Shown: one piece after another, positions 1-64,000 of the stretch
Position numbering within the stretch: the first letter of the stretch is position 1
Layout: the number at the start of each line of letters is the position of its first letter
Assembly: GCA_040263875.1 (NCBI GenBank)
Contig: JBDQJI010000003.1
Span: forward strand, 19,994-83,993
DNA: 64,000 nt
Origin: Alphaproteobacteria bacterium
GTDB taxonomy: Bacteria > Pseudomonadota > Alphaproteobacteria > Bin95
Direction of reading: 5' to 3'
Position numbers and translations under genes: made by a program
Notes under the pieces: model-generated
What the model saw: only the letters and a program-made list of their open reading frames with translations
Databases searched by the model: none
What the model was told of the DNA's origin: nothing

Positions 1-181
1 ACACCCGCATGCCAAGCGCCGCCATCAGCCCGATTTGGCGCGCACGGGCTTGCTGCTCCTTTGGCAGTTTGTCCGCAACGATGGAAATGAACACTAAATT
101 ATCAATGCCAAGAACGACTTCCAACGCGGCGAGCGTCGCAAAGCTCAACCAGACATTGGGGTTGGAAAGTAATTCAAGCAT
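1..181 (-). CDS. TerC family integral membrane protein, N-terminal 60 codons only; the gene continues past the window start
   Basis: The reverse strand from an ATG (forward 'cat' at 179-181) translates as MLELLSNPNVWLSFATLAALEVVLGIDNLVFISIVADKLPKEQQARARQIGLMAALGMRV. The LEVVLGIDNLVFISI...KLP...QQ..AR..GL block is the hallmark N-terminus of TerC/YoaE/Alx-type proteins. The reading frame stays open to the window edge. Confidence 0.55.
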   Translation of the reverse strand, partial: MLELLSNPNVWLSFATLAALEVVLGIDNLVFISIVADKLPKEQQARARQIGLMAALGMRV

Positions 182-248
182 GCTTCAAAAGCCCTTCGGC
201 GGCATAAGGATAGTCTGGAAAAGCCTTTTGGACCTAGAGAGTTCCCTC

Positions 249-548
249 TCAATCGCCCTTTATTGATGCGACCCGGTCTTTGACCTCATCCGCAGTCAGG
301 TGGCCGCGCTCAACCAAGGTCTTGTGGAGGCCAAGCAGCCAGCGCCCATAATAAGGACTATTATCATACAAATTCTGCGGCAGTTCTTCCTGCGTCCGAC
401 GGGAAACATCTGACGACATGGCCGGATCAATCTCGCCCATGAGAATGCGCATGGCGTCCACGCGCTTATCGAAATCCGTCGGCGTATATTCGCTTTGATC
501 AATGGCGCCTGCGGGCTGTCCGCCGTAGTCAGATGGCAGTCGGGGCAT
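249..548 (-). CDS. Small protein (99 aa) resembling the N-terminal domain of nitrile hydratase beta subunits and the homologous accessory (activator) proteins. No alpha or full-length beta subunit is nearby.
   Basis: SDYGG near the N-terminus parallels the HD(L/T)GG start of nitrile hydratase beta subunits. NSPYYGRWLLGL parallels the (E)SPYY(W)HW(L) motif and is followed by a short helical tail. The alignment is from memory, not a search. Confidence 0.4.
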   Translation of the reverse strand: MPRLPSDYGGQPAGAIDQSEYTPTDFDKRVDAMRILMGEIDPAMSSDVSRRTQEELPQNLYDNSPYYGRWLLGLHKTLVERGHLTADEVKDRVASIKGD

Positions 549-567
549 TCGAGAACTCCAATCTTCT

Positions 568-2961
568 GTGTTGGGACATCATACCGCCCCACTCCGCCTT
601 GTGAAACAATTGCTTTCGAACGCTGTTAGAGGCGCATATGGTCAGCCTAAGCCGGAACACACTGCCTGGAGCACCCCCCCCTTGCCCGAAAACATTCGTG
701 ACGCCGCCCTGGCCTATCATCGTCGTGAACCGGCCGGTAAATTGGCCATTCAAGCGACAAAGCCGCTCGGCACCCAGCGTGATCTGGCTCTGGCGTATTC
801 GCCCGGCGTTGCGGCAGCGTGTGAAGCCATCTTCGAGGACCCGGCAGAAGCGGCTGCACTGACAGCGCGCGGTAACTTGGTCGGCGTGATTACCAACGGC
901 ACAGCAGTCCTGGGCCTTGGCGCAATTGGGCCGCTGGCCTCCAAGCCTGTGATGGAAGGTAAGGCTGTTTTATTCAAGAAGTTCGCTGGGATCGACGTGT
1001 TTGATATTGAGGTGGATGCATTGGACCCAGAACGGTTCTGCGATGTGGTGGCCGCCCTAGAACCCACGTTCGGTGGCATCAACCTTGAAGACATAAAAGC
1101 GCCAGAATGCTTTATAATTGAAAAAGAATTACGCAGCCGCATGAACATTCCAGTGCTCCATGACGATCAACATGGCACAGCGATTATCGTGGCGGCAGCA
1201 GTCTTGAACGCCATGCGCCTCGTCAAGAAAGACCCCGCGAATGTGAAGCTCGTCGCCTCTGGCGCTGGGGCCGCATCTATTGCCTGTTTGAACCTGCTCT
1301 GCGCACTTGGTCTGCGCCGTGAGAATATTTGGGTAACAGACATCGCGGGCGTGGTGTTTGAGGGTCGCCAGCAGGAAATGGATGAATGGAAGGCTGCATA
1401 TGCGCAGCCAACCGACAAGCGCTCACTCGCAGAGGTTATCCCAGGCGCGGACATTTTCATGGGGCTCTCCGCAGCGGGCGTTTTAAAGCCGGATATGGTG
1501 CGAGATATGGCACCGGACCCGCTCATTCTCGCGCTCGCCAACCCGAATCCTGAGATCGATCCAGACGAGGCCCGCGCCGTCAGGCCAGACGCGATTATCG
1601 CCACAGGCCGGTCTGACTATCCAAACCAGGTCAATAACGTCCTCTGCTTCCCCTTCATTTTCCGGGGCGCGCTGGATGTCCGTGCGACAGAAATTAATGA
1701 AAGCATGAAGCTTGCTGCCGTTGAGGCTATCGCCGGCCTCGCGATGCAGGAGCAATCCGAAGATGCCCAGCGGGCCTATGGCGGGGAAGCGTTGTCGTTC
1801 GGTCAAAATTACATCATCCCGCGACCGTTCGACCCCAGGCTAATCTTGGAGATCGCGCCAGCAGTCGCAAAGGCCGCCGTTGAGAGCGGCGTCGCCACGC
1901 GGCCAATCACAGACTTCAAGGCCTACCGCCAAAGGCTGGATACCTTCGTATTCCGCTCTGGCTTGATGATGAAGCCAGTGTTTGAGCGCGCACGCGAAGA
2001 CGTTAAGCGCGTTATTTTTGCAGATGGCGAAGATGAACGCGTGCTCCGCGCCGCACAGGCCGCAGTTGATGAAGGCATCGCCCGACCGATCCTGATTGGC
2101 CGCCCGCCTGTGGTTGAAGTACGGATTGAACGGCTGGGTCTCAGGCTGGCTAAGGATGTAGACTATGACATCATCAACCCGGAACAAGATGACCGGTATC
2201 GGCAATATTGGGAAACATATCATAGCCTTATGGGTCGACGCGGTGTCACGCCAGACGCCGCTCGAACCATCATCCGTACCAATACGACAGCGATCGCTGC
2301 TACAGCAGTAAAACGCGGCGACGCGGATGCGATGATCTGCGGACTAGCTGGGGATTATGCGGCTAACCTGCACGAGGTTGAGTTTGTGATTGGCCATGCG
2401 CCTGGTGTGCGCCAACTTGCAGCGCTGAGCGGGCTAATCCTGCCAACCGGCGCCTACTTCATCTGCGATACATATGTTCAATCCGACCCAACGGCAGATG
2501 ATATTGTGCGCATGACTATGCTGGCAGCAGGTGAAATCGGTCGGTTCGGCATGACGCCTAAGGTCGCCCTAGTTTCGCACTCAAACTTCGGCGGTCGTGA
2601 TTCTCTCTCAGCACTCAAAATGCGTGAGGCTTTGGCGAAAATTAAGGACCTAGAGCCTGACTTTGAAGTCGATGGCGAAATGCACGCTGATGCAGCACTT
2701 GATGAAGTAATTCGTCGCCGGGTCTTCCCCAACTCATCGCTCACAGGGTCTGCCAACCTTCTGATTATGCCAACGCTGGATGCAGCAAATATCGCATTCA
2801 ATCTTGTCAAAGCCGCTGGCGAAGGACTGCATGTGGGCCCAATCCTGCTGGGTGCTGCTGAACCGGCACATGTGTTGACGCCAGCTGCGACCGCCCGCAC
2901 GGTGCTCAACATGACAGCAGTCGCCGCCGTTGAAGCGCAAGCCCGCAGCCGCCTCATTTAA
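568..2961 (+). CDS. maeB: NADP-dependent malic enzyme, with a malic enzyme domain plus a C-terminal phosphotransacetylase-like domain
   Basis: The N-terminus [45 protein letters not shown] matches the MaeB family. NAD-binding [19 protein letters not shown] and the long PTA-like C-terminus ([10 protein letters not shown]...[15 protein letters not shown]) all fit. The true start is probably downstream of 568, with GTG/TTG candidates near 601 and 685, because the divergent gene starts at 548. Confidence 0.9.
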
Positions 2962-2988
2962 TATCGTTTCGTTCGGAGAGATCACCCC

Positions 2989-4464
2989 ATGGCCAAAGCC
3001 AACCTTACAGACCTCACTGCCAAAGAAGCGCGTCAGCGCATTGGCAGTAAGGAAATCTCACCCGTTGAATTGCTTGAAGCCTGCGTTGAGCGGATCGAAG
3101 CGGTCGACCCTGCCGTCAACGCCATATGCGAACGGGATTTTGATCGGGCACGTGTTCAAGCCGTTGAAGCAGAACGCACCGTGTTACGCGGCGATGATCT
3201 ACCAACACTCCATGGCCTCCCGGTCGCCGTGAAGGACCTGGACGAGACGGATGGCCTACGCACCACCTACGGCTCGCCACAGTTCAAAGATTTCGTGCCA
3301 GACCATGACTCGGTCATGGTTGGCCGGGTGAAGAACGCGGGCGGCATTGTATTCTGCAAAAGCAACACGCCGGAATTTGGTGCTGGAGCCAATACACGGA
3401 ACCCAGTTTGGGGTGCCACGGGCAATCCGTTCAATCCGGACCTAAATGCTGGCGGTTCTTCCGGCGGCTCCGCTGCAGCATTGGCCTGCGGTATGACGCC
3501 GTTGGCAACAGGGTCTGACATGGGCGGAAGCCTGCGTATTCCTGCTGCTTATTGCGGTGTTTCAGGCTTTAGGCCAACGCCCGGTCTCGTGCCGACCATG
3601 AAACGCAACCTCGGCTGGTCGCCGCTTAGCGTCTCAGGCCCTATGGGCCGAAACATCGAAGATATCTGCATGCTTCTGGCAGAACAAGCCGCCGATGATC
3701 CGCGCGACCCTCTTGCAACAGCCGTTGATCCGATGATGCTGCAGTCTCCGCAACCGCTGGATCTTGGCGGGCTGCGCGTCGCGTGGACCACAGATTTTGG
3801 CTTCGCAAAGATCGATAGCGCCTATGCCGAAACGTTCAAAAAGAAGGTCGCCACCATCAAGGGCTATTTCAACGAATGCAGCGAGGCAGCGCCAGATTTA
3901 GGCGATGCGGACGGCATATTCGGCGTTCTCCGCGCGCTCAGCTTTGTCGCGAGCCACAAAGAAACCTATGAGCGGGACAAGAGCCTGCTCGGGCCAAACG
4001 TGCTCGCCAACTATGAGCAAGGTGCCGCAATGAGCCTGGCCGATGTCGCGAAGGCCGATGTAGAGCACACCAACCTGTATCGCCGGACGGAAAATTTCTT
4101 CCAAGAATTCGACCTGCTGATCGGCCCGACCGTGCCAATCTCACCATTCCCCTGGTCAACTTGGTACTTAGAGGAAATGAACGGTGAGCCACTGGAGACC
4201 TACTATTCCTGGCTGGCACCTACCTACGGCATTACCTTAACGACCTGCCCCGCGGCGACTATTCCTTGCGGGCTGGACGAAAAGGGCATGCCATTTGGGC
4301 TTCAGATCGTCGGCGCGGCGAAAGACGATGCGTTCGTGCTAGGTGCCGCCCATGCACTGGAGCAAGCCTTCGCGCGTACAACTGACCTTCAGCGCCCAGC
4401 GCCAGACATCGCCAAGCTGGCGAGCGGTCCGACACCGTCGCTACGGTCCATAATTGAAGTTTAG
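2989..4464 (+). CDS. Amidase (amidase-signature family, GatA-like)
   Basis: Carries the amidase-signature block GGSSGGSAAALACGMTPLATGSDMGGSLRIPAAYCG and the catalytic K (VAVKD) and S. It is 491 aa. A GGAG-type ribosome-binding site precedes the ATG. Confidence 0.85.
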   Translation: MAKANLTDLTAKEARQRIGSKEISPVELLEACVERIEAVDPAVNAICERDFDRARVQAVEAERTVLRGDDLPTLHGLPVAVKDLDETDGLRTTYGSPQFKDFVPDHDSVMVGRVKNAGGIVFCKSNTPEFGAGANTRNPVWGATGNPFNPDLNAGGSSGGSAAALACGMTPLATGSDMGGSLRIPAAYCGVSGFRPTPGLVPTMKRNLGWSPLSVSGPMGRNIEDICMLLAEQAADDPRDPLATAVDPMMLQSPQPLDLGGLRVAWTTDFGFAKIDSAYAETFKKKVATIKGYFNECSEAAPDLGDADGIFGVLRALSFVASHKETYERDKSLLGPNVLANYEQGAAMSLADVAKADVEHTNLYRRTENFFQEFDLLIGPTVPISPFPWSTWYLEEMNGEPLETYYSWLAPTYGITLTTCPAATIPCGLDEKGMPFGLQIVGAAKDDAFVLGAAHALEQAFARTTDLQRPAPDIAKLASGPTPSLRSIIEV

Positions 4465-4717
4465 CCAATCAAGAGGCGGCTGGTTTCTTCAATGCCGAAC
4501 GCCATATAGCCAGCGATCAGGCCGAAATACACAACTGCGATGGCGGAGAGGCTTGAGATGCTGATGTCGCGACGCATGATCATGATATCCTTGTTTCTTT
4601 GGCCTGGGAAAGATTTCCCGAAGCCGATGACACAGAAATAGATTGCGCCGCCTCACATTAGAATAGACGTTTTTGACTACATTCTTTGCGCAAAACGCAT
4701 AGCTGAAGGAAAACCCA

Positions 4718-5272
4718 ATGGCCCGCATCCCATACCCTGACCTAGACACCTTGGATCCGGAGGTTGGCGCCTTCATGCGGCGGATTGATCCGATGGTAAA
4801 TGTCTTCCACATGATGGCGCATGCCGAGACCGCCGTTCGCCCATTCATGCGGCTTGGAAACGCCCTTTTGTTCAAAGGCGTACTTGACCCTGTTCTGCGA
4901 GAGATCGTGATCCTGCGGGTTGGGCATGTCACCGGATCAACCTACGAAGTGCATCAACACAAGATCGTCGGGCGCGATTGCGGCATGACGGATGCACAGA
5001 TCGAAGCTGTACCCGAAGGTGAAACCTCCGATGCCTTTACAGACCGCGAAAAGCTGGCCATTCGGGTAACGGATGAAGTGCTAGCCAATGTCCGCGTAAA
5101 GGATGAAACCTTTGCAGCGATGGAGGCCGCATTCAGTCATCGCGAGAAGACGGAATTGCTGATGGTGATTGGGTTTTACAACATGATCGCCGGATTCTTA
5201 GAAAACATGCAGATTGATATTGAGCCTGAAGGATTGATTGATAACCCCTTGAAACAGGCAAAGAAAGCATAG
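4718..5272 (+). CDS. Carboxymuconolactone decarboxylase (CMD/AhpD-like) family protein
   Basis: An all-helical 184-aa protein with CMD-family architecture (MARIPYPDLDTLDPEV..., and a repeat of the VGHVTGSTYEVHQH-type helix). An AAGGA ribosome-binding site lies 7 nt upstream. A TTGACT -35-like hexamer and the 10-bp palindrome TTTGCGCAAA sit in the upstream AT-rich region. Confidence 0.7.
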   Translation: MARIPYPDLDTLDPEVGAFMRRIDPMVNVFHMMAHAETAVRPFMRLGNALLFKGVLDPVLREIVILRVGHVTGSTYEVHQHKIVGRDCGMTDAQIEAVPEGETSDAFTDREKLAIRVTDEVLANVRVKDETFAAMEAAFSHREKTELLMVIGFYNMIAGFLENMQIDIEPEGLIDNPLKQAKKA

Positions 5273-5347
5273 AAAGAATTAGCAGGAGCCGAATTGGGCT
5301 TATTCATAGCTTTGCTCAACCCTCGGCTTCGCGTAGCTTGAAAAGCG

Positions 5348-6208
5348 ATGGCAGGGATATGTGAGATGCAGACGCTAAAATTTGCTCCGCCGAGGCTCAT
5401 CCCTTTTTCTGCAACTGCTGAGCATTTTCTCCACAATCGGTTCCATAAGGCCTGCGCTGGACTGATTGCGTCTGAACGACATTTGAACTGGATGCTGGCC
5501 CGAGCAATGCGAACGGCTGAGCCTGAATTTCGCGTGCCTTTGCCCTATGCCGTATCGGCTTTCGGGCCAAAACTTGACTTCACCGTCCAAGCGAATTCGA
5601 TCAACAAAATTCTTCGGGGATGGGTCCAAGGCACCGGCAAAATTGTGCGTGTAGATAATTGGTTCGTCGGTGCCCATGATTGGAGCAAGGTTCTGATCAA
5701 CACGGAAGATGATTCAATCGTCCAAGAAGCGCGAATGCTGATTGACGCAAATTTTCGCTTCGCCGAAATTGAAAGTTACGCAAATTACAGACAAAGACTT
5801 GAGGCTGGAGACGCGACCTGGCGCAATATCGGACGCCTTGATAGTATTGAAAGAATCGAAGATTATTTCAATCGCTTCAAAGCGTTATACCACTCGATTG
5901 AAAAACATGGCTTGCTCAGTCCAGATGAATTTTCCGATCAAGCTTCAGGACATGGTGAGGACCCTCCCCAACGCAGAATTGGAATCGCAATTGGTGCGGA
6001 CGGCACGCAATACCGCCTACCTGGCGGACAGCATCGATTTGCTATCGGACTTATATTGGGGTGTCAGATCCCGGTTCAACTTCGGTTGATCCATGTTAAC
6101 TACCTCAAAGCATTGGCAGACCCCGAGCAAACCTTGCCGGCCACGCTGATCTACAACGAAGTGCGGCAGCTTGCGGCGACGGGACGCGTCGGCGGAGGCG
6201 GCGGATAG
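5348..6208 (+). CDS. Hypothetical protein with a C-terminal ParB-N/sulfiredoxin-like motif, in a locally low-GC region
   Basis: IGIAIGADGTQYRLPGGQHRFAIGLILG fits the ParB/Srx-fold consensus (hydrophobic-x-V....DG.Y.L.dGHHR..A). This interval is visibly AT-richer than its flanks. The start codon is uncertain, with several in-frame Met. Confidence 0.45.
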   Translation: MAGICEMQTLKFAPPRLIPFSATAEHFLHNRFHKACAGLIASERHLNWMLARAMRTAEPEFRVPLPYAVSAFGPKLDFTVQANSINKILRGWVQGTGKIVRVDNWFVGAHDWSKVLINTEDDSIVQEARMLIDANFRFAEIESYANYRQRLEAGDATWRNIGRLDSIERIEDYFNRFKALYHSIEKHGLLSPDEFSDQASGHGEDPPQRRIGIAIGADGTQYRLPGGQHRFAIGLILGCQIPVQLRLIHVNYLKALADPEQTLPATLIYNEVRQLAATGRVGGGGG

Positions 6209-6223
6209 CGCTATCTCAGCAAC

Positions 6224-7294
6224 ATGAACGGTCACCCAATCCCACTCCATCTTTCGCCGCATGCACGTGCCGTCGGTCTCTGGCTGCTTGTTGTGGCTGC
6301 AATGGTTGGTGCCATGACAGTGATTGGCGGTGTGACGCGCTTGACCGAGTCTGGTCTCTCAATGGTCGAATGGCGTCCACTTATCGGCGCGCTACCGCCA
6401 TTCAGTGACGGGGAATGGGCTAGAGTATTTGCACTTTACCAAACATCCCCAGAATACCAGAAGATCAACAGCGGCATGTCGTTGGCAGAGTTCAAGCAGA
6501 TATTTTGGTGGGAATATATTCACCGGTTCTGGGGCCGGTTGATTGGCATCGCTTATGCAGCGCCGTTAGCATTCTTTTGGATCAAAGGCTGGATTCCCAA
6601 CGGTCTGCGAGCCAGAATGATTTTGCTATTGGCCCTTGGTGGCAGCCAAGGCGTTATTGGCTGGTGGATGGTGAAATCAGGCCTCGTCGACAGGCCTGAC
6701 GTCAGCCATTTCCGTTTGGCTATCCATCTTGGCATGGCGTTCATTATTGCAGGCGCTCTCGTATGGACCGCCTTAGATTTCCTTTTCCCCCGCACGGTAG
6801 ATGCAGCCCCAAAGGGTCTGCGCCGCATGAGTTGGGTCGTTCTCGCTGCATTGTTCTTTGTCATCATCCTCGGTGCGTTCGTAGCCGGGACGAATGCCGG
6901 AATGATCTATAATACCTTCCCACTCATGGATGGCCGCCTTTTGCCACCGGATTACGCTGCGCTGACCCCTTGGTGGCGTAATAGTCTTGAGAGCATTGGC
7001 GCTATCCAGTTCAATCACCGCTGGGCCGCTGTTCTAACAACCATTCTGATCATCACGCTGTGGCTTCAGGCTAGGGTTAGTGTGCTTCAAAGCCGACATC
7101 GCCAAGCGCCAAACGTTATGGCGCTTCTCGCTATCGTTCAGGTCGGCCTTGGGATCACGACGCTGCTTTCCGTCGTCTGGATACCCTTGGCCGCCCTGCA
7201 TCAGGCTACGGCGCTACTATTATTCGTCGCCGCCGTATGGACGGTATGGGCCTTTAGAGGCCAGACTGCGCCTGATGGTTACAAAAACAGTTAG
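6224..7294 (+). CDS. ctaA: Haem A synthase (COX15/CtaA)
   Basis: A polytopic membrane protein with the alphaproteobacterial CtaA N-terminus (GGVTRLTESGLSMVEWRPLIGALPP...EYQKIN...EFKQIFWWEYIHRFWGRLIG). Conserved His residues sit in the transmembrane helices. Confidence 0.85.
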   Translation: MNGHPIPLHLSPHARAVGLWLLVVAAMVGAMTVIGGVTRLTESGLSMVEWRPLIGALPPFSDGEWARVFALYQTSPEYQKINSGMSLAEFKQIFWWEYIHRFWGRLIGIAYAAPLAFFWIKGWIPNGLRARMILLLALGGSQGVIGWWMVKSGLVDRPDVSHFRLAIHLGMAFIIAGALVWTALDFLFPRTVDAAPKGLRRMSWVVLAALFFVIILGAFVAGTNAGMIYNTFPLMDGRLLPPDYAALTPWWRNSLESIGAIQFNHRWAAVLTTILIITLWLQARVSVLQSRHRQAPNVMALLAIVQVGLGITTLLSVVWIPLAALHQATALLLFVAAVWTVWAFRGQTAPDGYKNS

Positions 7295-7925
7295 AGCAAT
7301 ATCGCCCGAAGGTGCTGTCCGGCGCTTTCGCAAAGGTGTCCGGGCACTGACTGCAAGCGATCCTGGAATGGCTGCTATCGTGAAAGAAGCCGGACCGCCA
7401 CCCATTGCGTTGCGTGATCCAGGATTTCCAACCCTTTTGCGGGCTGTATGCGCTCAACAAATATCAGCCGCTGCCGCACGGACAGTATGGGCCAGGATTG
7501 AAGCAAAAACAGGCGCACCGGTTACAGCCACTGCATTCCTTGAGCTTGGCTATGATGGCGCTCGCTCTATCGGTTTTTCTGGCCGTAAAACAGGATACGC
7601 CATTGGTTTGGCAGAGGCCGAAGTCTCCGGCGCGCTGAATTTTGACGCGATAGCCCGCATGCCAGATGAGGAAGCTATTGAAACGCTGACAGCACTCCGC
7701 GGCATTGGTCGATGGACGGCAGAGGTCTACTTGATCTTTGCCCTTGGCCGGCCGGATGTATGGCCCGCCGCAGACATAGCACTTGTTGCAGCGGCTGGAC
7801 GGATTCGCGGGCTGGCGGAAAAACCGAGTTTCAAGGAAGCATCCGCCATCGCGGAAGAGTGGCGACCCTGGCGGGGAGCGGCGGCTATCCTGCTCTGGCA
7901 CTACTATCGGACCATGCCGCAGTAG
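7275..7925 (+). CDS. DNA-3-methyladenine glycosylase II family (HhH-GPD, AlkA-like) base-excision repair protein
   Basis: Has the HhH-GPD core LTALRGIGRWTAEVYLIFALGRPDVWPAADIAL with the catalytic Asp. The ATG at 7275 (MVTKTV...) overlaps the ctaA 3' end by 20 nt. The track ORF opens at 7080, but an earlier start would lie deep inside ctaA. Confidence 0.7.
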   Translation: MVTKTVRAISPEGAVRRFRKGVRALTASDPGMAAIVKEAGPPPIALRDPGFPTLLRAVCAQQISAAAARTVWARIEAKTGAPVTATAFLELGYDGARSIGFSGRKTGYAIGLAEAEVSGALNFDAIARMPDEEAIETLTALRGIGRWTAEVYLIFALGRPDVWPAADIALVAAAGRIRGLAEKPSFKEASAIAEEWRPWRGAAAILLWHYYRTMPQ

Positions 7926-8020
7926 AGACCACGCAGCGTACGGCGGACGAATTGACGGCTATCAGTCATCTGTGAGACTTTTATCCCAACATTGCATGCC
8001 CAGCCTGAAAGGATGTCCGA

Positions 8021-8563
8021 ATGTTTGATATGGACCGCTTCATCGATGATTGCGCCGCAGCTGTAAAAGCTGACCCCACGCACAAAACAGTCCGCCCAAT
8101 TGTGGAGCGTGTCGTCTCTGATCCGACCGCGTTGTTAAACACTATCGGCGAACCAGTAGCCGCAGGCGTCAACAAGATCTGCCACCGCCCGGACCTCACA
8201 ATTCTGAATTTAGTTTGGGGCAAGCGCATGACGCTGATGCCGCATAACCATAATATGTGGGCTGTGATCGGCATCTACACGGGCCGTGAAGACAACATTT
8301 TCTGGCGACGCTTGGACGAAGGCCCCTGCGGCCTGGAAGCCGCTGGCGCTAAAACGCTTGGTGTCGGCGATGTCGCTCCGCTGGGCGCAGACATCATTCA
8401 CTCCGTCACAAACCCGCTGGATAAGCTGACGGGTGCCATTCACGTTTATGGCGGTGATTTCTTCGCAGAACATCGGTCTGAATGGGAGCCAGAAAACCTG
8501 ACCGAACAGACCTATGATGTTGCGAAGAATATGGCGCTCTTTGAAGAAGCCAATCGTCGCTAA
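8021..8563 (+). CDS. Cupin (double-stranded beta-helix) metalloenzyme, cysteine-dioxygenase-like
   Basis: LNLVWGKRMTLMPHNHNMWAVIGIYTGREDNIFWRR has the layout of the cysteine-dioxygenase-type cupin family (VW.pgq.tpiHdH...w.v.G.l.G.E). A second cupin His lies further on (IHVYGG). It is 180 aa. Confidence 0.6.
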   Translation: MFDMDRFIDDCAAAVKADPTHKTVRPIVERVVSDPTALLNTIGEPVAAGVNKICHRPDLTILNLVWGKRMTLMPHNHNMWAVIGIYTGREDNIFWRRLDEGPCGLEAAGAKTLGVGDVAPLGADIIHSVTNPLDKLTGAIHVYGGDFFAEHRSEWEPENLTEQTYDVAKNMALFEEANRR

Positions 8564-8581
8564 GAACAAGGACTAGATCCG

Positions 8582-9415
8582 ATGCAGGTAGAGGCTATTG
8601 CGGGCGCACTTGGTGCCGAGATCAAAGGCGTTGATCTAAGCAGTGAACTGTCGAACAGCGATGCCGCCGCTGTCCGGGATGCCTTCCTGGATCACAAGGT
8701 TATCTTTTTCCGGGACCAAAAACTAACGCCGAATGATCAAGTCCGTTTTGCCAGCCTTTTCGGCGAACCTGATATTTATCCCTTCATCGAAGGCCTACCT
8801 GATACGCCTGAGGTCATCGAAATTCTGAAAGCTCAAGGCGACGCCAAGAACTTTGGCGGCAGTTGGCATTCAGATACCTCCTACATGGAGCAACCTGCGC
8901 TCGGCACTGTGCTCTATGCGCTGGAAACGCCAAAGGCTGGTGGCGACACACTTTTCGCCAATGCGGCTGCCGCCTATGAAGCGTTATCTGACGGCATGAA
9001 GTCCATGCTTGGCGACCTGAAAGGCGTGAACTGCTCCGAACATGGCTATGCTGGCGGCCGGGCAGCGGCGATGGCGAAGCTGGATGGCATGAAAGAAACC
9101 GACCAAGCGGCGACAGGGTACGAATCCCGTCATCCAATTGTGCGCACACATCCAGAGACGGGCCGGAAATCACTCTACCTCAACCGCTCCCACACGGCCT
9201 CTTTCGATACGATGACGGAAGCTGAAAGCAAGCCGCTGATCGACTTCCTCTGTGACCATATCACCCGACCAGAATTCACCTGCCGCTTTCGCTGGACGCC
9301 CGGTGCAATTGCAGTTTGGGACAACAGAGCGACCCAGCATTTTGCTGTGAACGACTACCCAGGCAAGCGTCGCCGCATGCATCGTGTGACGATTAAGGGC
9401 GACACGCCCCGGTGA
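8582..9415 (+). CDS. TauD/TfdA-family Fe(II)/2-oxoglutarate-dependent dioxygenase, taurine-dioxygenase-like
   Basis: WHSDTSYMEQPALGTVLYALETPKAGGDTLFANAAAAYEALS carries the HxD...H facial triad and the TauD-family context. It sits 18 nt downstream of the cupin gene. Its TGA stop overlaps the GTG start of the next gene (GTGA). Confidence 0.85.
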   Translation: MQVEAIAGALGAEIKGVDLSSELSNSDAAAVRDAFLDHKVIFFRDQKLTPNDQVRFASLFGEPDIYPFIEGLPDTPEVIEILKAQGDAKNFGGSWHSDTSYMEQPALGTVLYALETPKAGGDTLFANAAAAYEALSDGMKSMLGDLKGVNCSEHGYAGGRAAAMAKLDGMKETDQAATGYESRHPIVRTHPETGRKSLYLNRSHTASFDTMTEAESKPLIDFLCDHITRPEFTCRFRWTPGAIAVWDNRATQHFAVNDYPGKRRRMHRVTIKGDTPR

Positions 9416-10212
9416 CGGCTAAACCAAGCCAGCAAGGCGTTGCCTCAACAGACCTCTCAAACCGCTCGCTGATTAGCATCCTCGCTGGCGCTTTCAGTGT
9501 TAGCATTTTCGCGATCATTATTACGGCGAGCCTATCAGGTATATGGGGCTTGCCCGGCGGACCGCTGCTTCAGGCTGCCGCTGCCATTGGCTCGGTTTGC
9601 CTAGTCGGATCGTTTGTCGCTGTGCTGGCAAAGCGGCGCGGGCGGCCGGGGAAAGCCGGATTTAGGTCTCACATCTGGCTCGCCAGCATCGGCACAGGGC
9701 TTGTCTTAGCCCACGGCGCTAGCGGGCTGCTAAAACCGCCAGCCACGCTGTTTGTGCTTCTGCTGCTGCTCATCGGCCTCGGTGTCTGGTCCAGGCTACA
9801 AGGTGCGCGGATGATGGCGCGGACTTTCGGTGAAAAGCGCGCGGGCTTCGAAAAACCGAATCCAGCGGTACGGGCACGGCTCGCCGCCCTCATTGAGCAG
9901 AAGCAGGCATTGCTGGCCAAGCTTGATCCGAGTGCGCATGAGGCTCTCTTCTCACCGCAATTCCGACATTGGTTAAGCGCCCCGATCCTAACACTCAGCT
10001 ATACGAAGCTTGCCGCAGAAGAAAGCCGCATTATCGGTGCTGCCGCCGGCTTACCGCAGATCCAGGCACGCTGGCGGCTTCTACATCGATTGGCAGCGCT
10101 GGCATTCGTTGGCGGGCTGCTGGCGCACATCATCATCGTTATGCTGTTCGCAGGATACGCTGCAGACGGCGGCGATATCTATTGGCTTCACTTCGCAGCA
10201 TGGGATTTTTGA
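9412..10212 (+). CDS. Integral membrane protein with about 5 transmembrane helices and two His-x13-His pairs, predicted to be a dihaem cytochrome b-type membrane anchor
   Basis: Hydrophobic helices contain HIWLASIGTGLVLAH and HRLAALAFVGGLLAH, with His at i and i+14 in two separate helices, as in bis-haem cytochrome b subunits (FdnI/NarI/HyaC-like). It is translationally coupled to tauD upstream and ends 5 nt before the Mo-enzyme gene. Confidence 0.5.
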   Translation: MTAKPSQQGVASTDLSNRSLISILAGAFSVSIFAIIITASLSGIWGLPGGPLLQAAAAIGSVCLVGSFVAVLAKRRGRPGKAGFRSHIWLASIGTGLVLAHGASGLLKPPATLFVLLLLLIGLGVWSRLQGARMMARTFGEKRAGFEKPNPAVRARLAALIEQKQALLAKLDPSAHEALFSPQFRHWLSAPILTLSYTKLAAEESRIIGAAAGLPQIQARWRLLHRLAALAFVGGLLAHIIIVMLFAGYAADGGDIYWLHFAAWDF

Positions 10213-10217
10213 GCGTC

Positions 10218-13142
10218 ATGTCACGCCTAGCCCTGATGATCGATCTGGAACGCTGCATTGGCTGTAAAAGCTGTGAGGCCGCCTGCAAAGCCGAGCATGG
10301 CCTCGGCCCTGGCGAACGGCGAAACCGCGTCGTCTGGCTTGGCGGCGACAATGGCCCAACCTTGGACTTCCTGAAGCTGGCCTGCCAGCACTGCGAGCGT
10401 CCAGCATGCCTCCGCGCCTGCCCGGTTGAACCTAAAGCCATCCGCAAAGACGCAGAAACCGGCATCGTATCGATCATTGAAGAAAGCTGTGTTGGTTGCG
10501 GTGAATGCGTCGCCGCCTGCCCATACGGCGCGATGGGCTATGACGCTGGCGGGCATCACGCGGTCAAATGTGACCTATGTCATGACCGACGGGCAGAGGG
10601 TGCAGCAACAACCGCATGTGCCAGCGTTTGCCCCGGCAAAGCGATTACGTTTGGCGAGCGCGACCCTATGTTGGCAGGCGCCGAAGCTGATGGCCGCACT
10701 GCCATCGACAACGATCCGTATCTTTTGGCACCAGCGACCATTTACCTAGATCGTATTATCCGCGACGCATCCGCCTTTGACGTTTTTGAGCAATCAACGC
10801 CAGCCGTATCTGATGACGGCGAGCCGGACCCTGAAACAGCAACCGCCTTTCCCTTCGGCCTGCCCCGTGAGGAGCGATTGGCCGATAGGATTGAGCCAGG
10901 CGGGTGCAATATCTGCTTCAATGCCTGCACGACCAACTTTCACTTCAAGGATGATAGGCTGGTCAAGGTAACCGGCAATGAATCTGACCCCATGCTGGAA
11001 GGCCGTGTCTGCCCGAAGTCTCAGTTCTCGCTGCAACTCTATAATTCCAAGGACCGGCTGACCCAGCCGCTAAAGCGCGTCGGTGAGCGCGGCGAGAATA
11101 AGTTCGAGCCAATTTCCTGGGAACAGGCGCTGGATGAGATCGCGGAAAAGCTTGGCGCGATCCGGGATGACTTTGGGCCAGAAGCCTTGGCGATATTCTC
11201 AGGTACGCGTACGGGCACTTTGACCAATAAGGGTTATATCCGCCTGTTCCGCCAACTTTGGGGCACGCCGAATTTTGAAACTACGGAGCCCTATTGCTCC
11301 TTCGGCAAGAACATCGCCTACAACATGGTTCAAGGCGCTGGCGGCAGTGGCAATAGCTATACTGAAGGCGACATGGGCTCGGCCGAGCTCTACGTCTATA
11401 TGGGCGACAATCAGGCGGAAACGCGCCCTGTCCACTTCGGCATGATCAATGACTGGCGGCTGATAAACCGCGCTAGATTGATCGCCATTGATCCACGTAT
11501 GACAGTCACAGCCTCCAAGGCGGATTGGCATTTGCCGATCCGGCCCGGCGGCGACATGGCCCTGTCCCTCGCCATCGCACATCACATATTTTCCGAGAAC
11601 CTCCACGACGCAAAGTTTTGCGAAGAATGGGTGCTTGGCTGGGAAGAATGGCGCGATTTCATTTTTGCGAGCGGGTATTCGCCAGAATGGGCAGCCCCGA
11701 TAACCGATCTTCCCGCTGAGGACATCAAGCGGCTGGCGGAAGAAATCGCCCGCGCCGATGGCTGCGTCATCTTCGGAAGCCGGGGCTTGAACCAGCACGT
11801 GAATTCGGTCCAATCCAACCGTGCGATCATGTTTGTAGCGGCCATTACGGGCAATTGGGGTCGACGGGGTGGTGCCTATTTCAACATGTCGGCATCTGTT
11901 CCTGCTGAAGCCAATGCGCCGGAGGGCAGGATCGCGCCGCTGAATAAGCCCCGCGTCCGCACCAGCCCCACGGGTTGGGTCGACGCCATGCGCACCAGCC
12001 AGCCCTACGCCCTAAAGGCACTCATTGCCTGCAACAATCCCATGTCACTCTGGCCCGACCAGACGGAGACGCGGGATGGATTGAACGCACTTGATCTTCT
12101 GGTCCACATCGACATCTTCCCGAATGAAACCAGCGCTTATGCCGACTACGTTCTGCCTGCCGCCACTGGCATCGAGAAAGGCGAGGTTGGCCGCGCCTGC
12201 GAAGATCGCCGCGTCGTGTGGATAGACCGCATGATCGAGCCGCCAGGTGTCGCCAAACCGGATGGATGGATTTGGATCGAGCTTGGAAAACGTTTTGGCT
12301 TCGATGATGTGCTGAAAGAGGAGTGGAAAGACTCAGCGAAGTTCTGGGATGAAGCCATGATTGATCATGTGCAGATGCGCGGCGTCACCCAAAAACGCCT
12401 GCATTCCAGGCCCTATCGCTGGGTCCGTTTCCCTGTCGCGACAGAGGAAGCCGAAGAAATCAATACGCTCTATCTGGAAGGCACGACTGCGCCCGGCAAA
12501 CCAGAAGGCCATCGTTTCCCTTCCCCCAGTGGCAAGCTTGAATTCTTCACGGAGGAAATGGATGCCAAGTTCAGAAGCTATGGCCTATCCGCCCTGCCGG
12601 AATTCTATAGCGAGGGCGAAAGCCTGTTCGATATGGCGCATCTGGAAATGCTGGACCCCGACTGGACTGAAGGCATTAAAAGCCCGTTCTTGAACGGTGC
12701 CGCCTATGCCTCCCGCGCACGTATTGTTGATGCCAGCGAGGCCCAGCCCGCCGCCAATCTCCGCGCCCAAGGCTATGACATGGAACTTGTCACTGGCCGC
12801 GCACCTGCCCCGCACTTCCATTCCTGGACGCATTATTCATGGCAAGCGCAGGAAATGTGGCCGGACTTATACGCGCAGATGCATCCCGCCACCGCCAAAC
12901 GCCTTGGGATTGATGATGGCGACCGCGTTACGGTCGAAACATCCCACGGTAAGGCAGACGCACGCGCCTGGATCACCAATGGCATCCGCGAACGCGCTAT
13001 CTTCATGCCCATCGGCTGGGGCGAACGGCAACCGTTCAACCCCTGGCGGCCAGTTAATGACCTAACCGACAAACATCAACGCTGCCCTATCTCAGAGCAA
13101 ACGAACTTGAAGTCTCTACTCTGCCGGGTAAGCGCGGCCTAG
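10218..13142 (+). CDS. Fusion protein: an N-terminal four-cluster [4Fe-4S] ferredoxin-type subunit (DmsB/FdnH/NarH-like) joined to a molybdopterin oxidoreductase catalytic subunit (MopB, Mo-bisPGD family). No Tat signal.
   Basis: The N-terminus has four Cys clusters: CIGCKSCEAAC, CQHCERPACLRACP, CVGCGECVAACP and CDLCHD...CASVCP. Then comes the MopB N-terminal cluster CNICFNAC...RVCPK and a candidate Mo-ligand Cys (TTEPYCSFGK), with the MopB body continuing to about 975 aa. The start MSRLALMIDLERC has no twin-arginine motif. Confidence 0.8.
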   Translation: MSRLALMIDLERCIGCKSCEAACKAEHGLGPGERRNRVVWLGGDNGPTLDFLKLACQHCERPACLRACPVEPKAIRKDAETGIVSIIEESCVGCGECVAACPYGAMGYDAGGHHAVKCDLCHDRRAEGAATTACASVCPGKAITFGERDPMLAGAEADGRTAIDNDPYLLAPATIYLDRIIRDASAFDVFEQSTPAVSDDGEPDPETATAFPFGLPREERLADRIEPGGCNICFNACTTNFHFKDDRLVKVTGNESDPMLEGRVCPKSQFSLQLYNSKDRLTQPLKRVGERGENKFEPISWEQALDEIAEKLGAIRDDFGPEALAIFSGTRTGTLTNKGYIRLFRQLWGTPNFETTEPYCSFGKNIAYNMVQGAGGSGNSYTEGDMGSAELYVYMGDNQAETRPVHFGMINDWRLINRARLIAIDPRMTVTASKADWHLPIRPGGDMALSLAIAHHIFSENLHDAKFCEEWVLGWEEWRDFIFASGYSPEWAAPITDLPAEDIKRLAEEIARADGCVIFGSRGLNQHVNSVQSNRAIMFVAAITGNWGRRGGAYFNMSASVPAEANAPEGRIAPLNKPRVRTSPTGWVDAMRTSQPYALKALIACNNPMSLWPDQTETRDGLNALDLLVHIDIFPNETSAYADYVLPAATGIEKGEVGRACEDRRVVWIDRMIEPPGVAKPDGWIWIELGKRFGFDDVLKEEWKDSAKFWDEAMIDHVQMRGVTQKRLHSRPYRWVRFPVATEEAEEINTLYLEGTTAPGKPEGHRFPSPSGKLEFFTEEMDAKFRSYGLSALPEFYSEGESLFDMAHLEMLDPDWTEGIKSPFLNGAAYASRARIVDASEAQPAANLRAQGYDMELVTGRAPAPHFHSWTHYSWQAQEMWPDLYAQMHPATAKRLGIDDGDRVTVETSHGKADARAWITNGIRERAIFMPIGWGERQPFNPWRPVNDLTDKHQRCPISEQTNLKSLLCRVSAA

Positions 13143-13146
13143 GCGA

Positions 13147-13935
13147 TCAATCTGCCTTAGGTGCGATCTTCTGCTTGAGTGATGTCATGCCTTTGATCCA
13201 ACGCTCTGGATCAGATGCTTTTTTGGCCCAATACGTGCCTGCAGGCGGGTGCGTATAGATCATAAAGCGATCGTCGGCGATGCCTTCGAGGATCACCTCT
13301 GCCGCCGTATCCGCCGTCATCACCCCATCCCGGACGGTGCCAGTATCTGGCATCCCATCTGTCATAGGGGTCGCCACACGAAGGGGGCAGACTACGGATA
13401 CGCCAACGCCCTTTGGTCCCCATTCCACAGCCAACCATTCCGCCAACCCAACAGCGCCATGTTTGGTCGCTGTATATACGGCTGAATTCATCTGCATCAG
13501 AATACCGGCGGCAGACGCTACATTTACCAGTTTGCCTCCGCCCCTTGCCGCCATACCCGGTGCGACTGCTCGCGCGGCAAACAAATGCGCCATCACATGA
13601 ACGCGCCACTGCTGATCCCAATGGGCATTGTCATCTCGGATTGGTTTGGGGCTAATGCCAGCATTAGAGATAAAAAGATCAACGGGCCCCAACTCAGCCT
13701 CAGTCTTTACGACCAAGGCCTGAATGGCCGCCTCATCCGTAACATCGGTTGGGACAGCAAGGCCGCCTATTTCTTTGGCTGAAGTCTGAAGTTTGTCTGC
13801 GTTCAGGTCCGCCATGGCGACACCCTTGGCGCCCGCGGCTATCAAAGCCTTTGAAAGTGCAAACCCTATACCGCCACTAGCGCCCGTAACCACTGCGACC
13901 TTACCTGAAACGTCCATCCATGCCTCCCGGATCAA
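13147..13935 (-). CDS. SDR-family short-chain dehydrogenase/reductase
   Basis: GKVAVVTGASGGIGFALSKAL Rossmann motif, NAG (ISNAGI), and the catalytic YxxxK (VYTATKHGAVGL). Confidence 0.85.
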   Translation of the reverse strand: MIREAWMDVSGKVAVVTGASGGIGFALSKALIAAGAKGVAMADLNADKLQTSAKEIGGLAVPTDVTDEAAIQALVVKTEAELGPVDLFISNAGISPKPIRDDNAHWDQQWRVHVMAHLFAARAVAPGMAARGGGKLVNVASAAGILMQMNSAVYTATKHGAVGLAEWLAVEWGPKGVGVSVVCPLRVATPMTDGMPDTGTVRDGVMTADTAAEVILEGIADDRFMIYTHPPAGTYWAKKASDPERWIKGMTSLKQKIAPKAD

Positions 13936-13976
13936 ATTGCTCGGGATGGATTACAGCACAGGCAGAGCAGAGGACG

Positions 13977-14648
13977 CTATGCCGCTAGAACTTCGTTCAA
14001 GAAGTCCGAAAGTTCATCTGCGCGGTGATGAATGTGGCTTTCGTCATCATCGCCCGGCTGTGCGCCAGGCCGATCGTTGCGGAGCCACACTGTGCGCATG
14101 CCAAGATCAGACGCAGGCTTCAAATTCTTCGCAGTATCCTCGAACATAACCGCGCGTTTTGGGTCAACGTCATGCCGCTTCAGGAATGTGTCATATGAGG
14201 ATTGATGCGGTTTCGGCATATAGTCCGCATCCGCAATATCGAACATATCTTCGAAATGGTGCGTGATCCCAAGTCGGCCAAGCACATTCGCTGCGTGAAG
14301 CCGCGTCGCATTGGTGTAGATCACTTTTCGTCCCGGCAAAGCGGCTAAGGCTTGGTCTAGCGGCACGTCATGGTGCATCTCTGATAGATCAAGCTCGTGG
14401 CAATAGGGTAGAAATTTCTCGGGGTCCATCTGATGGTGGTCCATCAGGCCACGCAGGGTTGTTCCATATTCTTCAAAATAGAATTGGCGGCGGCGATCTG
14501 CTTCCGCTAGATCAACACCGAACTCCTCCATGATGAATTCCTGCATGCGCACATGCATTTGCGGCATTAGGTCAGACCGGCGCGGGTTGTAAAGGGTGTT
14601 ATCGAGATCGAACACCCACACGTCTATTTCGGTGGTTTTTATTGGCAT
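13977..14648 (-). CDS. HAD-superfamily hydrolase (subfamily IA, pyrimidine 5'-nucleotidase-like)
   Basis: VWVFDLDNTLY is HAD motif I (DxDxT). The downstream K/D motifs and the 223-aa size are typical. Confidence 0.8.
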   Translation of the reverse strand: MPIKTTEIDVWVFDLDNTLYNPRRSDLMPQMHVRMQEFIMEEFGVDLAEADRRRQFYFEEYGTTLRGLMDHHQMDPEKFLPYCHELDLSEMHHDVPLDQALAALPGRKVIYTNATRLHAANVLGRLGITHHFEDMFDIADADYMPKPHQSSYDTFLKRHDVDPKRAVMFEDTAKNLKPASDLGMRTVWLRNDRPGAQPGDDDESHIHHRADELSDFLNEVLAA

Positions 14649-14738
14649 AACTCAGGATATAGCCGCCCCTGCCCGGCGTTGCCAGCCTAGATATCGGCAC
14701 CTACGATATAGCTTGAACACGAACATAGGATTTGCCCC

Positions 14739-15770
14739 ATGCTGGTCGTGCATGACGACGCCCATCTACAACATCAACCGGCAGAAATTATCAGCCGTGG
14801 ACGCCACGTTCCCCATGTGGAGATCGCACGCCGTGCTGAAGAACTCTTAGCGGCAGCAAAGGCTGGTGGCCACGACCTGCAGGCCCCCACAGCCCACGGC
14901 ATGGCCCCCATTAAAGCCATCCACGACAAAGAATATTTGGCGTTCTTGGAGTCCGCATGGACGCGCTGGCAAGCCTTGCCTGACCCAACGCCATATGTGC
15001 ACCCTTACGCGCAACCGAACCGTAGGATGACCGGCAAGCCGACCAGCATCATGGGGCAGGCTGGTTATTACATGGCCACGAACTCCGCACCCATCGCCGA
15101 AGGTACATGGGGAGCGGCCAAAGTATCTGCGGATATAGCCCTGACTGCTGCTGACGCCGTAATGGCCGGCGCTTCAGAAGCTTATGCGCTTTGCCGCCCA
15201 CCCGGGCATCATGCGTTTCAGGATTTGGCTGGCGGATTCTGCTATCTGAACAATATCGCTATCGCCGCACAGCACATGCGCGGCAAATGGGACAAACTTG
15301 CGATCCTAGATATCGATGTTCACCACGGTAACGGAACCCAAGGCATTTTCTACGACCGGGGCGATGTGCTGTTTGCGTCGCTCCACGGCGACCCATCAGA
15401 CTATTTCCCGTTCTTCGCAGGCTACAAAGATGAAACCGGCGAAGGCGCTGGTGCCGGAAAGACAGCCAATTTCCCTATGGCCCAGAACAGCGGCAACGAT
15501 GTATTTATGGGTTCTTTGGATAAGGCCTTCGACGCTATCCAGGAGCATCAACCAGGCGCCCTTTTAGTCAGCCTAGGGTTTGATGCTTATGAGCATGATC
15601 CGATTGGATATCTGAAAGTGACAACTGGCGGTTTTGGCAAAGTTGCTGAGCGCATCGCCGGGCTCGGCCTGCCGACACTATTGGTGCAGGAGGGTGGCTA
15701 CAATTGCGAAGGGCTTGGCCCAAACCTAACGTCGTTTTTTGCTGGATTCTCTGCTGGCCGGGCCAAATAG
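14739..15770 (+). CDS. Histone deacetylase-family amidohydrolase (acetoin utilisation AcuC / acetylpolyamine amidohydrolase-like)
   Basis: CRPPGHHA...FCYLNNIAIAA...ILDIDVHHGNGTQGIFY...SLGFDAYEHDPIG gives the Zn-binding D/H/D pattern of the arginase/deacetylase fold. Confidence 0.85.
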   Translation: MLVVHDDAHLQHQPAEIISRGRHVPHVEIARRAEELLAAAKAGGHDLQAPTAHGMAPIKAIHDKEYLAFLESAWTRWQALPDPTPYVHPYAQPNRRMTGKPTSIMGQAGYYMATNSAPIAEGTWGAAKVSADIALTAADAVMAGASEAYALCRPPGHHAFQDLAGGFCYLNNIAIAAQHMRGKWDKLAILDIDVHHGNGTQGIFYDRGDVLFASLHGDPSDYFPFFAGYKDETGEGAGAGKTANFPMAQNSGNDVFMGSLDKAFDAIQEHQPGALLVSLGFDAYEHDPIGYLKVTTGGFGKVAERIAGLGLPTLLVQEGGYNCEGLGPNLTSFFAGFSAGRAK

Positions 15771-15780
15771 GAGCAAACGC

Positions 15781-16944
15781 ATGTCTCATACATTTCGCTT
15801 TGATCCTATGCAGTTCCCGCCTGAAGCTGAAGCGCTACGGCAGGAAGTACGCAGCTTCCTGCGTGCAGAGATAGACACTGGAACCTTCACACCTGGTTCT
15901 GGCGATATGGCTTCCAACTTCAATCCAGAATTCAGCCGAAAGGTTGGCGCAAAAGGCTGGATTGGGCTGACCTGGCCAAAGGAATATGGCGGGCATGGCC
16001 GCAGCCAGATCGAGCGTTATGTGCTGACGGAAGAATTTTTGGCCCATGGCGCGCCTGTTCGCGCGCATTGGGTTGCAGACCGGCAATCTGGACCCGTCTT
16101 GTTGAAGTTTGGCGCAGAGTCAGTCAAACGGAGGCTGATCCCCGAGATCGTTCGCGGCGAGACCTATTTCTGCATCGGCCTATCAGAACCAAACTCTGGC
16201 TCAGACCTGTTTGCGGCTTCAACGCGCGCAAAGAAGGTAGACGGCGGCTACAAAGTAACGGGCACCAAGATTTGGACATCAAACGCCCATCGCACCCAAT
16301 ATATGATTGGCCTGATCCGCACCTCACAACCAACAGAAGACAATCGCCGCCACGGCCTGACGCAATTCCTCATCAAGATGGACACGCCCGGCATAACCGT
16401 GCGCCCAATCATCAATCTCGCTGGCCATCATGACTTCAACGAAGTCCATTTCGACGACGCCTTCGTGCCTGATGAACATGTCATTGGACGCCAAGATGAA
16501 GCCTGGAAACAGGCGACAGATGAACTTGCCTATGAACGTTCCGGCCCCGACCGCTGGCTTGAGACCATCTTTGCGCTTAACGCTGGTATCCGCGTTTCAG
16601 GCCCAAACCCGAACGACCGGACAGCCGAAACCATTGGCCGGGATGTTGCACATTTGATGACGCTCCGCCGCATGTCAGCCTCGGTGGCTGGTATGTTGCA
16701 GGCTGGTGAAACGCCAATGACAGAGGCTGCGGTCGTCAAAGACCTTGGCACCAACTGGGAGCAGGCGCTGCCAAACCGCATGCGCCTGATAGCACCCGAC
16801 GGCGTGCGCGCGCCCTCACCGAATGACACGGCCTACGAGGAGGTGATGCGTTACGCAACGCACATCGCCCCTAAGCTCACCATCCAAGGCGGCACCCGCG
16901 AGGTGCTGCGCGGCATCATCGCTCGCGGCCTCGGCCTCAGATAA
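15781..16944 (+). CDS. Acyl-CoA dehydrogenase family protein
   Basis: GWIGLTWPKEYGGHG...YFCIGLSEPNSGSDL...GYKVTGTKIWTSNAH is the ACAD N/middle-domain signature. The ATG at 15781 follows a GGAG ribosome-binding site, 10 nt after the upstream gene. Confidence 0.85.
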   Translation: MSHTFRFDPMQFPPEAEALRQEVRSFLRAEIDTGTFTPGSGDMASNFNPEFSRKVGAKGWIGLTWPKEYGGHGRSQIERYVLTEEFLAHGAPVRAHWVADRQSGPVLLKFGAESVKRRLIPEIVRGETYFCIGLSEPNSGSDLFAASTRAKKVDGGYKVTGTKIWTSNAHRTQYMIGLIRTSQPTEDNRRHGLTQFLIKMDTPGITVRPIINLAGHHDFNEVHFDDAFVPDEHVIGRQDEAWKQATDELAYERSGPDRWLETIFALNAGIRVSGPNPNDRTAETIGRDVAHLMTLRRMSASVAGMLQAGETPMTEAAVVKDLGTNWEQALPNRMRLIAPDGVRAPSPNDTAYEEVMRYATHIAPKLTIQGGTREVLRGIIARGLGLR

Positions 16945-16956
16945 GGACCAGATGAA

Positions 16957-17895
16957 ATGGCAACGCTCGACACTCCAAAGCTGACGACAATCGCGACCGG
17001 CCTCCGTTTTCCCGAAGGGCCAATCGCAATGCCAGATGGCTCAGTCATTCTAGTTGAGATCGAGCGGCAAACGCTGTCCCGCGTCACGCCTGATGGCAAA
17101 GTTGAAGTGGTCGCCGAGGTTCCAGGTGGGCCAAATGGGGCTGCGCTCGGACCGGATGGTGCGATCTATATTTGCAATAATGGCGGCTTTGAGTTCCACA
17201 AGGATGACAGCGGTATACGTCCTGTGCGCCAAGCCTACAGCTACAAAGGTGGATCCATTGACATGGTGGACTTGCAGTCAGGTGCAGTCAAAACCCTCTA
17301 CACCCATTGTGGTGACAACAAGCTTTGTGGCCCGAATGACATCGTATTTGACCGCCAAGGCGGCATGTATTTCAGTGACCTTGGCAAAACGAGAGATCGG
17401 GACTGGGACCGCTCTGGCCTCTATTACGCATCAATTGACGGCAGCCACATCACTGAAGTCGCCTTCCCGCTGATCACAGCCAATGGCGTCGGCCTCTCAC
17501 CAGATGAGAAGACCGTTTATGCAGCGGAAACCCAAACAGGCCGCCTCTGGGCGTTCGATATTGAAAGCCCGGGCAAGATCAATCCACGCGCATGGCCGTC
17601 CCCCCACGGCGGCTGGCTGGTTGGCGGCACGACAGGCTTCCGGAATTTCGACAGCTTGGCAGTGGATGCAGCAGGAAACATCTGTGTCGCAACATTGATG
17701 GACGGTGGCATCACCGTAATCGCGCCAGATGGGTCTAACGTCGATCATGTGCCGATGCCTGATCCCTACACCACCAATATTTGCTTCGGTGGTGCGGGCA
17801 TGAAAACGGCGTTCATCACCCTTTCGCTTGGGGGAACGCTCGTCTCATGCACCTGGCCAAAAGCTGGCCTACCGCTGAATTTCCTCAACACCTGA
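16957..17895 (+). CDS. SMP-30/gluconolactonase/LRE-family beta-propeller hydrolase
   Basis: Repeated GLRFPEGP..., GGPNGAALGPDG, NDIVFDRQGGMYFSD and ANGVGLSPDEKTVY blades. It lies 12 nt downstream of the ACAD gene. Confidence 0.8.
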   Translation: MATLDTPKLTTIATGLRFPEGPIAMPDGSVILVEIERQTLSRVTPDGKVEVVAEVPGGPNGAALGPDGAIYICNNGGFEFHKDDSGIRPVRQAYSYKGGSIDMVDLQSGAVKTLYTHCGDNKLCGPNDIVFDRQGGMYFSDLGKTRDRDWDRSGLYYASIDGSHITEVAFPLITANGVGLSPDEKTVYAAETQTGRLWAFDIESPGKINPRAWPSPHGGWLVGGTTGFRNFDSLAVDAAGNICVATLMDGGITVIAPDGSNVDHVPMPDPYTTNICFGGAGMKTAFITLSLGGTLVSCTWPKAGLPLNFLNT

Positions 17896-17902
17896 GGCAG
17901 TT

Positions 17903-18580
17903 CTAGTCCTCGAAGCTGCAACCCAGCCGCTTTAGGCTCGCGTCAACCCATGCGCGGTCCGCCTTGCCGGCGTCGATATCTGCAAACTGCTGAATTTCAG
18001 CCGCATTCTTCGCTTCTGTGGCTTTCAATACGTCGGCGGCATCCGCTTTTGGAACGCAAAGACAGCCGTCCCAATCGCCAATCATCAGATCGCCGGGCCG
18101 TATGACCATGCCATCAATGGCAATGTCGTAGCCGATTTCACCGGGGCCATCTTTGTAAGGGCCGCGATGGCTGACGCCTGCTGCGAATACCGGCAGGTTT
18201 CGTTTCTGGAATGCATCCAAGTCCCGGATGGCAGCATCCAACACGAATCCGGCGACACCGCGCGACATTGCAAGTGAGAGCATGATCTCGCCCATCAGCG
18301 AATTGGTAAGGTCGCCACCGCCATCACACACGATAACATCACCCGGCTCAGCCATATCAATGGCCTTATGCAACATCAAATTATCGCCAGGGCGTGTCTT
18401 CACTGTAAGCGCCGGGCCAGAAAGTTGGCCAGATGCGTGCATTGGCCGAAGCCGTGAGCCACCTGCGGTCATACGGGACATGCTATCCGACACATTCGCG
18501 ACCGGCATATGTTGATATTTTGCGACTAGGTCAGCCGAAACTTTGTCTGTGTTTTTGCGGACACGAAAACCAATGGGCAT
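17903..18580 (-). CDS. RraA-family protein (RNase E regulator / 4-hydroxy-4-methyl-2-oxoglutarate aldolase-like)
   Basis: VIVCDGGGDLTNSLMGEIMLSLAMSRGVAGFVLDAAIRD is the RraA/HMG-CHA aldolase core. The start is taken at MPIGF (offset 24 codons into the track ORF), preceded by an AGGGGAGGGG ribosome-binding site. Confidence 0.75.
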   Translation of the reverse strand: MPIGFRVRKNTDKVSADLVAKYQHMPVANVSDSMSRMTAGGSRLRPMHASGQLSGPALTVKTRPGDNLMLHKAIDMAEPGDVIVCDGGGDLTNSLMGEIMLSLAMSRGVAGFVLDAAIRDLDAFQKRNLPVFAAGVSHRGPYKDGPGEIGYDIAIDGMVIRPGDLMIGDWDGCLCVPKADAADVLKATEAKNAAEIQQFADIDAGKADRAWVDASLKRLGCSFED

Positions 18581-18702
18581 AGCGGCCCCTCCCCTAATGA
18601 TGTATTCGCCTAAGTCTGCCTCGCAGCTGCCGGAAACGCCAGCTTGCATCACTGGCGGCCTCCGGGCGACACTTCCATCAACTTTGCGCCAATAGTCTAT
18701 TG

Positions 18703-19521
18703 ATGGAGTTCTCGATGATCGCTGAAGCCAAAGATTTCGAAGCCGAGTGCGCTGCGCTCGCCACTCTGCTCGCCCCCTTAAGCGATGCTGATTTTGCCCG
18801 TGAAACAGCGTTCAAAGGCTGGTCCATCAACGACATCATGTCTCATCTCTATATGGGCGACACATCGGCCCGGCAAACGCTGATGGAACCAGAAGCCTAT
18901 GCAGAAGCACGGGCAGTTCGTCGGAAAGCGCAGGATGGCGGCGAAACACTGCTGTCCTACCAACGGAGATGGGTTGATGGAGTACAAGGACGTGCGCTCG
19001 CAGCCGCATGGCGCGAATCATCCGGTAAAACCGCCGCCGCCTATGCTGAGGCAGACCCAAAACTTCGCGTAAAATGGGTTGGCCCAGATATGAGCGCCCG
19101 CTCCAGCATCACAGCGCGATTGATGGAGACCTGGTCCCATTCACAGGCGATCTATGACCTCCTGGGCGTTGTTCGCCAGGATCATGACGGCATCCGCGCC
19201 ATCGCACATCTTGGTGCCATTACCTATGGCTGGACCTTCAAGAATCGCAACGAAGACCCACCGGGACCACCGCCGCATATCCGACTGACAGCACCTTCCG
19301 GTGCCGTTTGGGAATGGAATGCCGACACATCAGCGCCCAGTGAACGCGTAGAAGGCCCTGCTACAGATTTCTGCCAAGTGGTTGCGCAAACCCGGAATAT
19401 CCAGGATGTCGGCTTGACTGTTACTGGTCCGAACGCAAACACGTGGATGGCCAAAGCCCAGTGTTTTGCAGGGCCGCCCAACGATCCGCCAACACCCGGC
19501 GCTCGCCGGACAGGCGCTTGA
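18703..19521 (+). CDS. DinB/YfiT-like (maleylpyruvate-isomerase N-terminal domain, TIGR03083/03084-type) metal-dependent enzyme
   Basis: N-terminal four-helix-bundle pattern (DFARETAFKGWSINDIMSHL...HxxxD/E) plus a C-terminal domain. The start could be the TTG at 18700 or the ATG at 18703. Confidence 0.55.
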   Translation: MEFSMIAEAKDFEAECAALATLLAPLSDADFARETAFKGWSINDIMSHLYMGDTSARQTLMEPEAYAEARAVRRKAQDGGETLLSYQRRWVDGVQGRALAAAWRESSGKTAAAYAEADPKLRVKWVGPDMSARSSITARLMETWSHSQAIYDLLGVVRQDHDGIRAIAHLGAITYGWTFKNRNEDPPGPPPHIRLTAPSGAVWEWNADTSAPSERVEGPATDFCQVVAQTRNIQDVGLTVTGPNANTWMAKAQCFAGPPNDPPTPGARRTGA

Positions 19522-19571
19522 TGTCAATATAACGTCTCGAAGACTACGGATACCGCCAGACAGGAAACACC

Positions 19572-20666
19572 ATGGCTAAAATTGACCATATTGAAACGCG
19601 CCTTTTCCATGTACCGCTGGATGAACCTTTGGCAGATGCGAAGCATGGCACGCACACGCATTTTGAACTGATTACCGCCACTGTTCATTTAGATGATGGC
19701 CGGTCTGGCACGGGCTACAGCTATACTGGTGGACGTGGCGGATTTGCTGTCGCGGCAATGATTGAACACGACTTGGCACCGTTCCTCATGGGCCAAGCGC
19801 CAGATGATGTTGAAGCGCTGTATGAAGCCATGCAGTGGCACGTGCACTATGTCGCCCGTGGTGGGATTGCGTCTTTCGCCATTTCAGCCGTCGATATCGC
19901 ACTTTGGGATCTACGCGGACATGCTCGGGGACAACCCCTTTGGCAAATGGCTGGCGGCGCTTCACGCACGACTAAGGCGTATTGCGGCGGGATTGATCTA
20001 AATTTCACCCAGGAACGCTTGCTGAAAAACATCCAGGGCTATCTGGATAACGGCTTCAACGCGGTCAAAATCAAAGTTGGAAAGCCGGAATTGGATGAGG
20101 ACGCACAGCGCAGCGCCGCCGTCCGTAAGCTCATCGGCCCGGATGTGGCTTTCATGGTGGATGCCAATTATTCACTAACAGTCGAACAAGCCATCCCGGC
20201 GGCGCGCGTGTTCATGGAGCAGGATATTCTTTGGTTCGAGGAGCCGATTATCCCAGATAACTATGCTGGATACGCTGAAATCGCTGCAGCGACGGGCTGC
20301 CCGCTCGCCATGGGCGAAAACCTGCACACGATCCATGAGTTCGAATATGCTTTTGCCCAATCAAACTTATCGTTCATCCAGCCGGACGCCTCAAATTGTG
20401 GTGGCATTACTGGATGGCTTCAGGTGTCTACCCTCGCGAAACAGCACGGCATTCCTGTGTGCAGTCATGGCATGCAGGAGTTGCAAGTCAGCCTCCTAGC
20501 CGCACAGCCACATGCCGGTTGGCTCGAAGTCCACAGCTTCCCGATTGACCGCTACACGACACGACCGCTAGTGGTCGAAAACTGTCTTGCAGTGGCACCG
20601 GATGAACCAGGGACAGGCGTGACATTTGATTGGGATAGCTTGAACGGCTTCGAACAAGCCCGTTAG
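19572..20666 (+). CDS. Mandelate racemase / muconate lactonizing enzyme family (enolase superfamily) protein
   Basis: N-terminal capping domain, KIKVG...D (general-base Lys motif [14 protein letters not shown]), and metal ligands D(MVDANY)...E(FEEP)...D(IQPD). Confidence 0.85.
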
Positions 20667-22066
20667 CCGACCTGCTCCGTTGTCACGGGGAAATGCGCTG
20701 CAAGATCGTCTGCCTCCATCAGATGATAGGCGTTGAAGCGGTAAGCGGGGCCAGCCGCAAGTTCTGGCGGCGTAAACGGAAACGCAATGTTGCCGCTAGT
20801 GGACAGCCTTCCTGGAAAGCCGTGATGCAGCAGATATTGCTTCGTTGATTTCGTAACGGCGAGCGCGCGATCTCTAGTTGGCGCAATCACCTCACCCAGA
20901 ATGAATATCTCACGGAGCGGTGTCACAGGCGGGTCTGGCCAAGGAAATACCGCATCCAAGCCATACGTGCGGAAGGTCAAGTCATAGTCTGGTGGTACGC
21001 CGGCACCACACACTAAATCCTGCACAACGCCTTTCACTTCTTCCAGCAAAGTTTTCACATTCTGGATAAATCGCGGGTCCGCTGATCCTGCAAGCAAAAC
21101 CGCTCGTTCGCCCAGATAGCGCGCACCCTCCAGCTTGATTGTTAGCTGCTCCGCAGGCTCCCAGCGCGCACCTTCGACGCGGGTGCGCCTGGCATCAACA
21201 GCACTGTAGGTCGCTGTATCGACCAGTGCCGCACCTTCAGGCTCTGTAATCCTGTGGGGGTCCGCTTGCTCATAAAGACTATGCGCAGCGACAGACATAG
21301 GCGTTGCGGCCCGTGCGGGGTTCATACTTTCCAGCACAAAGCCTTGCTTATCCAGCACCGCCAGAATCGGATCACGACCACCTGGCAAGCAGCACAGTGA
21401 GGCGCATTCGACGATTTTGGCCATATGGACGGTCAGCCCGGTCGGAAAGCCCAGCCATTCCGGAATGCAGGCATAAATGCCCGTATCGCAGGCGCGACCA
21501 GCAATGATTACGTCTGGCTCAGTCTCCAATGCACGAATAAACGCCTCTGTCCCTGCCTGCCCAACCAAGTTTGAGCTGGCGTGGACTTCTTCTACTGTCA
21601 AATCCGGTAGAACGCCCATGCCGCGCACGCGTCCAGCATCAACGGCAGCGCTCACACTATCGCGATCCATATCGGAACGAATAACGGCCAGTTTGAAACT
21701 CAGGCCATGCTCAGCTGCGATATCCCGGATTATCGCCAACGTCGCGTCCAAGTGCGCTGCAGCGCCTGCAGAACCGGCGCTGCCAATGATCAGCGGGATA
21801 TTGTGGGTCCGCGCGCCAACCAACAACTTCTCCAGGTCACGCCGCGTTTGCTCACCTGCGGTCGCCATCTCGCCGGCGCCTAGGAATGTTGGCCCGATAT
21901 CTGTGGATCCCATGTCAGCGCCGATCATGTCCGGCTTCCGGGCCAGTGCCGTTGTGAACGCTGGCTCTGGCACCCCGTAGCCAAGCTGCCCCGTCGCGCC
22001 GATCAATTTCAGCGGCTGGTCAGGGTTGGCCACGAAACGTGCGCGCAGGCGGGCGACGGCGCTCAT
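20663..22066 (-). CDS. DUF1446 / AtuA-like (acyclic terpene utilisation family) protein
   Basis: 467 aa, starting [31 protein letters not shown]. Size and N-terminal pattern fit AtuA-family proteins. It is paired immediately upstream with a roughly 100-aa DUF4387-like ORF, which is the canonical arrangement. Confidence 0.6.
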
Positions 22067-22365
22067 ACTTCAATCTCCAACAATGGCGCATGTTGCTGCG
22101 CGCCGTATACGTCCCGATCTCCGGGCGCACCGGCGGCTTCATGGCGCGGCAGCGTGATCTTCATGGCGAGCGCCGTCGGGTATGGTGTGATGACAACGGC
22201 GTTGGCCGAAACGCTGTAGATTTTGGCGATAGGTTCTGCCCGTAAGCCAGGTGCTGCCAGGCAACGTTCATAGTCCGCTTCGGTCTCTAACATTATGTCG
22301 AATGTCAGATGCAGAGGCCCTGCATTCTTGCTGCGGACAACACGAGCCATATCCATCAATCGCAT
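22063..22365 (-). CDS. DUF4387-like small protein, the AtuA-associated partner
   Basis: A 100-aa ORF (MRLMDMARVVRSKNAGPLHLTFDIMLE...) whose stop overlaps the AtuA-like start by 4 nt. The ~100-aa partner directly 5' of AtuA is the usual gene pair. Confidence 0.5.
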   Translation of the reverse strand: MRLMDMARVVRSKNAGPLHLTFDIMLETEADYERCLAAPGLRAEPIAKIYSVSANAVVITPYPTALAMKITLPRHEAAGAPGDRDVYGAQQHAPLLEIEV

Positions 22366-22378
22366 GCTGGGCGTCTCC

Positions 22379-23611
22379 CTATCCCGTCTTTACGGTCTCA
22401 CTTGCCGGTGCCCGCCATGTTTCTTGCGCGGCGATCGCAAATACCATTCCCGCCAGCATGATCCCACCAGCCGCGACAAGCAAAGCAATGTCAGTGCCCG
22501 CATAGTCCGCAATCAAGCCAAGCGACAGTGGGCCAACGACATACCCAACATCCCCTACCATACGGAATGTGCTCATAGTGGCGGCGTTCATGCCGGGTGG
22601 TGCGCAATCTGCCGCGTAGGCCGATGGTGCAGCACCGCCAATTGCGCTGGCGACACCCCAGACCACACATGCAGCAAGAAACAATGGATAGCCGCCAGAA
22701 AATGCGAACAAGCACATGGATATGCCGGTGATGAGTGTTGTCGGCACAATCACCGTTTTGCGCCCGTAGCGATCCGCCAAAGCGCCCGCTGGATAGGCTG
22801 CAAGCAGGCCGAGTCCGCTCCCAAGTGCCAACCCAAACCCGACCTCACTCAACGACAAATCAAGCTTTACCGCACCGATCAATGGGATCAGGCTGAATAG
22901 TCCGCCCGTGCGCACCACGGCGTTCATTAGGGAAACAATGCAGATCAATACGTAGCCTCGCTTCGCTGCAAGTATCCGCAATTGCTGCATGAAAGGCACG
23001 CGATCCGGAGCGGGTTTGCCGTCCCGATTGGCAGCGAAATCACGGGTCTCACCCACAGCAAACCAAGCGCAGAGCGCACAGACAACTCCGGCGATGCCAT
23101 AGGCAGCGAATGGAGCATATAGGCCGAAATTGTCGGCGATCAGCCCGCCTGGAAGCGGGCCGACACCCACTGCGAAGATGAATGTGCCTTGGTAGATTGA
23201 TATAACGCGGCCCCGTCGTGCGGGCGTCGTGATGTCCGCCAGGATGATCTGGCCGGTCGTGATTACGAGCCCAGCGCCTGCGCCAGCGACAAAGCGGCCA
23301 AGCATGAACTCAGGGTAGCTATCTGCCACCGCACAGATGACGTTACCCAGCGCTGTCACGAGACCGCCTAAAGCCAAACTTGGGCGACGCCCAAGCCTAT
23401 CGGACAACATCCCGGCACACGGCGCGCCAAACAGCCTTGCAAAACCGTAGATCGCGAGGGCCATGCCGATGAGGAACGTCGAAACGCCAAATGATTTCGC
23501 ATAGAGCGAAATCGTCGGCACGATAGCGCCAAACCCAAGCTGATTGATGGCAATCAGCACACACATCCATATCAGAACGCGCCGCTCGCTTAGATTAGCG
23601 GGCGGGGTCAC
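22379..23611 (-). CDS. MFS transporter
   Basis: 12 predicted transmembrane helices, with an MFS signature between TM2 and TM3 (GMLSDRLGRRPSL) and a repeat in the second half (GALADRYGRK). Confidence 0.85.
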   Translation of the reverse strand: MTPPANLSERRVLIWMCVLIAINQLGFGAIVPTISLYAKSFGVSTFLIGMALAIYGFARLFGAPCAGMLSDRLGRRPSLALGGLVTALGNVICAVADSYPEFMLGRFVAGAGAGLVITTGQIILADITTPARRGRVISIYQGTFIFAVGVGPLPGGLIADNFGLYAPFAAYGIAGVVCALCAWFAVGETRDFAANRDGKPAPDRVPFMQQLRILAAKRGYVLICIVSLMNAVVRTGGLFSLIPLIGAVKLDLSLSEVGFGLALGSGLGLLAAYPAGALADRYGRKTVIVPTTLITGISMCLFAFSGGYPLFLAACVVWGVASAIGGAAPSAYAADCAPPGMNAATMSTFRMVGDVGYVVGPLSLGLIADYAGTDIALLVAAGGIMLAGMVFAIAAQETWRAPASETVKTG

Positions 23612-23633
23612 AGGCCAGCCTTTAGATCAGCGA

Positions 23634-24917
23634 TCAAAGCTCAGCCATGCTTTCATCAAAGGCCCGGATCGTCGTTTCGATATCTGCTTCCGTATGGCAG
23701 ACGCCGATATAGTGCTTGCTTTCACTTTTCAGAATGCCGCGTTTGCGCATGCCGGCATTGTACTTCGCGGCTTTCTCCGGATCACCAAGGGAGGAGCGAT
23801 AATCGACCACTTCCTGGTTGGCAAAAATCACATCGAACATCGGTGCATCGCCAACGACCTTGGCTTCGATATTGCGGCGCTTCAGGATGTCTCTATAACC
23901 TTCCATCAACGCTTCACCACGGGCGAACAATGTCTCGAATGCGCCAGGGCGTTTCAGGATTTCGAGCGTCTTGCGGCCAGCGGCAGCGGCCACTGGGTTA
24001 CCCGAAAGCGTGCCGATCTGCGCCATGAACTTGTCTTCACCGACGGCAGATTTATCGAAATTCGCCATAATCTCGGCCTTGCCCCCGATAGCGGCCAACG
24101 GGAATCCACCGCCAATGGCTTTGCCCATGGTGCAGATATCCGGCATCACGCCGTAATATTGCTGCGCGCCGCCATAAGCGAAGCGGAAGCCTGTGACGAC
24201 TTCATCGAAAATCAGCAGAATGTCGTTCTCTTCCGTGATCCGGCGAAGGCCCTCTAGGAAGCCAGGTTGAGGCGGAATGAGGCGCTGGAACGGCTCAGCC
24301 AAAATCGCCGCGATCTCACCCTTGTGCTCTTTCACCAAGCTCTCGACCATGGCAAGATCGTTATAGGGTGCTACCAGCATTTCCTGCTGCACGCTCTTTG
24401 GGATACCTGGGCTATCTGGAACGCCGACTGGGAAATTGCTTTTCCGTTTTGGCGCTAGGCTGATGAGGCCAAAGTCGCTCATCCCATGATAACCGCCTTC
24501 GAATTTCAGGATTTTGTCCCGGCCCGTATGAGCGCGCGCAACGCGCATCGCGTACATATCAGCTTCAGATCCAGATGAGACGAACCGCACCTGCTCGACG
24601 GATGGCATCGCTTCCACAATCTCAGCCGCCAGATGTATACCGTCTGCATTATTCGCGAAGAACGTCGTGCCTTGGGTGACGCAATGCTGCGTGGCTGCCA
24701 GCACTTCCGGGTGCGCATGGCCAACAATCATTGGGCCAGAGCCTAGCAGGTAGTCGATATACTCGTTCCCGCTCACATCCCAGACATGACTGCCCTCCCC
24801 GCGCGCGACGATCAGAGGATAGGTGACATTGCCGAAGCCGCCCGCAGGCAGCACCCGTTTCGCCAGTTCAACAAGTTCAGCCTCACTCATATCTTGAGCC
24901 AATGCAGCTTCAGCCAT
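23634..24917 (-). CDS. Class III (omega) aminotransferase, PLP-dependent
   Basis: YLLGSGPMIVGHAHPEV..., the PLP-Lys region (DEVVTGFR...), and a 427-aa size typical of GSA-aminomutase/omega-transaminase family members. Confidence 0.85.
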   Translation of the reverse strand: MAEAALAQDMSEAELVELAKRVLPAGGFGNVTYPLIVARGEGSHVWDVSGNEYIDYLLGSGPMIVGHAHPEVLAATQHCVTQGTTFFANNADGIHLAAEIVEAMPSVEQVRFVSSGSEADMYAMRVARAHTGRDKILKFEGGYHGMSDFGLISLAPKRKSNFPVGVPDSPGIPKSVQQEMLVAPYNDLAMVESLVKEHKGEIAAILAEPFQRLIPPQPGFLEGLRRITEENDILLIFDEVVTGFRFAYGGAQQYYGVMPDICTMGKAIGGGFPLAAIGGKAEIMANFDKSAVGEDKFMAQIGTLSGNPVAAAAGRKTLEILKRPGAFETLFARGEALMEGYRDILKRRNIEAKVVGDAPMFDVIFANQEVVDYRSSLGDPEKAAKYNAGMRKRGILKSESKHYIGVCHTEADIETTIRAFDESMAEL

Positions 24918-24938
24918 CGCCCTGCTCCCTTTGATTAA

Positions 24939-25724
24939 TCAGGTGACCGGTGACCGGCCGCCGTCAACATTGATATCCACGCCCGTAACGTAAGCCGCCG
25001 CATCGGACGCCAGAAAACAGGCAACATTGGCGAACTCTTCCGATGTGCCAATGCGGCCAAGCGGAATGCGCGCCTTCTCTGCCATCTCGACCTTGAATTC
25101 ATCATAACTCAGGCCGCGATTATCTGCTGCGTGCTTGCGAACATGCTGATCGCTATCGATCAATCCGGTCATCATCGCATTAACCAGAATATTATGTGGC
25201 GCGCCTTCGTTCGCCAGAATTTTGGAAAGTGCCAGCCCAGCCGCCCGCGTCACTGCCGTTGGCGCACCCTCTGCCGCCGGTGCTTTTGCCCCTGTATTTA
25301 GGATATTGATGATTCGGCCCCAGTTACGCTCTTTCATGTCTGCGAATGCGAGGCGTGAGAAGCGAATTTGGGCGAAAAGCTTTAGCTCCAGATCGTTCTT
25401 CCAGTCTTCATCCGTCATTTCCAGGAACGGGCCACGCAGACTGGAGCCTGCATTGTTCACCAGAATATCAACCTTGCCATAGGTTTTGACCGCTTCAGCA
25501 TAGGCGGCCTCTATCGCACGCGGGTCTGTCACGTCACAGGCAATTGCATGCGCATTACCGCCAGCACCCGTGATTAGTTTGACCGTTTCATCAAGTGGTT
25601 CCTGGCGCCGTGCTACAGGCACGATATTTGCCCCAGCCGCCGCCATCTTCATGCCCATAGCCCGGCCGAGCCCCATGGATCCGCCAGTGATCAGCGCCGT
25701 GCGCCCAGTCAAATCGATCTGCAT
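24939..25724 (-). CDS. SDR-family oxidoreductase (3-oxoacyl-ACP reductase-like)
   Basis: TALITGGSMGLGRAM Rossmann motif, NNAG, and YxxxK. The start is taken at MQIDLTGR (codon 19 of the track ORF). An earlier start at 25778 is possible. Confidence 0.8.
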   Translation of the reverse strand: MQIDLTGRTALITGGSMGLGRAMGMKMAAAGANIVPVARRQEPLDETVKLITGAGGNAHAIACDVTDPRAIEAAYAEAVKTYGKVDILVNNAGSSLRGPFLEMTDEDWKNDLELKLFAQIRFSRLAFADMKERNWGRIINILNTGAKAPAAEGAPTAVTRAAGLALSKILANEGAPHNILVNAMMTGLIDSDQHVRKHAADNRGLSYDEFKVEMAEKARIPLGRIGTSEEFANVACFLASDAAAYVTGVDINVDGGRSPVT

Positions 25725-25867
25725 CTTTGATATTCCTGTGAATGAATTCGTCGTCTCTGTCCGCATGGTGAGGCGCATAGAGGCTGCTTGTCCAGAGTAT
25801 ACCCGCTTGGCTCATCAGCATGGCGGCGTTAGCCTGTTCTTCCGATCCCGAAGTTCAGGTTTGCTTG

Positions 25868-27946
25868 ATGGCGACACGTTATTCTCTTGGCATAGATATT
25901 GGCGGCACATTTACCGACGTGGTTGTGCAAGACCATGAGAAAGGCCACCAGTTCTCGCGTAAACTGCTGACCACACATGATGACCCTGCCCGCGCCGTGC
26001 TAACCGGCGTGGCCGAGGTGATCAATGAGGATGGCGTGCCAGCGACGGAAATTGGCCGCGTTGTGCACGCTACCACGCTATTCACCAATGCGCTGATCGA
26101 ACGCAAAGGCGCTGAGACCGGACTGATCGCCACCGAAGGCTTCCGGGATGTGCTGGAGATTGGGCGCGAGCGGAAATACGAACTTTACGATATTCATATC
26201 CAGAAGCCGCTCCCCTTGGCCCCTCGTGAGCGCCGTCTTGAAGCACAGGAACGGATGAACTTTGACGGCAGTGTGAAAACGCCGCTGGATGCTAGCAGCA
26301 TTCGAGTCGCTGCTGACGCGCTGGTCGCAGAAGGCGTTACTTCCGTCGCCATTTCGTTTTTGCATGCCTATGCCAATCCTGCTCATGAGCAAGAAGCTGC
26401 CGCCATTGTCCAGGCTGCATATCCTGAACTAGCTGTCAGTGTCTCATCTGACGTAGCACCTGAGATTCGGGAATATGAGCGGACGTCTACCGCACTCGCT
26501 AACGCCTATATCAAGCCACTTGCGCGTGATTATCTGGATGGCATTCAGGCAGGGTTACAAAAGGCGGGCGTCGAGGCACCGCTGTTGTTGATGCTCTCAA
26601 ACGGTGGCCTCTCAGATCTGGTTGAGGCTAAGCGCGCGCCGGTGGCATTGCTGGAGTCTGGCCCTGCGGCTGGTGCACTCGCGGCGGCATGGTTTGGACG
26701 TGACGCGGCGGGCGGCGACGTTCTAGCGTTTGATATGGGCGGAACGACGGCAAAGCTCGCTGTCGTAGATAACGGCAAGCCAGAAGTGGCCTATCACTTT
26801 GAAGCTGCCCGGCAGAAACGATTTGCTGAAGGCAGCGGATTGCCCATCCGCACCTCAACGATTGAACTGATTGAGATTGGTGCTGGCGGTGGCTCTATCG
26901 CGCGCTTGGATGAAATCGGCCTTCTAAAAGTCGGCCCGGATAGTGCTGGATCAGACCCCGGCCCTGCCTGCTATGGACTAGGTGGCACGGCACCGACCGT
27001 GACTGATGCGAACTTCGCGCTCGGCCTGCTGGATGCAGAGAGTTTCGCAGGTGGTGTCATGCAGATTGACATGGCCGCAGCGGAAGCCTCGCTGGACGAG
27101 CTTGCTGCGTCTGCCAATCTTGGTCGCGCAGAGATAGCACAGGGCATTCGAGACGTCGTGAACGAAACCATGGCATCTGCCGCTCGCGTGCATATCGCAG
27201 AGCGCGGCAAAGACCCACGCCGATACGCTTTGCTTGCAACAGGCGGCGGTGGGCCACTACATGGTGCAGATGTTGCGCGAAAGCTGGGCCTAAAGCGCAT
27301 TATCTCCCCCGCATCCGCCGGCGTTGCCTCCGCTATAGGCCTGCTGATCGCTCCCGCCCGTGTGGACAGGGTCGCGACGGTGGCCAAGCGCATGGACCAG
27401 CTTGACTGGTCTGCATTTGAGCAAACCTTCGCGCGCATGGAGGCCGACGCCAGGCACGTCATCGCGGCAACTGGGCTCAATGCAGAGAGCGCCAGGGTCG
27501 AGCGGCGCGCGGACGTCCGCTATGTCGGCCAGGCGTTCGAGATTGTAGTGGACCTGCCCCCAGGCCCCTATGACGCCAACTCAGCAACAAGCTTGCAAGG
27601 CGCGTTCGAGAAGGCGTACTTGGCCCAATTCACACGCACCCCGCCCGCCGGACCGGTAGAAATTATCAATGTCCGCATTGCAGCATCAGCCGACGCTAGC
27701 GTCGCCGCAACGAACGCCTCGAATGCAGCTACGGATGCGCCGAAGCTGAAAGGCGAGCGACGTGTATGGTCCCCAGCCGAAAAAGCCTACCGGACGACGC
27801 CTGTTTATGACCGCTATGCGTTGCGCCCCGGTGATGCATTTGATGGTCCGGCCTTGGTGGAGGAACGAGAATCTACACTGGCAGCACCCGAACGCTCCCG
27901 TTTCATCGTTGCGGCAGGCGGCGAAATCGTCGTCGATCTGGATTGA
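25868..27946 (+). CDS. hyuA: Hydantoinase/oxoprolinase A subunit (HyuA/OplA, N-methylhydantoinase A-like)
   Basis: N-terminal RYSLGIDIGGTFTDVVV (ASKHA/actin-fold ATPase) and a second DMGGTTAKLAV motif. The ATG at 25868 (offset 16 codons in the track ORF). Confidence 0.85.
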   Translation: MATRYSLGIDIGGTFTDVVVQDHEKGHQFSRKLLTTHDDPARAVLTGVAEVINEDGVPATEIGRVVHATTLFTNALIERKGAETGLIATEGFRDVLEIGRERKYELYDIHIQKPLPLAPRERRLEAQERMNFDGSVKTPLDASSIRVAADALVAEGVTSVAISFLHAYANPAHEQEAAAIVQAAYPELAVSVSSDVAPEIREYERTSTALANAYIKPLARDYLDGIQAGLQKAGVEAPLLLMLSNGGLSDLVEAKRAPVALLESGPAAGALAAAWFGRDAAGGDVLAFDMGGTTAKLAVVDNGKPEVAYHFEAARQKRFAEGSGLPIRTSTIELIEIGAGGGSIARLDEIGLLKVGPDSAGSDPGPACYGLGGTAPTVTDANFALGLLDAESFAGGVMQIDMAAAEASLDELAASANLGRAEIAQGIRDVVNETMASAARVHIAERGKDPRRYALLATGGGGPLHGADVARKLGLKRIISPASAGVASAIGLLIAPARVDRVATVAKRMDQLDWSAFEQTFARMEADARHVIAATGLNAESARVERRADVRYVGQAFEIVVDLPPGPYDANSATSLQGAFEKAYLAQFTRTPPAGPVEIINVRIAASADASVAATNASNAATDAPKLKGERRVWSPAEKAYRTTPVYDRYALRPGDAFDGPALVEERESTLAAPERSRFIVAAGGEIVVDLD

Positions 27947-27959
27947 TAGGATAAAGCCA

Positions 27960-29513
27960 ATGACCAAAGCCGCATTTGATGCCGTTACCCTAGAAATCCT
28001 TTGGCGCCGCATGATTTCTGCCGCAGATGAAGCTGCAAAAACACTGCAGCGCGTCTCGTTCTCTACGTTAGTGAATGAAAGCAATGATTTTGCCTGTGTG
28101 CTGACAGACGCAACCGGCGCATCGCTCGTCCAGAACACCGAAAGCATCCCCTCATTTAATGGCTGCTTACCGGTAACCGTGAAGCACTTTCTGGATGTCA
28201 TTGGTGTTAACGATATGCGCCCCGGCGATTTTCTCGTTTGCAATGATCCGTGGGTGGGTACAGGGCATCTGAATGACATCACCCTTGCAAAACCTGTTTT
28301 CCGGGATGGCAAGATCGTCGCTTTTTGTGCCTCCACCGCCCATGCGCCTGATATTGGCGGCAAGGTCCGATCCGTCGTTGCCCGGGAAGTGTTTGAGGAA
28401 GGCTTCGCCATCCCGGCCATGCACTTAATCCGGGATGGTGAGCCAGACGCAACGTTCTTCAAGCTCATGCGCGCAGCCGTTCGCACACCAGACCAAACAG
28501 AAGGCGATATTTGGGCGCAAGTCACCGCACTTGATCTGATGGAGCAACGCCTAACTGCGCTGATGGACGAGTACGCGCTGACCTCCCTTGAGGACTTCGC
28601 CGCCGAAATCCACGGCCGTTGCGAAACCGCCATGCGCGCCGCGTTCAAAGAAGCACCCGATGGCCGTTATGAGTTTGGTTTCGAGACGGATGGCATGGAT
28701 GCACCGTTCCACTACCAGGTCGCGGTAACGATTACCGGTGACCGTGTGCATGTGGATTGGACTGGAACCAGTGATCAGGTAGGCCGGGCGATCAACTGCC
28801 CCCTCGTCTACACGTTTGCCATGACATCCTATGCGTTGAAATGTGCATTCCTGCCGAACCTGCCTAACAATGAAGGCGTATTCCGCTGCATTGAAGTGAC
28901 GGCTGAGCCCGGCACGATTGTGAACCCCACACGACCGGTGGCTGTTGGCGGTCGCATGGCAACGGGTCATTACCTGCCTGTCGCCATCTTCGGGGCCTTG
29001 GCGCAAGCACTGCCCGATAAAGTGATGGCTGCCTCTGGCTCTCCGCTTTGGTCAATTATCCAGACCGGTGTTACGGACGACGGCAAACCCTACGCCAACA
29101 CGCTGTTCTTCAATGGTGGATCAGGTGCAACGGCTGAAACGGACGGCCAGAGTTGCTATTCCTGGCCGTCCAATATCTCCAATGTCCCGGTCGAGCTAAC
29201 AGAACGGAACACGCCGTTTTTTGTAGGCCGTAAGCAACTTCGTGATGGATCAGGCGGTGCTGGAGCGCAAACGGGTGGCCTAGGCCAGGAGATTGAACTT
29301 GAGCATGCCGGCACAGGCGATCTCGGCATCATCTTCATGGCAGAACGCCTACGTCACCCGGCCCATGGCCTTATGGGCGGCAAGGAAGGTGCATGCGGCG
29401 CTGTATTGATCGACGGCGAACCGGCCAATGCCCGCGCGGATCATGTTCTTAAGCCCGGCCAGACAATCACTCTGAAGCTGCCAGGTGGCGGCGGATATGG
29501 GGCCATTAAGTAA
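27960..29513 (+). CDS. hyuB: Hydantoinase B / oxoprolinase B subunit (HyuB)
   Basis: Hydantoinase_B family pattern (DPVTLEILWRRMISAADEAAKTLQRVSFS...NDPWVGTGHLNDIT...). The start MTKAAFDAV at 27960 is 14 nt after the hyuA stop. Confidence 0.85.
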   Translation: MTKAAFDAVTLEILWRRMISAADEAAKTLQRVSFSTLVNESNDFACVLTDATGASLVQNTESIPSFNGCLPVTVKHFLDVIGVNDMRPGDFLVCNDPWVGTGHLNDITLAKPVFRDGKIVAFCASTAHAPDIGGKVRSVVAREVFEEGFAIPAMHLIRDGEPDATFFKLMRAAVRTPDQTEGDIWAQVTALDLMEQRLTALMDEYALTSLEDFAAEIHGRCETAMRAAFKEAPDGRYEFGFETDGMDAPFHYQVAVTITGDRVHVDWTGTSDQVGRAINCPLVYTFAMTSYALKCAFLPNLPNNEGVFRCIEVTAEPGTIVNPTRPVAVGGRMATGHYLPVAIFGALAQALPDKVMAASGSPLWSIIQTGVTDDGKPYANTLFFNGGSGATAETDGQSCYSWPSNISNVPVELTERNTPFFVGRKQLRDGSGGAGAQTGGLGQEIELEHAGTGDLGIIFMAERLRHPAHGLMGGKEGACGAVLIDGEPANARADHVLKPGQTITLKLPGGGGYGAIK

Positions 29514-30834
29514 GCCCTAAATTCTCCCGGAGCGTTGGGCCTGCATAGTCTTTATGGTAGAGTTCCCGCCGTTGAAGCTCGGGGACAACGTGGCTGACGA
29601 AATCCTCATAGGCACCCGGCATATGCGTTGCGGCCAGCACGAATCCGTCGCAGCCTTTGCCTGTGAACCATTCTTCCATGCCGTCTGCCACCTGCTTAGC
29701 CGTGCCAACAAACTGCGCCATTTCCTTCAAGGTTCCACGGGCGGAATGTTCAACGAAATCACGGACCGTCGGGTTGGCTTTGCCTGACAGCCGGATCACG
29801 CGATCCCGGATCGCCTGAAGGCCGCTGATCGCCTCTAGCTCATCTGACGAAAACGCATCGTCCATGTCCTTGGCGGCGAAGTCATAGTTGAGCGCTTCAG
29901 ACAACAAGGCCAGCGTATCAATCGGTTGGTGTAGCTCAGCAATCATGCCGGCCTTGTCTTCAGCCTCTGCCTGGCTTTCCCCAACAATGGCATATGCAGC
30001 TGGCGTGAGGCGGAAGCTATTTGGGTCCCTGCCTGTTTTCTCGGCCAGTGCCTGGGTCTCACCATACACCCGCTGCGCATATTCCAGGTTGGGGAAGATT
30101 GCGAAAATCAGTTCTGCCCACTTAACAGCAAACTGCTGACCACGCCCGCTTTGGCCGGCTTGGATGATGACCGGGCGGCCTTGCGGCGTTGGCGGCACAG
30201 TGAAAGGCCCACGGCTCTTGAAATAAGCGCCCTCATGATTGAGCGCTTTTACCTTCGAGGGATCTGCGAAAATACCGTTGGCCTTGTCGAGAACAATTGC
30301 GTCTTCCGCCCATGTATCCCAATGGCCGTGGACGACCTCCAAAAACTCTTCCGCTCGCTCATAGCGCTCTGCATGGCCAAGCAGCGCATCTTGGCCAAAG
30401 TTCGCGGCCTCAGAATCATTCAGTGAGGTGACGACATTCCATGCAGCCCGGCCGTTGGTCATGTGGTCCAGGGTTGAGAACTGTCGGGCTGCGTGAAATG
30501 GCTCGTAATACGTTGTGGACATAGTGGCACCCAGGCCAATGCGGGATGTAACCGCCCCCATGGTTGCCAGGATCGGGATTGGATCCAGTTTCACAACACG
30601 CACGCCGTTACGAATAGACTCGTCCGCACTATCGCCATACCGGTCTGGCATAGCCAAGCGATCATCAAAGAACGCCATATGGAACTTACCGGCCTCAAGC
30701 GTCTTTGCAATCCGCTGATAATACTCAGGCCTCAGAAAGTCTGTCGCAGACTCTGGGTGGCGCCAGGACGCTGGATAGTTCGAGCAATTTTGAGCTTGCA
30801 GAAATCCCACAAGCGCCATCTGGCGTTTGGCCAT
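29506..30834 (-). CDS. LLM-class flavin-dependent monooxygenase (NtaA/SnaA/DszA/SsuD-like)
   Basis: 442 aa with a TIM-barrel luciferase-like pattern (MALVGFLQAQNCSNYPASWRHPES...HMAFFDDRLAMP...). Its 3' end overlaps the hyuB 3' end by 8 nt (convergent). Confidence 0.8.
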   Translation of the reverse strand: MAKRQMALVGFLQAQNCSNYPASWRHPESATDFLRPEYYQRIAKTLEAGKFHMAFFDDRLAMPDRYGDSADESIRNGVRVVKLDPIPILATMGAVTSRIGLGATMSTTYYEPFHAARQFSTLDHMTNGRAAWNVVTSLNDSEAANFGQDALLGHAERYERAEEFLEVVHGHWDTWAEDAIVLDKANGIFADPSKVKALNHEGAYFKSRGPFTVPPTPQGRPVIIQAGQSGRGQQFAVKWAELIFAIFPNLEYAQRVYGETQALAEKTGRDPNSFRLTPAAYAIVGESQAEAEDKAGMIAELHQPIDTLALLSEALNYDFAAKDMDDAFSSDELEAISGLQAIRDRVIRLSGKANPTVRDFVEHSARGTLKEMAQFVGTAKQVADGMEEWFTGKGCDGFVLAATHMPGAYEDFVSHVVPELQRRELYHKDYAGPTLRENLGLT

Positions 30835-30863
30835 GGTGTCTAAGTCCTAATGTACGGAAACGC

Positions 30864-31253
30864 TTAGGCGGCTTCTTTGGCGGCCTCGAAATTCAGCTCG
30901 CAGAGCACGCCGTTCGGGTCGCGCACGAACAGCTGCCAAAGCCGCCCGCCTGGAACAATACGTTCCTCGAACTCATAACCCTGGGCCTTTAGCTGCGTCT
31001 TGAAGGTCTCAAAGCCTTCAGCAGCGAATGCAACATGATCGATACAGCCAGTCTCGGTCAGCGCGGTTTCGTCCATGCCATTAACATCGATCAAGTGCAT
31101 CACTGCCTCATCGCCTGAATAAAGCCAAGCGCCGGGGAATTGAAAGTTGGGGCGGTCGCCATCTTTCAAGCCAATCGCTTCCTCCCAGAACTTCACAGTC
31201 CCGGCGAGGTCGCCAGTGCGGATATTGATATGCTGAAGAATGCCGATGCCCAT
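30864..31253 (-). CDS. VOC-family protein (glyoxalase / bleomycin resistance / extradiol dioxygenase fold)
   Basis: 129 aa with metal-ligand positions (HINIRT...HLID...HVAF...E) spaced as in glyoxalase I-like proteins. Confidence 0.75.
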   Translation of the reverse strand: MGIGILQHINIRTGDLAGTVKFWEEAIGLKDGDRPNFQFPGAWLYSGDEAVMHLIDVNGMDETALTETGCIDHVAFAAEGFETFKTQLKAQGYEFEERIVPGGRLWQLFVRDPNGVLCELNFEAAKEAA

Positions 31254-31300
31254 TGGGAGCGCTCCCGTGAATGTTTGATTCGCCTAGATTCAACGACGAA

Positions 31301-31323
31301 CAGGCCCCTGGAGCAAGGGCCTG
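31301..31323 (-). terminator. GC-rich hairpin (7-bp stem CAGGCCC/GGGCCTG, 9-nt loop) just 3' of pleD. No clear U-tract.
   Basis: A perfect inverted repeat read from the sequence, 27 nt past the pleD stop on the transcribed strand. Confidence 0.3.
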
Positions 31324-31349
31324 CGAACACGGAATTCATTCAAGAAGCG

Positions 31350-32738
31350 TTAGGCAGAAACTTGGTCAGGCTCATCCTCGGACTCAGCCGCAAATACGAC
31401 TTGGTCCCGGCCAGATGTTTTGGCCTGATAGAGCGCCGCGTCAGCCCGTGCGAGCAACGTTTCCATACTATCATTCGCCGTTGCCGTTGCGACACCGAAT
31501 GAGGATGTCATTTTGAGCTGAGTTTCACTGGCAATATCGAACGTCTCATCGGCAATTGAAGCGCGCAAGCGTTCGGCAATCCGGCTGGCGATCCCCTCTT
31601 CAGCATCGGGCGCTACAACGGCAAACTCTTCTCCGCCGAGACGCGCGATCAAGTCAGTCGCGCGGGTGCAGATGCCAAGGCGGACGACGAAATCCTTCAA
31701 GACCGCATCACCGGCAGGGTGGCCGTGGGTATCATTGACGGCCTTAAACCGATCAATATCCGCCAATATCAACGATACAGGTTGATTATGCTCTGCCCCA
31801 TGACGAAGCAACCGGGCAAAATGATCGTTGAAATAGCGACGGTTGAAAGCACCCGTCAGCGGGTCACGCGTTGCCATATCGCGGTTCTGGCGATGTTGGT
31901 CACGAAGGCGTTCATGGAAGCGATGTCGTGTGATCTGTAAGCGAATACGCGCGACCATTTCAGCATGGTCAACCGGGCGGAACGCATAGTCGCTGGCACC
32001 AAGCTCCATGCCTTTATAAAGCGCTTCAGTTTCCCAAGAATCACCGATCAACAGGATGGGAACATGGCGGGTATCCGGGCGCGCCCGCAATTGGGAGCAC
32101 ACACGCAAACCATCAACCGGGCCGGAAACTTCAAGAGCGACCAGTTCCGCATCGCCAGCGGCAATGATTTGCGCGGCTTCATCTTGATCAGCGGCTATGA
32201 TTAAGCGGCTCCGGCATATCCGGGCAGCATCTTCCATAGCTTCAATATCGCTCGCAGGCAGGTCAATCGCTACCCAAGTCGCCTCATCACCTGAAACTTC
32301 GGCGATAGAGTCTTTGATGCCAAGTTCGCCTTCAGTGGCCTCACGCAATTTGAGCTCGTCCAGAATGCGCTTAAGGCGGGTCAGTGCACGCACACGGGTA
32401 AGTAGTGCCACGTCGTTCACAGGCTTGGACAGGAATTCATCAGCGCCTGCTTCCAGGCCGCGCACACGGTCTTCAATGGAATCGAGTGCGGTCACCATAA
32501 CCACAGGCACATGGCCGAAAGCGGGGCTTTCTTTGATCTTCTCGCAGACTTCAAAGCCGGTCATACCCGGCATCATTACATCCAGCAGCACGACATCCGG
32601 CTGCTCGGTTTCCATCATTTCAAGCGCTTCAGCGCCACTGCCTGCGCAGCGCACTTCATAATATTCGGCCGTCAACCGTGCCGCCAAAAGGCGTTGGTTG
32701 ATGGGTATGTCGTCTACAACTAGGACGCGGCCGGTCAT
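31350..32738 (-). CDS. pleD: Response regulator diguanylate cyclase PleD (REC-REC-GGDEF)
   Basis: MTGRVLVVDDIPINQRLL..., two receiver domains, and a C-terminal GGDEF domain with a GGEEF active site and an RxxD I-site (RDPLTG...). It lies directly downstream of divK, as in Caulobacter. The start is taken at codon 31 of the track ORF. Confidence 0.85.
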   Translation of the reverse strand: MTGRVLVVDDIPINQRLLAARLTAEYYEVRCAGSGAEALEMMETEQPDVVLLDVMMPGMTGFEVCEKIKESPAFGHVPVVMVTALDSIEDRVRGLEAGADEFLSKPVNDVALLTRVRALTRLKRILDELKLREATEGELGIKDSIAEVSGDEATWVAIDLPASDIEAMEDAARICRSRLIIAADQDEAAQIIAAGDAELVALEVSGPVDGLRVCSQLRARPDTRHVPILLIGDSWETEALYKGMELGASDYAFRPVDHAEMVARIRLQITRHRFHERLRDQHRQNRDMATRDPLTGAFNRRYFNDHFARLLRHGAEHNQPVSLILADIDRFKAVNDTHGHPAGDAVLKDFVVRLGICTRATDLIARLGGEEFAVVAPDAEEGIASRIAERLRASIADETFDIASETQLKMTSSFGVATATANDSMETLLARADAALYQAKTSGRDQVVFAAESEDEPDQVSA

Positions 32739-32755
32739 TAGCAGGCTCCAGTCGA

Positions 32756-33151
32756 TCAACCGATATGTTGGGTGACCGTCTCCAAAAATGTCGCGACAGA
32801 AATCGGCTTCGAGATATACCCCTCGCACCCGCCTCGGCGGATACGTTCCTCATCGCCTTTCATGGCGAATGCAGTCACGGCGATAATTGGAATATCGCAC
32901 AAGGTTTCGTCATCCTTCATCCATTTCGTCACCTCCAGTCCCGACACTTCCGGAAGCTGGATGTCCATAAGAATCAGATCAGGGCGGTCATCCCGGGCAA
33001 TCGAGATTGCCTGGCGCCCATCGTTTGTTTTCAGTGTTCTGTAACCGCTGCTTTCTAAAACATCATTGAAAAGCTTCATATTCAATGGGTTATCCTCCAC
33101 AATGAGGATCGTCTTAGTTAGCGTCTTGGTCACAATAGCCTGAACCGACAT
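32756..33151 (-). CDS. divK: Single-domain response regulator DivK
   Basis: [105 protein letters not shown] is near-colinear with Caulobacter DivK. Confidence 0.85.
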
Positions 33152-33193
33152 GTTATACCCCTAACCAGTTAAGGAGACGCTAGCGCCGAATAG

Positions 33194-33210
33194 TTAACGG
33201 AACGTAACCA
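33194..33210 (-). promoter_or_regulatory. CtrA-box-like motif upstream of divK. On the divK strand it reads GTTA-N7-TTAAC, against a consensus of TTAA-N7-TTAAC.
   Basis: Forward sequence TTAACGGAACGTAACC. The reverse complement gives GTTA-cgttccg-TTAAC, with one mismatch in the first half-site and correct 7-nt spacing. It lies about 45 nt upstream of the divK start. Confidence 0.25.
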
Positions 33211-33309
33211 TAGTTTTTCCGTATTAATACCGGCGCGCGTTCAAGAGCCAATTTACGGCTCCTCTTGCGCCCATTCCGGGTTTCCGCCATAAGGACGCCT
33301 CGCCTGACC

Positions 33310-33385
33310 GGCCCCATCGTCTAGCGGTCTAGGACGTCGGCCTCTCACGCCGAAAACACGGGTTCGAGTCCCGTTGGGGTCACCA
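33310..33385 (+). tRNA. tRNA-Glu (anticodon CTC)
   Basis: A 76-nt cloverleaf: acceptor GGCCCCA/TGGGGTC (one G-U pair), a TCGTCTAGCGGTCTAGGAC D-arm typical of tRNA-Glu, anticodon stem TCGGC/GCCGA with loop CTCTCAC (anticodon CTC), a GGGTTCGAGTCCC T-arm, discriminator A, and an encoded CCA. Confidence 0.85.
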
Positions 33386-33389
33386 GCGG

Positions 33390-33406
33390 CGTTCGCTCTG
33401 CGAACG
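33390..33406 (+). terminator. Hairpin immediately 3' of the tRNA-Glu: a 7-bp perfect stem CGTTCGC/GCGAACG with a 3-nt loop. No U-tract.
   Basis: An inverted repeat read directly from the sequence. Its position 5 nt after the tRNA 3' end fits a tRNA terminator or processing hairpin. Confidence 0.3.
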
Positions 33407-33479
33407 ACCGAGGCTCCCACGTTCTCTCAGTAAACCGGCAGGCTTTTGCACAGCAAATGCCGAGAGGTCGCGCGGCAAC

Positions 33480-34037
33480 CTATTCTTCAAATGACGGCGT
33501 GCCGCCCTCATCGCCCAACCGAATATCGGCTTCAAGTACCTGCTGACCATCAGCGCCACGACTGGATCGCGCCAACATGAGCGCCTTCGCTGCGTCTTGC
33601 AGGCCATCCAAAAAGCTGTCAGCAATGTCACTGCCCGGTGCATAGATCCTTGTTGTGACGTGACGCATCAAGCCAGATGCAAATACGTTCACGGCGAAGT
33701 GCGGCGCTTGCAGGCTATTTCCACCAGAGGACGACGCGCCTGGAATAATGGTCTGAAACGCGAAATTCCCTTCAATGTCAGTCAGGCAACGCCCAAACCC
33801 TCGAACCTCTGGGTCAGCCGCCGAATCCTGGCCAGCATATCGCCCTTCAGAATCTGCCTGCCAGACTTCGATCAGCCCTTCACGAACGGGACCACCGTTC
33901 TTGTCCATTAAGCGGCCTTTGAGGGTTACATGCTGCCCAGCCGCTTTGGTGGTCGCAATGACGGGATCATCATCCCGCATGAACTCATAGGAATAGAACG
34001 GCCCGAGGGTCTGTGAAGCGGTTGGAATGCGCGTCAT
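33480..34037 (-). CDS. pcaG: Protocatechuate 3,4-dioxygenase alpha subunit
   Basis: The N-terminus TASQTLGPFYSYEFM and the intradiol dioxygenase fold pattern. It sits 3 nt downstream of pcaH. Confidence 0.8.
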   Translation of the reverse strand: MTRIPTASQTLGPFYSYEFMRDDDPVIATTKAAGQHVTLKGRLMDKNGGPVREGLIEVWQADSEGRYAGQDSAADPEVRGFGRCLTDIEGNFAFQTIIPGASSSGGNSLQAPHFAVNVFASGLMRHVTTRIYAPGSDIADSFLDGLQDAAKALMLARSSRGADGQQVLEADIRLGDEGGTPSFEE

Positions 34038-34040
34038 GAC

Positions 34041-34736
34041 CTAGTTCTCCAAGGGCGTCGCCGCCCTTCCACGCAGGACCAAGTCAAAGCGATACCCGAG
34101 CGCTTCCTCGTGCAGGCCAACACTTTCATCAGGGACAAGCATCAACCGTTCGCGCGCCTTTGGATCTGGTACCCCTTGCAGAATAGCGTCCAGGTCATTC
34201 AACGGATCACCTGGGAAATAGACCTGCGTCACCAATCGCGATACGAAGCTTGAGCCATAGGCGGAGACATGGATGTGCGGAGGGCGCCACCAGCCATCTG
34301 TGTTCGGAACAGGGTATGCGCCAGGGCGGATGGTCAGGAACACCACTTCGCCTTTATCATCAGCGAGGCCCCTGCCCCAGGAGCGGAAGTTGCCATCGAT
34401 TGGCGCTTTTCGCTGATCAACTGGATGCTGGTACTTACCTGCAGCGTTTGCTTGCCATAGCTCAATCAACGCACCCGGCTGCGGGCGATCATCCTCATCA
34501 ACAACTCGAACGACAATGCGGATAAGCTGCCCAATAGCGAAGCCATCAACACCAGAAACGAGATTCTGATCCACGGGAGGCGGCGTCTCAAAGCGCGGGC
34601 CGGATAGTTCCGTCAACGTACGCAGCGGCGGCATCTGCCCACCTGGTGCTAATGTCCCGGTACGGAAATAGCCCGCTGTTTTGTATTTGGGCTGCGAGCC
34701 CTCAGGCAGCGGATCATAAACCTTGTCTGTCGTCAT
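34041..34736 (-). CDS. pcaH: Protocatechuate 3,4-dioxygenase beta subunit (catalytic, non-haem Fe(III))
   Basis: Intradiol dioxygenase core with Tyr/His Fe ligands (PAHIHVSAYGSSF..., RIVVRVVDEDDRPQPGALIELWQANAAGKY). Typical PcaH length of 231 aa. Confidence 0.8.
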   Translation of the reverse strand: MTTDKVYDPLPEGSQPKYKTAGYFRTGTLAPGGQMPPLRTLTELSGPRFETPPPVDQNLVSGVDGFAIGQLIRIVVRVVDEDDRPQPGALIELWQANAAGKYQHPVDQRKAPIDGNFRSWGRGLADDKGEVVFLTIRPGAYPVPNTDGWWRPPHIHVSAYGSSFVSRLVTQVYFPGDPLNDLDAILQGVPDPKARERLMLVPDESVGLHEEALGYRFDLVLRGRAATPLEN

Positions 34737-34757
34737 GAGACCATTCCTTTTTGCAGC

Positions 34758-35942
34758 CTATGCAGCAGCGCTCCAACGGTTGACCAGACGCTCGAAGAAT
34801 TGGCCACCTTTAGCCAATTGCTCCAGCGCCAGGAATTCATCGGGCTTATGAGCCTGGGCGATATCGCCAGGACCGCAGACGACCGTTGGGATGTCGCCCA
34901 TTTCCTGGAACAGGCCAGCCTCTGTGCCGTAGGCGACCTTGCCATGATCATTTCGTTCAGCGCAGCTTTTAGCCAAGCGGACGACCTCATGCCCTGGATC
35001 AATCTCTAGGCCCGGAATAACGGAGCGTTCGATAAGCTCAAACCCGCAATCAGCGGATACGGCTTTCATCTGTGGCTCAAGCTCATTGCGGATATAATCC
35101 GTAAGCTGCGCCATGATATCCGCTGGATTATCAGCGGGCACATAGCGGAATTCAAAATCAAACTCGCACTTATTTGGAACGATATTTACGGCGGAACCAC
35201 CTTTCATCACACCCGTATGGACTGTTGTATGAGGCATATCGAACATTTCATCCCGGGCGCCAGACGTGATCTTCTCGCGCATCAGCTTACGCAAAAATAC
35301 AACGGCTTCGGATGCATATTCAACTGCGTTCACGCCCTGTGGCGCCAGGCTGGAATGGCATTCAAGGCCGGTAACGATGCCCTTGTAGCTCCATTTGCCT
35401 TTATGCGCAGTCACTGGCTGCATACTTGTCGGCTCGCCCACGATACACATCGCTGGGTTCATGGTTTTGCGGTTCAGCTCCTCAATCAGCCCACGAACGC
35501 CCAGGCAACCAACTTCTTCGTCATAAGAGATTGCATAATGGATTGGCGAGGCCAAGCTCGCAGCCTGGAATGCTGGTGCAGACGCCAGTGCGAGTGCGAC
35601 AAAGCCTTTCATATCGCAGGAGCCGCGCCCAAACAGCTTGTCGTCCCGTTCCACCAAATTGAACGGATCATCTGTCCACGCCTGCCCTTCGACCGGTACC
35701 ACATCGACATGGCCAGATAGAATCAAGCCACCGTCTACCTGCGGCCCGATGGTGGCGAACAAGTTCGCCTTGTTGCCGTCCTCATTATAAACGCGCTCGG
35801 TCGCAATACCGAGATCGGCAAAATACCGCTCGATATACTGAATCAGCTCCAAGTTGGAGAGATGGCTAACCGTGTTGAAGCCGACCAAGTCCGTCAGAAG
35901 GGTTCGCGCGCGGGCGTTGATCGTTGCGGCTGTCTCTACCAT
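34758..35942 (-). CDS. M20-family metallopeptidase / ArgE-DapE-type deacylase (acetylornithine deacetylase-like)
   Basis: LSGHVDVVPV...GRGSCDMKGF...H/E metal ligands of the M20 family. It is 394 aa. Confidence 0.8.
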   Translation of the reverse strand: MVETAATINARARTLLTDLVGFNTVSHLSNLELIQYIERYFADLGIATERVYNEDGNKANLFATIGPQVDGGLILSGHVDVVPVEGQAWTDDPFNLVERDDKLFGRGSCDMKGFVALALASAPAFQAASLASPIHYAISYDEEVGCLGVRGLIEELNRKTMNPAMCIVGEPTSMQPVTAHKGKWSYKGIVTGLECHSSLAPQGVNAVEYASEAVVFLRKLMREKITSGARDEMFDMPHTTVHTGVMKGGSAVNIVPNKCEFDFEFRYVPADNPADIMAQLTDYIRNELEPQMKAVSADCGFELIERSVIPGLEIDPGHEVVRLAKSCAERNDHGKVAYGTEAGLFQEMGDIPTVVCGPGDIAQAHKPDEFLALEQLAKGGQFFERLVNRWSAAA

Positions 35943-36937
35943 TAGGCGTCCAATCCAAATACGCGTCGAGCGTTGCCGCCCAGGATGCCGGCCTTGTCGG
36001 CGGCTGAGAGATTTGCACCCTCAACAACCTTGGTCGGCTGAAAATCGCCAATCGGGAACGGCCAATCTGAGCCGAGCATAATTTTATCCGCTCCGACCTT
36101 GCTAACCAGGAAATCCAATGTCGACGGCTCAAACACAATAGTATCGAAATACATGCGTCTAAATTCAGCAGAAGGGTCAGCGCAGGTGTCTTTGTGCAGA
36201 TCATAGTGCCGCATCAAACGGCCAAGCGCATACGGCAATGCCGCCCCGCCTGTCGCGGCGACGACTTTGGCACCGGGGTTCTTCGACAGCACGCCGCCGA
36301 ATAAAAGGCGCGCAATACCTGTCGAAAGGTCATTAATACGGGCTACTGCATTCACCATGTCGTAGCCGGTAACGCGCTTGTCGATGGTGTCATATTCCGG
36401 ATGAATGAAGACTGCCGCTTCAAGGTCTGACGCTGCGGCCCAGAACGGCGCCAGTTGTGCATCATCCAGCCCTGCCTCTAACCCCATCCCAACGCCTGAT
36501 GGCTGGGTGCCGATCATAACGCCCTTGAAGCCGTCCTTCATGGCTGCTTCAAGCACGCGGGCTGCGCGATCACCGTCCTGCAAAGGAACTGTGCAGAGTG
36601 GAAACAACGCATCGTCCTTGCTGGCGGATTCCATCAGCACGTCATTTGTGAACTTAGCCCAGGCCTCGCCTTCGTTAGCTGGAAGCTCGTAGCCAAATGC
36701 ATCCAACCAACCGCCGACAACTTGGGCGTCCAGTTTCTCGCGTTCCATCCACTGATGGCGCTCATCGGTCTCGCGCAAGCGCGGCATCACGGGGCGGGTT
36801 GGCGCGCGTTGCATGAATGACAGGCGATACTTGCCGTCACTCGCAAGCAACTCGATCGACGGGAACTTGTCGATCACTTTACCGAGGCGCTCAAACATGA
36901 GCTCCGGCGCGTAGTGGGCGTGGCAATCAATGATCAT
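35942..36937 (-). CDS. Amidohydrolase_2 family protein (ACMSD/LigW-like, possibly a metal-dependent decarboxylase)
   Basis: N-terminal IIDCHAHY and C-terminal MLGSDWPFPIGD metal-binding motifs of the amidohydrolase-2 / ACMSD family. Its stop overlaps the M20 gene start. Confidence 0.75.
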   Translation of the reverse strand: MIIDCHAHYAPELMFERLGKVIDKFPSIELLASDGKYRLSFMQRAPTRPVMPRLRETDERHQWMEREKLDAQVVGGWLDAFGYELPANEGEAWAKFTNDVLMESASKDDALFPLCTVPLQDGDRAARVLEAAMKDGFKGVMIGTQPSGVGMGLEAGLDDAQLAPFWAAASDLEAAVFIHPEYDTIDKRVTGYDMVNAVARINDLSTGIARLLFGGVLSKNPGAKVVAATGGAALPYALGRLMRHYDLHKDTCADPSAEFRRMYFDTIVFEPSTLDFLVSKVGADKIMLGSDWPFPIGDFQPTKVVEGANLSAADKAGILGGNARRVFGLDA

Positions 36938-37090
36938 TGCGTTCAGGCCCCCGCCAGCAGCGTATCGTAGAATTTAATTGGCTGGCCTAAAGAATCGTCC
37001 TGCAATGCGCCGTCGCGCACGCCAACATCGCCTTCAGCAACGCCGCCGGGCGTCACCAGAGAGCCGGATTGGATAACCAAATCGAATTGT

Positions 37091-37555
37091 TCAGCCAACA
37101 GCTTGTTCCTGTTCTTGGGAAATGGATTGAATTGCGTCTTCAACGGCTTCGAAAGCCAGCAGCACAGACCCGTGCCGCGATTTGTATTCATGGGCCGGGG
37201 CGAGCATCTGCAACTCCGGCCATAGGTCGTCGTTGGGCGCTACGCCATCCTTCAGCATGTGCCGGACGGCTTCAGCAATGGCTAGCAGTACGCTCGTATC
37301 TTCGCCGATCACACGCCGCGCCATGATGGACGCCGCTGCCTGCCCCAAAGTGCAAGCGCGAACGACATGGCCATAGTCAGCAACTTTACCACCTTCGACT
37401 CTCAAATCGACGGTAATGCGGCTACCGCAAAGTGGGCTTCGACGCTGAACCGTCGCGTCTGGTTCTTCGAGGCGGTGTTGCAGCGGGATATCGTTGGCGA
37501 ACGCCATAAGCTTGTCATTATAAAGTGCACGCATAGCGCTATCGGTGCTGCTCAT
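37091..37555 (-). CDS. NifU/IscU-like Fe-S scaffold homolog lacking the third conserved Cys
   Basis: SPLCGSRITV (Cys 1) and RACTLGQAAAS (Cys 2) align to the IscU motifs. The third motif reads SRHGSVLLAFEAV, with Gly where IscU has the HC Cys. Translationally coupled to sufE upstream. Confidence 0.6.
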   Translation of the reverse strand: MSSTDSAMRALYNDKLMAFANDIPLQHRLEEPDATVQRRSPLCGSRITVDLRVEGGKVADYGHVVRACTLGQAAASIMARRVIGEDTSVLLAIAEAVRHMLKDGVAPNDDLWPELQMLAPAHEYKSRHGSVLLAFEAVEDAIQSISQEQEQAVG

Positions 37556-38013
37556 GCCGCCCTCCCCGCTATCTCCTGAATTCGGCCAAGCATAGCATGC
37601 AAGCCGTTGGAGCGTGTCGGGCTGAGATGCTCCGCCAAACCGATCTTCTCAATGAACCATGGGCTGGTTCCAAGAATTTCAGCGGGGGAGCGCGCGTTAT
37701 AAACCCGCAACACAAGCGCAATCAGGCCAGCGACAATGGCCGCGTCTGTCGCAGCCTTGAACGTCAGAGCACCGTCCTCTTCGCCGGACGTCAGCCAAAC
37801 CCGGGACTGGCAGCCGCGGATCAGCGCCCCGTCGGGCCGGGCGTCTTCCGGCAATTGCTCAAGTTCTCGGCCAAGGTCAATGATGTAGCGGTAACGATCT
37901 GTCCAATCGTCGAACAGATCGAATTCATCGACAATCTCTTGCTGCGCGCCATTTATCGCGCTCAGATCAACGTCTGAATTAGCAGCTTCCGGTATGGATA
38001 CAGGCGCAGTCAT
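37552..38013 (-). CDS. sufE: SufE-family sulfur-acceptor protein
   Basis: Carries the SufE active-site motif ALIRGCQSRVWL, at about 150 aa. Confidence 0.8.
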   Translation of the reverse strand: MTAPVSIPEAANSDVDLSAINGAQQEIVDEFDLFDDWTDRYRYIIDLGRELEQLPEDARPDGALIRGCQSRVWLTSGEEDGALTFKAATDAAIVAGLIALVLRVYNARSPAEILGTSPWFIEKIGLAEHLSPTRSNGLHAMLGRIQEIAGRAA

Positions 38014-38110
38014 TTATCAGCCTCAATATTCGGTGCGACATAGCTTGGAAATACGCCCTTCGGACAGTATGTATAGCCCCAACTGATCCGACAACATATC
38101 GCATAAGGTT

Positions 38111-38590
38111 TTGACGAGTATGTCAGATGAAATATTTGCACCTCGCCGCACCATCGAACAGGTGGAAGAAGGCAATGAGCTAGCGCCAAAATTTGATGAT
38201 AGCGGCCTGATACCAGTTGTCACGACGGATTTCACATCCGGCGAAGTTCTGATGCATGGCTATATGAATGCGGAAGCGTTCAAGCGCACATTGGAAATCG
38301 GCGAGGCGCATTATTATAGCCGCAGCCGCCAGCAGCTCTGGCACAAGGGTGCAACCAGCGGCTTGGTGCAAACTGTGCGGGAATTCCGGATCGACGATGA
38401 TCAGGACTGCGTTTGGCTGCGTGTGGACGTGAATGGCGGTGCGAGCTGCCATGTCGGGTATCGCTCATGCTTCTACCGTTCCGCGCCTGTCGGCGCAGCT
38501 GGCCCAGTGGCGCTCAAGTTTGAAGAAACTGAGAAAGTGTTTGATCCGGTTGAAGTTTACGGTGATGCGCCGAATCCAACTAAGCTCTAG
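38111..38590 (+). CDS. hisI: Phosphoribosyl-AMP cyclohydrolase
   Basis: [52 protein letters not shown]...DCD..LRV pattern of HisI. Confidence 0.85.
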
Positions 38591-39030
38591 TAACGCAGCG
38601 GGATATCGGCCTTAGATGAAAGTTCGAGGCGGGCAAGACAATTCATTGCCTGACCGTCAGCGCTGGAACACGACACAACGTCGTTCACCAGGATTGAGCC
38701 AATTACGGAGCAATCCGTCTCTGGCATATCAAACAGGCGGACGGCGGTTTTTCGGGGGATCAGCGGTCCGAGTTCGACATAAAGCCGATTGCGGATGATG
38801 TCGTTCTTATCAAAGAACACCAAATCCAGCTTGAAGGCCTTGATGGCCGATTCCGCGGGATTATTTGCCACCAGATAAACCCGGCAGATTGGGCCATCTT
38901 GTTCTAACCGATTGAGCTCAACCGGGAACTTTGCTGCGTCCTGCGCTACAGCAGGAATGGGTGACAGGCCGCCTAGGATCAGCGCGCCAACTAGCGCCAT
39001 CAAGCGGGGCATCCAAGGACGATATGTCAT
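38587..39030 (-). CDS. Hypothetical secreted protein (signal peptide, 4 Cys)
   Basis: N-terminal [24 protein letters not shown] signal peptide. No recognisable family. Confidence 0.5.
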
Positions 39031-39261
39031 GCATGTTTCTCCTGTTAACCATATTTGCGTGGAAGATACGCCAGCCCAGGCCTGTCGCCAACCAATCTCT
39101 AAGTCAGCTAGGTATTAATACCAAACTCCGTCCCGCAGTTCCCTGCCCAAGAGGATCAGCTTACCGAGGATGCGGCAGTAATTTGGCAGAATGAAGGCGT
39201 GATCCTGACAAAGCACCGGTCTAGGCTGCGATATCGAATCATCGCCTAAGGCCAGAGCCCA

Positions 39262-40092
39262 ATGTCAGACGCGCCATCCCAACCCAATGCGCCAGAAGCC
39301 GCTGCAGCGCTTGGCCGCTTGATGGAAGTCATGCGCCGCCTCCGTGACCCAGTTGACGGTTGCCCTTGGGACTTAGTCCAGAACCACGGAACCATCGCAC
39401 CCTACACAATTGAGGAAGCCTACGAGGTGGCTGACGCAATTGATCGGGAAGATGACGCTGAGCTTTGTGACGAGCTGGGCGACTTACTTCTTCAGGTTAT
39501 CTTTCAGGCGCAAATCGCTGATGAAGCCGGAACTTTTAAATTTTCTGATATCGCCAATACGATCACTGAGAAGATGCTGCGCCGACATCCACACATTTTC
39601 GGAGACCCATCATCGGATGCCGCAAAGGCCGGCCCAGCAGGATGGGAAGCTATCAAAGCGGCGGAACGCGCGGCTAAGACAGATCCGGATGATGCACCCT
39701 CTAGCGCCCTTGATGGCGTCGCGGCCACCCTCCCCGCGATTGCTAGAGCATTCAAACTACAGCGCCGCGCAGGGCGGATCGGCTTCGACTTTCCGGACTG
39801 GCGAGATGCCCTTGCCAAAACCCATGAAGAACTCGTCGAGGTCGTCAAAGCACAAGATGATCAGGCTGCGATGGAAGAAGAGATTGGCGACCTGCTATTC
39901 GCTACCGTGAACCTTGCCAGGAAGCTCGATATTGATCCGGATCAGGCGCTCAAGTCTGCCAACGCCAAATTTGAGACCCGCTTTCGAACTATGGAAACGG
40001 CCATCCGCAGTGCCGGCGATGACCCTGCGGCCCTCTCGCTTGAAGCGCAAGAAGCCGAATGGATCAAAGCCAAATTGGCACTGAAGCGCTGA
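39262..40092 (+). CDS. mazG: Nucleoside triphosphate pyrophosphohydrolase MazG
   Basis: Tandem MazG EEAYE/EExGD motifs (EEAYEVADAI...ELGDLLLQV; and the second repeat EELVEV...EEIGDLLFA). Confidence 0.85.
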   Translation: MSDAPSQPNAPEAAAALGRLMEVMRRLRDPVDGCPWDLVQNHGTIAPYTIEEAYEVADAIDREDDAELCDELGDLLLQVIFQAQIADEAGTFKFSDIANTITEKMLRRHPHIFGDPSSDAAKAGPAGWEAIKAAERAAKTDPDDAPSSALDGVAATLPAIARAFKLQRRAGRIGFDFPDWRDALAKTHEELVEVVKAQDDQAAMEEEIGDLLFATVNLARKLDIDPDQALKSANAKFETRFRTMETAIRSAGDDPAALSLEAQEAEWIKAKLALKR

Positions 40093-40094
40093 TT

Positions 40095-40961
40095 TTACTT
40101 CTGCAGCAGATGGATGAGCGCAGATGTATCCCAGCGCCCGCCGCCCTCTTGCTGCACGTTCTTATAAAGCTGGTCAACCATCACCGTCGCAGGCAAGCGC
40201 GCGCCGTTCCGTTCAGCTTCAGCGATACAAATGCGCAGGTCTTTCCGCATCCAATCAACAGCAAAACCGAAATCGAACTTGCCATCGACCATAGTCGAGC
40301 CACGATTTTCCATTTGCCAAGATTGCGCCGCACCCTTTGAAATCACTTCCAGCACAGTCTCCATATCGAGTCCGGCTTTGGAGCCAAAGTTAAGCGCCTC
40401 AGACAGCGCCTGTAGCAGACCAGCGATGCATATCTGGTTGACCATCTTGCAGAGCTGACCACTGCCCGCTTCGCCAATCAGTGTGACGGCACGGCCATAG
40501 CTATCCATCAGCGGCCTTGCTTTCTCGAATGGCTCAGCATCGCCGCCGCACATCACCGTCAGCGCACCATTTTCAGCACCCGCTTGACCGCCAGAAACCG
40601 GGCCATCAAGGAAGGCAATGCCAGCTTTCTCAGCCGTTTCATATAGCTCACGGGCCAATTCGGCTGAGGCCGTCGTGTGATCGACATAGATAGCGCCGAC
40701 CTTCATTGCGCCAAATGCGCCATGATCACCGGTTGCGACGGCCCGAACATCGGGATCATCGCCGACACATACGAATACGAAGTCCGCACCTTTTACAGCG
40801 TCCGCCGGTGTCCGTGCGCTCTTGCCTTTATGCTCCTGCGTCCAGGCTTCTGCCTTTTCATAGGTCCGGTTGTAGACCGTCACTTCATGTCCAGCGGCAG
40901 CTAGGTGGCCCGCCATTGGATAGCCCATTACGCCAAGGCCCAAAAATGCAGCTTTCGCCAT
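40095..40961 (-). CDS. NAD(P)-dependent 3-hydroxyisobutyrate dehydrogenase family oxidoreductase (MmsB / 2-hydroxy-3-oxopropionate reductase-like)
   Basis: N-terminal AFLGLGVMGYPMAGHL Rossmann fold and the catalytic Lys region of the HIBADH family. It is 288 aa. Confidence 0.8.
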   Translation of the reverse strand: MAKAAFLGLGVMGYPMAGHLAAAGHEVTVYNRTYEKAEAWTQEHKGKSARTPADAVKGADFVFVCVGDDPDVRAVATGDHGAFGAMKVGAIYVDHTTASAELARELYETAEKAGIAFLDGPVSGGQAGAENGALTVMCGGDAEPFEKARPLMDSYGRAVTLIGEAGSGQLCKMVNQICIAGLLQALSEALNFGSKAGLDMETVLEVISKGAAQSWQMENRGSTMVDGKFDFGFAVDWMRKDLRICIAEAERNGARLPATVMVDQLYKNVQQEGGGRWDTSALIHLLQK

Positions 40962-40994
40962 GTTTTCTTCTCCTGTGAGACCGTGCTTTGGAGC

Positions 40995-41816
40995 CTATAC
41001 GGCTTCCGGCGTTGTGATTATGTCGTGAATCTTGTTCCAAATATCTTCGTCCGGCGCAAGCAAGCCAGGAACATCTGCGTTTGACGGCTTATAGGGCTCA
41101 CCCGTAATCAGCTTGCCCACGCCGCCCGCTTCACTGTGCATCAGAAATCCTGCCGCATGATCCCAAGGGAAGAGCTTGGAATAGCCGCCAAAGTGCGAAA
41201 GCCCCGCCAGGCGCGACATGTGCTCATGGCCGACGCAGCGGGCATTAAATACGCCGCCCATCTTGCCGCGGCCCCTAGCCCATGTGGCTTGAAAGCCTGT
41301 GGATCGGCGGAACATACGCCCGTAGATTGATCCGTTCATCAAACGGCTTTCGGACGGTGTGTGGACGCTAAGCCGTCGGCCCCCGAACCATGCCCCCCCG
41401 CCAAGCGAGCCAACAAAGGTGCGATCGCTATACGGATCATGAATCCAGCCCGCTAGCACTTCGTCCTTACGCACCAGCGCCAAGATGACAGCAGAAAGCG
41501 GATATCCAGCGGCAAAATTCCCTGTGCCGTCAATCGGATCAATCACCCAGGACAGATGACCATCTGCCAATCCAGCGATGGACACCCTGCCCTCGCTGAC
41601 CGCTTCCTCACCCACAATCTGTGCATCAGGCGTCAAGTCCTGCAAAGCCGCGCCTAACCTGCGTTCAACTGCCAGGTCGGCAGAGGTCACGAAATCCCCC
41701 GCAGACTTTTCAGTCACTTCAGCCCGTGAAAGTACGCCGAGTTTTGCCTTCACTTCCTCAGCGGCGATTTCAACAATGATCGCCGTAATCGCGTCAAAAT
41801 CGATATCAGGCGTCAT
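40995..41816 (-). CDS. Inositol monophosphatase family protein
   Basis: VGEEA...WVIDPIDGTGNF metal-binding motifs of the IMPase/FBPase fold. Confidence 0.8.
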   Translation of the reverse strand: MTPDIDFDAITAIIVEIAAEEVKAKLGVLSRAEVTEKSAGDFVTSADLAVERRLGAALQDLTPDAQIVGEEAVSEGRVSIAGLADGHLSWVIDPIDGTGNFAAGYPLSAVILALVRKDEVLAGWIHDPYSDRTFVGSLGGGAWFGGRRLSVHTPSESRLMNGSIYGRMFRRSTGFQATWARGRGKMGGVFNARCVGHEHMSRLAGLSHFGGYSKLFPWDHAAGFLMHSEAGGVGKLITGEPYKPSNADVPGLLAPDEDIWNKIHDIITTPEAV

Positions 41817-43123
41817 GATGCAGCGCTCGCTTCTTGCACGATGGCGACGCCAGACCAGCGCTTCATAAATCGGTCAATCTCACTTTGCGGCAACGAAGCT
41901 TCCACGATCATATTTTCGTCCCGAACTTCGGTGTCGATCTGAAAGCTGACGCGATGTAGCCATGCAAGCGCTTCGCCTTCAGCACAGGGCAAGCGCAGGA
42001 CGATCCGAACGGATCCAGCAGAAAGCGCTTCATCGACTGCGATCAAAAGCGTCGGCAGACCTTCGCCAGTTTCTGCTGAGACCATCAGCGCACCTGGCTG
42101 CTGCATTAAGCGTGTGCGTTCATCAGCAGTCGCAGCATCAGCCTTATTGTACACATCCAGAATAACGCGGCTTTCGGCGTCGACCCCTAAGTCCGCCAGC
42201 ACAGTTCTGACATCACTGGCTTGCTCAAATCGTTCCTCATTTGCCAGATCATGCACATGCAGAATGACATCTGCGGCGGACACTTCTTCCAATGTCGCCC
42301 GGAAAGCTTCGACGAGCTCTGTTGGGAGTTCAGCGATAAAACCAACGGTATCGGAGAAAATGGAGGTTCTGCCAGACGGCATTTCAACGCCGCGCATAGT
42401 TGGATCCAACGTAGCAAAAAGCTGATCGGCGGAGAGTACGCCCGCGCCCGTCAACTTATTGAACAGCGTTGACTTGCCGACGTTCGTATAGCCAACCAAC
42501 GCCACAGTTGGCGTGTCATTGCGCTTCCGGCCGCTACGATGCTGCGCGCGCGTTCGGCGAACATCATCCAATTGCCGCTTGATCCGGCCGATCTGGTCGT
42601 CGATTGAACGACGATCAAGCTCAAGCTGACGTTCGCCAGGACCGCCCATAAATCCAGCACCACCGCGCTGCCGCTCCAAATGCGTCCATGATCGAACAAG
42701 TCGTGTGCGTTGATAGCTGAGTGCAGCAAGGCTGACCTGGAGCACGCCTTCCCGCGTTCGCGCACGCGCTCCAAACACTTCAAGAATCAAACCGGTCCTG
42801 TCGAGGATCTTGACGCCAACATCGCGTTCCAGATTACGCTGCTGAACCGGTGAAAGCTGGCCATCAATGATAAGCAGACTTGCGTGGAGGTTCTTAGCCT
42901 CCTCCGTCGCTTCCTCGATGACGCCAGCGCCAAACAGCGTCGCCGCCTTCGGCTTCGTTACCCGCACTTCGCGGGAATAAACTACTTCCAGGCCAATACC
43001 GCTCGCGAGACTAATAGCTTCTTCCAGAGAGGCGGCAGTTTCCGGCCTTGGCCCCAATCGAGGCAGTTCCGGTCTTAGAATGATGGCGCGTGTTGGGCCA
43101 TCATCATGTTCACCATCGCCCAA
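41813..43123 (-). CDS. hflX: GTPase HflX
   Basis: HflX N-terminal domain followed by the G-domain (GYTNVGKSTLFN, DTVGF, NKAD). Directly downstream of hfq. Confidence 0.85.
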   Translation of the reverse strand: MGDGEHDDGPTRAIILRPELPRLGPRPETAASLEEAISLASGIGLEVVYSREVRVTKPKAATLFGAGVIEEATEEAKNLHASLLIIDGQLSPVQQRNLERDVGVKILDRTGLILEVFGARARTREGVLQVSLAALSYQRTRLVRSWTHLERQRGGAGFMGGPGERQLELDRRSIDDQIGRIKRQLDDVRRTRAQHRSGRKRNDTPTVALVGYTNVGKSTLFNKLTGAGVLSADQLFATLDPTMRGVEMPSGRTSIFSDTVGFIAELPTELVEAFRATLEEVSAADVILHVHDLANEERFEQASDVRTVLADLGVDAESRVILDVYNKADAATADERTRLMQQPGALMVSAETGEGLPTLLIAVDEALSAGSVRIVLRLPCAEGEALAWLHRVSFQIDTEVRDENMIVEASLPQSEIDRFMKRWSGVAIVQEASAAS

Positions 43124-43125
43124 CG

Positions 43126-43383
43126 CTATTCGGCCTCATCTTCTGGTTCGCCGGTCGCGTCCTGCAGATTAACTGGGCTCGAGGGCATAACCGTCGAAAT
43201 CGCATGTTTATAAACCAGCTGCGAATGTCCATCACGGCGAAGTAGCATGCAGAAGTTATCAAAGGACGTAATAACCCCCTGAAGCTTCACGCCATTGATC
43301 AAAAACACCGTCACAGGAAGCTTCTGCTTCCGGACGTAGTTCAGAAAAACATCTTGGAGGATTTGAGACTTTGCGCCGCTCAT
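43126..43383 (-). CDS. hfq: RNA chaperone Hfq
   Basis: [58 protein letters not shown] is the Sm1/Sm2 motif pair. The start is taken at MSGAKSQ. Confidence 0.9.
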
Positions 43384-43511
43384 GCTGGCAATCCACATGC
43401 AATGGGTTTTTTGACGAAGCTAACCACATGTCGCTCGCCGCAACCGCTTATTGTTGAAGCTCTAATGTGCACCCGGCACCTGCATTCTACAAGTACCTCT
43501 GCGATGTGCGC

Positions 43512-44369
43512 TTAATCTGCAGCGCTCAAAGTGTGGTCATTATAAAGGTCAAACATGCGTTGGGTTATGGGTCCAACAGCACCATTTCCAATCGTTGTGC
43601 CATCAACTGAGGTAATTGGTTTCACGAACGAAGTCGCACTGGTGACGAACATCTCCTTGGCACGCAGCATGAATTCACGATCGAACCGTTCCTCTTTAAC
43701 CTGAATTTGCGCGCCTGCCGCCAAGCTCTTAACCGCCGCCCGCGTGACGCCCCCCAGAATTTCTGGCCCGAGCGGATGCGTATGCAGCGCGCCAGCCTCA
43801 TCGACAATCCATACGTTCGATGAGCCGCCCTCCCGCACTATTCCATCGTCAGCAATGAAAATGGCCTCAGCCGCCCCCGCTTCTTTGGCCTTTTGTTTAG
43901 CAAGAATATTGGCGAGGAGTCCGACGGACTTAATATCGCAACGCGCCCAGCGCTCATCCCGCAAAGTAATCGCGCTTTGGCCTGCCGGCTTGTGACCTGC
44001 TGCAGGCCAGCTACGTGCCCGTGCTGAGCAAACCAGCGCCGCTTTCACTGGACCGGGGAAAAAGTGATCCCGTGGCGCAACGCCCCTGGTCGCCTGCGCA
44101 TAGACAAAACCTTCGCGAATGCGGTTTCGCCGGATAAGCTCATTCAACACGATACGAAGCGATGCTTCAGCCATTGGCGGCTGGATATCCAACTCACCAA
44201 GTGAGCGTCCTAGCCTAGCCAAATGCGGATCTGCATCGACCATTTTGCCACTGCGCACCAGCACCACTTCATAGACACCATCAGAAAACTGATAGCCCCT
44301 ATCCTCAAAATGGACCAAAGCTTCTGCGTGGGGCCTATAAGCCCCGTTTACATATACGACACGGCCCAT
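43512..44369 (-). CDS. Class IV aminotransferase (D-amino-acid / branched-chain amino acid aminotransferase-like)
   Basis: YVNGAYRPHAEALVHFEDRGYQFSDGVYEV is the fold-type IV PLP enzyme N-terminus, with a catalytic Lys downstream. Confidence 0.8.
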   Translation of the reverse strand: MGRVVYVNGAYRPHAEALVHFEDRGYQFSDGVYEVVLVRSGKMVDADPHLARLGRSLGELDIQPPMAEASLRIVLNELIRRNRIREGFVYAQATRGVAPRDHFFPGPVKAALVCSARARSWPAAGHKPAGQSAITLRDERWARCDIKSVGLLANILAKQKAKEAGAAEAIFIADDGIVREGGSSNVWIVDEAGALHTHPLGPEILGGVTRAAVKSLAAGAQIQVKEERFDREFMLRAKEMFVTSATSFVKPITSVDGTTIGNGAVGPITQRMFDLYNDHTLSAAD

Positions 44370-44388
44370 TATGGCCCCCTATTTGCGC

Positions 44389-45759
44389 CTAGAAGAACTC
44401 AAAGCGGACTTCAAACAATCGCTCAACCCGCCGCACGACCGATTCCTCGGTGAAGATAACAACCCGGTCGCCCTCGTGGATACGAGTATCCGGCTTCGGC
44501 ATAACGACTTCATCGTTGTGCATAATGGCACCGACAATCGCGCCTTCTGGCAATGGCAGCTCGCCGACTTTTTTGTTCACGATGGCACTTGTGGCCAAGG
44601 CATCGACCTCAAGAACTTCGCCAAACCCGTCACCGATAGAATGTACTTCACGCACACGCCCCCGCCTGACGTGGCGAAGGATCGTGCTGACCGTGATTTC
44701 GCGCGGGTTCACAACGACGTCGATGTCTAACGGATTGACCAGTGCTGAGAATGACGCCCGGTTAATCAATGAAATCGTGCGCCCAGCGCCGGCACGCTTA
44801 GCCATAAGGGAGGCAAGAATATTGGTCTGGTCATTGTTGGTAACGGCAATGACCGCATCCGCATCATGAACGCCCGCTTCTTGAAGGATTTCCGGCTCCA
44901 AGGCATCGCCATTTATGACGATGGAGCCCTGCATATACTGCGCAGCAGACTCGGCCTGGACTTTGTCCATTTCGATAATACGAACGCTGACATTGCCGCT
45001 ATCCAGCGCATCCGCCATCATCATGCCGATATTACCGCCGCCGATCACCACGACCCTCCGCGCCTGCTGTTCTTGATGGCCGAACGCGGCCATAGCGCGA
45101 TCCGTATGTTCTGCAGCAACGATGAAATACACCCGGTCCATCGGAAAAATCTGATCGTCCGGGTCTGGGATGAAGTGCCGATCTTCGCGGTGCACGCCAA
45201 TAACTGTTATCTGCAAATCAGGGAACAGCGCCGTCAGTTGCCGCAATGGTGTGTTGATTACCGGGCAGTTGTCCGTAATGCGAACACCGATTAGGCGGGC
45301 TTTAGAATCCATCAACGGAATAAGTTCAAACGCACCCGGTGCCGTCACCCGACGAACAACAGCACGCGCAACTTCGGCTTCAGGTGAAATAATCACATCG
45401 ATCGGCATGTGATCACGCGAGAACATGGCGCGCCAATTCTCGGACATGTAGCCCTTTGTCCGGATGCGCGCGATCTTCTTTGGTACGTTAAAAAGCGAAT
45501 GCGCCACCTGACAGGCGACCATATTCACTTCATCGGACGCCGTAGCGGCGATCAGCATATCCGCTTCATCTGCGCCTGCTTGCTCTAGGATGTCCGGGTC
45601 AGACGCGTGGCCGGTAATAGCCTGCACGTCCAGAGAATCTCCGAGTTGTTGAGCCAGCGTTGCTGATTGATCGACGACCACAACGTCGATGTTTTCAAGC
45701 GCTAACTGCCTGGCGATACTGACGCCCACCTGACCTGCGCCACAAACGACTACTCTCAT
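44389..45759 (-). CDS. trkA: Trk potassium uptake system NAD-binding component TrkA
   Basis: Two RCK/KTN Rossmann domains (MRVVVCGAGQVGVSIARQL; and a second VVVIGGGNIGMMMADAL). 456 aa, downstream of ntrX. Confidence 0.85.
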   Translation of the reverse strand: MRVVVCGAGQVGVSIARQLALENIDVVVVDQSATLAQQLGDSLDVQAITGHASDPDILEQAGADEADMLIAATASDEVNMVACQVAHSLFNVPKKIARIRTKGYMSENWRAMFSRDHMPIDVIISPEAEVARAVVRRVTAPGAFELIPLMDSKARLIGVRITDNCPVINTPLRQLTALFPDLQITVIGVHREDRHFIPDPDDQIFPMDRVYFIVAAEHTDRAMAAFGHQEQQARRVVVIGGGNIGMMMADALDSGNVSVRIIEMDKVQAESAAQYMQGSIVINGDALEPEILQEAGVHDADAVIAVTNNDQTNILASLMAKRAGAGRTISLINRASFSALVNPLDIDVVVNPREITVSTILRHVRRGRVREVHSIGDGFGEVLEVDALATSAIVNKKVGELPLPEGAIVGAIMHNDEVVMPKPDTRIHEGDRVVIFTEESVVRRVERLFEVRFEFF

Positions 45760-47162
45760 GCGTCGTCCTCATCGGAGTCCGCCGCAACATTTTCGCCACC
45801 GGGCCCGATATTGAGAGCACGCATTTTACGATGCAGTGCTGACCGCTCCATCCCAACGCTTTTCGCGGTTTTGGAAACATTGCCACCAAACCGGGCAACT
45901 TGGGCGGATAAGTAATTCCGCTCAAACACTTCCCGCGCTTCTTTCAACGGCAATTCCATGACCTCGGTCCGGCGTTCGGACAGGAGAGAGGCCGGATCTT
46001 CTTTTAGGATATCTGGCGGCAAGGCTTGCATCCCGATCTCCTCATCAACGGCACCTGGGGCCATAATAAGCAACCATTCCACAACATTCCGTAATTGCCG
46101 AACATTGCCAGGCCAAGCATGAGCCTGTAGCGCCGCCATTGCGTTACTTGAAAGAATACGGCGTGGCTGGCCAGAAGCTGCAGCGCGCTCGATAAAGTAA
46201 TCAATAAGGATTGGGATATCATCGACCCGGTCTGCTAGCGCTGGCGCCTCGACAGGCACAACGTTCAGCCGGAAGTACAGGTCTTCCCGGAAACTCCCCT
46301 CCCGCACGGCTGCCTGCAGATCGCGGGATGTAGACACAAGCACTCTAACATCGACGGATATCTGATTGGCAGAACTGACAGGCGTGAACGTCTGCTCCTG
46401 GATTACCCGAAGCATTTTCGCTTGGGTTTCCAACGGCATATCTGCAACTTCATCCAACAGCACCGAACCGCCATCTGCATTCTGCAGCAAGCCGGGGGTT
46501 ATGACTCCACCGATCGTTTCTTCGCCAAAGAGCGCTGCTTCCATCGTCTCCGGCCGGATGCTGGCGCAATTCACTGCGATAAACGGCGCATCAGCCCTAT
46601 CAGATTGTGAATGGATGTTACGCGCAATGACCTCTTTGCCAGCACCACTGGGCCCCGTGATCAAAACCCGACTGTTGACCTTAGCAAGCCGCGCAATCTG
46701 CCCACGCAGCGCCGCCACTTGTTGGGATTGCCCGATCAGCGACCAGTCGCGATGCGTTTGTGCCTTCAACGCCGCGTTTTCCTGACGAAGGCGGCCAGCT
46801 TCGATTGCACGACTGACAGAAATGATCATCCGGTCCGCGTTGAATGGCTTCTCGATAAAATCATAGGCGCCGTCTTGGATGGCATTTACGGCGGTTTCAA
46901 TGTCTGAATGTCCGCTCATCATTAGCACGACTGTATCCGGGCGCTCCTTCTGGATCGCCGTCAGAACTTCAAGGCCGTCCAGAAGGCTGCCCTCAAGCCA
47001 AACATCCAGCACAACGACGGGTGGGCTTTGGTCAATAACCTGCTTCAGCGCTTCATTAGAGCCACCGGCGGTTGCAATTACCCAGCCTTCATCTTCCAGC
47101 AGACCAGACAAAGTCAGCCGAATATCTGCCTCATCATCGACGACCAGTACATCGACCGCCAT
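45756..47162 (-). CDS. ntrX: Sigma-54-interacting response regulator NtrX
   Basis: REC domain (DVLVVDDEADIR...D), AAA+ sigma-54 interaction domain (GPSGAGKE, GAFTGA-like), and a C-terminal HTH. The position after ntrY matches the ntrBCYX order. Confidence 0.8.
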   Translation of the reverse strand: MAVDVLVVDDEADIRLTLSGLLEDEGWVIATAGGSNEALKQVIDQSPPVVVLDVWLEGSLLDGLEVLTAIQKERPDTVVLMMSGHSDIETAVNAIQDGAYDFIEKPFNADRMIISVSRAIEAGRLRQENAALKAQTHRDWSLIGQSQQVAALRGQIARLAKVNSRVLITGPSGAGKEVIARNIHSQSDRADAPFIAVNCASIRPETMEAALFGEETIGGVITPGLLQNADGGSVLLDEVADMPLETQAKMLRVIQEQTFTPVSSANQISVDVRVLVSTSRDLQAAVREGSFREDLYFRLNVVPVEAPALADRVDDIPILIDYFIERAAASGQPRRILSSNAMAALQAHAWPGNVRQLRNVVEWLLIMAPGAVDEEIGMQALPPDILKEDPASLLSERRTEVMELPLKEAREVFERNYLSAQVARFGGNVSKTAKSVGMERSALHRKMRALNIGPGGENVAADSDEDDA

Positions 47163-47220
47163 GGGTTTACTCTCCTAAGGCGCGCAGCACGCCGCACCAG
47201 CGTTCGTTTAGCAGAAATGA

Positions 47221-49407
47221 TTATGCGCCAGCAGCCACAATATCACCATGGCTCAACAGGCGTATCTCAACCAACGCACCGCCGCTCGGCTTATTGGCAA
47301 GCCGCAACTCACCGCCGTGCTCTTCTACGATTCGCTGAACGATCGCAAGACCAAGGCCAGACCCATTTGGCTTGGTTGTTACATATGGTTCAGCGACGCT
47401 GTGGATCAAGTCATCGGGGAAGCCATAGCCCGTGTCTTCAACACGGAGCACGACCTGATGGCCCTCCGTCAGTACTGTCAACGCTACCTCACCCTCTTCA
47501 CTTGCGTCCTCTGCCTGCTTTTCTTTAACGGCGTGAACGGCGTTGATCAGAATATTATTCAGCGCACGCGTAATTTGGCCAGGATCACAATCGATCTCGC
47601 TCGGATTGCTCTCGACGGAAAGTTTGAACGAGACATCCTTGTGTTCCATCTCGAGCAGGAAGATCACCTCGCCGCTCAGGTCGCCAAGACTCGCCAATTG
47701 CATCTTAGGGGTTGGCAGGCGCGCAAACTCTGAGAATTCATCCACCATGCCCCGAAGCGCGCCTACTTGTCGGACGATGGTGTCGCAACAAAGCGCGAAG
47801 ATATCCGGGTCTAATTCGATCGTTTTGCCGTATTTCCGTTTGAGCCGCTCGGCGGCTAGTTGGATTGGCGTCAACGGATTCTTGATTTCATGGGCGACAC
47901 GGCGCGCAACACCAGACCATGCCGCCTGACGCTTCGCCGCCACAAGATCGGTGATATCTGTAAAGGTAATTACCTGACCTTCAAGTTCAGCATCAGATTC
48001 ATCAGAAGCACGCGCTAGCAGCACCCGCTGGCGACCTTCACGAATGATGCGCACTTCGGTTTCTGCCACACCACTAACGCCGCCAACCTCACTCAGCGCC
48101 GCCTCTAGTTCTGGCGCTACAGTATGAAGCTCTTCACCGACAATATTTTCACCCGCCGCCAAGGTCGCCTCGGCATAAGTATTTGCCGCACGGATTACCC
48201 CGGCTGGATCAACCCCAACAACGCCGGACGTAACGCCACTCAGCACGGCACCGATGAATTGCCGACGCTCGTCCATTTCCTCATTCGCATCCACGAGCCG
48301 GTCCCGTTGCGCCTCCAACTGCTCTGTCATGCGATTAAAGCCAGCCAGAAGGCTCCCAATTTCATCTCTGCGCCCGCGAACGATGACCCTGGCGGATAGA
48401 TCGCCAGCCCGGACTCTGTCGGCCGTTTGAATCAATGTTGATATTGGTTCCGCAAGCGCGCCTGCGAACATCAGGCCCGCCCACATCGACGCTAGAACAA
48501 AAACAAGCCCGAATAGAACGTAGAAGACAGACAGCCTGGCCTCGATACTTGTTCGCTTATCAACTGCCTGCTGGAAATCCCCAACGGCAAGGTTCACACC
48601 TTCTGCATGTCTGACAATTCCTGGGTCAATTGCACGCCCAACCAATAGAAATAGCTTCCGTTCGCCGAGCCAAAGCAGTGAACGAACACGCTCCGCACTG
48701 CCGCCGATAACAACGACAGCATCTCCTAACCTTGCAGAACGCACCGCCCAGTCAGGCACTGTGGCCCCCTTCAGCTCATCCACATCACCCGCTTTCCCGC
48801 GGACTGATCCAGATTCATCAAAGAGCACAACCTCAGCCAAGCCAAGTCGCGTGGTGAGGCCATTTAGCGCCTTATCCCAATCATCTTTAGCGCCGGTATC
48901 AATCACGTCCTGGCGAGCCAGCGAATCACCCATAGCGTAGGTATCTCGCACGAGGCCAAGGCGATGCTCTCTTAAGTATGCGCGTCCAATGAACAGGGAA
49001 CGGTTGACCGCAGCGTCGACTTTTTGGCCAAACCATTGGTCCAAGCCCACGTGAAGAAACGCTACGGAGAATATAACCAGCATGATACTCGGCGCCGTCG
49101 CGACCAAGCCAAACAGCAGTGCGACCCGGGCATGTAGCTTGCCACCGCCGCCGCCCTTAACGCGTCCACGGAAAACCGCAAAAATCCTGTAGCCGACGAG
49201 CAGTGCCAGGATTAATAGAATCGCCAGATTGGCGTTCAGCGACATCACCACGTTTTCGGGCGATGAGGTCACGAACGGCGCTACGTTCAGCAAAAGTGCG
49301 AACGTAAACGCCACCATCGCAAACGCAATGAAGGTCATGCCGCCGACTAGAAAGAATAGTCGCCACCCCGAAAAAAGCCGCTTCAGCATCGTAGCCTCGC
49401 TGCGCAT
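47221..49407 (-). CDS. ntrY: Sensor histidine kinase NtrY (transmembrane, HAMP-PAS-HisKA-HATPase)
   Basis: N-terminal transmembrane helices, a HAMP domain, an H-box (AHEIKNPLTPI), and N/G boxes. It is 728 aa and lies between ntrC and ntrX. Confidence 0.8.
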   Translation of the reverse strand: MRSEATMLKRLFSGWRLFFLVGGMTFIAFAMVAFTFALLLNVAPFVTSSPENVVMSLNANLAILLILALLVGYRIFAVFRGRVKGGGGGKLHARVALLFGLVATAPSIMLVIFSVAFLHVGLDQWFGQKVDAAVNRSLFIGRAYLREHRLGLVRDTYAMGDSLARQDVIDTGAKDDWDKALNGLTTRLGLAEVVLFDESGSVRGKAGDVDELKGATVPDWAVRSARLGDAVVVIGGSAERVRSLLWLGERKLFLLVGRAIDPGIVRHAEGVNLAVGDFQQAVDKRTSIEARLSVFYVLFGLVFVLASMWAGLMFAGALAEPISTLIQTADRVRAGDLSARVIVRGRRDEIGSLLAGFNRMTEQLEAQRDRLVDANEEMDERRQFIGAVLSGVTSGVVGVDPAGVIRAANTYAEATLAAGENIVGEELHTVAPELEAALSEVGGVSGVAETEVRIIREGRQRVLLARASDESDAELEGQVITFTDITDLVAAKRQAAWSGVARRVAHEIKNPLTPIQLAAERLKRKYGKTIELDPDIFALCCDTIVRQVGALRGMVDEFSEFARLPTPKMQLASLGDLSGEVIFLLEMEHKDVSFKLSVESNPSEIDCDPGQITRALNNILINAVHAVKEKQAEDASEEGEVALTVLTEGHQVVLRVEDTGYGFPDDLIHSVAEPYVTTKPNGSGLGLAIVQRIVEEHGGELRLANKPSGGALVEIRLLSHGDIVAAGA

Positions 49408-49434
49408 ACGGCCCGTCTCAAGCGCGAAAAGAGA

Positions 49435-50907
49435 CTAAATACGGACCCTGACGCCCTTCTTAAGCACAGGAACGCCAAGCATACGTATTTTTTTTCGAAG
49501 CGTATTGCGATTTATCCCAAGCAAATCTGCTGCTCGAATTTGATTCCCGCCAACAGCTGACAATGCATGCGCGATCAACGGTGCCTCGACTTGATCCAGA
49601 ATGCGGCTGTGCAAGCCCGGCTCAGGCAGATCACCACCCAAGTCTGCGAAATAGCGCGTGAGGAATGCGTCTGCCAATTCCTCAAGCGTTTCCCCGCCTG
49701 TCAATTCGCCGGAAATGCCTGTACCGCCGGACGCTGACGAAGTTTGCTCCAGCAAGATTTCTCGCACGGTTTCTACAGGCACTGTCTCCTCCGGTGCCAT
49801 AACAACGACCCGGCGGATAAGATTCTCCAACTCACGGACATTGCCTGGCCAGGAATGCTCTTTCAGCGCCGCCATGGCACCCTCAGAAAGCGTTCGCCCC
49901 GGAAGGCCAAGGCGCGTGCAGCCCGCAATAAAATGCGTAACAAGTTCCGGGATGTCTTCCTTACGTTCGCGGAGCGGCGGCAAACGCACTGGAACAACAT
50001 TCAAGCGATAGAACAAATCCTCCCGGAAAGTTCCCTGCTTAACCAATTGGCGAAGGTCGCGGTGGGTTGCAGAGACGATACGCACATTGGTTCGTATAGG
50101 TGTGGCTGCGCCAATGGGTACGTATTCACCTTGCTGTAAAACACGGAGCAATCTGGTCTGTGCTTCGTGCGGCATGTCACCGATTTCGTCCAAAAATAAC
50201 GTCCCGCCTTCAGCTTGCTCAAACTTACCAGACGCCCTGGTTGCAGCGCCTGTGAACGCACCACGCTCATGGCCAAAAAGTTCGCTCTCAATCAGATCCT
50301 TGGGGATTGCAGCCATATTAATGGCGATAAAAGGCGCGTGCTTGCGTGGGCCAAACTCATGGAGAGCGCGGGCGGCAAGCTCCTTACCCGTCCCTGATTC
50401 ACCCGTAATAAGCACAGACAGGTCGGCCCCCATCAGCCGTGCCAGAACGCGATAAACGTCTTGCATTGCTGGGGACCGGCCCTTCAGCGGCAACCGTTCT
50501 TCTTCGTCAGACGCGGGCGCCGACGCGATGGCAGAAACAGTAGGCTCTGAGAATGCACGATCAACGGCACCAAGCAGTTCCCGCATATCGAATGGCTTGG
50601 TGAAGTATTCGAACGCACCCCGCTCCGTCGCCTGAATTGCTGTTAGCAGAGTATTTTGGCCGCTAACAACGATGACCCGCAGATTAGGTTGGGCTTTCTG
50701 AATCTTCACCAGCAGATCCAAGCCGTTTTCGTCTGGCATCTTGACGTCCGTCACGACCAGATCACCCAGCCCGTCCGCCACCCATTTCCACAGCATGGCT
50801 GCAACGCCTGTGGATTTGACCTCGTAACCCGCCCGCATGAACGCATGGGTCAGAACAGTGCGGATGGAGCGATCATCATCAGCCAGCAAAATGACACCCT
50901 TGCTCAT
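49435..50907 (-). CDS. ntrC: Nitrogen regulation response regulator NtrC
   Basis: [11 protein letters not shown]...D54-like REC domain, an AAA+ domain ([22 protein letters not shown]), and a C-terminal Fis-type HTH. Confidence 0.85.
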
Positions 50908-52001
50908 GGCTTGGCCTCCGTCTCAATGAATAGCGGTAGGTGAACGGTGAAAATCGTCTGGCGTGGTTCGCTTTCGAACTCAACGGCACCACCGTGGTCG
51001 CCTATGATCTTCGCCACCATGGCAAGGCCAAGGCCTTGTCCAGCTTCCTTCGTCGTAACAAAGGGGTCAAAAACGCTGCGCTGCAGATCATCTGGAATGC
51101 CGGGACCGTTGTCCTGGATGGCAACCTCAATCGGGAGCGCACCAGACTCACGCTTGTTGTCACCGGATAGGCGAAGTCCATGGCGATAGCTCGTGCGCAG
51201 CAAGACCTCACCGCCGCCTTCCCGTGCTGCGTCAATGGCATTTTTGATCAAGTTCATGAACACCTGCACCAAGCCTTCAAAATCACCGCGCACGGGTGGA
51301 AGCGAAGGATCGAATTGCTCAACAATCCTTAAGCCTTCGAAGGCACCGCCGGTCGTAAGGACGCGACGTGCGCGGTCCAGCGGCTCATGAATATTTACGG
51401 GCTGATGGGCAACTGGGCCGACATCAGCAAACACATCCATGCGTTCAATCAAGTTCGTAATGCGGTCGACCTCATCTGCGATCAGCTGCGTCAATTCCTT
51501 GTCCTCGCCAGCCAGCGATGGTTCTAGGATCTGTGCCGCCCCCTTAATACCAGCTAGTGGGTTCCGCACTTCGTGTGCGAGTACAGCTACCATGCCGGAT
51601 GCTGACCGCGCGGCACCTTGCCGGCGCATTTGCTGATCGATGCGTTGCGCAATCGAAGTGGCTGCGAACTGGACGATGATTTCTGGCGGACTGTTCGCAT
51701 CATCGGACAGCAACGGCGCAGTTGATATGGCCACCCGGTCTGTTCGCGTTCGGGCCGTCGTCAGCTGAACATCGAATTCCGCCATAGGCGCCAGTTCTTC
51801 AATGGTCTGGCGCACCAGTGACGCGATAGCGCTATCACGGCCAAATACCATATCCAGACCTTGGCCTTGGAGATGCGCAGCACTTTGTTGCAGGAGCGAT
51901 TCGGCCGCTGCATTGACCAAACGGATAACCCCGTCAGCTTGCACAACGAGCACCGCTGCTGGAAGTGCGTTAATCACATCACTTGCGTTGGCTGGAGCCA
52001 T
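50904..52001 (-). CDS. ntrB: Nitrogen regulation sensor histidine kinase NtrB
   Basis: N-terminal PAS domain, an H-box ([11 protein letters not shown]), and the HATPase N/G1/G2 boxes. Its stop overlaps the ntrC start. Confidence 0.85.
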
Positions 52002-52022
52002 ATGTTCTGAGCCTTCTGTAAA

Positions 52023-52047
52023 ATGCCCAATAAGTCGGCATTTTATT
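52023..52047. promoter_or_regulatory. Perfect 8-bp inverted repeat AAAATGCC-N9-GGCATTTT in the AT-rich divergent ntrB/ispDF intergenic region. A further GGCATTT copy lies about 20 nt downstream.
   Basis: Read directly from the sequence. It sits within a 143-nt AT-rich spacer between two divergent start codons, so it is a candidate operator or transcription-factor site. Confidence 0.3.
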
Positions 52048-52144
52048 ATTAGGTTATTTTATAGGCATTTAATCATTCTGGCTACCCCTACCCAGCGAAA
52101 TCTACTATCAAACCTGTAACCCCACGAGATAAAAGGACGCACAG

Positions 52145-53296
52145 ATGTCGAGGTCAAAGGTGGCCGCATTGGTTATGGCCGCTGGGGCTGGTGAACGGCT
52201 TGGTAGTCGCAAACCGAAGCAATACCTCCCACTGGCAGGCGGTCCCAGCGCCATAAGGCGCGCGATTCAGGCCCTTACTGCGCACCCGCGCATTAATCAG
52301 GTGCAAGCCGTTGTTAGTCCTGAGGCCCATGACCTCTATCTGGAAGCAATCAACGGCCTGCAATTAGGCCCGCCCGTTCCCGGCGGCGCCACCCGGCAAG
52401 ATAGCGTTCGGGCTGGCTTGGAAGCACTTGCGGGCACAGAGCAGCCAGACTTCGTCTTGATCCATGATGCCGCCCGCCCGGTCATCCCACCCATAGTGAT
52501 CGACCGCGTACTGGATGCGCTTCAGATATCAGAGGCGGCAACACCGGCCATACCTGTCGCCGATACGCTGGCACATACATCAGATGGCCTAATTACTGCG
52601 CCAATTCCTAGGGATAGCTTGGCCCAAGTACAAACGCCCCAGGGCTTCCGCTTTAATGAAATCCTGGCAGCCCATCGCGCCCACACGGATGCTGGTGCGA
52701 CAGATGATATTTCGATGATCCGCTTGGCTGGCGGCACGGCCAGGATCGTTGAAGGCTCGCCCTTTCTGCACAAACTCACGACGGAGGCCGACAAAGCAAT
52801 GCTAGAGCGCCTGCTATCCGCCGCCCCACGCATCGGTAATGGCTATGACGTCCATGCATTTGGCCCGGGCGCCCATGTCACCCTGTGCGGCGTTGATATC
52901 GCCCACGGCCAAGGCCTTGCAGGGCATTCAGACGCCGATGTGGCCATGCACGCCGTAACCGACGCAATCCTGGGCGCAATCGCTGCTGGCGATATTGGGG
53001 CGCATTTTCCTCCAAGCGACCCACAATGGAAGGGTGCCGCCTCTGAGATATTCTTGGCTGAGGCACTACGGCTTGTCGAAGCCCGTGGCGGTCAATTGGC
53101 ACATATAGACGTCACGATCGTATGCGAAGAACCAAAGATCGGCCCGCACCGGGAAGCAATGCAGGCGCGCATGGCAGGCATTCTCAAGCTCCATTCCGAC
53201 AGAGTAAGCGTTAAAGCCACCACTAGCGAGCGACTGGGTTTCACTGGCCGTAAGGAAGGCATTGCTGCATTGGCGACTGCAACGGTGCTGTTATGA
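52145..53296 (+). CDS. ispDF: Bifunctional 2-C-methyl-D-erythritol 4-phosphate cytidylyltransferase / 2-C-methyl-D-erythritol 2,4-cyclodiphosphate synthase
   Basis: N-terminal IspD ([15 protein letters not shown]) fused to C-terminal IspF (GNGYDVHAF...GHSDADV). The fusion is typical of alphaproteobacteria. Confidence 0.9.
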
Positions 53297-53778
53297 ACGA
53301 ATTCCCCGTCAAACACCGGTTATGGCGGCCTGGCGGCATCTTGGCGCTTTGGTTTGGCGCGGGCTTAGCGCCGAAAGCACCAGGCACGTTTGGCTCCCTT
53401 GCAGCATTACCTTTTGGACTGGCAGCAGCCTATTGGAGCGGACCCTATGCCGTGTTGGCGCTAGCCGCCGTCATATTCCTGATCGGCATCCGCGAAACAG
53501 GCCGATATATCAGCGATGGCGGGAGCCATGACCCAGGCGAAGTCGTCATTGACGAAGTTGCGGGCCAACTCATGCCGCTTGCATTCATTCCAATTGGATT
53601 CCTGCCGTATCTGGCAGCCTTTATCCTTTTCCGCGCAGCCGATATCCTGAAGCCCTGGCCTTGCAGCCTAATCGACCGAACGTCGACGAGCGCGTTTGGC
53701 GTGATGGCGGATGATATCGTCGCGGGCTTGTATGCGATTTTGGGCGTGCTGGCCCTAGATTATGTGGGAGCGTGGTAG
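53293..53778 (+). CDS. pgpA: Phosphatidylglycerophosphatase A
   Basis: [22 protein letters not shown] PgpA signature. It overlaps the ispDF stop. Confidence 0.8.
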
Positions 53779-54285
53779 ATGCCTGATAAACGTTGGCCGG
53801 ACTTAGATATATTGGCGACCAAAACGCTGGACGCCTGCCGTACCGCAAAACTACGGGTTACGACAGCCGAATCCTGCACAGGCGGCCTCATTATTGGCGC
53901 GCTGACAGAAATTGGTGGTTCGTCCGACGTGGTTGGGCGTGGCTTCATCACATATTCCAACGAAGCCAAAATGACGATGCTTGGCGTATCGTCTGCAACG
54001 CTCGAAAGCGATGGCGCTGTTAGTCAAGCAACGGTTCAGCAGATGACATCCGGCGCGCTGAATGCTGCCGGTGACGATGCCGATATCGCCGTCGCGGTAA
54101 GCGGTGTCGCTGGGCCAGGCGGTGGATCTGAGGATAAGCCCGTCGGTACGGTTTGGATCGCTGTGGAACGTCGGGGCGAACCTGCACAAACAGAGCGCCA
54201 ACTATTTCCTGGTGACCGACGCGCTGTCCGCCAGAAGACAGTTATCCGTGCGCTTGAGCTAATTATGGAAGCCGCAAAACGCTAA
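53779..54285 (+). CDS. CinA-family protein (C-terminal domain; nicotinamide-nucleotide amidohydrolase PncC-like)
   Basis: LRVTTAESCTGGLIIGALTEIGGSSDVVGRGFITYSNEAK is the CinA C-terminal domain signature. It starts on the pgpA stop. Confidence 0.8.
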   Translation: MPDKRWPDLDILATKTLDACRTAKLRVTTAESCTGGLIIGALTEIGGSSDVVGRGFITYSNEAKMTMLGVSSATLESDGAVSQATVQQMTSGALNAAGDDADIAVAVSGVAGPGGGSEDKPVGTVWIAVERRGEPAQTERQLFPGDRRAVRQKTVIRALELIMEAAKR

Positions 54286-54719
54286 CTAGCGCGCTCACAG
54301 ATTTCTGACGCGCGAGCTTCAAATGCAGCGACCATTCTGCGCACTGCTTCGCCGAACAGCGGGCCGATCAGTTTGCGGAGCAGTACGGATTTGAACTCGA
54401 AGTCCAGCTTAAAATCGACTATGCACCCGCCTTCCGCTTCCTCAATAAGCCAGCGGTTATTCAGGTGGCGCATAGGGCCTTTGGTGTAGGTTACATCAAC
54501 CAAATCTGGCGGATTCAAATCCACTCTGGATGTGAACGTTTCCCGCACCATCTTAAAGCCAATGACGAGGTCAGCCTCGAACGACTGCTCGGCCAATGGG
54601 CGCACCCGTGCGGCAATACACCAGGGCAGAAACTCTGGGTACTTCGCAACGTCTGCGACGAGCGCAAACATATCGTCCCTGCGGTAAGGCAGGAATTTTC
54701 GTTCGGCATGAGAAGGCAT
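54282..54719 (-). CDS. SRPBCC-family protein (RatA / Coq10-like polyketide-cyclase fold)
   Basis: A 145-aa START/Bet-v1-like pattern, in the conserved position immediately downstream of lipA. Confidence 0.7.
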   Translation of the reverse strand: MPSHAERKFLPYRRDDMFALVADVAKYPEFLPWCIAARVRPLAEQSFEADLVIGFKMVRETFTSRVDLNPPDLVDVTYTKGPMRHLNNRWLIEEAEGGCIVDFKLDFEFKSVLLRKLIGPLFGEAVRRMVAAFEARASEICERAS

Positions 54720-55690
54720 TATTTGCGCGCCGCCAACTTCGCTTCACGGGCATTCCTAAGCGCCGCAAAATCAGCATCCGCATGGTAGGATGACCGGGTC
54801 AATGGCGTTGATGAGGCAAGCAAAAACCCTTTGCCCTCAGCGCTTTGCGCAAACGCCTTGAATTCATCCGGCGTCACGAACCGATCCAACGGGTGATGCT
54901 TCGGCGTTGGTTGGAGATATTGGCCAATGGTCAGAAAATCCACCTCTGCAGCGCGCATATCATCCATCACCTGCAACACTTCATCCCGCTCTTCACCAAG
55001 CCCAACCATCAGGCCGGACTTTGTGAAGATCGACGGATCAAGCTGCTTTACCTGATCTAACAAACGCAGGCTGTGATAGTAGCGGGCCCCTGGCCTCACG
55101 CTGGGATATAAGCGCGGAACCGTCTCCAGATTATGATTGAACACATCTGGCCTGGCGCGGACGACGACTTCAAGCGCACGATCTTTCTTTAAGAAATCCG
55201 GTGTCAGAATCTCAATCGTCGTCTCCGGCGATTTATCGCGGATGTGATTGATGGTGCGAGCAAAATGCTGCGCGCCGCCATCTGGCAAATCATCCCTATC
55301 CACAGACGTGATCACCACATGCTTAAGACCAAGCTGTGCCACCGCATTTGCAACGTTAGCCGGTTCCATCACATCCAGCGCACCGGGGCGGCCAGTCGCG
55401 ACATTGCAGAAGGCGCAGGCGCGGGTGCAGATAGCCCCCATAATCATCATGGTCGCGTGACGCTGCGCCCAGCATTCGCCGATATTCGGGCAAGATGCTT
55501 CTTCACAAACCGTGACGAGATTGTTCTCGCGCACGATGTCCCGCGTTTTCTGATATTCCTTGGATACAGGCGCTTTCACCCGAATCCAGTCTGGTTTCCG
55601 CATAGGCGCGGACTCTGGCCGGTTGCGCTTCTCCGGATGGCGAAGGGCGGCGGCTGATGGCGCTGCGGCTTGTGATGATTCTATGGTCAT
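54719..55690 (-). CDS. lipA: Lipoyl synthase
   Basis: Radical-SAM CxxxCxxC (CTRACAFC) plus the N-terminal auxiliary cluster Cys ([12 protein letters not shown]). The start is taken at MTIESSQ (55690) to avoid a 32-nt overlap with lpdA. The track ORF starts at 55726. Confidence 0.85.
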
Positions 55691-55694
55691 GAAC

Positions 55695-57083
55695 CTAGAA
55701 GTGGATCGCGCGACCGTAGGCGTCAAGCACAGACTCGTGCATCATTTCCGATAACGTGGGATGCGGGAAGACGGTGTGCATCAATTCCGCCTCTGTCGTC
55801 TCGAGCGTTTGAGCGACGACATAGCCCTGAATGAGTTCTGTAACCTCTGCACCGATCATGTGAGCGCCAAGCAATTCGCCCGTTTTAGCGTCGAATACCG
55901 TCTTGACCATGCCTTCCGGATCACCCAGTGCGATGGCTTTGCCGTTCCCCATGAACGGGAACTTGCCGACCCTAATTTCATGGCCTGCATCTTTAGCAGC
56001 AGCCTCGGTCATCCCAACACTAGCGACCTGCGGACGGGCGTAGGTGCAGCCAGGAATCTTTGATTTGTCCATCGGGTGCAGGCCTTCAATCCCTGCGATC
56101 TTCTCGACACAGATCACGCCCTCATGGCTAGCTTTATGGGCGAGCCAGGGCGGGCCGGTCACATCACCAATGGCATAGACGCCGGGCTCTGCAGTTTCAT
56201 TCCATTCGTTGGTTTTGATATGACCACGATCGACCTCAACCTTGGTCGTATCAAGGCCAACATCTTCTGTATTGCCGATGATGCCTACTGCCATGATCAC
56301 GTACTCGGCTTCGATGGTCTCAACACCGTCTTTGGTCTCTACGGTCGCCTTAACACCAGATTGACTAAGCTCCAGCTCGGCAACTTTGGCCTCGGTCAGA
56401 ATACGCATGCCCTGTTTCTCAAAGGACTTCCGCGCCATTGCTGAGATTTCAGCATCTTCGACTGGAAGCACACGGTCCATGATCTCAACGACTGTGACGT
56501 CGGCACCAAGATCATTGTAGAAGCTGGCAAATTCCACGCCGATCGCACCAGAGCCAACGACCAGCAGGGACTTTGGCATCACCTTCGGCACCATTGCTTC
56601 ACGGTAGGTCCAGACCCGGTCACCATCAGCTTCCAGCCCAGGTAGTGAGCGCGCGCGTGCACCGGTCGCTACGATGACGTTCTTTGCAGTGATCGATTTG
56701 TCGCCATCAACCACGACTTTACCAGCACCATCCAACTTACCAGCGCCATTAAAGACCGTGACTTTATTCTTCTTCAACAGATGGCCAATACCGCCAGAAA
56801 GCTGTTTCGCAACACCGCGAGAGCGGCTGACGACAGCACCAATATCAAACTTGATATTGTCTGCGGACATGCCGAAATCACTGAGGTTCTGCATGAGGTG
56901 CCAAACTTCTGATGACCGCAGCAACGCTTTCGTCGGGATACAGCCCCAGTTCAAGCAAATGCCGCCAAGGTGCTCACGCTCAACCAGCGCCGTTTTCATA
57001 CCCAGCTGGGCAGCACGGATTGCGGCGACATAGCCACCAGGGCCGCCGCCGATCACAATAAGATCAAATTCGGCATCTGCCAT
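55695..57083 (-). CDS. lpdA: Dihydrolipoyl dehydrogenase (E3)
   Basis: FAD motif [22 protein letters not shown], the redox-active disulfide [13 protein letters not shown], the NAD motif, and the interface-domain HPTLSE. Confidence 0.9.
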
Positions 57084-57129
57084 GGCTCTATTCCTTCCAA
57101 TCGTGGCTGATAAGGCCAGAAATCAGCGT

Positions 57130-58518
57130 CTACAGCAGCATCGCCGCTGGGAACTCAATCACATTTTTGAACGCCTGCAGCAGTTCAGCGCCAAGCGCGC
57201 CATCCACGACGCGATGGTCGCAAGAGATTGTGCAGGACATAACGGTAGCAATCGCCAACCGGCCGTCTTTGACAACAGGGCGTTGCTCACCCGCACCCAC
57301 CGCAAGTATCGCGCCCTGCGGTGGGTTGATGACGGCGTCAAACTGTTTAATGCCGAACATGCCCAGGTTGGATACGCTGATCGTGCCGCCGGAATATTCA
57401 TCCGGTTTCAGCTTGCCATCCCGCGCCCGTTTGGCGAGGTCCTGCATATCGGCTGAAATCGCAGCCAGGCCCTTCGTGTCAGCATCGCGTACAACCGGCG
57501 TAATCAAACCGCCAGGGATCGCAACGGCGACAGATACATCAACCATGTTGAAGCGGCGTATGCCTTCTTCCGTCCAACTGGAATTAGCGTCCGGCACCCG
57601 GCGAAGAGCGGCAGCAATGGCCTTAATGACGAAATCATTGACTGAAACTTTGACGCCTTCGGGGGCGCGCGCATTGATTTCCTTGCGGACGCGCAGCAGC
57701 TCATCGATTTCACAATCTACGGTCAGATAGAAGTGCGGCACTTGCTGCTTGGATTCAGTCAGGCGGCGCGCGATCGTCTTCCGCATGGACGTGTGTGGGA
57801 TGAGTTCGTAGTCATCGGTGGAGCCTGAAGGCGGCGCAGTCTTGGGCGCATCAGCCTTTTCTTCAGCTTTGGCCTCTGCTGGCAGACCTTCCTTCAGAAC
57901 GCGTTCGATATCAGCCTTAATGATCCGGCCGTTAGGACCAGTGCCGGGTACTTTTTCAATCGGCAGGTCATTCTCCGCAGCCAAACGGCGCGCGAGTGGA
58001 CTGGCGAATACGCGGTCGCCCTTATCAACGGCAACAGCTGACATTTCTGTGTTGCCAGAAGCGCCCAATACATCCGCTTTCATGATTTTCCCGCCAGGGC
58101 CAGACCCTGAAACACCGCTTAGCGACACGCCAGATTGATCCGCGATCCGCTTGGCGAGCGGTGTCGCCTTAACGTCACCATGGTCTTGTTTTGCAGCCGG
58201 AGCGGGTGCAGCGTCTTCTGTAGAATCCGACGACGATTTTGCCGCTTCCGGCGTTTCAACATCGCCAACATCTTCGCCATCGTCAGCTAGAACGGCGATC
58301 ACGGCATTAACTGCGACGCCTTCAGCGCCTTCGTCAACCAGAAGCTGCGCCACTTGGCCCTCATCGACCGCTTCGACTTCCATCGTCGCCTTATCGGTCT
58401 CGATCTCAGCAATTACGTCGCCGGACCGCACGCTATCACCAACCTTAACGAGCCAGCGAGCGAGCTTGCCGTCGGTCATTGTCGGCGACAGGGCAGGCAT
58501 AAGGATGTTCGTCGCCAT
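57130..58518 (-). CDS. pdhC: Pyruvate dehydrogenase complex dihydrolipoyllysine-residue acetyltransferase (E2)
   Basis: N-terminal lipoyl domain ([22 protein letters not shown]...IETDKATME), an Ala/Pro-rich linker, a peripheral subunit-binding domain, and the catalytic domain with DHRVVDG. Confidence 0.9.
58326..58506. repeat. Lipoyl-domain coding repeat, copy 1 (in pdhC). About 180 bp, roughly 85% identical to 59763-59944 in pdhB.
   Basis: Near-identical nucleotide blocks are visible in both genes (e.g. ...GACGAGCCAGCGAGCGAGCTTGCCGTCGGTCATTGTCGGCGACAGGGCAGGCATAAGGAT vs ...GACGAGCCAGCGAGCAAGCTTGCCTTCAGTCATCGTCGGCGACAGGGCCGGCATAAGGAT). The out-of-frame track ORFs mirror this. Confidence 0.7.
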
Positions 58519-58558
58519 GGTCAGTCTCCTGGCGGTCAGTCAGATGAAGCCGAGCGGG

Positions 58559-59953
58559 CTAGCGGTAGCATGCTGCTTTAGCAGCGGCGACAATATCTTC
58601 AGCACTCGCAAGCGCTAATTCTTCCAAATTCGCGGCATACGGCATTGGTACGTCTTCACCGGCCACGCGGACAACCGGTGCATCCAGCCAATCAAACGCC
58701 TTTTCCATCATGGTCGCAGCAAGTTCAGCGCCGATCCCGGCATAGGGCCAACCTTCCTCCACAGAAACCAAGCGATTGGTCTTCTGCACAGAGCGGACAA
58801 TTGTATCCGTATCGAGTGGACGGATGGTGCGAAGATCAATCACCTCTGCCTCAATCCCCTCACCTGCCAAAATATCGGCAGCCTCAAGTGCTTTTTGGCA
58901 CATGAGTGAGAAGGCTGTGATCGTAACATCCTTGCCCTCACGCAATACTTTGGCGCGGCCAATTGGCGTCACGAAATCTTCGTCTGTCGGCACATCGAAC
59001 GTTTGGCCGTAGAGAAGCTCATTCTCTAGGAAGATCACCGGATTTGGATTGCGGATCGCGGCTTTTAGCAGCCCTTTTGCGTCGCCAGCCGAATAGGGGG
59101 AGATCACAATTAGACCTGGGACGTGGGCGAACCAGCTTGCATAGCATTGGGAATGCTGAGCCGCGACCCGCGCCGCGGCACCATTCGGCCCACGGAACAC
59201 AATGGGACAGCCCATCTGACCGCCAGACATATAGAGCGTCTTGGCAGCAGAGTTGATGATCTGATCCATTGCTTGCATGGAGAAGTTGAATGTCATGAAT
59301 TCAACGATTGGCTTCAAGCCGTCGAACGCAGCACCGACACCAATGCCTGCAAAACCATGCTCTGTAATCGGTGTATCGATCACGCGCTTGGCGCCAAACT
59401 CATCCAGCAAGCCCTGGCTGATTTTATAGGCGCCCTGATACTCAGCAACCTCTTCACCCATGAGGAAGACATCGCCATCCCGGCGCATTTCTTCCGCCAT
59501 TGCGTCACGCAGCGCGTCACGGACCGTTTGTTCTTTGGTATCCTCGTAGGCTTTGGCTTCCGCCGCATCCATCTCAGACGTTGGTGCGACAGCCACTGCA
59601 GCTAAGTCACTCTTGCGCGGCCCGACATCCGCCTTTGCCTCTGCAGGTGCTGGAGCAGCTTCGGCCTTCGGCGCTGGCGCTGATTTGCCCGCGTCAGCAG
59701 GCGCTTCTTCACCCTCACCAACGAGCACGGCGATGATGGCGTTCACCTCAACGCCTTCCGCCCCTTCGTCAACCAGCAGCTTGCCGACTTTGCCTTCATC
59801 GACCGCTTCGACTTCCATCGTCGCTTTGTCGGTTTCGATCTCTGCGATCAGGTCGCCGGCGCTCACATCATCGCCCACCTTGACGAGCCAGCGAGCAAGC
59901 TTGCCTTCAGTCATCGTCGGCGACAGGGCCGGCATAAGGATATCGATAGCCAT
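58559..59953 (-). CDS. pdhB: Pyruvate dehydrogenase E1 component beta subunit with an N-terminal lipoyl domain
   Basis: A lipoyl domain (IETDKATME) followed by the transketolase-like pyrimidine-binding and C-terminal domains of E1-beta. The N-terminal lipoyl fusion is an alphaproteobacterial trait. Confidence 0.9.
59763..59944. repeat. Lipoyl-domain coding repeat, copy 2 (in pdhB)
   Basis: Partner of 58326-58506. See copy 1. Confidence 0.7.
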
Positions 59954-59975
59954 GGTATTCCCCCTGTTCGCGCGC

Positions 59976-61037
59976 TTACGCTTCGATCAGAATATCGGTG
60001 TAAAGCTCAGATGGATCAGGCTCTGGACTCGATTGCGCGAACTCAGCTGAGTCCGCCACGACTGCACGCACGTCAGCATCGATCTTCTTAAGCGCGTCCG
60101 CATCCACGATTTTGCTTTTGATCAGGTGCTCACGGAGCGTCTCAATCGGATCGCGCTCTTCCCGCATTTTGTTTACTTCGTCGCGGGAGCGGTACTTAGC
60201 CGGATCAGACATTGAATGGCCGCGATACCGGTAAGTTTCCGCTTCCAGCAGCACAGGGCCGTTAGTCCGGGCGTATTCGACCGCCTCTTTGCATTCTTCC
60301 GCCATGGTCATGACGTTCATGCCGTCAATCTTCTTGTTCTTGATGCCATAAGCATCACCGCGCAGGTGCAACGCAGGACCGGCAGAGGATCGGTTCACAG
60401 AAGTGCCCATGCCGTACTTATTGTTCTCAATCACCATGATCAGAGGCAGCTTCCAGAGCGACGCCATATTCATGGTTTCAGCGATCTGGCCTTGGTTGGA
60501 TGCACCATCACCGAAATACGCGACCGATACGCCGCCAGTTTCCCGATATTTCGCAGCGAACGCTAGCCCACCGCCAAGCGGCACTTGTGCGCCAACAATG
60601 CCATGACCGCCGAAGAAACGTTTCTCCCGGCTGAACATGTGCATGGAACCGCCTTTGCCATGGGAATATCCGTCCTTACGACCGGTGAGTTCCGCCATAA
60701 CGCCACGGGCTTCCATGCCGCAAGCCAGCATATGCCCATGATCGCGATAACCAGTGATGACAGAATCACGCTCATCAAGCGCATGCTGCATGCCGATAAC
60801 GACCGCCTCCTGGCCGATATAGAGATGGCAGAAACCGCCAATCAGGCCCATGCCGTAAAGCTGCCCCGCGCGCTCTTCAAAGCGTCGGATCAGCAGCATG
60901 TCTTTATAGAACTGCATTAGGGTATCGTTATCGAAAGATGGCTTGGCCTTGGCTTTTGACCTACTCGACGTTCGTTTAACCGCCGGTTTCGCTGCAGCCT
61001 TATTGGCTGTTCCGCTCTTAGAAGCCGCTCGCGCCAT
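59976..61037 (-). CDS. pdhA: Pyruvate dehydrogenase E1 component alpha subunit
   Basis: TPP-binding GDG...N motif ([11 protein letters not shown]) and E1-alpha family pattern. The start is taken at MARAASKS (codon 23 of the track ORF). Confidence 0.85.
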
Positions 61038-61174
61038 CGCCCCCTCCGATTTGTATTTCTGAAACGCTTGCAAGCGCCTATGGCAAAACCATAAACCGCT
61101 CATATCACCATGGCAATGAACAAGCCGTGATCAGCGATTTCACCAAGCGGGAAATACGAACAGCTGATCAGGCC

Positions 61175-61486
61175 CTATTTCTGGAAAACGACCACTTCAC
61201 GCTCCGCGCCCATATTCAGGCGGCGACGCGCGTGTTCACCTAACGAATCGGGATGCATCGTCTCTGGCCGAAGCAAGGCTGTGTCCCGTTCGAGGCCGAC
61301 ACGGATTGCCGTCAGACCGGCCAATTCATTTTCAGCATCCGCAATCCGTAGATCGAACGCCTGCATCGCTAGGACGCCGTGGTCGTTCCGAACCAGATGG
61401 ACGCCAAAATAAACAGCAAGACATGCAAAAACCAGAGGCCAGATCAGGCCTTTCAGGCGTTTCTTGATGTCAAGTGCGGTGTCCAT
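61175..61486 (-). CDS. ftsB: Septum formation initiator family protein (FtsB-like)
   Basis: A single N-terminal transmembrane helix plus a coiled coil, 103 aa, in the conserved slot between eno and pdhA. Confidence 0.65.
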   Translation of the reverse strand: MDTALDIKKRLKGLIWPLVFACLAVYFGVHLVRNDHGVLAMQAFDLRIADAENELAGLTAIRVGLERDTALLRPETMHPDSLGEHARRRLNMGAEREVVVFQK

Positions 61487-61563
61487 CCTGCAGATGAATC
61501 ATGTCGCGAATCCTACGTCAACATAATTCTGCAGAAACCCGCCCAAAAACTTAGGCGCACACG

Positions 61564-62853
<1,290 letters not shown>

Positions 62854-62868
62854 TCAGAGGGGGAATGC

Positions 62869-63705
62869 TTAAATAGAAACGGGGTTCGCTTTGGCGATGC
62901 CGTCCAATTGGACAAGCAAAGCAAGCATGGCTTCAAGTTGGTCTAGCGGCACCATATTTGGACCATCGCTCGGCGCACTGTCGGGATCGCGGTGTGTTTC
63001 AACGAACAGTCCTGCGACGCCAATTGATATAGCCGCCCTGGCAAGTACAGGCACAAACTCACGTTGCCCACCAGATGTACCGCCCTGCCCGCCTGGCTGC
63101 TGCACAGAATGGGTCGCATCAAATACGACAGGCGCGCCGCCCTCTGCCATAATCGGCAGGGATCGCATGTCGGAAACAAGCGTGTTGTAGCCAAAGCTCG
63201 TTCCGCGCTCAGTCAGGATAACGCCGCTAGCCCCAGCCGCTTCAAGCTTGGCGGCCACGTGCTGCATGTCCCAGGGCGCTAGAAACTGCCCCTTCTTCAC
63301 ATTCACCGCGCAGCCAGTCTCAGCTGCTGCCACCAATAAATCAGTCTGGCGGCAGAGGAATGCTGGTATCTGGAGGAGCGACACGGCTTCAGCCGCCGCC
63401 ACGCATTGCGCTTCGGTGTGAACATCCGTCGTTACAGGAAGGCCGAGTGTCTGGCGCACATCGCCCAAAATATCGAGGCCTTCGGCCATCCCGATGCCGC
63501 GCGCACTTGAAAGGCTAGTGCGATTGGCCTTGTCAAATGAGGACTTATAGACCAGCGATACGCCAACACGGTCCGCTATCGCTTTGATCGCTTCCGCCGT
63601 TTCCAAAGCATGCGCCCGGCTCTCGATCGCGCATGGGCCAGCGATGAGCGAAAATCGTTTGGCGCTGCTAAAAACTGCGCCGCCTACGTCGACAGATTTC
63701 GTCAT
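62869..63705 (-). CDS. kdsA: 3-deoxy-8-phosphooctulonate (KDO8P) synthase
   Basis: [12 protein letters not shown]...[11 protein letters not shown]...FDATHSVQ pattern of KdsA. It is 278 aa. Confidence 0.9.
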
Positions 63706-63726
63706 GCAGACTCTCCGTCGGAAATA

Positions 63727-64000
63727 CTAAACGAGCCGCGCCTGATCCAGCGCTGCAGCAATGAATGACCGGAACAAGGGATGCGGTTCCATCGGTCGGG
63801 ATTTAAGCTCCGGGTGGAACTGCACGCCGATGAACCAAGGATGATCCGGCAATTCCACAATCTCAGGCAAGCGCCCGTCCGGTGAAAGGCCTGAGAAAAT
63901 CATTCCCGCCGCTTCGATTTCGTCGCGATAAGCGATGTTTATTTCATAGCGGTGACGGTGCCGCTCATGCACCAGCGTTTCGCCATAAGCTTCCGCAACG
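63727..64000 (-). CDS. pyrG: CTP synthase, C-terminal glutamine amidotransferase domain only (the gene continues past the window end)
   Basis: [56 protein letters not shown] carries the catalytic His/Glu of the GATase domain of PyrG. Confidence 0.85.

What the first reader, a model, noticed from the sequence alone, without database searches (positions are those of the whole stretch)
8021..13142. Four-gene operon coupling two dioxygenases (cupin and TauD-like) to a cytochrome-b-anchored molybdopterin oxidoreductase
The four genes are packed at 18-nt, -4-nt (GTGA overlap) and 5-nt spacings on one strand, so co-transcription and translational coupling are very likely. They are a cysteine-dioxygenase-like cupin, a TauD/TfdA Fe/2-oxoglutarate dioxygenase, a dihaem-cytochrome-b-like membrane protein, and a Mo-bisPGD enzyme. 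The content suggests an oxidative catabolic module. Two oxygenases would act on the substrate: TauD-type enzymes typically release sulfite or hydroxylate at C-alpha, and CDO-type cupins oxidise thiols. A membrane-quinone-linked Mo enzyme would then oxidise or reduce a product. I do not recognise this combination as a described pathway. The sulfur chemistry is a guess; formate, aldehyde or N-oxide chemistry is also possible.
Basis: partly seen in the sequence, partly recalled or inferred. Interest (0 to 1): 0.75.

Follow-up and report, generated by a model that had tools for sequence, protein, structure and literature searches.

The report
Organosulfur dioxygenases plus new membrane molybdoenzyme
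Two oxygen-dependent sulfur-compound enzymes sit in one operon with an uncharacterised, widely distributed two-gene molybdenum enzyme (a fused iron-sulfur/molybdenum protein plus a new haem-type membrane anchor) that most likely oxidises the toxic sulfite they release, though no experiment has tested this.

Summary
Four same-strand genes lie at 8021-13142 with 18-nt, -4-nt (GTGA) and 5-nt junctions. g1 is a 3-His cupin of the thiol-dioxygenase (CDO/3MDO) fold. g2 is a TauD-family Fe/2-oxoglutarate dioxygenase, but not a canonical taurine dioxygenase. g3 is a 5-TM protein with four invariant His, two in TM3 and two in TM5, 14 residues apart in each helix (dihaem-b-like). g4 is a Mo-bisPGD enzyme.

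- g4 starts at ATG 10218 and fuses an N-terminal four-cluster ferredoxin (DmsB/PsrB-like) to the Mo subunit. It has no Tat signal, so it should face the cytoplasm.
- The conserved unit is the g3-g4 pair, not the four genes. g3 lies directly upstream of g4 in 76 of 76 related loci. A TauD gene precedes g3 in 24 of 76, and g1 precedes that in 11 of 76.

g4 reaches no curated family cut-off. g3 has no Pfam family and only 227 relatives among 1.84 billion representative proteins. Nearly all hosts are uncultured Proteobacteria, including SAR116.

The most likely function is a cytoplasmic sulfite (S(IV)):quinone oxidoreductase, an analogue of SoeABC. This rests only on gene context (TauD-family genes of at least three subfamilies, TauE/SafE) and the Cys Mo ligand. 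Confidence is moderate.

The parts
8021..8563 (+). g1: 180-aa 3-His cupin of the thiol-dioxygenase fold (CDO/3MDO/MSDO-like). Predicted metal ligands are H75, H77 and H127. H141-x-Y143 corresponds to the His-Tyr of the thiol-dioxygenase Ser-His-Tyr triad. R152 aligns with the carboxylate-binding R168 of 3MDO.
   Evidence: No Pfam or NCBIfam hit. A family profile matches 3-mercaptopropionate dioxygenase at 4e-7, mercaptosuccinate dioxygenase at 2.6e-6 and CDO. The AF2 model has pLDDT 92. The top 50 Foldseek PDB hits are all thiol dioxygenases, with TM up to 0.77. Invariant residues come from alignment A5. The roles of R168 and of the triad are from my recollection of the 3MDO literature.
8582..9415 (+). 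g2: 277-aa TauD/TfdA-family Fe(II)/2-oxoglutarate dioxygenase. Fe ligands H96, D98 and H253, the 2OG Arg R264 and the anion-binding Arg R268 are kept. The taurine-specific pocket residues are replaced.
   Evidence: Pfam TauD 1.1e-67. The NCBIfam taurine dioxygenase equivalog scores 253 bits against a cut-off of 313. The best PDB match is P. putida TauD 3pvj at 1.7e-66, followed by RdpA and AtsK. A pocket comparison with E. coli TauD shows H70Y, Y73I, N95G, N97S, V102T, S158G, F159Y and F206H, almost unchanged in 19 orthologues next to g3-g4; two of them differ at N97 (G) and S158 (L).
9412..10212 (+). g3: 266-aa integral membrane protein with 5 predicted TM helices and N-in/C-out topology. A roughly 90-residue basic helical loop (128-221) lies on the cytoplasmic side. 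It is the putative dihaem cytochrome b anchor and electron conduit for g4. Haem-ligand candidates are H87/H101 in TM3 and H225/H239 in TM5 (codons 9670-9672, 9712-9714, 10084-10086, 10126-10128).
10218..10727 (+). g4 N-terminal domain (aa 1-170): a four-[4Fe-4S] ferredoxin of the DmsB/PsrB/NrfC type. The Cys groups are C13/16/19/23, C56/59/64/68, C91/94/97/101 and C118/121/134/138. There is no signal peptide or twin-arginine motif.
   Evidence: Pfam Fer4_11 and related models. NCBIfam DmsB, NrfC and TtrB all score below cut-off. PDB PsrB (2vpw_B) matches at 6e-22 over residues 1-151. All 16 Cys are invariant in alignment A1. The N-terminus MSRLALMIDLERC runs straight into the first cluster motif.
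10905..13142 (+). g4 Mo-bisPGD catalytic domain (aa 230-974). It carries an FS0 [4Fe-4S] motif (C230/C233/C237/C265), the Mo ligand Cys360 (codon 11295-11297) followed by Ser361, and an active-site Arg522.
   Evidence: Pfam Molybdop_Fe4S4, Molybdopterin and Molydop_binding. The closest solved structure is T. thermophilus PsrA 2vpw_A at 3.9e-65. C360 aligns with PsrA C173 and R522 with PsrA R332. C360 also aligns with NapA C140 and with the FDH Cys, while S361 occupies the position of the FDH His. These residues are invariant in A1. No NCBIfam cut-off is reached: Fdh-alpha 322/666, PhsA 313/694, NasC 218/1100. That PsrA C173, NapA C140 and the aligned FDH Cys ligate the metal is from my recollection of the literature.

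Best explanation
The region is a four-gene operon built around a conserved two-gene respiratory module.

Architecture (shown by sequence):
- g4 is a cytoplasm-facing enzyme in which a four-[4Fe-4S] ferredoxin is fused in front of a Cys-ligated Mo-bisPGD catalytic subunit.
- g3 is its dedicated membrane partner. It is a new five-helix protein whose two His pairs in TM3 and TM5 would hold one haem b near each face of the membrane.
- The implied electron wire is Mo - FS0 - FS1-4 - haem b (proximal, distal) - quinone pool.

Function (inferred from context): the module oxidises sulfite (S(IV)) to sulfate in the cytoplasm and passes the electrons to the aerobic respiratory chain. It would then be a non-orthologous analogue of SoeABC.

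In this genome the module has been joined to two O2-dependent enzymes that generate S(IV):
- g2, a TauD-type dioxygenase, would hydroxylate an anionic, non-taurine sulfonate and release sulfite plus an aldehyde.
- g1, a thiol dioxygenase, would convert a thiol (probably carboxylate-bearing) to a sulfinate, which yields sulfite after desulfination.

The operon would then both detoxify sulfite and conserve energy from organosulfur compounds.
For: Architecture:
- Domain content and Cys motifs.
- No export signal.
- g3 directly upstream of g4 in 76 of 76 loci, with a median gap of 26 nt.
- Invariant His pairs and positive-inside topology.
- A dihaem-b-like fold.

Sulfur link:
- A TauD-family gene sits immediately upstream of g3 in 24 of 76 loci. 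It is by far the commonest Pfam among upstream neighbours, matching 17 of 119 sampled ORFs.
- These TauD genes belong to at least two different subfamilies with different pockets, and a third type lies downstream in SAR116 loci. This points to the shared product, sulfite, rather than one carbon skeleton.
- TauE/SafE (the sulfite/sulfonate exporter family) is the commonest downstream neighbour. It follows g4 on the same strand in L023, L030, L039, L046 and L052, and by 3 nt in L085.
- A PF03601 'putative sulfate exporter' gene lies near the pair in the only cultured host found.
- g1 is a thiol dioxygenase homologue.

Chemistry:
- The Mo ligand is Cys and the conserved Arg is kept, as in the Psr/Phs/Nap/Fdh group that acts on small anions. 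The closest structure is polysulfide reductase.
- From my recollection of the literature, known S- and N-oxide reductases use a Ser ligand instead.
- Both partner enzymes need O2, so the module must work in aerobic cells, which suits a dehydrogenase feeding the quinone pool.

Precedent: thiol dioxygenase (Mdo/Msdo) -> sulfinate -> sulfite -> cytoplasm-facing Fe/S molybdoenzyme SoeABC -> sulfate exporter has been described or proposed for Variovorax paradoxus and Advenella mimigardefordensis (PMC5373536; PMC6370202).
Against: - No experiment exists for any member. The function rests on gene neighbourhood.
- In about two thirds of loci the g3-g4 pair has no sulfur gene beside it and lies among housekeeping genes.
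- A transmembrane dihaem anchor under a cytoplasmic catalytic subunit is the topology of NarGHI, a quinol-oxidising reductase. SoeABC uses a haem-free NrfD-type anchor instead.
- I could not obtain a SoeA sequence, so relatedness to SoeA is untested.
- The nearest unfused relative in a cultured actinomycete lies in an arsenic-resistance island. In Pseudohalocynthiibacter an NAD(P)H/FAD/2Fe-2S reductase gene precedes the pair.
- The substrate of g2 is unknown. AtsK-like members of its family release sulfate, not sulfite.
- The g1 family is very large and normally unlinked to these genes.
Confidence: 0.4

Rival explanations
1. The module is a quinol-dependent cytoplasmic reductase with a Nar-like redox loop. 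g3 oxidises quinol at the outer face and passes electrons inward through two haems and five FeS clusters to g4. g4 then reduces a cytoplasmic oxyanion or oxide such as nitrate, an S- or N-oxide, or another oxidised small molecule. The dioxygenases would be only loosely related to it.
For: The topology (cytoplasmic Mo/FeS subunit plus a transmembrane dihaem b) is the one known from NarGHI (my recollection). The pair often stands alone in housekeeping contexts, as a repair or assimilation enzyme might. An FMO-like monooxygenase gene lies two genes downstream of g4 (after TauE and a tRNA_edit gene) in L085. An NAD(P)H-dependent FAD/2Fe-2S reductase gene precedes the pair in Pseudohalocynthiibacter.
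Against: The Mo ligand is Cys, not the Ser of the S/N-oxide reductases or the Asp of NarG (ligand identities in those families are recalled). No nitrate or nitrite transporter or nitrite reductase family appears in the neighbour censuses, which list only the 25 commonest families. NasC scores 218 bits against a cut-off of 1100. This reading does not explain the recurrent TauD and TauE neighbours. Cytoplasm-facing Nitrobacter-type NXR shows that this topology also serves oxidising enzymes (recalled).
Confidence: 0.2
2. The four genes form a linear pathway with a Mo sulfinate dehydrogenase. g1 oxidises a thiol to a sulfinate (for example cysteamine to hypotaurine, or 3-mercaptopropionate to 3-sulfinopropionate). 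g3-g4 adds the third oxygen from water to give the sulfonate. g2 then cleaves the sulfonate to sulfite plus an aldehyde.
For: Every gene gets a role in gene order-compatible chemistry. Sulfinate to sulfonate is an oxygen-atom transfer of the same type as sulfite to sulfate. g1 is a thiol dioxygenase homologue and g2 a TauD-type enzyme. From memory, the hypotaurine dehydrogenase entry EC 1.8.1.3 is described as a molybdohaemoprotein.
Against: g1 accompanies the module in only 11 of 76 loci and TauD in 24 of 76. A sulfinate dehydrogenase alone would be of little use in the roughly 50 loci without either partner. Several different TauD subfamilies are attached, which argues against one fixed intermediate. 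The sulfite made at the end would still need a separate oxidase. The literature search found no bacterial Mo-dependent sulfinate dehydrogenase.
Confidence: 0.12
3. There is no shared pathway. g3-g4 has an unrelated, still unknown role, for example oxidation of arsenite or another metalloid or oxyanion. The dioxygenase genes are beside it through lineage-specific synteny or shared regulation only.
For: Most loci lack the dioxygenases. In Burkholderiales the constant upstream neighbour is an ADP-forming acyl-CoA synthetase/GNAT gene with no obvious link. In L010 and L037 an Ogt-like DNA-repair gene is inserted between g3 and g4. A 30%-identical Streptomyces relative sits in an ars island beside ArsO.
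Against: TauD genes of different subfamilies occupy the same position immediately upstream of g3 in distant lineages, and g2 overlaps g3 by 4 nt in the window. TauE/SafE follows g4 by 3 nt in L085 and on the same strand in five other loci. No ars genes are seen near the fused family in 80 loci. ArrA and AioA score lower than PhsA and Fdh.
Confidence: 0.18

Closest known systems
SoeABC sulfite:quinone oxidoreductase (Allochromatium vinosum, Ruegeria pomeroyi; invoked for Variovorax paradoxus)
   Same: It is a cytoplasm-facing, membrane-bound Mo-bisPGD/FeS enzyme with no Tat signal. It is proposed to oxidise sulfite released inside the cell by sulfonate and thiol-dioxygenase pathways, with sulfate exported afterwards (PMC6370202; PMC5373536). 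This is the role I propose for g3-g4.
   Different: From my recollection of Dahl et al. 2013, SoeABC has three separate subunits and a haem-free NrfD/PsrC-type anchor (SoeC). Here the FeS and Mo subunits are fused in B-A order and the anchor is an unrelated five-helix, four-His protein. Sequence relatedness to SoeA could not be tested because no SoeA sequence or model was available.
Polysulfide/thiosulfate reductases PsrABC and PhsABC
   Same: They are the closest relatives by sequence and solved structure: PsrA 3.9e-65, PsrB 6e-22, NCBIfam PhsA 313 bits. They share the Cys Mo ligand (C173 aligned with C360), the active-site Arg (R332 aligned with R522), the FS0 cluster and a four-cluster partner.
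   Different: From my recollection, Psr and Phs are Tat-exported periplasmic reductases with separate A and B subunits and NrfD-type (PsrC) or PF01292-type (PhsC) anchors. g4 scores less than half the PhsA cut-off, lacks a signal peptide, is fused, and is found in aerobes next to O2-dependent enzymes.
NarGHI nitrate reductase and Nitrobacter-type NXR
   Same: Same overall topology: a cytoplasmic Mo/FeS catalytic part sitting on a transmembrane dihaem cytochrome b.
   Different: From my recollection, NarG uses an Asp ligand and belongs to the type II clade. NarI (PF02665) has a different His spacing and is not detected in g3. No nitrate-related neighbours appear among the commonest neighbour families.
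Taurine dioxygenase TauD, with relatives AtsK and RdpA
   Same: g2 has the full TauD fold and matches the PDB TauD entries at 1.7e-66 (P. putida 3pvj) and 8.6e-58 (1gqw). It keeps the HxD...H Fe triad, the 2OG Arg and the anion-binding Arg.
   Different: It scores below the NCBIfam equivalog cut-off (253 against 313). The taurine amine and sulfonate contacts H70, Y73, N95 and S158 are replaced by Y, I, G and G in nearly all orthologues linked to g3-g4; two of the 19 have L at the S158 position. No tauABC transporter genes are adjacent.
Thiol dioxygenases: 3-mercaptopropionate dioxygenase, mercaptosuccinate dioxygenase, cysteine dioxygenase
   Same: g1 has the same fold (TM up to 0.77), the 3-His metal site, the His-Tyr of the catalytic triad, and an Arg aligned with the carboxylate-binding R168 of 3MDO.
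   Different: Identity is only about 21-23%. The Pfam CDO_I model does not detect it. The triad Ser position is Ala. It belongs to a separate, very large and highly conserved family of about 181 aa (COG5553-type annotation) with no characterised member that I could find.
Dihaem four-helix cytochromes b (CybB/cytochrome b561, FdnI, HyaC, NOX/FRD domains)
   Different: There is no significant sequence match to any of their Pfam families. g3 has five helices plus a conserved cytoplasmic helical domain of about 90 residues. Its family is very small and all members are about the same size.

Membership tests
Mo/W-bisPGD (DMSO reductase) superfamily | Molybdopterin and Molydop_binding domains with an N-terminal FS0 Cys motif | tested here: met
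   PF00384 1.4e-44, PF01568 2e-24, PF04879 9e-07. C230, C233, C237 and C265 are invariant.
Complex iron-sulfur molybdoenzyme (CISM) architecture | Catalytic subunit plus four-cluster FeS subunit plus membrane anchor encoded together | tested here: met
   All three parts are present, but the FeS and Mo parts are fused in one 974-aa chain and the anchor belongs to no known anchor family.
Formate dehydrogenase (FdhF/FdnG type) | SeCys/Cys Mo ligand followed by a conserved His; NCBIfam cut-off reached | tested here: not met
   C360 is followed by S361 where FDH has His. Fdh-alpha scores 322 bits against a cut-off of 666.
Assimilatory or periplasmic nitrate reductase (NasC/NapA) | Score above the family cut-off; nitrate/nitrite genes nearby | tested here: not met
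   NasC scores 218 against 1100 and NapA 158 against 904. No nitrate or nitrite families appear among the 25 commonest neighbour families in either census.
PsrA/PhsA polysulfide or thiosulfate reductase | Family cut-off reached; Tat signal; separate B subunit; NrfD- or PhsC-type anchor | tested here: not met
   PhsA scores 313 against 694. The N-terminus has no twin-arginine motif. The FeS domain is fused. g3 matches no NrfD or Ni_hydr_CYTB model.
SoeABC sulfite dehydrogenase | Cytoplasmic orientation without a Tat signal | tested here: met
   No signal peptide; the first FeS motif starts at residue 13. The orientation itself is an inference.
SoeABC sulfite dehydrogenase | Three separate subunits with an NrfD-type SoeC anchor; orthology to SoeA | tested here: not met
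   The FeS-Mo chain is fused and the anchor is not NrfD-like. Orthology to SoeA itself could not be tested because no SoeA sequence or model was available.
SoeABC sulfite dehydrogenase | Sulfite-dependent quinone reduction | not testable with these tools
   Needs an enzyme assay.
Taurine dioxygenase TauD (equivalog) | TauD fold with the Fe(II)/2OG ligands | tested here: met
   PF02668 1.1e-67. H96, D98, H253 and R264 are conserved.
Taurine dioxygenase TauD (equivalog) | Equivalog cut-off reached and taurine-contact residues (H70, Y73, N95, S158 in E. coli) kept | tested here: not met
   253 bits against a cut-off of 313. The residues are Y, I, G and G. Their role as taurine contacts is from my recollection of the TauD structure papers.
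Thiol dioxygenase (CDO/3MDO/MSDO) | Cupin fold with a 3-His iron site and the second-sphere His-Tyr | tested here: met
   Foldseek top 50 hits are all thiol dioxygenases. H75, H77, H127, H141 and Y143 are invariant. Profile E-value 4e-7 to 3MDO.
Thiol dioxygenase (CDO/3MDO/MSDO) | Detected by the Pfam CDO_I model; complete Ser-His-Tyr triad | tested here: not met
   No Pfam hit even at E 0.1. The Ser position is Ala139.
Dihaem cytochrome b membrane anchors | Two pairs of conserved His in two TM helices, positioned for two bis-His haems | tested here: met
   H87/H101 and H225/H239 are invariant in every sequence that covers them, among 78 sequences. The model has the four-helix-bundle fold of dihaem b proteins.
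Dihaem cytochrome b membrane anchors | Membership of a known family (NarI, FdnI/Ni_hydr_CYTB, cytochrome b561, FRD) | tested here: not met
   The only hit is a sub-threshold DUF4405 match at E 0.05. An exhaustive profile search returns only the family itself, 227 proteins.
Dihaem cytochrome b membrane anchors | Actual haem b binding and a quinone site | not testable with these tools
   Needs spectroscopy.

The most novel reading that the evidence does not exclude
g3-g4 defines a new class of respiratory S(IV) dehydrogenase: a fused FeS-Mo subunit on a previously unrecognised dihaem cytochrome b. It would be widespread in uncultured marine and freshwater Proteobacteria, including SAR116, where it replaces SoeABC or Sor enzymes. 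Together with dedicated non-taurine TauD-type desulfonating dioxygenases and a thiol dioxygenase, it would form a self-contained module that turns dissolved organosulfur into sulfate while feeding electrons to the quinone pool.
Probability: 0.35. Interest if true: 0.75.

Novelty: new variant of a known kind. Interest (0 to 1): 0.6.

Why it matters
Sulfonates and thiols are major currencies of marine dissolved organic matter. Every aerobic desulfonation route ends in toxic sulfite, yet many abundant uncultured lineages lack an assigned sulfite-oxidising enzyme.

If g3-g4 is that enzyme, several things follow:
- Hundreds of genomes now labelled only 'molybdopterin-dependent oxidoreductase' plus 'hypothetical protein' could be annotated.
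- A new subunit architecture and a new haem-binding membrane anchor would be added to the molybdoenzyme repertoire.
- The associated TauD subfamilies, with their conserved non-taurine pocket, would be flagged as unexplored desulfonating enzymes.

Even if the substrate proves different, the pair is a conserved, experimentally approachable respiratory module of unknown function. One cultured host is available: Pseudohalocynthiibacter aestuariivivens RR4-35, plasmid pRR4-35_5.

Tried and rejected
- Promoter/terminator consensus scan of 7700-13400: nothing above the shuffled expectation.
- Pfam and NCBIfam on g1 and g3, also at E up to 0.1: no usable family.
- NCBIfam on the Mo domain alone, looking for a SoeA or other specific model: none reached its cut-off and no SoeA model was listed.
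- Full-text searches gave no description of this gene set. Terms covered SoeABC/taurine, hypotaurine dehydrogenase with molybdenum, SAR116 with sulfite and molybdopterin, organosulfonate with SoeABC, and mercaptosuccinate with molybdopterin oxidoreductase.
- The 2011 Variovorax B4 paper on the molybdopterin oxidoreductase mutants is not held. What I recall of it is not used as evidence. Later papers equate that enzyme with SoeABC.
- Context of the wider g1 family in three long contigs: no Mo or TauD genes, so g1 is not a general partner.
- A dedicated maturation chaperone between g3 and g4: the extra ORF in L010/L037 is an Ogt-like DNA methyltransferase, not a NarJ/DmsD-type chaperone.
- Formate dehydrogenase and nitrate reductase readings were rejected on the motif and on scores.
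- The wider window contains general heterotroph and core genes (CtaA, pdh, ntrBC/YX, hydantoinase) and no sulfonate transporter or other sulfur genes.
- A Foldseek search of AFDB for g3 was unavailable.
- Genome-wide co-occurrence with soeABC or sorAB could not be done, because only loci are retrievable, not whole genomes.

Full report
**1. The observation**

The four ORFs exist as described.
- g1: 8021-8563, 180 aa.
- g2: 8582-9415, 277 aa.
- g3: 9412-10212, 266 aa, with a GTG start.
- g4: ends at 13142.

Reading the junctions confirms an 18-nt gap after the g1 TAA stop, a GTGA overlap between g2 and g3, and 5 nt between the g3 TGA stop and an ATG at 10218. The mechanical ORF for g4 starts at TTG 9969 inside g3. 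The ATG at 10218 gives the N-terminus MSRLALMIDLERCIGC shared by all homologues, so g4 is 974 aa.

The flanking genes are a HhH-GPD glycosylase upstream on the same strand, 95 nt away, and a convergent SDR downstream. A promoter/terminator consensus scan was uninformative.

**2. What the four proteins are**

g1 has no Pfam or NCBIfam hit.
- A profile of its family matches 3-mercaptopropionate dioxygenase (4e-7), mercaptosuccinate dioxygenase and cysteine dioxygenases.
- Its AlphaFold model (pLDDT 92) retrieves only thiol dioxygenases in the top 50 PDB matches, with TM up to 0.77.
- H75, H77 and H127 (the 3-His site), H141 and Y143 are invariant. R152 aligns with the carboxylate-binding Arg168 of 3MDO (the role of R168 is recalled).
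- The family is very large: at least 8000 clusters, about 181 aa, 65-70% identical, annotated only as 'predicted metal-dependent enzyme, double-stranded beta helix'.
- In three long contigs it lies in unrelated contexts.

g2 is a TauD-family dioxygenase (PF02668, 1e-67).
- It is closest to P. putida TauD, followed by RdpA and AtsK.
- It scores below the NCBIfam taurine-dioxygenase cut-off, 253 against 313.
- Aligned to E. coli TauD, it keeps the Fe and 2OG ligands and the anion-binding Arg270 equivalent. It replaces the taurine contacts: H70Y, Y73I, N95G, N97S, V102T, S158G, F159Y and F206H.
- That signature is essentially unchanged in the 19 orthologues (58-96% identity) that sit upstream of g3-g4; the L010 and L037 genes have G at N97 and L at S158.
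- It is therefore a distinct subfamily acting on an anionic substrate that is not taurine.

g3 has no family.
- A word-seeded search found 38 hypothetical proteins.
- An exhaustive profile search of 1.84 billion representatives found only 227 proteins, nearly all under 300 aa.
- It has five predicted TM helices. The basic loops 74-86 and 128-221 lie on one side and the K/R-free loops on the other, which implies N-in/C-out topology.
- H87 and H101 in TM3, and H225 and H239 in TM5, are invariant in every sequence that covers them, among 78 sequences down to 37% identity.
- By the topology, H87/H225 lie near the cytoplasmic face and H101/H239 near the outer face. That is the arrangement expected for two bis-His haems b.

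g4 is a fusion.
- Residues 1-170 carry four complete Cys motifs of a DmsB/PsrB-type four-cluster ferredoxin.
- Residues 230-974 are a Mo-bisPGD catalytic subunit with an FS0 motif.
- The closest solved structure is Thermus polysulfide reductase PsrA/PsrB (3.9e-65 and 6e-22).
- Cys360 aligns with the Mo ligand Cys173 of PsrA and Arg522 with Arg332.
- Cys360 also aligns with NapA Cys140 and with the FDH Cys, but is followed by Ser rather than the FDH His.
- No NCBIfam model comes near its cut-off.
- There is no signal peptide or twin-arginine motif, and the first FeS motif begins at residue 13. The enzyme should therefore face the cytoplasm, where the two dioxygenases also act.

**3. Conservation**

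The g4 family has more than 1000 clusters of full-length proteins of 970-1010 aa at 62-91% identity, all with generic names.
- A scan of one genome per GTDB species found 389 relatives.
- The best 80 are all MAGs or single-cell genomes of Alpha- and Betaproteobacteria plus unclassified Proteobacteria. They include the SAR116 cluster, Thalassobaculaceae, Hyphomicrobiaceae and Burkholderiales.
- L001-L003 are 97-98% identical to the window, which therefore comes from an uncultured alphaproteobacterium.

In 76 of 76 loci with enough upstream DNA, a g3 homologue lies directly upstream on the same strand, with a median gap of 26 nt. A TauD gene lies directly upstream of g3 in 24 loci, and g1 directly upstream of that in 11.

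The TauD genes are of at least two subfamilies: the window type, and a type 36-41% identical with a different pocket in L026, L027, L075, L076 and L080. SAR116 loci carry a third type downstream.

Pfam censuses of the two nearest ORFs on each side give these commonest families:
- Upstream: TauD, 17 of 119 ORFs.
- Downstream: TauE/SafE, 6 of 113 ORFs, then Amidohydro_2.

In L085, TauE follows g4 by 3 nt. Elsewhere the pair stands alone among housekeeping genes. In Burkholderiales it follows an ADP-forming acyl-CoA synthetase/GNAT gene, which is probably plain synteny.

The only cultured host found is Pseudohalocynthiibacter aestuariivivens, on a plasmid (53.5% identity).
- The gene order there is LysR, an FAD/NAD/2Fe-2S reductase, a g3 homologue (37% identity) and g4.
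- Nearby lie a PF03601 'putative sulfate exporter', BetB, a Rieske protein, an amidohydrolase and a betaine-type ABC transporter.

**4. How it most likely works**

The architecture is shown by sequence. It is a complete electron wire: a Cys-ligated Mo centre, five FeS clusters, and two candidate haems spanning the membrane. It is encoded by a pair of genes that never separate.

The substrate and the direction of electron flow are inferred. I favour cytoplasmic sulfite (S(IV)) oxidation coupled to the quinone pool, for five reasons:
- The only recurrent functional neighbours are sulfite-releasing TauD-type enzymes and TauE/SafE or sulfate-exporter-type permeases.
- Different TauD subfamilies are recruited to the same position. 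This suggests that the common product matters, not one carbon skeleton.
- g1 belongs to the thiol dioxygenases, whose sulfinate products end as sulfite.
- Cys ligation and the nearest relatives point to small sulfur or oxy-anions rather than S- or N-oxides.
- The partner enzymes need O2, so the module operates in aerobic cells.

The same logic (thiol dioxygenase or desulfonation, then sulfite, then a cytoplasm-facing Fe/S molybdoenzyme, then a sulfate exporter) is described or proposed with SoeABC in Variovorax and Advenella.

The weaknesses are these:
- There are no experimental data for any member.
- Two thirds of loci have no sulfur neighbour.
- The dihaem topology is best known from the reductase NarGHI.
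- A distant Streptomyces relative lies in an ars island.
- I could not compare g4 with SoeA.

I put the sulfite-dehydrogenase model at about 0.4, a Nar-like reductase at 0.2, a sulfinate dehydrogenase in a linear g1-g4-g2 pathway at 0.12, and an unrelated function at 0.18.

**5. Comparison and novelty**

The system works like a CISM-type respiratory molybdoenzyme and, I propose, like SoeABC.
- It is not a member of the Psr/Phs, Fdh, Nas/Nap or Soe families by the tests available.
- g2 is not an equivalog of TauD, and g1 is only a distant thiol-dioxygenase relative.
- The B-A fusion and the g3 anchor have no described counterpart that I could find.

I rate it a new variant of a known kind.

**6. 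Verdict**

The feature is real and conserved. Its components are correctly identified, its function is plausible but unproven, and it is of moderate to high interest (0.6).

Noticed in passing
window 5348-6208 (+): A 286-aa ORF with no Pfam hit even at E 0.1. It lies between a carboxymuconolactone-decarboxylase-family gene (4718-5272) and CtaA/COX15 haem A synthase (6224-7294).
   Followed up: no
window 41813-59953 (- strand): A block of alphaproteobacterial core genes. It contains pyruvate dehydrogenase E1-beta-like, E2 and Lpd genes (55695-59953), NtrB/NtrC/NtrY/NtrX (45756-52001), TrkA and HflX. This indicates a chromosomal rather than plasmid origin for the window.
   Followed up: partly
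L010:2557-3096 and the equivalent gap in L037: An Ogt/MGMT-like gene (O6-alkylguanine-DNA alkyltransferase, PCHRV motif) is inserted between the otherwise contiguous g3 and g4 homologues. DNA-repair genes also flank the module in the window (HhH-GPD upstream) and in Burkholderiales (a MutY-like gene downstream).
   Followed up: partly
L089 (Streptomyces sp. NBC_01708 plasmid) 5809-8334: An unfused Mo-bisPGD protein about 30% identical to the g4 Mo domain lies inside an arsenic-resistance island (ArsR, ArsC, TrxAB, ACR3). It is directly downstream of an ArsO flavin monooxygenase gene.
   Followed up: no
L084 (Pseudohalocynthiibacter aestuariivivens pRR4-35_5) 4995-26466: In the only cultured host found, g3-g4 is preceded by an FAD/NAD/2Fe-2S reductase gene. 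The pair is surrounded by a PF03601 putative sulfate exporter, BetB, a Rieske protein, an Amidohydro_2 gene, a fatty-acid-desaturase-like gene with a ferredoxin, a second Mo-bisPGD protein of 733 aa, and a betaine/choline-type ABC transporter.
   Followed up: partly
L015-L019 (SAR116 and Rhodospirillaceae MAGs/SAGs): The gene order is AMP-binding acyl-CoA ligase (opposite strand), TauD, g3, g4, then a second divergent TauD paralogue (absent in L019), then two Amidohydro_2 genes. This suggests a larger catabolic cluster around the module in SAR116.
   Followed up: partly
L085 9929-12613: In an abundant marine alphaproteobacterial lineage (81-member cluster), g4 is followed by TauE/SafE after a 3-nt gap, then a YbaK/tRNA_edit-domain gene and an FMO-like flavin monooxygenase. 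A xanthine-dehydrogenase-type Mo protein lies upstream on the opposite strand.
   Followed up: no
window 25820-29513 and 20663-22365: A hydantoinase/oxoprolinase A gene followed by an unannotated 583-aa ORF (27762-29513) that could be its B subunit. An AtuA-like gene with a small downstream ORF lies next to an MFS transporter and a class-III aminotransferase.
   Followed up: no

What the first reader, a model, noticed from the sequence alone, without database searches (positions are those of the whole stretch)
9412..10212. Candidate novel dihaem cytochrome b anchor (His-x13-His in two helices) with a long soluble insert
The protein has about five transmembrane helices. Two of them each carry a His pair spaced 14 residues apart (HIWLASIGTGLVLAH and HRLAALAFVGGLLAH), the classic bis-haem ligation geometry of FdnI/NarI/HyaC-type cytochromes b. 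A roughly 90-residue hydrophilic segment between TM4 and TM5 (EKRAGFEKPNPAVRARLAALIEQKQALLAKL...) could be the docking surface for the cytoplasmic Fe-S/Mo fusion protein. The start codon is a GTG overlapping the tauD stop, so the call rests on operon context plus the His geometry. I cannot assign it to a named family from sequence alone.
Basis: partly seen in the sequence, partly recalled or inferred. Interest (0 to 1): 0.55.

Follow-up and report, generated by a model that had tools for sequence, protein, structure and literature searches.

The report
Uncharacterised dihaem cytochrome b anchor
This gene encodes a membrane protein from an unnamed but widespread family that very probably holds two haem groups and wires a cytoplasmic iron-sulfur/molybdenum enzyme, most likely a sulfite-oxidising one, to the respiratory chain; no member has been studied experimentally.

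Summary
Window 9412-10212 (+) is a real 266-aa gene with five transmembrane helices. TM3 and TM5 each carry His-x13-His, and a ~90-residue basic helical insert lies between TM4 and TM5.

- **Conservation:** the four His are the most conserved residues in 137 full-length relatives (134-137 of 137).
- **Topology:** charge bias places the insert in the cytoplasm. Coevolution puts TM3 and TM5 parallel, with His87 level with His225 and His101 with His239.
- **Partner:** in 78 of 79 informative loci a fused four-cluster ferredoxin/Mo-bisPGD protein without a Tat signal follows directly. All 20 FeS cysteines and the Mo-ligand Cys are invariant.
- **Family status:** no Pfam, NCBIfam or PDB match. The only signal is sub-threshold similarity to DUF4405, a family shown to bind haem b.
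- **Context:** TauD-type and thiol-dioxygenase genes recur nearby. This suggests a SoeABC-like cytoplasmic sulfite (or sulfinate) dehydrogenase whose NrfD-type anchor has been replaced by a cytochrome b.

Haem binding, substrate and electron direction are untested. I rate it a new variant of a known kind, of moderate to high interest. A cultured host exists (Pseudohalocynthiibacter aestuariivivens RR4-35).

The parts
8021..8563 (+). First gene of the four-gene operon: a 180-aa cupin related to thiol dioxygenases (cysteine, 3-mercaptopropionate and mercaptosuccinate dioxygenases).
   Evidence: PDB sequence hits: 6xb9 3.3e-07, 4wvz 1.3e-06, 8vni 4e-05. No Pfam or NCBIfam hit. It lies directly upstream of the TauD-family gene in L001-L004, L007, L010, L011, L016 and L044.
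8582..9415 (+). TauD/TfdA-family 2-oxoglutarate dioxygenase (277 aa). Its stop codon overlaps the cytochrome b start.
   Evidence: Pfam TauD 1.1e-67. NCBIfam taurine dioxygenase scores 253 bits, below the 313-bit cutoff. A TauD-family homologue (34-96% identity) lies within the fetched flanks (up to 10 kb) in about a third of related loci, directly upstream in about 24 of them and on both sides in L018 and L021.
9412..10212 (+). Predicted dihaem cytochrome b membrane subunit (266 aa, 5 TM, N-in/C-out).
9649..9717 (+). TM3 (residues 80-102) with His87 (9670-9672) and His101 (9712-9714). Gly94 lies midway between them.
   Evidence: Helix boundaries from the AF2 model. His87 in 137/137 and His101 in 136/137 sequences.
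9832..10056 (+). Cytoplasmic helical insert (about residues 141-215). It is basic and carries invariant E177 and E204 and near-invariant K164, H186, W187 and P191. Proposed docking surface for the Fe-S domain.
   Evidence: pLDDT 92-96 over 150-200. Region 128-222 has on average 16.9 K/R against 7.7 D/E. Conservation. The docking role is inferred, not tested.
10057..10164 (+). TM5 (residues 216-251) with His225 (10084-10086) and His239 (10126-10128). Followed by the conserved periplasmic tail FAGY...YW(L/W)H.
   Evidence: This helix gives the sub-threshold DUF4405 match (residues 217-242).
10218..13142 (+). Fusion protein (974 aa): an N-terminal four-cluster ferredoxin (PsrB/DmsB-like, 16 Cys) joined to a Mo-bisPGD catalytic domain (PsrA/PhsA-like) with an FS0 cluster (Cys230, 233, 237, 265) and a Cys360 Mo ligand (11295-11297). 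There is no signal peptide.
   Evidence: Pfam and NCBIfam. PDB: 2vpw_A 3.9e-65 and 2vpw_B 6e-22, with Cys360 aligned to PsrA Cys173. All 21 Cys are invariant in 42 homologues. The N-terminus starts MSRLALMIDLERCIGCKSC, with no twin-arginine motif.

Best explanation
The ORF encodes the membrane subunit of a two-gene respiratory module.

**Structure (inferred from sequence).** It is a five-helix protein, N-terminus in and C-terminus out. It binds two b-type haems by bis-His ligation between the parallel helices TM3 and TM5. One haem sits near the cytoplasmic face (His87 + His225) and one about 21 A away near the periplasmic face (His101 + His239). Invariant R128 and R222, and conserved K74/R75, at the cytoplasmic boundary would bind the propionates of the inner haem. 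Conserved Gly60, 94, 124 and 235 would make room for the porphyrins.

**Partner (inferred).** The ~90-residue cytoplasmic helical insert between TM4 and TM5 docks the product of the next gene, a cytoplasmic fusion of a four-[4Fe-4S] ferredoxin with a Cys-ligated Mo-bisPGD enzyme. The full wire is therefore Mo, FS0, FS1-FS4, inner haem, outer haem.

**Function (inferred, about 0.5).** The enzyme oxidises sulfite, or a related S(IV) compound such as a sulfinate. The substrate would be released in the cytoplasm by the co-operonic TauD-type and thiol dioxygenases. Electrons would cross the membrane to a quinone site at the periplasmic face, built from the conserved PGxPxxQ, PP and FAGY...YWWH motifs. 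This would be a SoeABC-like sulfite:quinone oxidoreductase in which the haem-free NrfD-type anchor SoeC is replaced by an unrelated dihaem cytochrome b, giving a NarGHI-like layout.

**What is shown:** gene reality, conservation, topology signals, synteny and the partner's cofactor motifs.
**What is inferred:** haem binding, docking, substrate, direction of electron flow and the quinone site.
For: 1. **A conserved family.** The window protein has 38 close clusters. There are 253 representatives at 50% identity in 1.8 billion proteins, and relatives in 242 species genomes.
2. **The four His dominate conservation.** In 38 sequences down to 24% identity the invariant residues are H87, H101, G124, R128, E177, E204, R222 and H225, with H239 in 37 of 38. 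In 137 sequences the four His are present in 134-137.
3. **The His lie inside helices.** AF2 (pLDDT 82) places both pairs within helices 80-102 and 216-251.
4. **Topology.** Net charge is +3.6 for loop 2-3 and +9.2 for the insert, and about 0 or negative elsewhere. The top coevolving inter-helix pairs lie at matching membrane depth (mean 7.0 A against 13.4 A for all pairs; none of 5,000 random draws was as low). TM3-TM5 pairs 83-226 and 90-233 give a parallel register of +143, close to the +138 that pairs H87 with H225 and H101 with H239.
5. **Remote similarity to haem-binding families.** 27 of 38 members hit Pfam DUF4405 on the His-bearing helix (best 27.8 bits against a cutoff of 26.7). A few hit Ni_hydr_CYTB and Ferric_reduct. 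Purified DUF4405 binds haem b (PMC11334425).
7. **Synteny.** The Fe-S/Mo fusion gene follows directly in 78 of 79 informative loci, from Alpha-, Beta- and Gammaproteobacteria, Nitrospinota and Tectomicrobia. In L081 the pair sits alone between recA and cinA. No other membrane-anchor gene recurs next to the pair in the neighbour clustering.
8. **The partner has a complete electron wire and no export signal**.
9. **Sulfur context.** TauD homologues lie within the flanks in about a third of loci. Thiol-dioxygenase-like cupins occur in the window and elsewhere. A 'sulfate exporter family transporter' lies about 5 kb upstream of the pair on the P. aestuariivivens plasmid. The nearest characterised Mo relatives are the sulfur enzymes PsrA and PhsA.
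Against: - No experiment shows haem binding.
- The window protein itself scores only 14.5 bits against DUF4405. Profile-to-sequence hhalign against E. coli MsrQ, YodB, FdnI and NarI gives probabilities below 1%.
- Model coordinates could not be inspected, so His-His distances are not measured.
- The coevolution analysis rests on about 103 effective sequences and is noisy.
- Substrate: about two thirds of loci lack TauD. The Nitrospinota-type loci show only lineage-specific neighbours. The Mo domain is only 27-30% identical to any characterised enzyme, and no SoeA sequence was available for comparison.
- Energetics: sending electrons outward to a periplasmic-side quinone site dissipates proton-motive force. 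This layout is normally used by quinol-oxidising reductases such as NarGHI.
Confidence: 0.7

Rival explanations
1. Same dihaem anchor, opposite direction of electron flow. The module would be a NarGHI-like quinol-oxidising reductase. Quinol is oxidised at the periplasmic face, and electrons cross the membrane inward through the two haems to reduce a cytoplasmic S- or N-oxide or another oxyanion. This would conserve energy as a redox loop.
For: The layout matches NarGHI, a cytoplasmic catalytic module on a transmembrane dihaem b, according to established knowledge. The nearest characterised Mo relatives, PsrA and PhsA, are reductases. Many conserved residues lie at the periplasmic face.
Against: The operon partners TauD and the thiol dioxygenase need O2 and generate sulfite or sulfinates. 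The hosts appear to be aerobes: marine Alphaproteobacteria and Nitrospinota. No candidate cytoplasmic oxidant is suggested by the gene context.
Confidence: 0.2
2. The Mo enzyme is a sulfinate dehydrogenase, for example hypotaurine to taurine. It would link the thiol dioxygenase (thiol to sulfinate) to TauD (sulfonate to sulfite). The cytochrome b would pass the two electrons to the respiratory chain.
For: The gene order is thiol dioxygenase-like, TauD, cytochrome b, Fe-S/Mo, in the window and in L001-L004, L007, L010, L016 and L044. Oxidation of a sulfinate to a sulfonate is an oxygen-atom transfer of the same type as sulfite to sulfate. From my own knowledge, EC 1.8.1.3 hypotaurine dehydrogenase was described as a molybdohaemoprotein and has no assigned bacterial gene. 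A search of the paper library found nothing relevant for bacteria.
Against: Most loci have the two-gene module without either dioxygenase. The sulfite released by TauD would still need an oxidase.
Confidence: 0.15
3. The protein is a haem-free membrane tether or quinone-binding subunit. Its conserved His would bind something else (a metal ion or a quinone head group) or serve a structural role.
For: No experimental haem data exist. Many Mo-enzyme anchors (NrfD, PsrC, DmsC, SoeC) are haem-free (PMC8076601). The family has no significant match to any cytochrome family model.
Against: Four near-invariant His at i/i+14 on two parallel helices, at matching depths, with conserved Gly and boundary Arg, is the classical dihaem signature. 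The only recurrent weak hits are to haem b families.
Confidence: 0.08
4. The cytochrome b does not deliver electrons to quinone. It passes them across the membrane to a periplasmic acceptor (a cytochrome c or another extracytosolic redox protein), as MsrQ and DUF4405-type cytochromes are proposed to do.
For: The only sequence similarity is to the DUF4405/MsrQ/Ferric_reduct group, whose members shuttle electrons across the membrane to extracytosolic partners. The periplasmic C-terminal tail is conserved.
Against: No conserved periplasmic partner gene lies next to the module in any lineage.
Confidence: 0.15

Closest known systems
DUF4405 (PF14358) / MsrQ (Ferric_reduct) / PepSY-like membrane cytochromes b
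   Same: Four central His form two bis-His haem b sites stacked across the membrane. The His-bearing helices give the only recurrent sequence similarity (27 of 38 members hit DUF4405 weakly). His pairs on TM3 and TM5 with an N-in topology match the ferric-reductase-domain layout (established knowledge).
   Different: There are five helices rather than six. A ~90-residue cytoplasmic insert lies between TM4 and TM5. Scores are below the Pfam cutoff in 37 of 38 members. The partner is a cytoplasmic Fe-S/Mo-bisPGD enzyme, not a periplasmic Mo enzyme (MsrP) or a flavinylated extracytosolic protein (PMC11334425).
NarI of respiratory nitrate reductase NarGHI
   Same: It works like this: a five-TM dihaem cytochrome b that anchors a cytoplasm-facing Mo-bisPGD subunit plus a four-cluster Fe-S subunit, and carries electrons across the membrane.
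   Different: No sequence similarity (no Pfam hit to the NarI family; hhalign probability 0.24%). The topology is opposite (NarI is N-out). NarI's His spacings are 9 and 17 residues, on TM2 and TM5. The catalytic and Fe-S subunits are fused here, and the Mo ligand is Cys rather than Asp.
SoeABC sulfite:quinone oxidoreductase
   Same: A cytoplasm-facing Mo-bisPGD + FS0 subunit and a four-[4Fe-4S] subunit without Tat signals, attached to the membrane (PMC8076601). The context is organosulfonate-derived sulfite.
   Different: SoeC is a haem-free 8-TM NrfD-type protein, whereas here the anchor is a 5-TM predicted dihaem cytochrome b. SoeA and SoeB are separate proteins, whereas here they are fused in B-A order. 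Orthology of the Mo domain to SoeA was not tested because no SoeA sequence was available.
Polysulfide/thiosulfate reductases PsrABC and PhsABC
   Same: They are the best structural and sequence relatives of the fusion protein: 2vpw_A 3.9e-65 and 2vpw_B 6e-22, with a Cys Mo ligand aligned to PsrA Cys173. PhsA is 27-28% identical.
   Different: Psr and Phs are periplasmic, Tat-exported three-subunit reductases. PsrC is an NrfD-type anchor.
Cytochrome b of bc1/b6f complexes (helices B and D)
   Same: The ligand pattern is identical: His-x13-His on each of two parallel helices separated by one helix, with conserved Gly on neighbouring helices (established knowledge; pattern seen).
   Different: No detectable homology. 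The bundle is inverted relative to the membrane. There are no Qo/Qi architecture, Rieske or cytochrome c1 partners.
FdnI / HyaC / CybB (PF01292, prokaryotic cytochrome b561)
   Different: In FdnI the other two ligands come from TM1 and TM2. PF01292 hits appear in only 4 of 38 members, with a best E-value of 0.0022 and all below the cutoff. The FdnGH partners are periplasmic.

Membership tests
Pfam DUF4405 (PF14358) | Score at or above the gathering cutoff (26.7 bits) | tested here: not met
   The window protein scores 14.5 bits, E 0.051. 27 of 38 relatives hit at E<=1, but only P0074 reaches 27.8 bits.
Pfam DUF4405 (PF14358) | Six-TM core with four central haem-ligating His (PMC11334425) | tested here: inconclusive
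   Four central His are present. However, there are five helices plus a large insert.
Pfam DUF4405 (PF14358) | Binds haem b | not testable with these tools
   Needs a pyridine haemochrome assay on purified protein.
Prokaryotic cytochrome b561: FdnI/HyaC/CybB (PF01292) | Profile match above the cutoff (30.1 bits) | tested here: not met
   The window protein has no hit. 4 of 38 relatives hit weakly, with a best E of 0.0022. hhalign against FdnI gives 0.22% and against YodB 0.14%.
Prokaryotic cytochrome b561: FdnI/HyaC/CybB (PF01292) | Four TM helices with haem ligands on TM1, TM2 and two on TM4 | tested here: not met
   There are five TM helices, with two ligands each on TM3 and TM5.
NarI (nitrate reductase gamma, PF02665) | Profile or sequence similarity | tested here: not met
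   No Pfam hit for the window protein at E<=1, and none among the 25 families most often hit by the 38 members. hhalign probability is 0.24%.
NarI (nitrate reductase gamma, PF02665) | Five-TM dihaem b anchoring a cytoplasmic Mo/Fe-S module | tested here: inconclusive
   The five TM helices and the cytoplasmic partner are met. Haem content is not testable. Topology and ligand spacing differ.
MsrQ / ferric reductase domain (PF01794) | Profile match above the cutoff (28 bits) | tested here: not met
   3 of 38 relatives hit, with a best E of 0.02 and 15.4 bits. hhalign against E. coli MsrQ gives 0.06%.
MsrQ / ferric reductase domain (PF01794) | His pairs on TM3 and TM5, N-terminus cytoplasmic | tested here: met
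   This is a pattern-level resemblance only.
NrfD/PsrC/SoeC-type anchors (PF03916) | 8-10 TM helices in two four-helix repeats, no haem | tested here: not met
   There are five TM helices and no Pfam hit. Family features are taken from PMC8076601.
Complex iron-sulfur molybdoenzyme (CISM) architecture | Mo-bisPGD catalytic unit with an FS0 cluster | tested here: met
   Pfam Molybdopterin, Molydop_binding and Molybdop_Fe4S4. Cys230/233/237/265 and Cys360 are invariant.
Complex iron-sulfur molybdoenzyme (CISM) architecture | Four-cluster [4Fe-4S] electron-transfer unit | tested here: met
   16 Cys in four CxxCxxCxxxC-type motifs are invariant in 42 sequences. Fer4_11 1.8e-21 and PsrB 6e-22. Here the unit is fused to the catalytic unit.
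Complex iron-sulfur molybdoenzyme (CISM) architecture | Dedicated membrane anchor encoded in the operon | tested here: met
   The cytochrome b gene lies directly upstream in 78 of 79 informative loci. Physical association is not testable here.
SoeABC sulfite dehydrogenase | Catalytic subunits face the cytoplasm (no Tat signal) | tested here: met
   The N-terminus starts at the first ferredoxin motif, with no RR motif.
SoeABC sulfite dehydrogenase | NrfD-type SoeC anchor; separate SoeA and SoeB | tested here: not met
   The anchor is unrelated to NrfD, and A and B are fused.
SoeABC sulfite dehydrogenase | Mo subunit orthologous to SoeA; sulfite:quinone activity | not tested
   No SoeA sequence was obtainable from the collections searched. 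Activity needs biochemistry.

The most novel reading that the evidence does not exclude
The two-gene module (a new cytochrome b family plus a fused Fe-S/Mo-bisPGD protein) is a previously unrecognised, SoeABC-independent route by which abundant marine Alphaproteobacteria (Rhodospirillales, SAR116-type and others), Burkholderiales, Nitrospinota and Tectomicrobia oxidise cytoplasmic sulfite, or sulfinates such as hypotaurine, derived from organosulfur compounds. Electrons would be fed into respiration through a transmembrane dihaem wire of a fold family not represented among solved structures.
Probability: 0.4. Interest if true: 0.72.

Novelty: new variant of a known kind. Interest (0 to 1): 0.6.

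Why it matters
Membrane-bound molybdoenzymes are built from a small set of known anchor types: NrfD/DmsC, NarI, FdnI and c-type NapC/TorC. A fifth, unrelated dihaem anchor, paired with a fused B-A catalytic protein, would extend that catalogue. It would also show modular replacement of a haem-free anchor by a cytochrome.

The family occurs in at least 242 species-level genomes, nearly all uncultured marine, soil or groundwater lineages. Everywhere it is annotated as 'hypothetical protein' next to a 'molybdopterin-dependent oxidoreductase'. Metabolic reconstructions therefore miss it at present.

If the substrate is sulfite or a sulfinate, the module fills a gap in the marine organosulfur cycle: the fate of sulfite from taurine-type dioxygenases in organisms without SoeABC or SorAB. 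It would also give a candidate gene for bacterial sulfinate oxidation.

A cultured plasmid-borne copy (Pseudohalocynthiibacter aestuariivivens RR4-35) makes the question directly testable.

Tried and rejected
- **Curated family assignment.** Pfam and NCBIfam give nothing above cutoff. A PDB sequence search with the family profile returns only a spurious ATP synthase subunit e match at E 1.3.
- **Remote homologues outside the family.** An exhaustive profile search found a self-contained family. The oddities were artefacts: P0160 is a tandem-repeat translation, and P0138 and P0155 are chimeric or frameshifted.
- **hhalign against single E. coli MsrQ, YodB, FdnI and NarI sequences.** All probabilities are below 1%. 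Single-sequence templates make this a weak test.
- **A third subunit in the longer intergenic gaps.** L007, L010 and L016 carry an unrelated Ogt-like methyltransferase gene. Nitrospinota-type loci carry repeat-rich non-coding spacers.
- **Guilt by association outside TauD.** Recurrent neighbours in the Nitrospinota-type loci (hydantoinase, GreA, aminotransferase, cysteine desulfurase, CysE) look like lineage synteny, not function.
- **Finding SoeA for a direct comparison.** Two plasmid tblastn searches returned PhsA, nitrate reductases, FdhF and stand-alone relatives, but no recognisable soeABC.
- **Literature.** No paper in the library describes this module. The Nitrospinota genome papers mention only SorAB and SoeABC.
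- **RNA and regulatory elements.** There is no riboswitch in the window, and promoter and terminator scans are at chance level.
- **Not attempted.** Co-folding of the two proteins was not tried, because the structure tool takes one chain and returns no coordinates or interface scores.
Full report
**Observation.** The window has an ORF at 9412-10212 (+) of 266 codons. Its GTG start overlaps the TGA of the upstream TauD-family gene as GTGA. No other canonical start codon lies upstream of the conserved N-terminal DLxNR motif, so this start is the only one that keeps TM1.

They place His at residues 87, 101, 225 and 239, each pair 14 apart. Kyte-Doolittle analysis and an AlphaFold2 model built on 32 homologues (mean pLDDT 82, pTM 0.73) give five long helices at 17-40, 51-75, 80-102, 110-140 and 216-251. 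Between the last two lies a confidently modelled helical segment, with pLDDT 92-96 over residues 150-200. Both His pairs lie inside helices (TM3 and TM5).

**A real, conserved and unnamed family.** The word-indexed search of 5.8 billion proteins returned 38 clusters, all unnamed or 'hypothetical' and none with a Pfam domain. An exhaustive profile search of 1.8 billion representatives returned 253 proteins at E<=1e-3. These form a self-contained family of 240-290-residue proteins plus fragments. A scan of one genome per species found relatives in 242 genomes. The best 80 are all MAGs, from Alphaproteobacteria (Rhodospirillaceae, Thalassobaculaceae, Puniceispirillum, Hyphomicrobiaceae, Acetobacterales), Burkholderiales, Gammaproteobacteria, Nitrospinota and Tectomicrobia.

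The window protein has no hit above cutoff in Pfam or NCBIfam. The family profile has no PDB sequence match.

**Conservation singles out the four His.** In a 38-sequence alignment reaching 24% identity, the only invariant residues are H87, H101, G124, R128, E177, E204, R222 and H225. H239 is present in 37 of 38, with Gln in P0134. In 137 full-length members the counts are 137, 136, 136 and 134. Conserved Gly residues (49, 60, 94, 124, 235) and boundary basic residues (K74/R75, R128, R222) accompany them.

**Topology.** Averaged over the family, the TM2-TM3 loop carries 4.2 K/R (net +3.6) and the region 128-222 carries 16.9 K/R (net +9.2). The TM1-TM2 loop, the TM3-TM4 loop and the C-terminal tail are neutral or acidic. 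By the positive-inside rule the protein is N-in/C-out, and the insert is cytoplasmic.

I ran a mean-field direct-coupling analysis on the 137 sequences (about 103 effective sequences, so it is noisy).
- The strongest inter-helix couplings join residues at matching membrane depth under this topology. The mean depth difference is 7.0 A for the top 20 pairs, against 13.4 A for all pairs. None of 5,000 random draws was as low.
- TM3-TM5 couplings 83-226 and 90-233 indicate parallel helices in a register of about +143. This puts H87 level with H225 and H101 level with H239, both offset by +138.

Two bis-His sites 14 residues (about 21 A) apart on two parallel helices is the classical transmembrane dihaem arrangement.

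**Relation to known cytochromes.** I scanned each of the 38 members against Pfam.
- 27 hit DUF4405 at E<=1, always on a His-bearing helix. This is usually TM5, and both TM3 and TM5 in P0072.
- Only one member (P0074, 27.8 bits) exceeds the 26.7-bit cutoff.
- A few members hit Ni_hydr_CYTB (4), Ferric_reduct (3) and DUF4079 (5) weakly.

DUF4405 was recently shown, by purification and pyridine haemochrome assay, to bind haem b. It was modelled as a six-TM protein with four central His, like MsrQ and PepSY-like cytochromes (PMC11334425).

I conclude that the family is at most a very remote relative of the DUF4405/MsrQ group and is not a member of any curated family. Those proteins distribute their ligands differently. 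The His-x13-His-on-two-helices pattern is that of cytochrome b helices B and D, and of ferric-reductase-type domains (established knowledge).

**The partner.** Five bases downstream starts a 974-residue protein (10218-13142).
- Residues 1-150 match four-cluster ferredoxins (Fer4_11 1.8e-21; PsrB 2vpw_B 6e-22).
- Residues 220-974 match Mo-bisPGD enzymes. The best match is Thermus polysulfide reductase PsrA (2vpw_A 3.9e-65), and Cys360 aligns to the PsrA Mo ligand Cys173.
- All 16 ferredoxin Cys, the four FS0 Cys and Cys360 are invariant in 42 homologues.
- The N-terminus begins directly at the first cluster motif, with no twin-arginine signal. The enzyme is therefore cytoplasmic, on the same side as the insert of the membrane protein.

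About 1,000 homologues exist, all annotated generically. The nearest characterised relatives are PhsA and PsrA, at only 27-30% identity.

**Synteny.** In 78 of 79 informative loci the fusion gene directly follows the cytochrome b gene. L062 is truncated. L011 has an ogt-like gene and a GST-like ORF instead. In L081 the pair stands alone between recA/recX and cinA. No NrfD-, DmsC- or NarI-type gene recurs next to the pair in the neighbour clustering. The fusion protein is more conserved (57-98% identity) than the membrane protein (36-92%). This is the pattern expected of a catalytic unit and its dedicated anchor.

**Function of the module.** The window operon has four tightly spaced genes.
- A cupin related to cysteine, 3-mercaptopropionate and mercaptosuccinate dioxygenases (PDB 6xb9 3.3e-07).
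- A TauD-family dioxygenase.
- The cytochrome b.
- The fusion protein.

Flanking genes are unrelated. TauD homologues of 34-96% identity lie within the flanks in about a third of the 80 loci, across several alphaproteobacterial lineages. About 24 are directly upstream, and L018 and L021 have one on each side. Rhodospirillaceae loci add a second TauD, a BisC-like Mo enzyme, a protein I judged ComA-like from its sequence, and another thiol-dioxygenase-like cupin.

A plasmid of the cultured Pseudohalocynthiibacter aestuariivivens RR4-35 carries the pair. The membrane protein has both H-x13-H motifs, and the fusion protein is 53% identical to the window's. Upstream on the same plasmid lie a 'sulfate exporter family transporter' (about 5 kb away), a betaine-aldehyde dehydrogenase, a Rieske protein and an amidohydrolase.

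These O2-dependent enzymes release sulfite or form sulfinates in the cytoplasm. The Mo domain belongs to the sulfur-oxyanion neighbourhood of the family. The known enzyme for cytoplasmic sulfite oxidation, SoeABC, has the same cofactor set but a haem-free NrfD-type anchor (PMC8076601).

My best reading is a SoeABC-like sulfite (or sulfinate) dehydrogenase with a new dihaem anchor. I put the substrate assignment at about 0.5. Two thirds of loci lack these neighbours, and no SoeA sequence was available for a phylogenetic test.

**Mechanism and its uncertainties.**
- Shown: the cofactor-binding motifs of the partner, the conserved His geometry, the sidedness signals and the synteny.
- Inferred: two haems b (H87/H225 inner, H101/H239 outer); docking through the insert; electron flow Mo, FS0, FS1-4, inner haem, outer haem; and a quinone site at the periplasmic face, where PGxPxxQ, PP(109-110), FAGY and YW(L/W)H are conserved.

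For a dehydrogenase this flow runs against the membrane potential, as in dihaem succinate:menaquinone reductases. The low potential of the sulfite/sulfate couple can afford that. The same layout would conserve energy if the enzyme were a quinol-dependent reductase like NarGHI, and this is the main rival. A transmembrane shuttle to a periplasmic acceptor, as in MsrQ, and a haem-free anchor are less likely rivals.

**Novelty and verdict.** No paper in the searchable library describes the module. The mechanism class, a cytochrome b anchor for a complex iron-sulfur molybdoenzyme, is known. The anchor family, the B-A fusion and their pairing are not. I rate it a new variant of a known kind, with interest 0.6. 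Its interpretation is supported, with the correction on which cytochromes share the ligand geometry.

Noticed in passing
window 8021-8563 (+): A 180-aa cupin with no Pfam or NCBIfam hit. It is related by sequence to solved cysteine, 3-mercaptopropionate and mercaptosuccinate dioxygenases (E 3e-07 to 4e-05). It is the first gene of the operon, and its thiol substrate is unknown.
   Followed up: partly
L007 2551-3168; L010 10760-11412; L016 10790-11359; L011 9248-9800: An Ogt-like O6-alkylguanine-DNA alkyltransferase gene (PCHRV motif) is inserted between the cytochrome b gene and the Fe-S/Mo gene in one alphaproteobacterial sub-lineage. In L011 the Fe-S/Mo gene is then missing, and a GST-like ORF follows.
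   Followed up: partly
L082 (NZ_CP049042.1 20425-24170, plasmid pRR4-35_5 of Pseudohalocynthiibacter aestuariivivens RR4-35): This is the only copy found in a cultured strain. It is plasmid-borne. Its neighbours are a sulfate exporter family transporter, betaine-aldehyde dehydrogenase, a small Rieske protein, an amidohydrolase, a LysR regulator and an FNR-like oxidoreductase. An amidohydrolase + Rieske pair also follows the module in L018. This hints at a catabolic pathway for an N-methylated sulfonate.
   Followed up: partly
L057 1-17515 (also L055, L058, L061, L064, L066, L069, L070): In Rhodospirillaceae MAGs the module sits in a larger island. The island has two TauD paralogues, a 792-aa BisC/TorA-like cytoplasmic Mo enzyme, a phosphosulfolactate-synthase-like protein, a family III CoA-transferase, GntR, LysR and IclR regulators, and a second thiol-dioxygenase-like cupin. 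These assignments are by eye from the sequences, not from Pfam.
   Followed up: no
L087 4809-7334 (Streptomyces sp. NBC_01708 plasmid); L086 4860-7376 (Nostoc sp. C052 plasmid): These are the closest non-fused relatives of the Mo domain in plasmids (30-32% identity, about 840 aa, stand-alone). The Streptomyces copy lies inside an arsenic-resistance island (arsC, ACR3, arsO, ArsR, trxAB). Its function is unknown.
   Followed up: no
L028, L030, L031, L039, L042, L047, L059, L071 (spacer between the two genes): Nitrospinota-type loci have a 250-440 nt spacer between the cytochrome b and Fe-S/Mo genes. No conserved ORF is present, but similar sequence recurs across loci: translations repeatedly give PPYPPLSGG-like strings. 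This suggests a repetitive intergenic element.
   Followed up: no
P0134 (family member): One divergent member has Gln in place of the fourth His (position 239), while its close relatives P0122 and P0133 keep His. This sub-group also lacks the conserved C-terminal FAGY...YWWH tail.
   Followed up: no
window 5348-6208 (+): A 286-aa ORF between a CMD-family gene and the haem A synthase (CtaA/COX15) gene has no Pfam hit.
   Followed up: no

Follow-up and report, generated by a model that had tools for sequence, protein, structure and literature searches.

Analysis of the 64-kb window (the whole stretch of DNA that was studied) identified a gene for a 974-aa protein in which a PsrB/DmsB-type four-[4Fe-4S] wire is joined to a Psr/Fdh/Nap-like, predicted Mo/W-bisPGD catalytic subunit. 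Together with the membrane protein encoded immediately upstream, this beta-alpha fusion probably constitutes a cytoplasm-facing, quinone-linked molybdoenzyme with a new di-heme anchor, i.e. a two-polypeptide version of a three-module complex. The fusion gene belongs to a tightly packed cluster of four genes:

8021 to 8563, plus strand: thiol-dioxygenase-like cupin, 180 aa, first gene of the four-gene cluster
8582 to 9415, plus strand: TauD-family Fe(II)/2-oxoglutarate dioxygenase, 277 aa (Pfam TauD, E value 1e-67)
9412 to 10212, plus strand: membrane subunit (gamma), 266 aa, five transmembrane (TM) helices, N-terminus in, C-terminus out
10218 to 13142, plus strand: beta-alpha fusion gene, 974 aa, entire gene including the stop codon

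The stop codon of the TauD-family gene overlaps the GTG start of the membrane gene (4-nt overlap), and a gap of 5 nt separates the membrane gene from the fusion gene, which is one in-frame ORF running from the ATG at 10218 to the stop at 13142. A longer start for the fusion gene (TTG, 9969) is spurious, as it runs into the upstream gene and the homologues begin MSRLALM. Promoter and terminator scans returned matches at chance level only. Within the fusion gene, the following features were delimited:

10218 to 10715, plus strand: beta module, residues 1–166, a DmsB/PsrB-type four-cluster ferredoxin with 16 invariant Cys
10716 to 10883, plus strand: linker, residues 167–222 (~55 aa), poorly conserved and of low pLDDT
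10884 to 11045, plus strand: FS0 [4Fe-4S] domain of the MopB module (C230, C233, C237, C265; Molybdop_Fe4S4)
11055 to 12293, plus strand: molybdopterin-binding core, residues 280–692 (PF00384, E value 1e-44; alignment to 2vpw_A)
11295 to 11297, plus strand: Cys360 codon, predicted Mo (or W) ligand, from alignment and invariance
12786 to 13115, plus strand: C-terminal molybdopterin dinucleotide-binding domain, residues 857–966 (PF01568, E value 2e-24)

A sequence-only reading of this gene had described a DmsB/FdnH-type four-cluster subunit fused to a MopB catalytic subunit with an FS0 cluster and a Cys ligand, and had proposed that the domain boundaries be set with HMMs. Pfam searches confirmed this architecture, placing Fer4_11 and other Fer4 models at residues 3–166, Molybdop_Fe4S4 at 230–276, Molybdopterin at 280–692 and Molydop_binding at 857–966. 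The four Cys motifs of the beta module (C13/16/19/23, C56/59/64/68, C91/94/97/101 and C118/121/134/138) are invariant at all 16 positions across 44 homologues. Fer4_11 scores above its cut-off here (76.6 bits), and the module matches TIGR02951 DmsB (E value 3e-28) and PsrB in PDB 2vpw_B (E value 6e-22); the DmsB, NrfC, TtrB and HybA models all match under their equivalog cut-offs. In the MopB module, the FS0 motif (C230-x2-C233-x3-C237...C265) and C360 of EPYCSFGK are likewise invariant in the 44 homologues. C360 aligns with Cys173, the Mo ligand of Thermus thermophilus PsrA, and with the Cys ligand of the Shewanella oneidensis and Bacillus subtilis formate dehydrogenases (FDHs), while the invariant R522 of the molybdopterin-binding core has PsrA Arg332 as its counterpart. 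Both pterin-binding domains score far above their cut-offs (PF00384: 153 bits, cut-off 24; PF01568: 86 bits, cut-off 26.8). The AF2 model of the 974-aa protein (pLDDT 83.5, pTM 0.88) was searched with Foldseek, in which the MopB module matched Nap, FdhH, PsrA and acetylene hydratase with a target-normalised TM-score of about 0.8. Judged from its sequence, the fusion is a catalytic subunit of the MopB/DMSO reductase superfamily with a predicted Mo/W-bisPGD site.

It could be argued that the MopB module lacks the cofactor or has no catalytic role and serves as a scaffold, like QrcB or ActB of alternative complex III (ACIII), and that the complex only relays electrons. ActB, in which a MopB-like module is fused to a four-cluster module, provides a precedent for the fusion, and QrcB is found among the NCBIfam matches (146 bits); however, this score lies far below the cut-off of 440, and the family preserves FS0, the Cys ligand, the active-site Arg R522 and the two pterin-binding Pfam domains intact and without variation, making a scaffold role highly improbable.

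The absence of an export signal, also claimed previously, is clear from the N-terminus. No twin-arginine motif precedes the first cluster motif, which starts at residue 13, and the sole RR (residues 34–35) lies within the ferredoxin fold, therefore leaving no space for an export signal. On this evidence the 974-aa protein is cytoplasmic and devoid of a signal peptide. The fusion was also said to differ from the N-terminal extensions of NuoG-type FDH alpha subunits (FdsA of Rhodobacter, FdhA of Methylorubrum and ForC/YjgC of B. subtilis), which are likewise single chains of ~950–1000 aa with FeS domains ahead of a cytoplasmic MopB domain that matches that of the fusion. The extension of those proteins opens with a 2Fe-2S domain, whereas that of the fusion is a complete DmsB/PsrB-type four-cluster protein, and only the MopB part superposes (query-normalised TM-score about 0.6). 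No Pfam match to Fer2 or Fer2_4 was obtained in the fusion, unlike P0243, which does show Fer2_4. We rejected a NuoG/FdsA-like architecture because the 2Fe-2S domain is absent and the N-terminus is of the Fer4_11/DmsB type.

A further concern was that neighbouring beta and alpha genes had been merged in the window by a sequencing or assembly frameshift. The spacing of just 26 nt between beta and alpha in the closest unfused relative lends this some plausibility; nevertheless, the uninterrupted ORF recurs in 276 independent species genomes, and the best 120 database matches, each a protein cluster, are all fused and full length (968–1028 aa, at least 64 % identity, same domains). On a finished plasmid of a pure culture, Pseudohalocynthiibacter aestuariivivens RR4-35, the fusion is annotated as a single 975-aa CDS. 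Owing to this conservation and the finished plasmid, we ruled out a frameshift, whose probability is negligible. Strain RR4-35 is the only cultured carrier found; most carriers are uncultured Alphaproteobacteria, Burkholderiales and Nitrospinota, and the family is present in SAR116, Thalassobaculaceae and Nitrospinota, which are abundant ocean groups, and in soil Burkholderiales. The fusion had been called unusual. This holds in comparison with characterised enzymes but not in nature, where fused proteins make up a large conserved family, alongside another fused clade unrelated to that of the window. No published description of the family was found in the literature that could be searched.

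Sequence identities and a rough NJ tree, in which the fused clade is monophyletic, place the relatives in a series running from P0124 and P0125 through P0122 and P0121 to the fused clade. P0124 and P0125 bear a Tat signal and are 37–40 % identical to the fusion. P0122 (46 % identity) is Tat-less, with separate alpha, gamma and beta genes, and P0121 (53 % identity) is Tat-less, with a beta gene that stops 26 nt ahead of alpha. Between the beta module and the separate beta subunits of the closest unfused relatives, identity is 47–53 %. When aligned to the fusion, free beta subunits cover residues 1–178 and free alpha subunits residues 201–971, so that the linker is equivalent to the C-terminal end of a free beta followed by the N-terminal end of a free alpha (FPF/FPY motif). 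Beta and alpha are encoded separately in the nearest relatives, and the fusion is therefore derived. It probably arose when neighbouring beta and alpha genes were read through, after the Tat signal had been lost in the lineage.

The encoding of a membrane protein immediately upstream, as noted in the sequence-only reading, proved to be a fixed feature of the family. The 266-aa membrane gene lies directly upstream of the fusion in 78/80 loci, i.e. in all 78 with upstream DNA, and in the plasmid collection its family occurs only beside a fusion gene. The protein contains a conserved helical insert of ~90 aa on the cytoplasmic side between TM4 and TM5, and two H-x13-H pairs, H87/H101 in TM3 and H225/H239 in TM5, which are invariant in 26 sequences of the family and have the placement expected for two hemes across the membrane. 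Both pairs are kept in the gamma protein of P0122, which is 30 % identical to the 266-aa protein. The predicted fold is nearest to the di-heme cytochromes b561. No Pfam or NCBIfam family was matched over threshold, and scanning 26 family members at E values up to 10 returned only sub-threshold hits (DUF4405, Ni_hydr_CYTB and Ferric_reduct); NarI (PF02665) was absent from the matches. The protein fits no known anchor type (NrfD/PsrC, DmsC, NarI or the FdnI/PhsC cytochrome b). Escherichia coli cytochrome b561 CybB (PDB 5oc0), FdnI, eukaryotic cytochrome b561 and the NOX/ferric-reductase domain are four-helix di-heme cytochromes b, whereas the 266-aa protein has five TM helices and the ~90-aa cytoplasmic insert, both missing from those proteins. 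Strict co-location coupled with the lack of a family match suggests that it acts as the anchor yet represents a new family, and it is most likely a candidate di-heme cytochrome b anchor of an unclassified type.

For heme binding, docking, quinone coupling and electron direction, we infer the following arrangement. The anchor would hold two b hemes, one ligated by H87 and H225 on the cytoplasmic side and the other by H101 and H239 on the periplasmic side, and the fusion is likely to dock on the conserved cytoplasmic helical insert. Electrons would pass between the substrate at Mo, FS0, the four beta clusters, the inner heme b, the outer heme b and the quinone pool or a periplasmic partner, and may flow through the complex in either direction.

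The proposed complex is reminiscent of several known systems without coinciding with any of them. PsrA of the T. thermophilus PsrABC complex (PDB 2vpw) is the best solved-structure match of the catalytic module (E value 4e-65), and the logic of Mo, FS0, four clusters and membrane subunit is shared. However, the Psr/Phs enzymes (PsrABC, PhsABC) are Tat-exported and periplasm-facing with separate alpha and beta subunits, and PsrC is a heme-less NrfD-type anchor, while the window enzyme is cytoplasmic, beta-alpha fused and equipped with an anchor of another family. NarGHI keeps its catalytic and FeS modules, which lack a Tat signal, on the cytoplasmic side, where they are held by a membrane subunit with two membrane-spanning b hemes. 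The window complex resembles it in its Tat-less cytoplasmic modules and two-heme candidate anchor, but NarG is a type II MopB protein with an Asp ligand, NarH is a far larger beta subunit and the Nar subunits are unfused; the window modules are instead of the small Psr/Fdh/Nap type. In SoeABC, the MopB enzyme has no Tat signal and faces the cytoplasm; a four-cluster subunit and a membrane anchor accompany it, and the complex is tied to organosulfonate-derived sulfite. SoeABC is composed of three separate subunits with a heme-less, NrfD-type SoeC; as the window anchor is not NrfD-type, the window enzyme is at most a functional analogue of SoeABC.

Assignment to a named enzyme family was not possible with NCBIfam, as all 27 matches to the fusion fell far under their cut-offs and none placed it in a named MopB equivalog family. 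The best match of the MopB module was the Fdh-alpha model TIGR01591, and FDH catalytic subunits are among its top sequence and fold matches, which would fit a membrane-bound, cytoplasm-facing formate:quinone oxidoreductase, i.e. a non-canonical FDH. The Fdh-alpha score (322 bits) is, however, less than half of the 666-bit cut-off and is nearly equalled by that of the PhsA model NF012032 (313 bits, cut-off 694). The active-site pair is Cys360-Ser361 in the fusion, in contrast to Sec-His in FdhH and Cys-His in S. oneidensis FDH; as the non-canonical B. subtilis ForC has Cys-Gln and thus also lacks the His, this exclusion is not absolute. The genes that recur near the module are of the TauD-family and thiol-dioxygenase-like kinds and none is related to formate, and we regard formate as an improbable substrate.

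Operon partners were sought by all-against-all ORF clustering of the 80 loci. The anchor was universal, TauD and cupin genes were conserved in subsets only, and no further conserved partners were detected; several ORF "clusters" proved to be spurious antisense ORFs in GC-rich DNA. Nitrospinota-like genomes showed lineage-specific synteny, with GreA, a class IV aminotransferase and hydantoinases upstream and IscU, NifS and CysE downstream. BisC/DMSO-reductase-like MopB genes adjoin the module in locus L078 and on the Pseudohalocynthiibacter plasmid, and a "putative sulfate exporter family transporter" is encoded about 6 kb from the module in P. aestuariivivens RR4-35. No Sox, Soe or sulfonate-pathway genes were present among the other genes of the window.

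In 29/74 loci, the membrane gene is immediately preceded by a TauD-family gene, and these genes include divergent paralogues of only 36–41 % identity. The module of the remaining 45/74 loci (Burkholderiales, Nitrospinota and others) lacks a neighbouring TauD gene. The window protein scores under the NCBIfam cut-off for taurine dioxygenase (253 bits, cut-off 313). It retains the Fe ligands, R266 and R270 of E. coli TauD but differs at taurine-binding residues (H70 to Y, Y73 to I and N95 to G). On both grounds it was not assigned as a taurine dioxygenase, and sulfite release by this protein is accordingly putative. The cupin had no match in Pfam or NCBIfam, while phmmer matched it to PDB entries 6xb9 (E value 3e-7), 4wvz and 8vni. 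It keeps the HxH...H iron ligands and a His-Tyr pair and is distantly related to the thiol dioxygenases (CDO and the 3-mercaptopropionate and mercaptosuccinate dioxygenases). In 12 loci, including the window, a cupin gene on the same strand precedes the membrane gene by no more than 1.5 kb.

The database names of the fusion family members are all generic, and the gene context tentatively points to sulfite or a close S(IV) compound (an organic sulfinate, for instance), made in the cytoplasm by the co-transcribed dioxygenases, as the leading candidate substrate. The TauD-family dioxygenase and the thiol-dioxygenase-like cupin would supply sulfite or sulfinate to the fusion enzyme, which might thereby act as a functional analogue of the cytoplasmic sulfite dehydrogenase SoeABC. 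The upstream TauD genes, the kinship of the cupin to thiol dioxygenases, the putative sulfate exporter gene near the module of P. aestuariivivens RR4-35 and PsrA as the closest solved catalytic subunit support this sulfur context. The sulfinate products of thiol dioxygenases release sulfite, and SoeABC is mentioned in the same source (PMC5373536). A more specific and decidedly improbable version is that the fusion enzyme is a cytoplasmic sulfinate dehydrogenase of "hypotaurine-dehydrogenase-type" (R-SO2- to R-SO3-) within a previously undescribed three-step operon route in abundant marine Alphaproteobacteria. In such a route, the cupin would convert thiol to sulfinate, the fused Mo enzyme would convert sulfinate to sulfonate while passing electrons to the respiratory chain via the di-heme anchor, and the TauD-like dioxygenase would convert sulfonate to aldehyde and sulfite. 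A "putative molybdopterin oxidoreductase", a possible member of the fusion family, is reportedly needed by Variovorax paradoxus B4 for growth on mercaptosuccinate and taurine.

The anchor counts against the sulfite reading, as do the 45/74 loci whose module has no TauD neighbour and the altered taurine-binding residues of the window TauD. Sulfite is a strong reductant whose oxidation needs no transmembrane di-heme wire, and the SoeABC anchor is heme-less; a di-heme wire on a cytoplasm-facing catalytic subunit is the NarGHI arrangement, which is energetically natural for a reductase. To our knowledge, the combination of cytoplasmic catalysis with a transmembrane two-heme anchor is, among characterised enzymes, the NarGHI geometry. 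The window complex, with its cytoplasm-facing catalytic module and transmembrane two-heme candidate anchor, may accordingly be read as a NarGHI-like respiratory or detoxifying reductase, in which quinol oxidation on the periplasmic side of the anchor sends electrons across the membrane to the cytoplasmic FeS chain and the Mo site, which reduces a cytoplasmic oxyanion or an S- or N-oxide (e.g. a sulfoxide, an N-oxide or a selenium or arsenic oxyanion), an arrangement that would generate proton-motive force. Reductases such as PsrA, PhsA and Nap are among the nearest matches of the MopB module, together with FDH, and the adjoining BisC/DMSO-reductase-like genes would fit such a role. Nevertheless, most of the hosts are aerobes (SAR116, Nitrospinota), the dioxygenases that share the operon require O2, the conserved neighbours point to no candidate acceptor and the operon is without a NarJ/TorD-type chaperone, and a reductase of this kind is in our view rather unlikely.

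Much of the redox cycling of S, N, C, As and Se by microbes depends on Mo-bisPGD enzymes, and few of their subunit arrangements have been studied. The fusion family adds an arrangement in which the electron wire is covalently placed before a cytoplasm-facing catalytic subunit, paired with an unclassified candidate di-heme anchor. If the enzyme oxidises sulfite or sulfinate, it would supply a missing step of marine organosulfur turnover and represent a cytoplasmic sulfite dehydrogenase of a second type; a Nar-like reductase would instead imply that these bacteria use an unrecognised electron acceptor. The unfused, Tat-less and Tat-bearing relatives constitute a natural series for how such complexes change sidedness and fuse, and the cultured carrier P. 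aestuariivivens RR4-35 makes experiments feasible.

The fusion protein is encoded in the window by a single frame on the + strand, from an ATG at 10218 to a stop at 13142 (974 aa). A TTG at 9969 was rejected as the start, as the extension would share sequence with the upstream gene, in a different frame, and homologues do not use it; in the alignment of homologues, the consensus N-terminus starts MSRLALMIDLERC. Pfam bore out the domain order proposed in the sequence-only reading, i.e. a four-cluster ferredoxin (beta) module followed by a MopB catalytic (alpha) module in one chain:

residues 3–166, Fer4_11 and other ferredoxin models
C13/16/19/23, first ferredoxin motif
C56/59/64/68, second ferredoxin motif
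C91/94/97/101, third ferredoxin motif
C118/121/134/138, fourth ferredoxin motif
residues 230–276, Molybdop_Fe4S4
residues 280–692, Molybdopterin
residues 857–966, Molydop_binding

The N-terminal part matched the NCBIfam models for DmsB, NrfC, TtrB, HybA and FDH-beta, and the rest matched Fdh-alpha, PhsA, DmsA, NasC, NapA and others, all far under curated cut-offs; the fusion passes the threshold of none of the named NCBIfam equivalog families. All 16 cysteines of the four claimed Cys4 motifs are invariant in the alignment of 44 homologues, as are C230/C233/C237/C265 of FS0, the MopB N-terminal [4Fe-4S] cluster, and C360 of EPYCSFGK. The last had been read as a probable Mo ligand, and phmmer aligned it to the Mo ligand Cys173 of Thermus thermophilus PsrA and the invariant R522 to the active-site Arg332 of the same protein. 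As the first cluster motif starts at residue 13 with no twin-arginine motif ahead of it, the fusion has no export signal, in agreement with the sequence-only reading. The distinction drawn there from NuoG-like extensions also held: Pfam found no 2Fe-2S domain and the N-terminus matches Fer4_11/DmsB-type models; it is therefore not NuoG/FdsA-like.

A search of 5.8 billion protein clusters, of which the best 120 matches were considered, returned fused, full-length proteins throughout (968–1028 aa, at least 64 % identical, 99–100 % query coverage, same Pfam domains), and scanning one genome per species turned up relatives in 276 genomes. The conservation of the fused ORF across these sets led us to reject a sequencing or assembly artefact and rules out a frameshifted gene pair. 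The best 80 of the 276 genomes are nearly all metagenome-assembled and represent Alphaproteobacteria (SAR116, Thalassobaculaceae, Rhodospirillales, Hyphomicrobiaceae and Methyloligellaceae), Burkholderiales and other Betaproteobacteria, and Nitrospinota. Three loci from uncultured Alphaproteobacteria (L001–L003) are 97–98 % identical to the window with complete synteny. The sole cultured carrier found is Pseudohalocynthiibacter aestuariivivens RR4-35, whose plasmid pRR4-35_5 encodes one annotated 975-aa CDS with 53 % identity to the fusion. Source names for the family are all generic, being either 'molybdopterin-dependent oxidoreductase' or a JGI double COG label.

In the window, the fusion gene is the last of four closely spaced genes on the + strand, which are 18, −4 and 5 nt apart, and a convergent SDR gene lies 4 nt past its stop:

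8021–8563, + strand, cupin of 180 aa, distant thiol dioxygenase relative (E value 3e-7 to 4e-5)
8582–9415, + strand, TauD-family dioxygenase (253 bits; NCBI taurine dioxygenase cut-off 313)
9412–10212, + strand, 266-aa membrane protein (anchor)
10218–13142, + strand, fusion gene

The anchor ORF overlaps the stop of the TauD-family gene by 4 nt (GTGA) and stops 5 nt short of the fusion gene. The membrane protein had been placed immediately upstream, and a homologue lies at this position in 78/80 loci, the remaining two having no upstream DNA. Its only homologue in the plasmid collection is a hypothetical protein beside the Pseudohalocynthiibacter fusion gene. No Pfam or NCBIfam family matched the anchor; under a permissive threshold, 26 anchor members gave sub-threshold matches to DUF4405 (13), Ni_hydr_CYTB (3), Ferric_reduct (3) and DUF4079 (2), all of which we take to belong to the Pfam two-heme cytochrome clan. 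H87, H101, H186, H225 and H239 are invariant among 26 homologues. The AlphaFold model (pLDDT 78.6) places helices at 17–40, 51–75, 81–103, 111–140 and 216–250, with a helical insert between the last two transmembrane helices. Lys/Arg residues are enriched in the loop 74–80, number 13 in residues 129–221 and are absent from the loop 41–50 and the acidic C-terminus, a distribution that argues for an N-in, C-out topology with a cytoplasmic insert. This topology would put H87 and H225 close to the cytoplasmic face and H101 and H239 close to the periplasmic one, with H-x13-H spacing on either helix. Two stacked b hemes between two helices are the pattern of cytochrome b and NOX-type domains, which this histidine layout resembles. 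The modelled fold likeness to di-heme cytochromes is supportive, not decisive, as unrelated helical bundles score similarly. We conclude that the 266-aa protein is a dedicated anchor belonging to a new family; it is probably a di-heme cytochrome b. At two alphaproteobacterial loci (L010 and L041), a gene of ~175 aa that by eye resembles a methylated-DNA-protein-cysteine methyltransferase lies between anchor and fusion.

The structural interpretation in the sequence-only reading is supported. Both the assignment of hemes to the anchor and the way in which electrons flow are inferred. The main argument against the oxidation of sulfite or sulfinate tentatively suggested by the gene context is bioenergetic: a two-heme wire that spans the membrane and serves an active site on the cytoplasmic side is the layout of NarGHI and suits a quinol-dependent reductase best. 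We keep a NarGHI-like reductase, unlikely as we judge it, as the chief rival.

The AlphaFold model of the fusion (pLDDT 83.5, pTM 0.88) is confident over the MopB part and less so over the linker and the ferredoxin part, which was modelled without clusters. Using Foldseek, the MopB part matched monomeric Nap, FdhH, PsrA and acetylene hydratase (target-normalised TM-score ~0.8), long NuoG-type FDH chains superposed over the MopB part only, and no solved chain with the same beta-alpha fusion was found. Among solved structures, the catalytic module has its nearest relative in a sulfur-anion reductase. A non-canonical formate dehydrogenase ranks after the NarGHI-like reductase and seems improbable to us: the Cys ligand is followed by Ser, not by His as in FdhH (Sec-His) and Shewanella FDH (Cys-His). 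The non-canonical Bacillus subtilis FDH ForC also does without this His (Cys-Gln), so that its loss argues against FDH activity but is no absolute bar.

The two accessory genes bear on the substrate. The cupin matched no Pfam or NCBIfam family; its relatives are cysteine, 3-mercaptopropionate and mercaptosuccinate dioxygenases. It keeps the three iron-binding His and the His-Tyr pair, carries Met where CDO has Arg and MDO Gln, and has Ala for the triad Ser; among thiol dioxygenases, it may represent a third substrate class. In the TauD-like protein, the Fe ligands are retained along with R266 and R270, and the taurine-binding positions H70, Y73 and N95 are replaced by Tyr, Ile and Gly. Because substrate-site residues are changed and the TauD score is under the cut-off, both enzymes probably act on non-canonical substrates.

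TauD proper liberates sulfite. Sulfinates, the products of thiol dioxygenases, decay or are processed to sulfite, which needs detoxification, a task proposed for a putative molybdopterin oxidoreductase in Variovorax (PMC5373536). Given the TauD and thiol dioxygenase chemistry and the sulfur-anion reductase relative, the most economical guess, which we offer tentatively, is that the enzyme could oxidise cytoplasmic sulfite to sulfate, or sulfinate to sulfonate, and pass the electrons to the respiratory chain. As a sulfite oxidiser, the fusion with its anchor would have SoeABC as its proposed functional analogue.

Across the loci compared, no partner besides the anchor is universal. Of the 74 loci whose sequence extends 1 kb or more beyond the upstream end of the anchor gene, 29, all alphaproteobacterial, have a TauD-family gene immediately before it in the same orientation (in seven, these are divergent paralogues with only 36–41 % identity), and 12 have the cupin. 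Four SAR116/Thalassobaculaceae loci carry a second TauD paralogue after the fusion gene and, beyond it, two Amidohydro_2 genes and one for a Rieske ferredoxin. At the Pseudohalocynthiibacter plasmid locus (L086, NZ_CP049042.1, 1995–16743), the anchor-fusion pair is flanked by genes for an FNR-like 2Fe-2S reductase, LysR, an amidohydrolase, a Rieske ferredoxin, BetB, a 'putative sulfate exporter family transporter' and a BisC-like 733-aa MopB; its amidohydrolase and Rieske genes are homologous to downstream genes in SAR116-type loci (L015–L019 and L034). At L078, a BisC/DMSO-reductase-like MopB (2774–5083, 769 aa), 49 % identical to the plasmid BisC-like MopB, sits immediately before the anchor-fusion pair in the same orientation. 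Nitrospinota-like loci (L056, L065, L067, L070, L074–L076 and L079) share the order hydantoinase A/B, class IV aminotransferase, GreA, anchor and fusion, with a 153-aa protein, IscU, NifS and CysE downstream on the opposite strand; the IscU/NifS/CysE association may reflect either a functional link or lineage synteny. Burkholderiales contexts are variable.

Elsewhere in the window, a 286-aa ORF (5348–6208, + strand) matched no Pfam or NCBIfam family and lies in the lowest-GC stretch (0.518 over 4001–6000; ~0.56 elsewhere). A 442-aa luciferase-like flavin-dependent monooxygenase (29506–30834, − strand) belongs to a Pfam family that includes alkanesulfonate monooxygenases; no link between this gene and the Mo-enzyme operon was established.

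The MopB part alone (residues 215–974) was searched against 1.8 billion representatives of 50 % identity clusters. The fused family was represented by one full-length protein, P0115, followed by four unfused relatives and, below these, the general Psr/Fdh-like background (~30–35 % identity):

P0121, 774 aa, 53 % identity, no twin-arginine signal
P0122, 767 aa, 46 % identity, no twin-arginine signal
P0124, 793 aa, 40 % identity, twin-arginine signal at start
P0125, 779 aa, 37 % identity, twin-arginine signal at start

On the P0121 contig, a separate 196-aa Fer4_11 gene, 47 % identical to the fusion N-terminal module, ends 26 nt before the alpha start. The P0122 genes are ordered alpha, a 277-aa membrane protein and a 194-aa beta (53 % identical to the window beta module); the membrane protein retains both H-x13-H pairs of the anchor (30 % identity, E value 2e-10). 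Gene contexts of the two are unlike those of the fused family: the P0121 pair (L081, 3791–6732) lacks an anchor and lies beside CoA-transferase and 2-oxoacid:ferredoxin oxidoreductase genes, and the P0122 trio (L082, 2141–5860) lies beside genes for a peroxiredoxin, a URO-D-like protein and a cytochrome c. The alignment to free beta covers residues 1–178 of the fusion and that to free alpha residues 201–971, so the poorly conserved linker (167–222) comprises the beta C-terminal and alpha N-terminal tails.

In a rough neighbour-joining tree of MopB parts, built without support values, the fused clade is monophyletic, its first split separating the Pseudohalocynthiibacter protein from the rest, and P0121, P0122 and then the Tat-bearing P0124 and P0125 follow outward. 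The simplest history would begin with a periplasmic alpha-beta enzyme that lost export and was joined by a new membrane subunit, after which the adjacent beta and alpha genes would have fused by read-through. A further protein, P0256 (983 aa; L083, 4410–7361), has the same Fer4_11-MopB order, is ~31 % identical in the MopB part and branches elsewhere in this tree; this distance and placement indicate that beta-alpha fusion arose more than once. Its gene is bordered by UbiD-family decarboxylase and Amidohydro_2 genes, and no gene for a membrane partner is seen at L083.

Judged by function and parts, the system belongs with the complex iron-sulfur molybdoenzymes of the DMSO reductase (MopB) superfamily. 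To our knowledge, every characterised member differs from this system in its combination of three traits: a beta-alpha fusion in one polypeptide, a Psr/Fdh/Nap-type module facing the cytoplasm and an anchor outside all known anchor families. No description of the fused family was found in the literature searched. The fusion is not categorically new, since automated annotation already records its dual domain content and redox-module fusions are common, as in FdsA-type FDHs; ActB of alternative complex III is another. A molybdoenzyme specialist would not be astonished by it. The family is nevertheless large, conserved and uncharacterised and occurs in environmentally abundant bacteria; its anchor is new, its evolutionary series is clean, a link to organosulfur metabolism is plausible and one host can be cultured.
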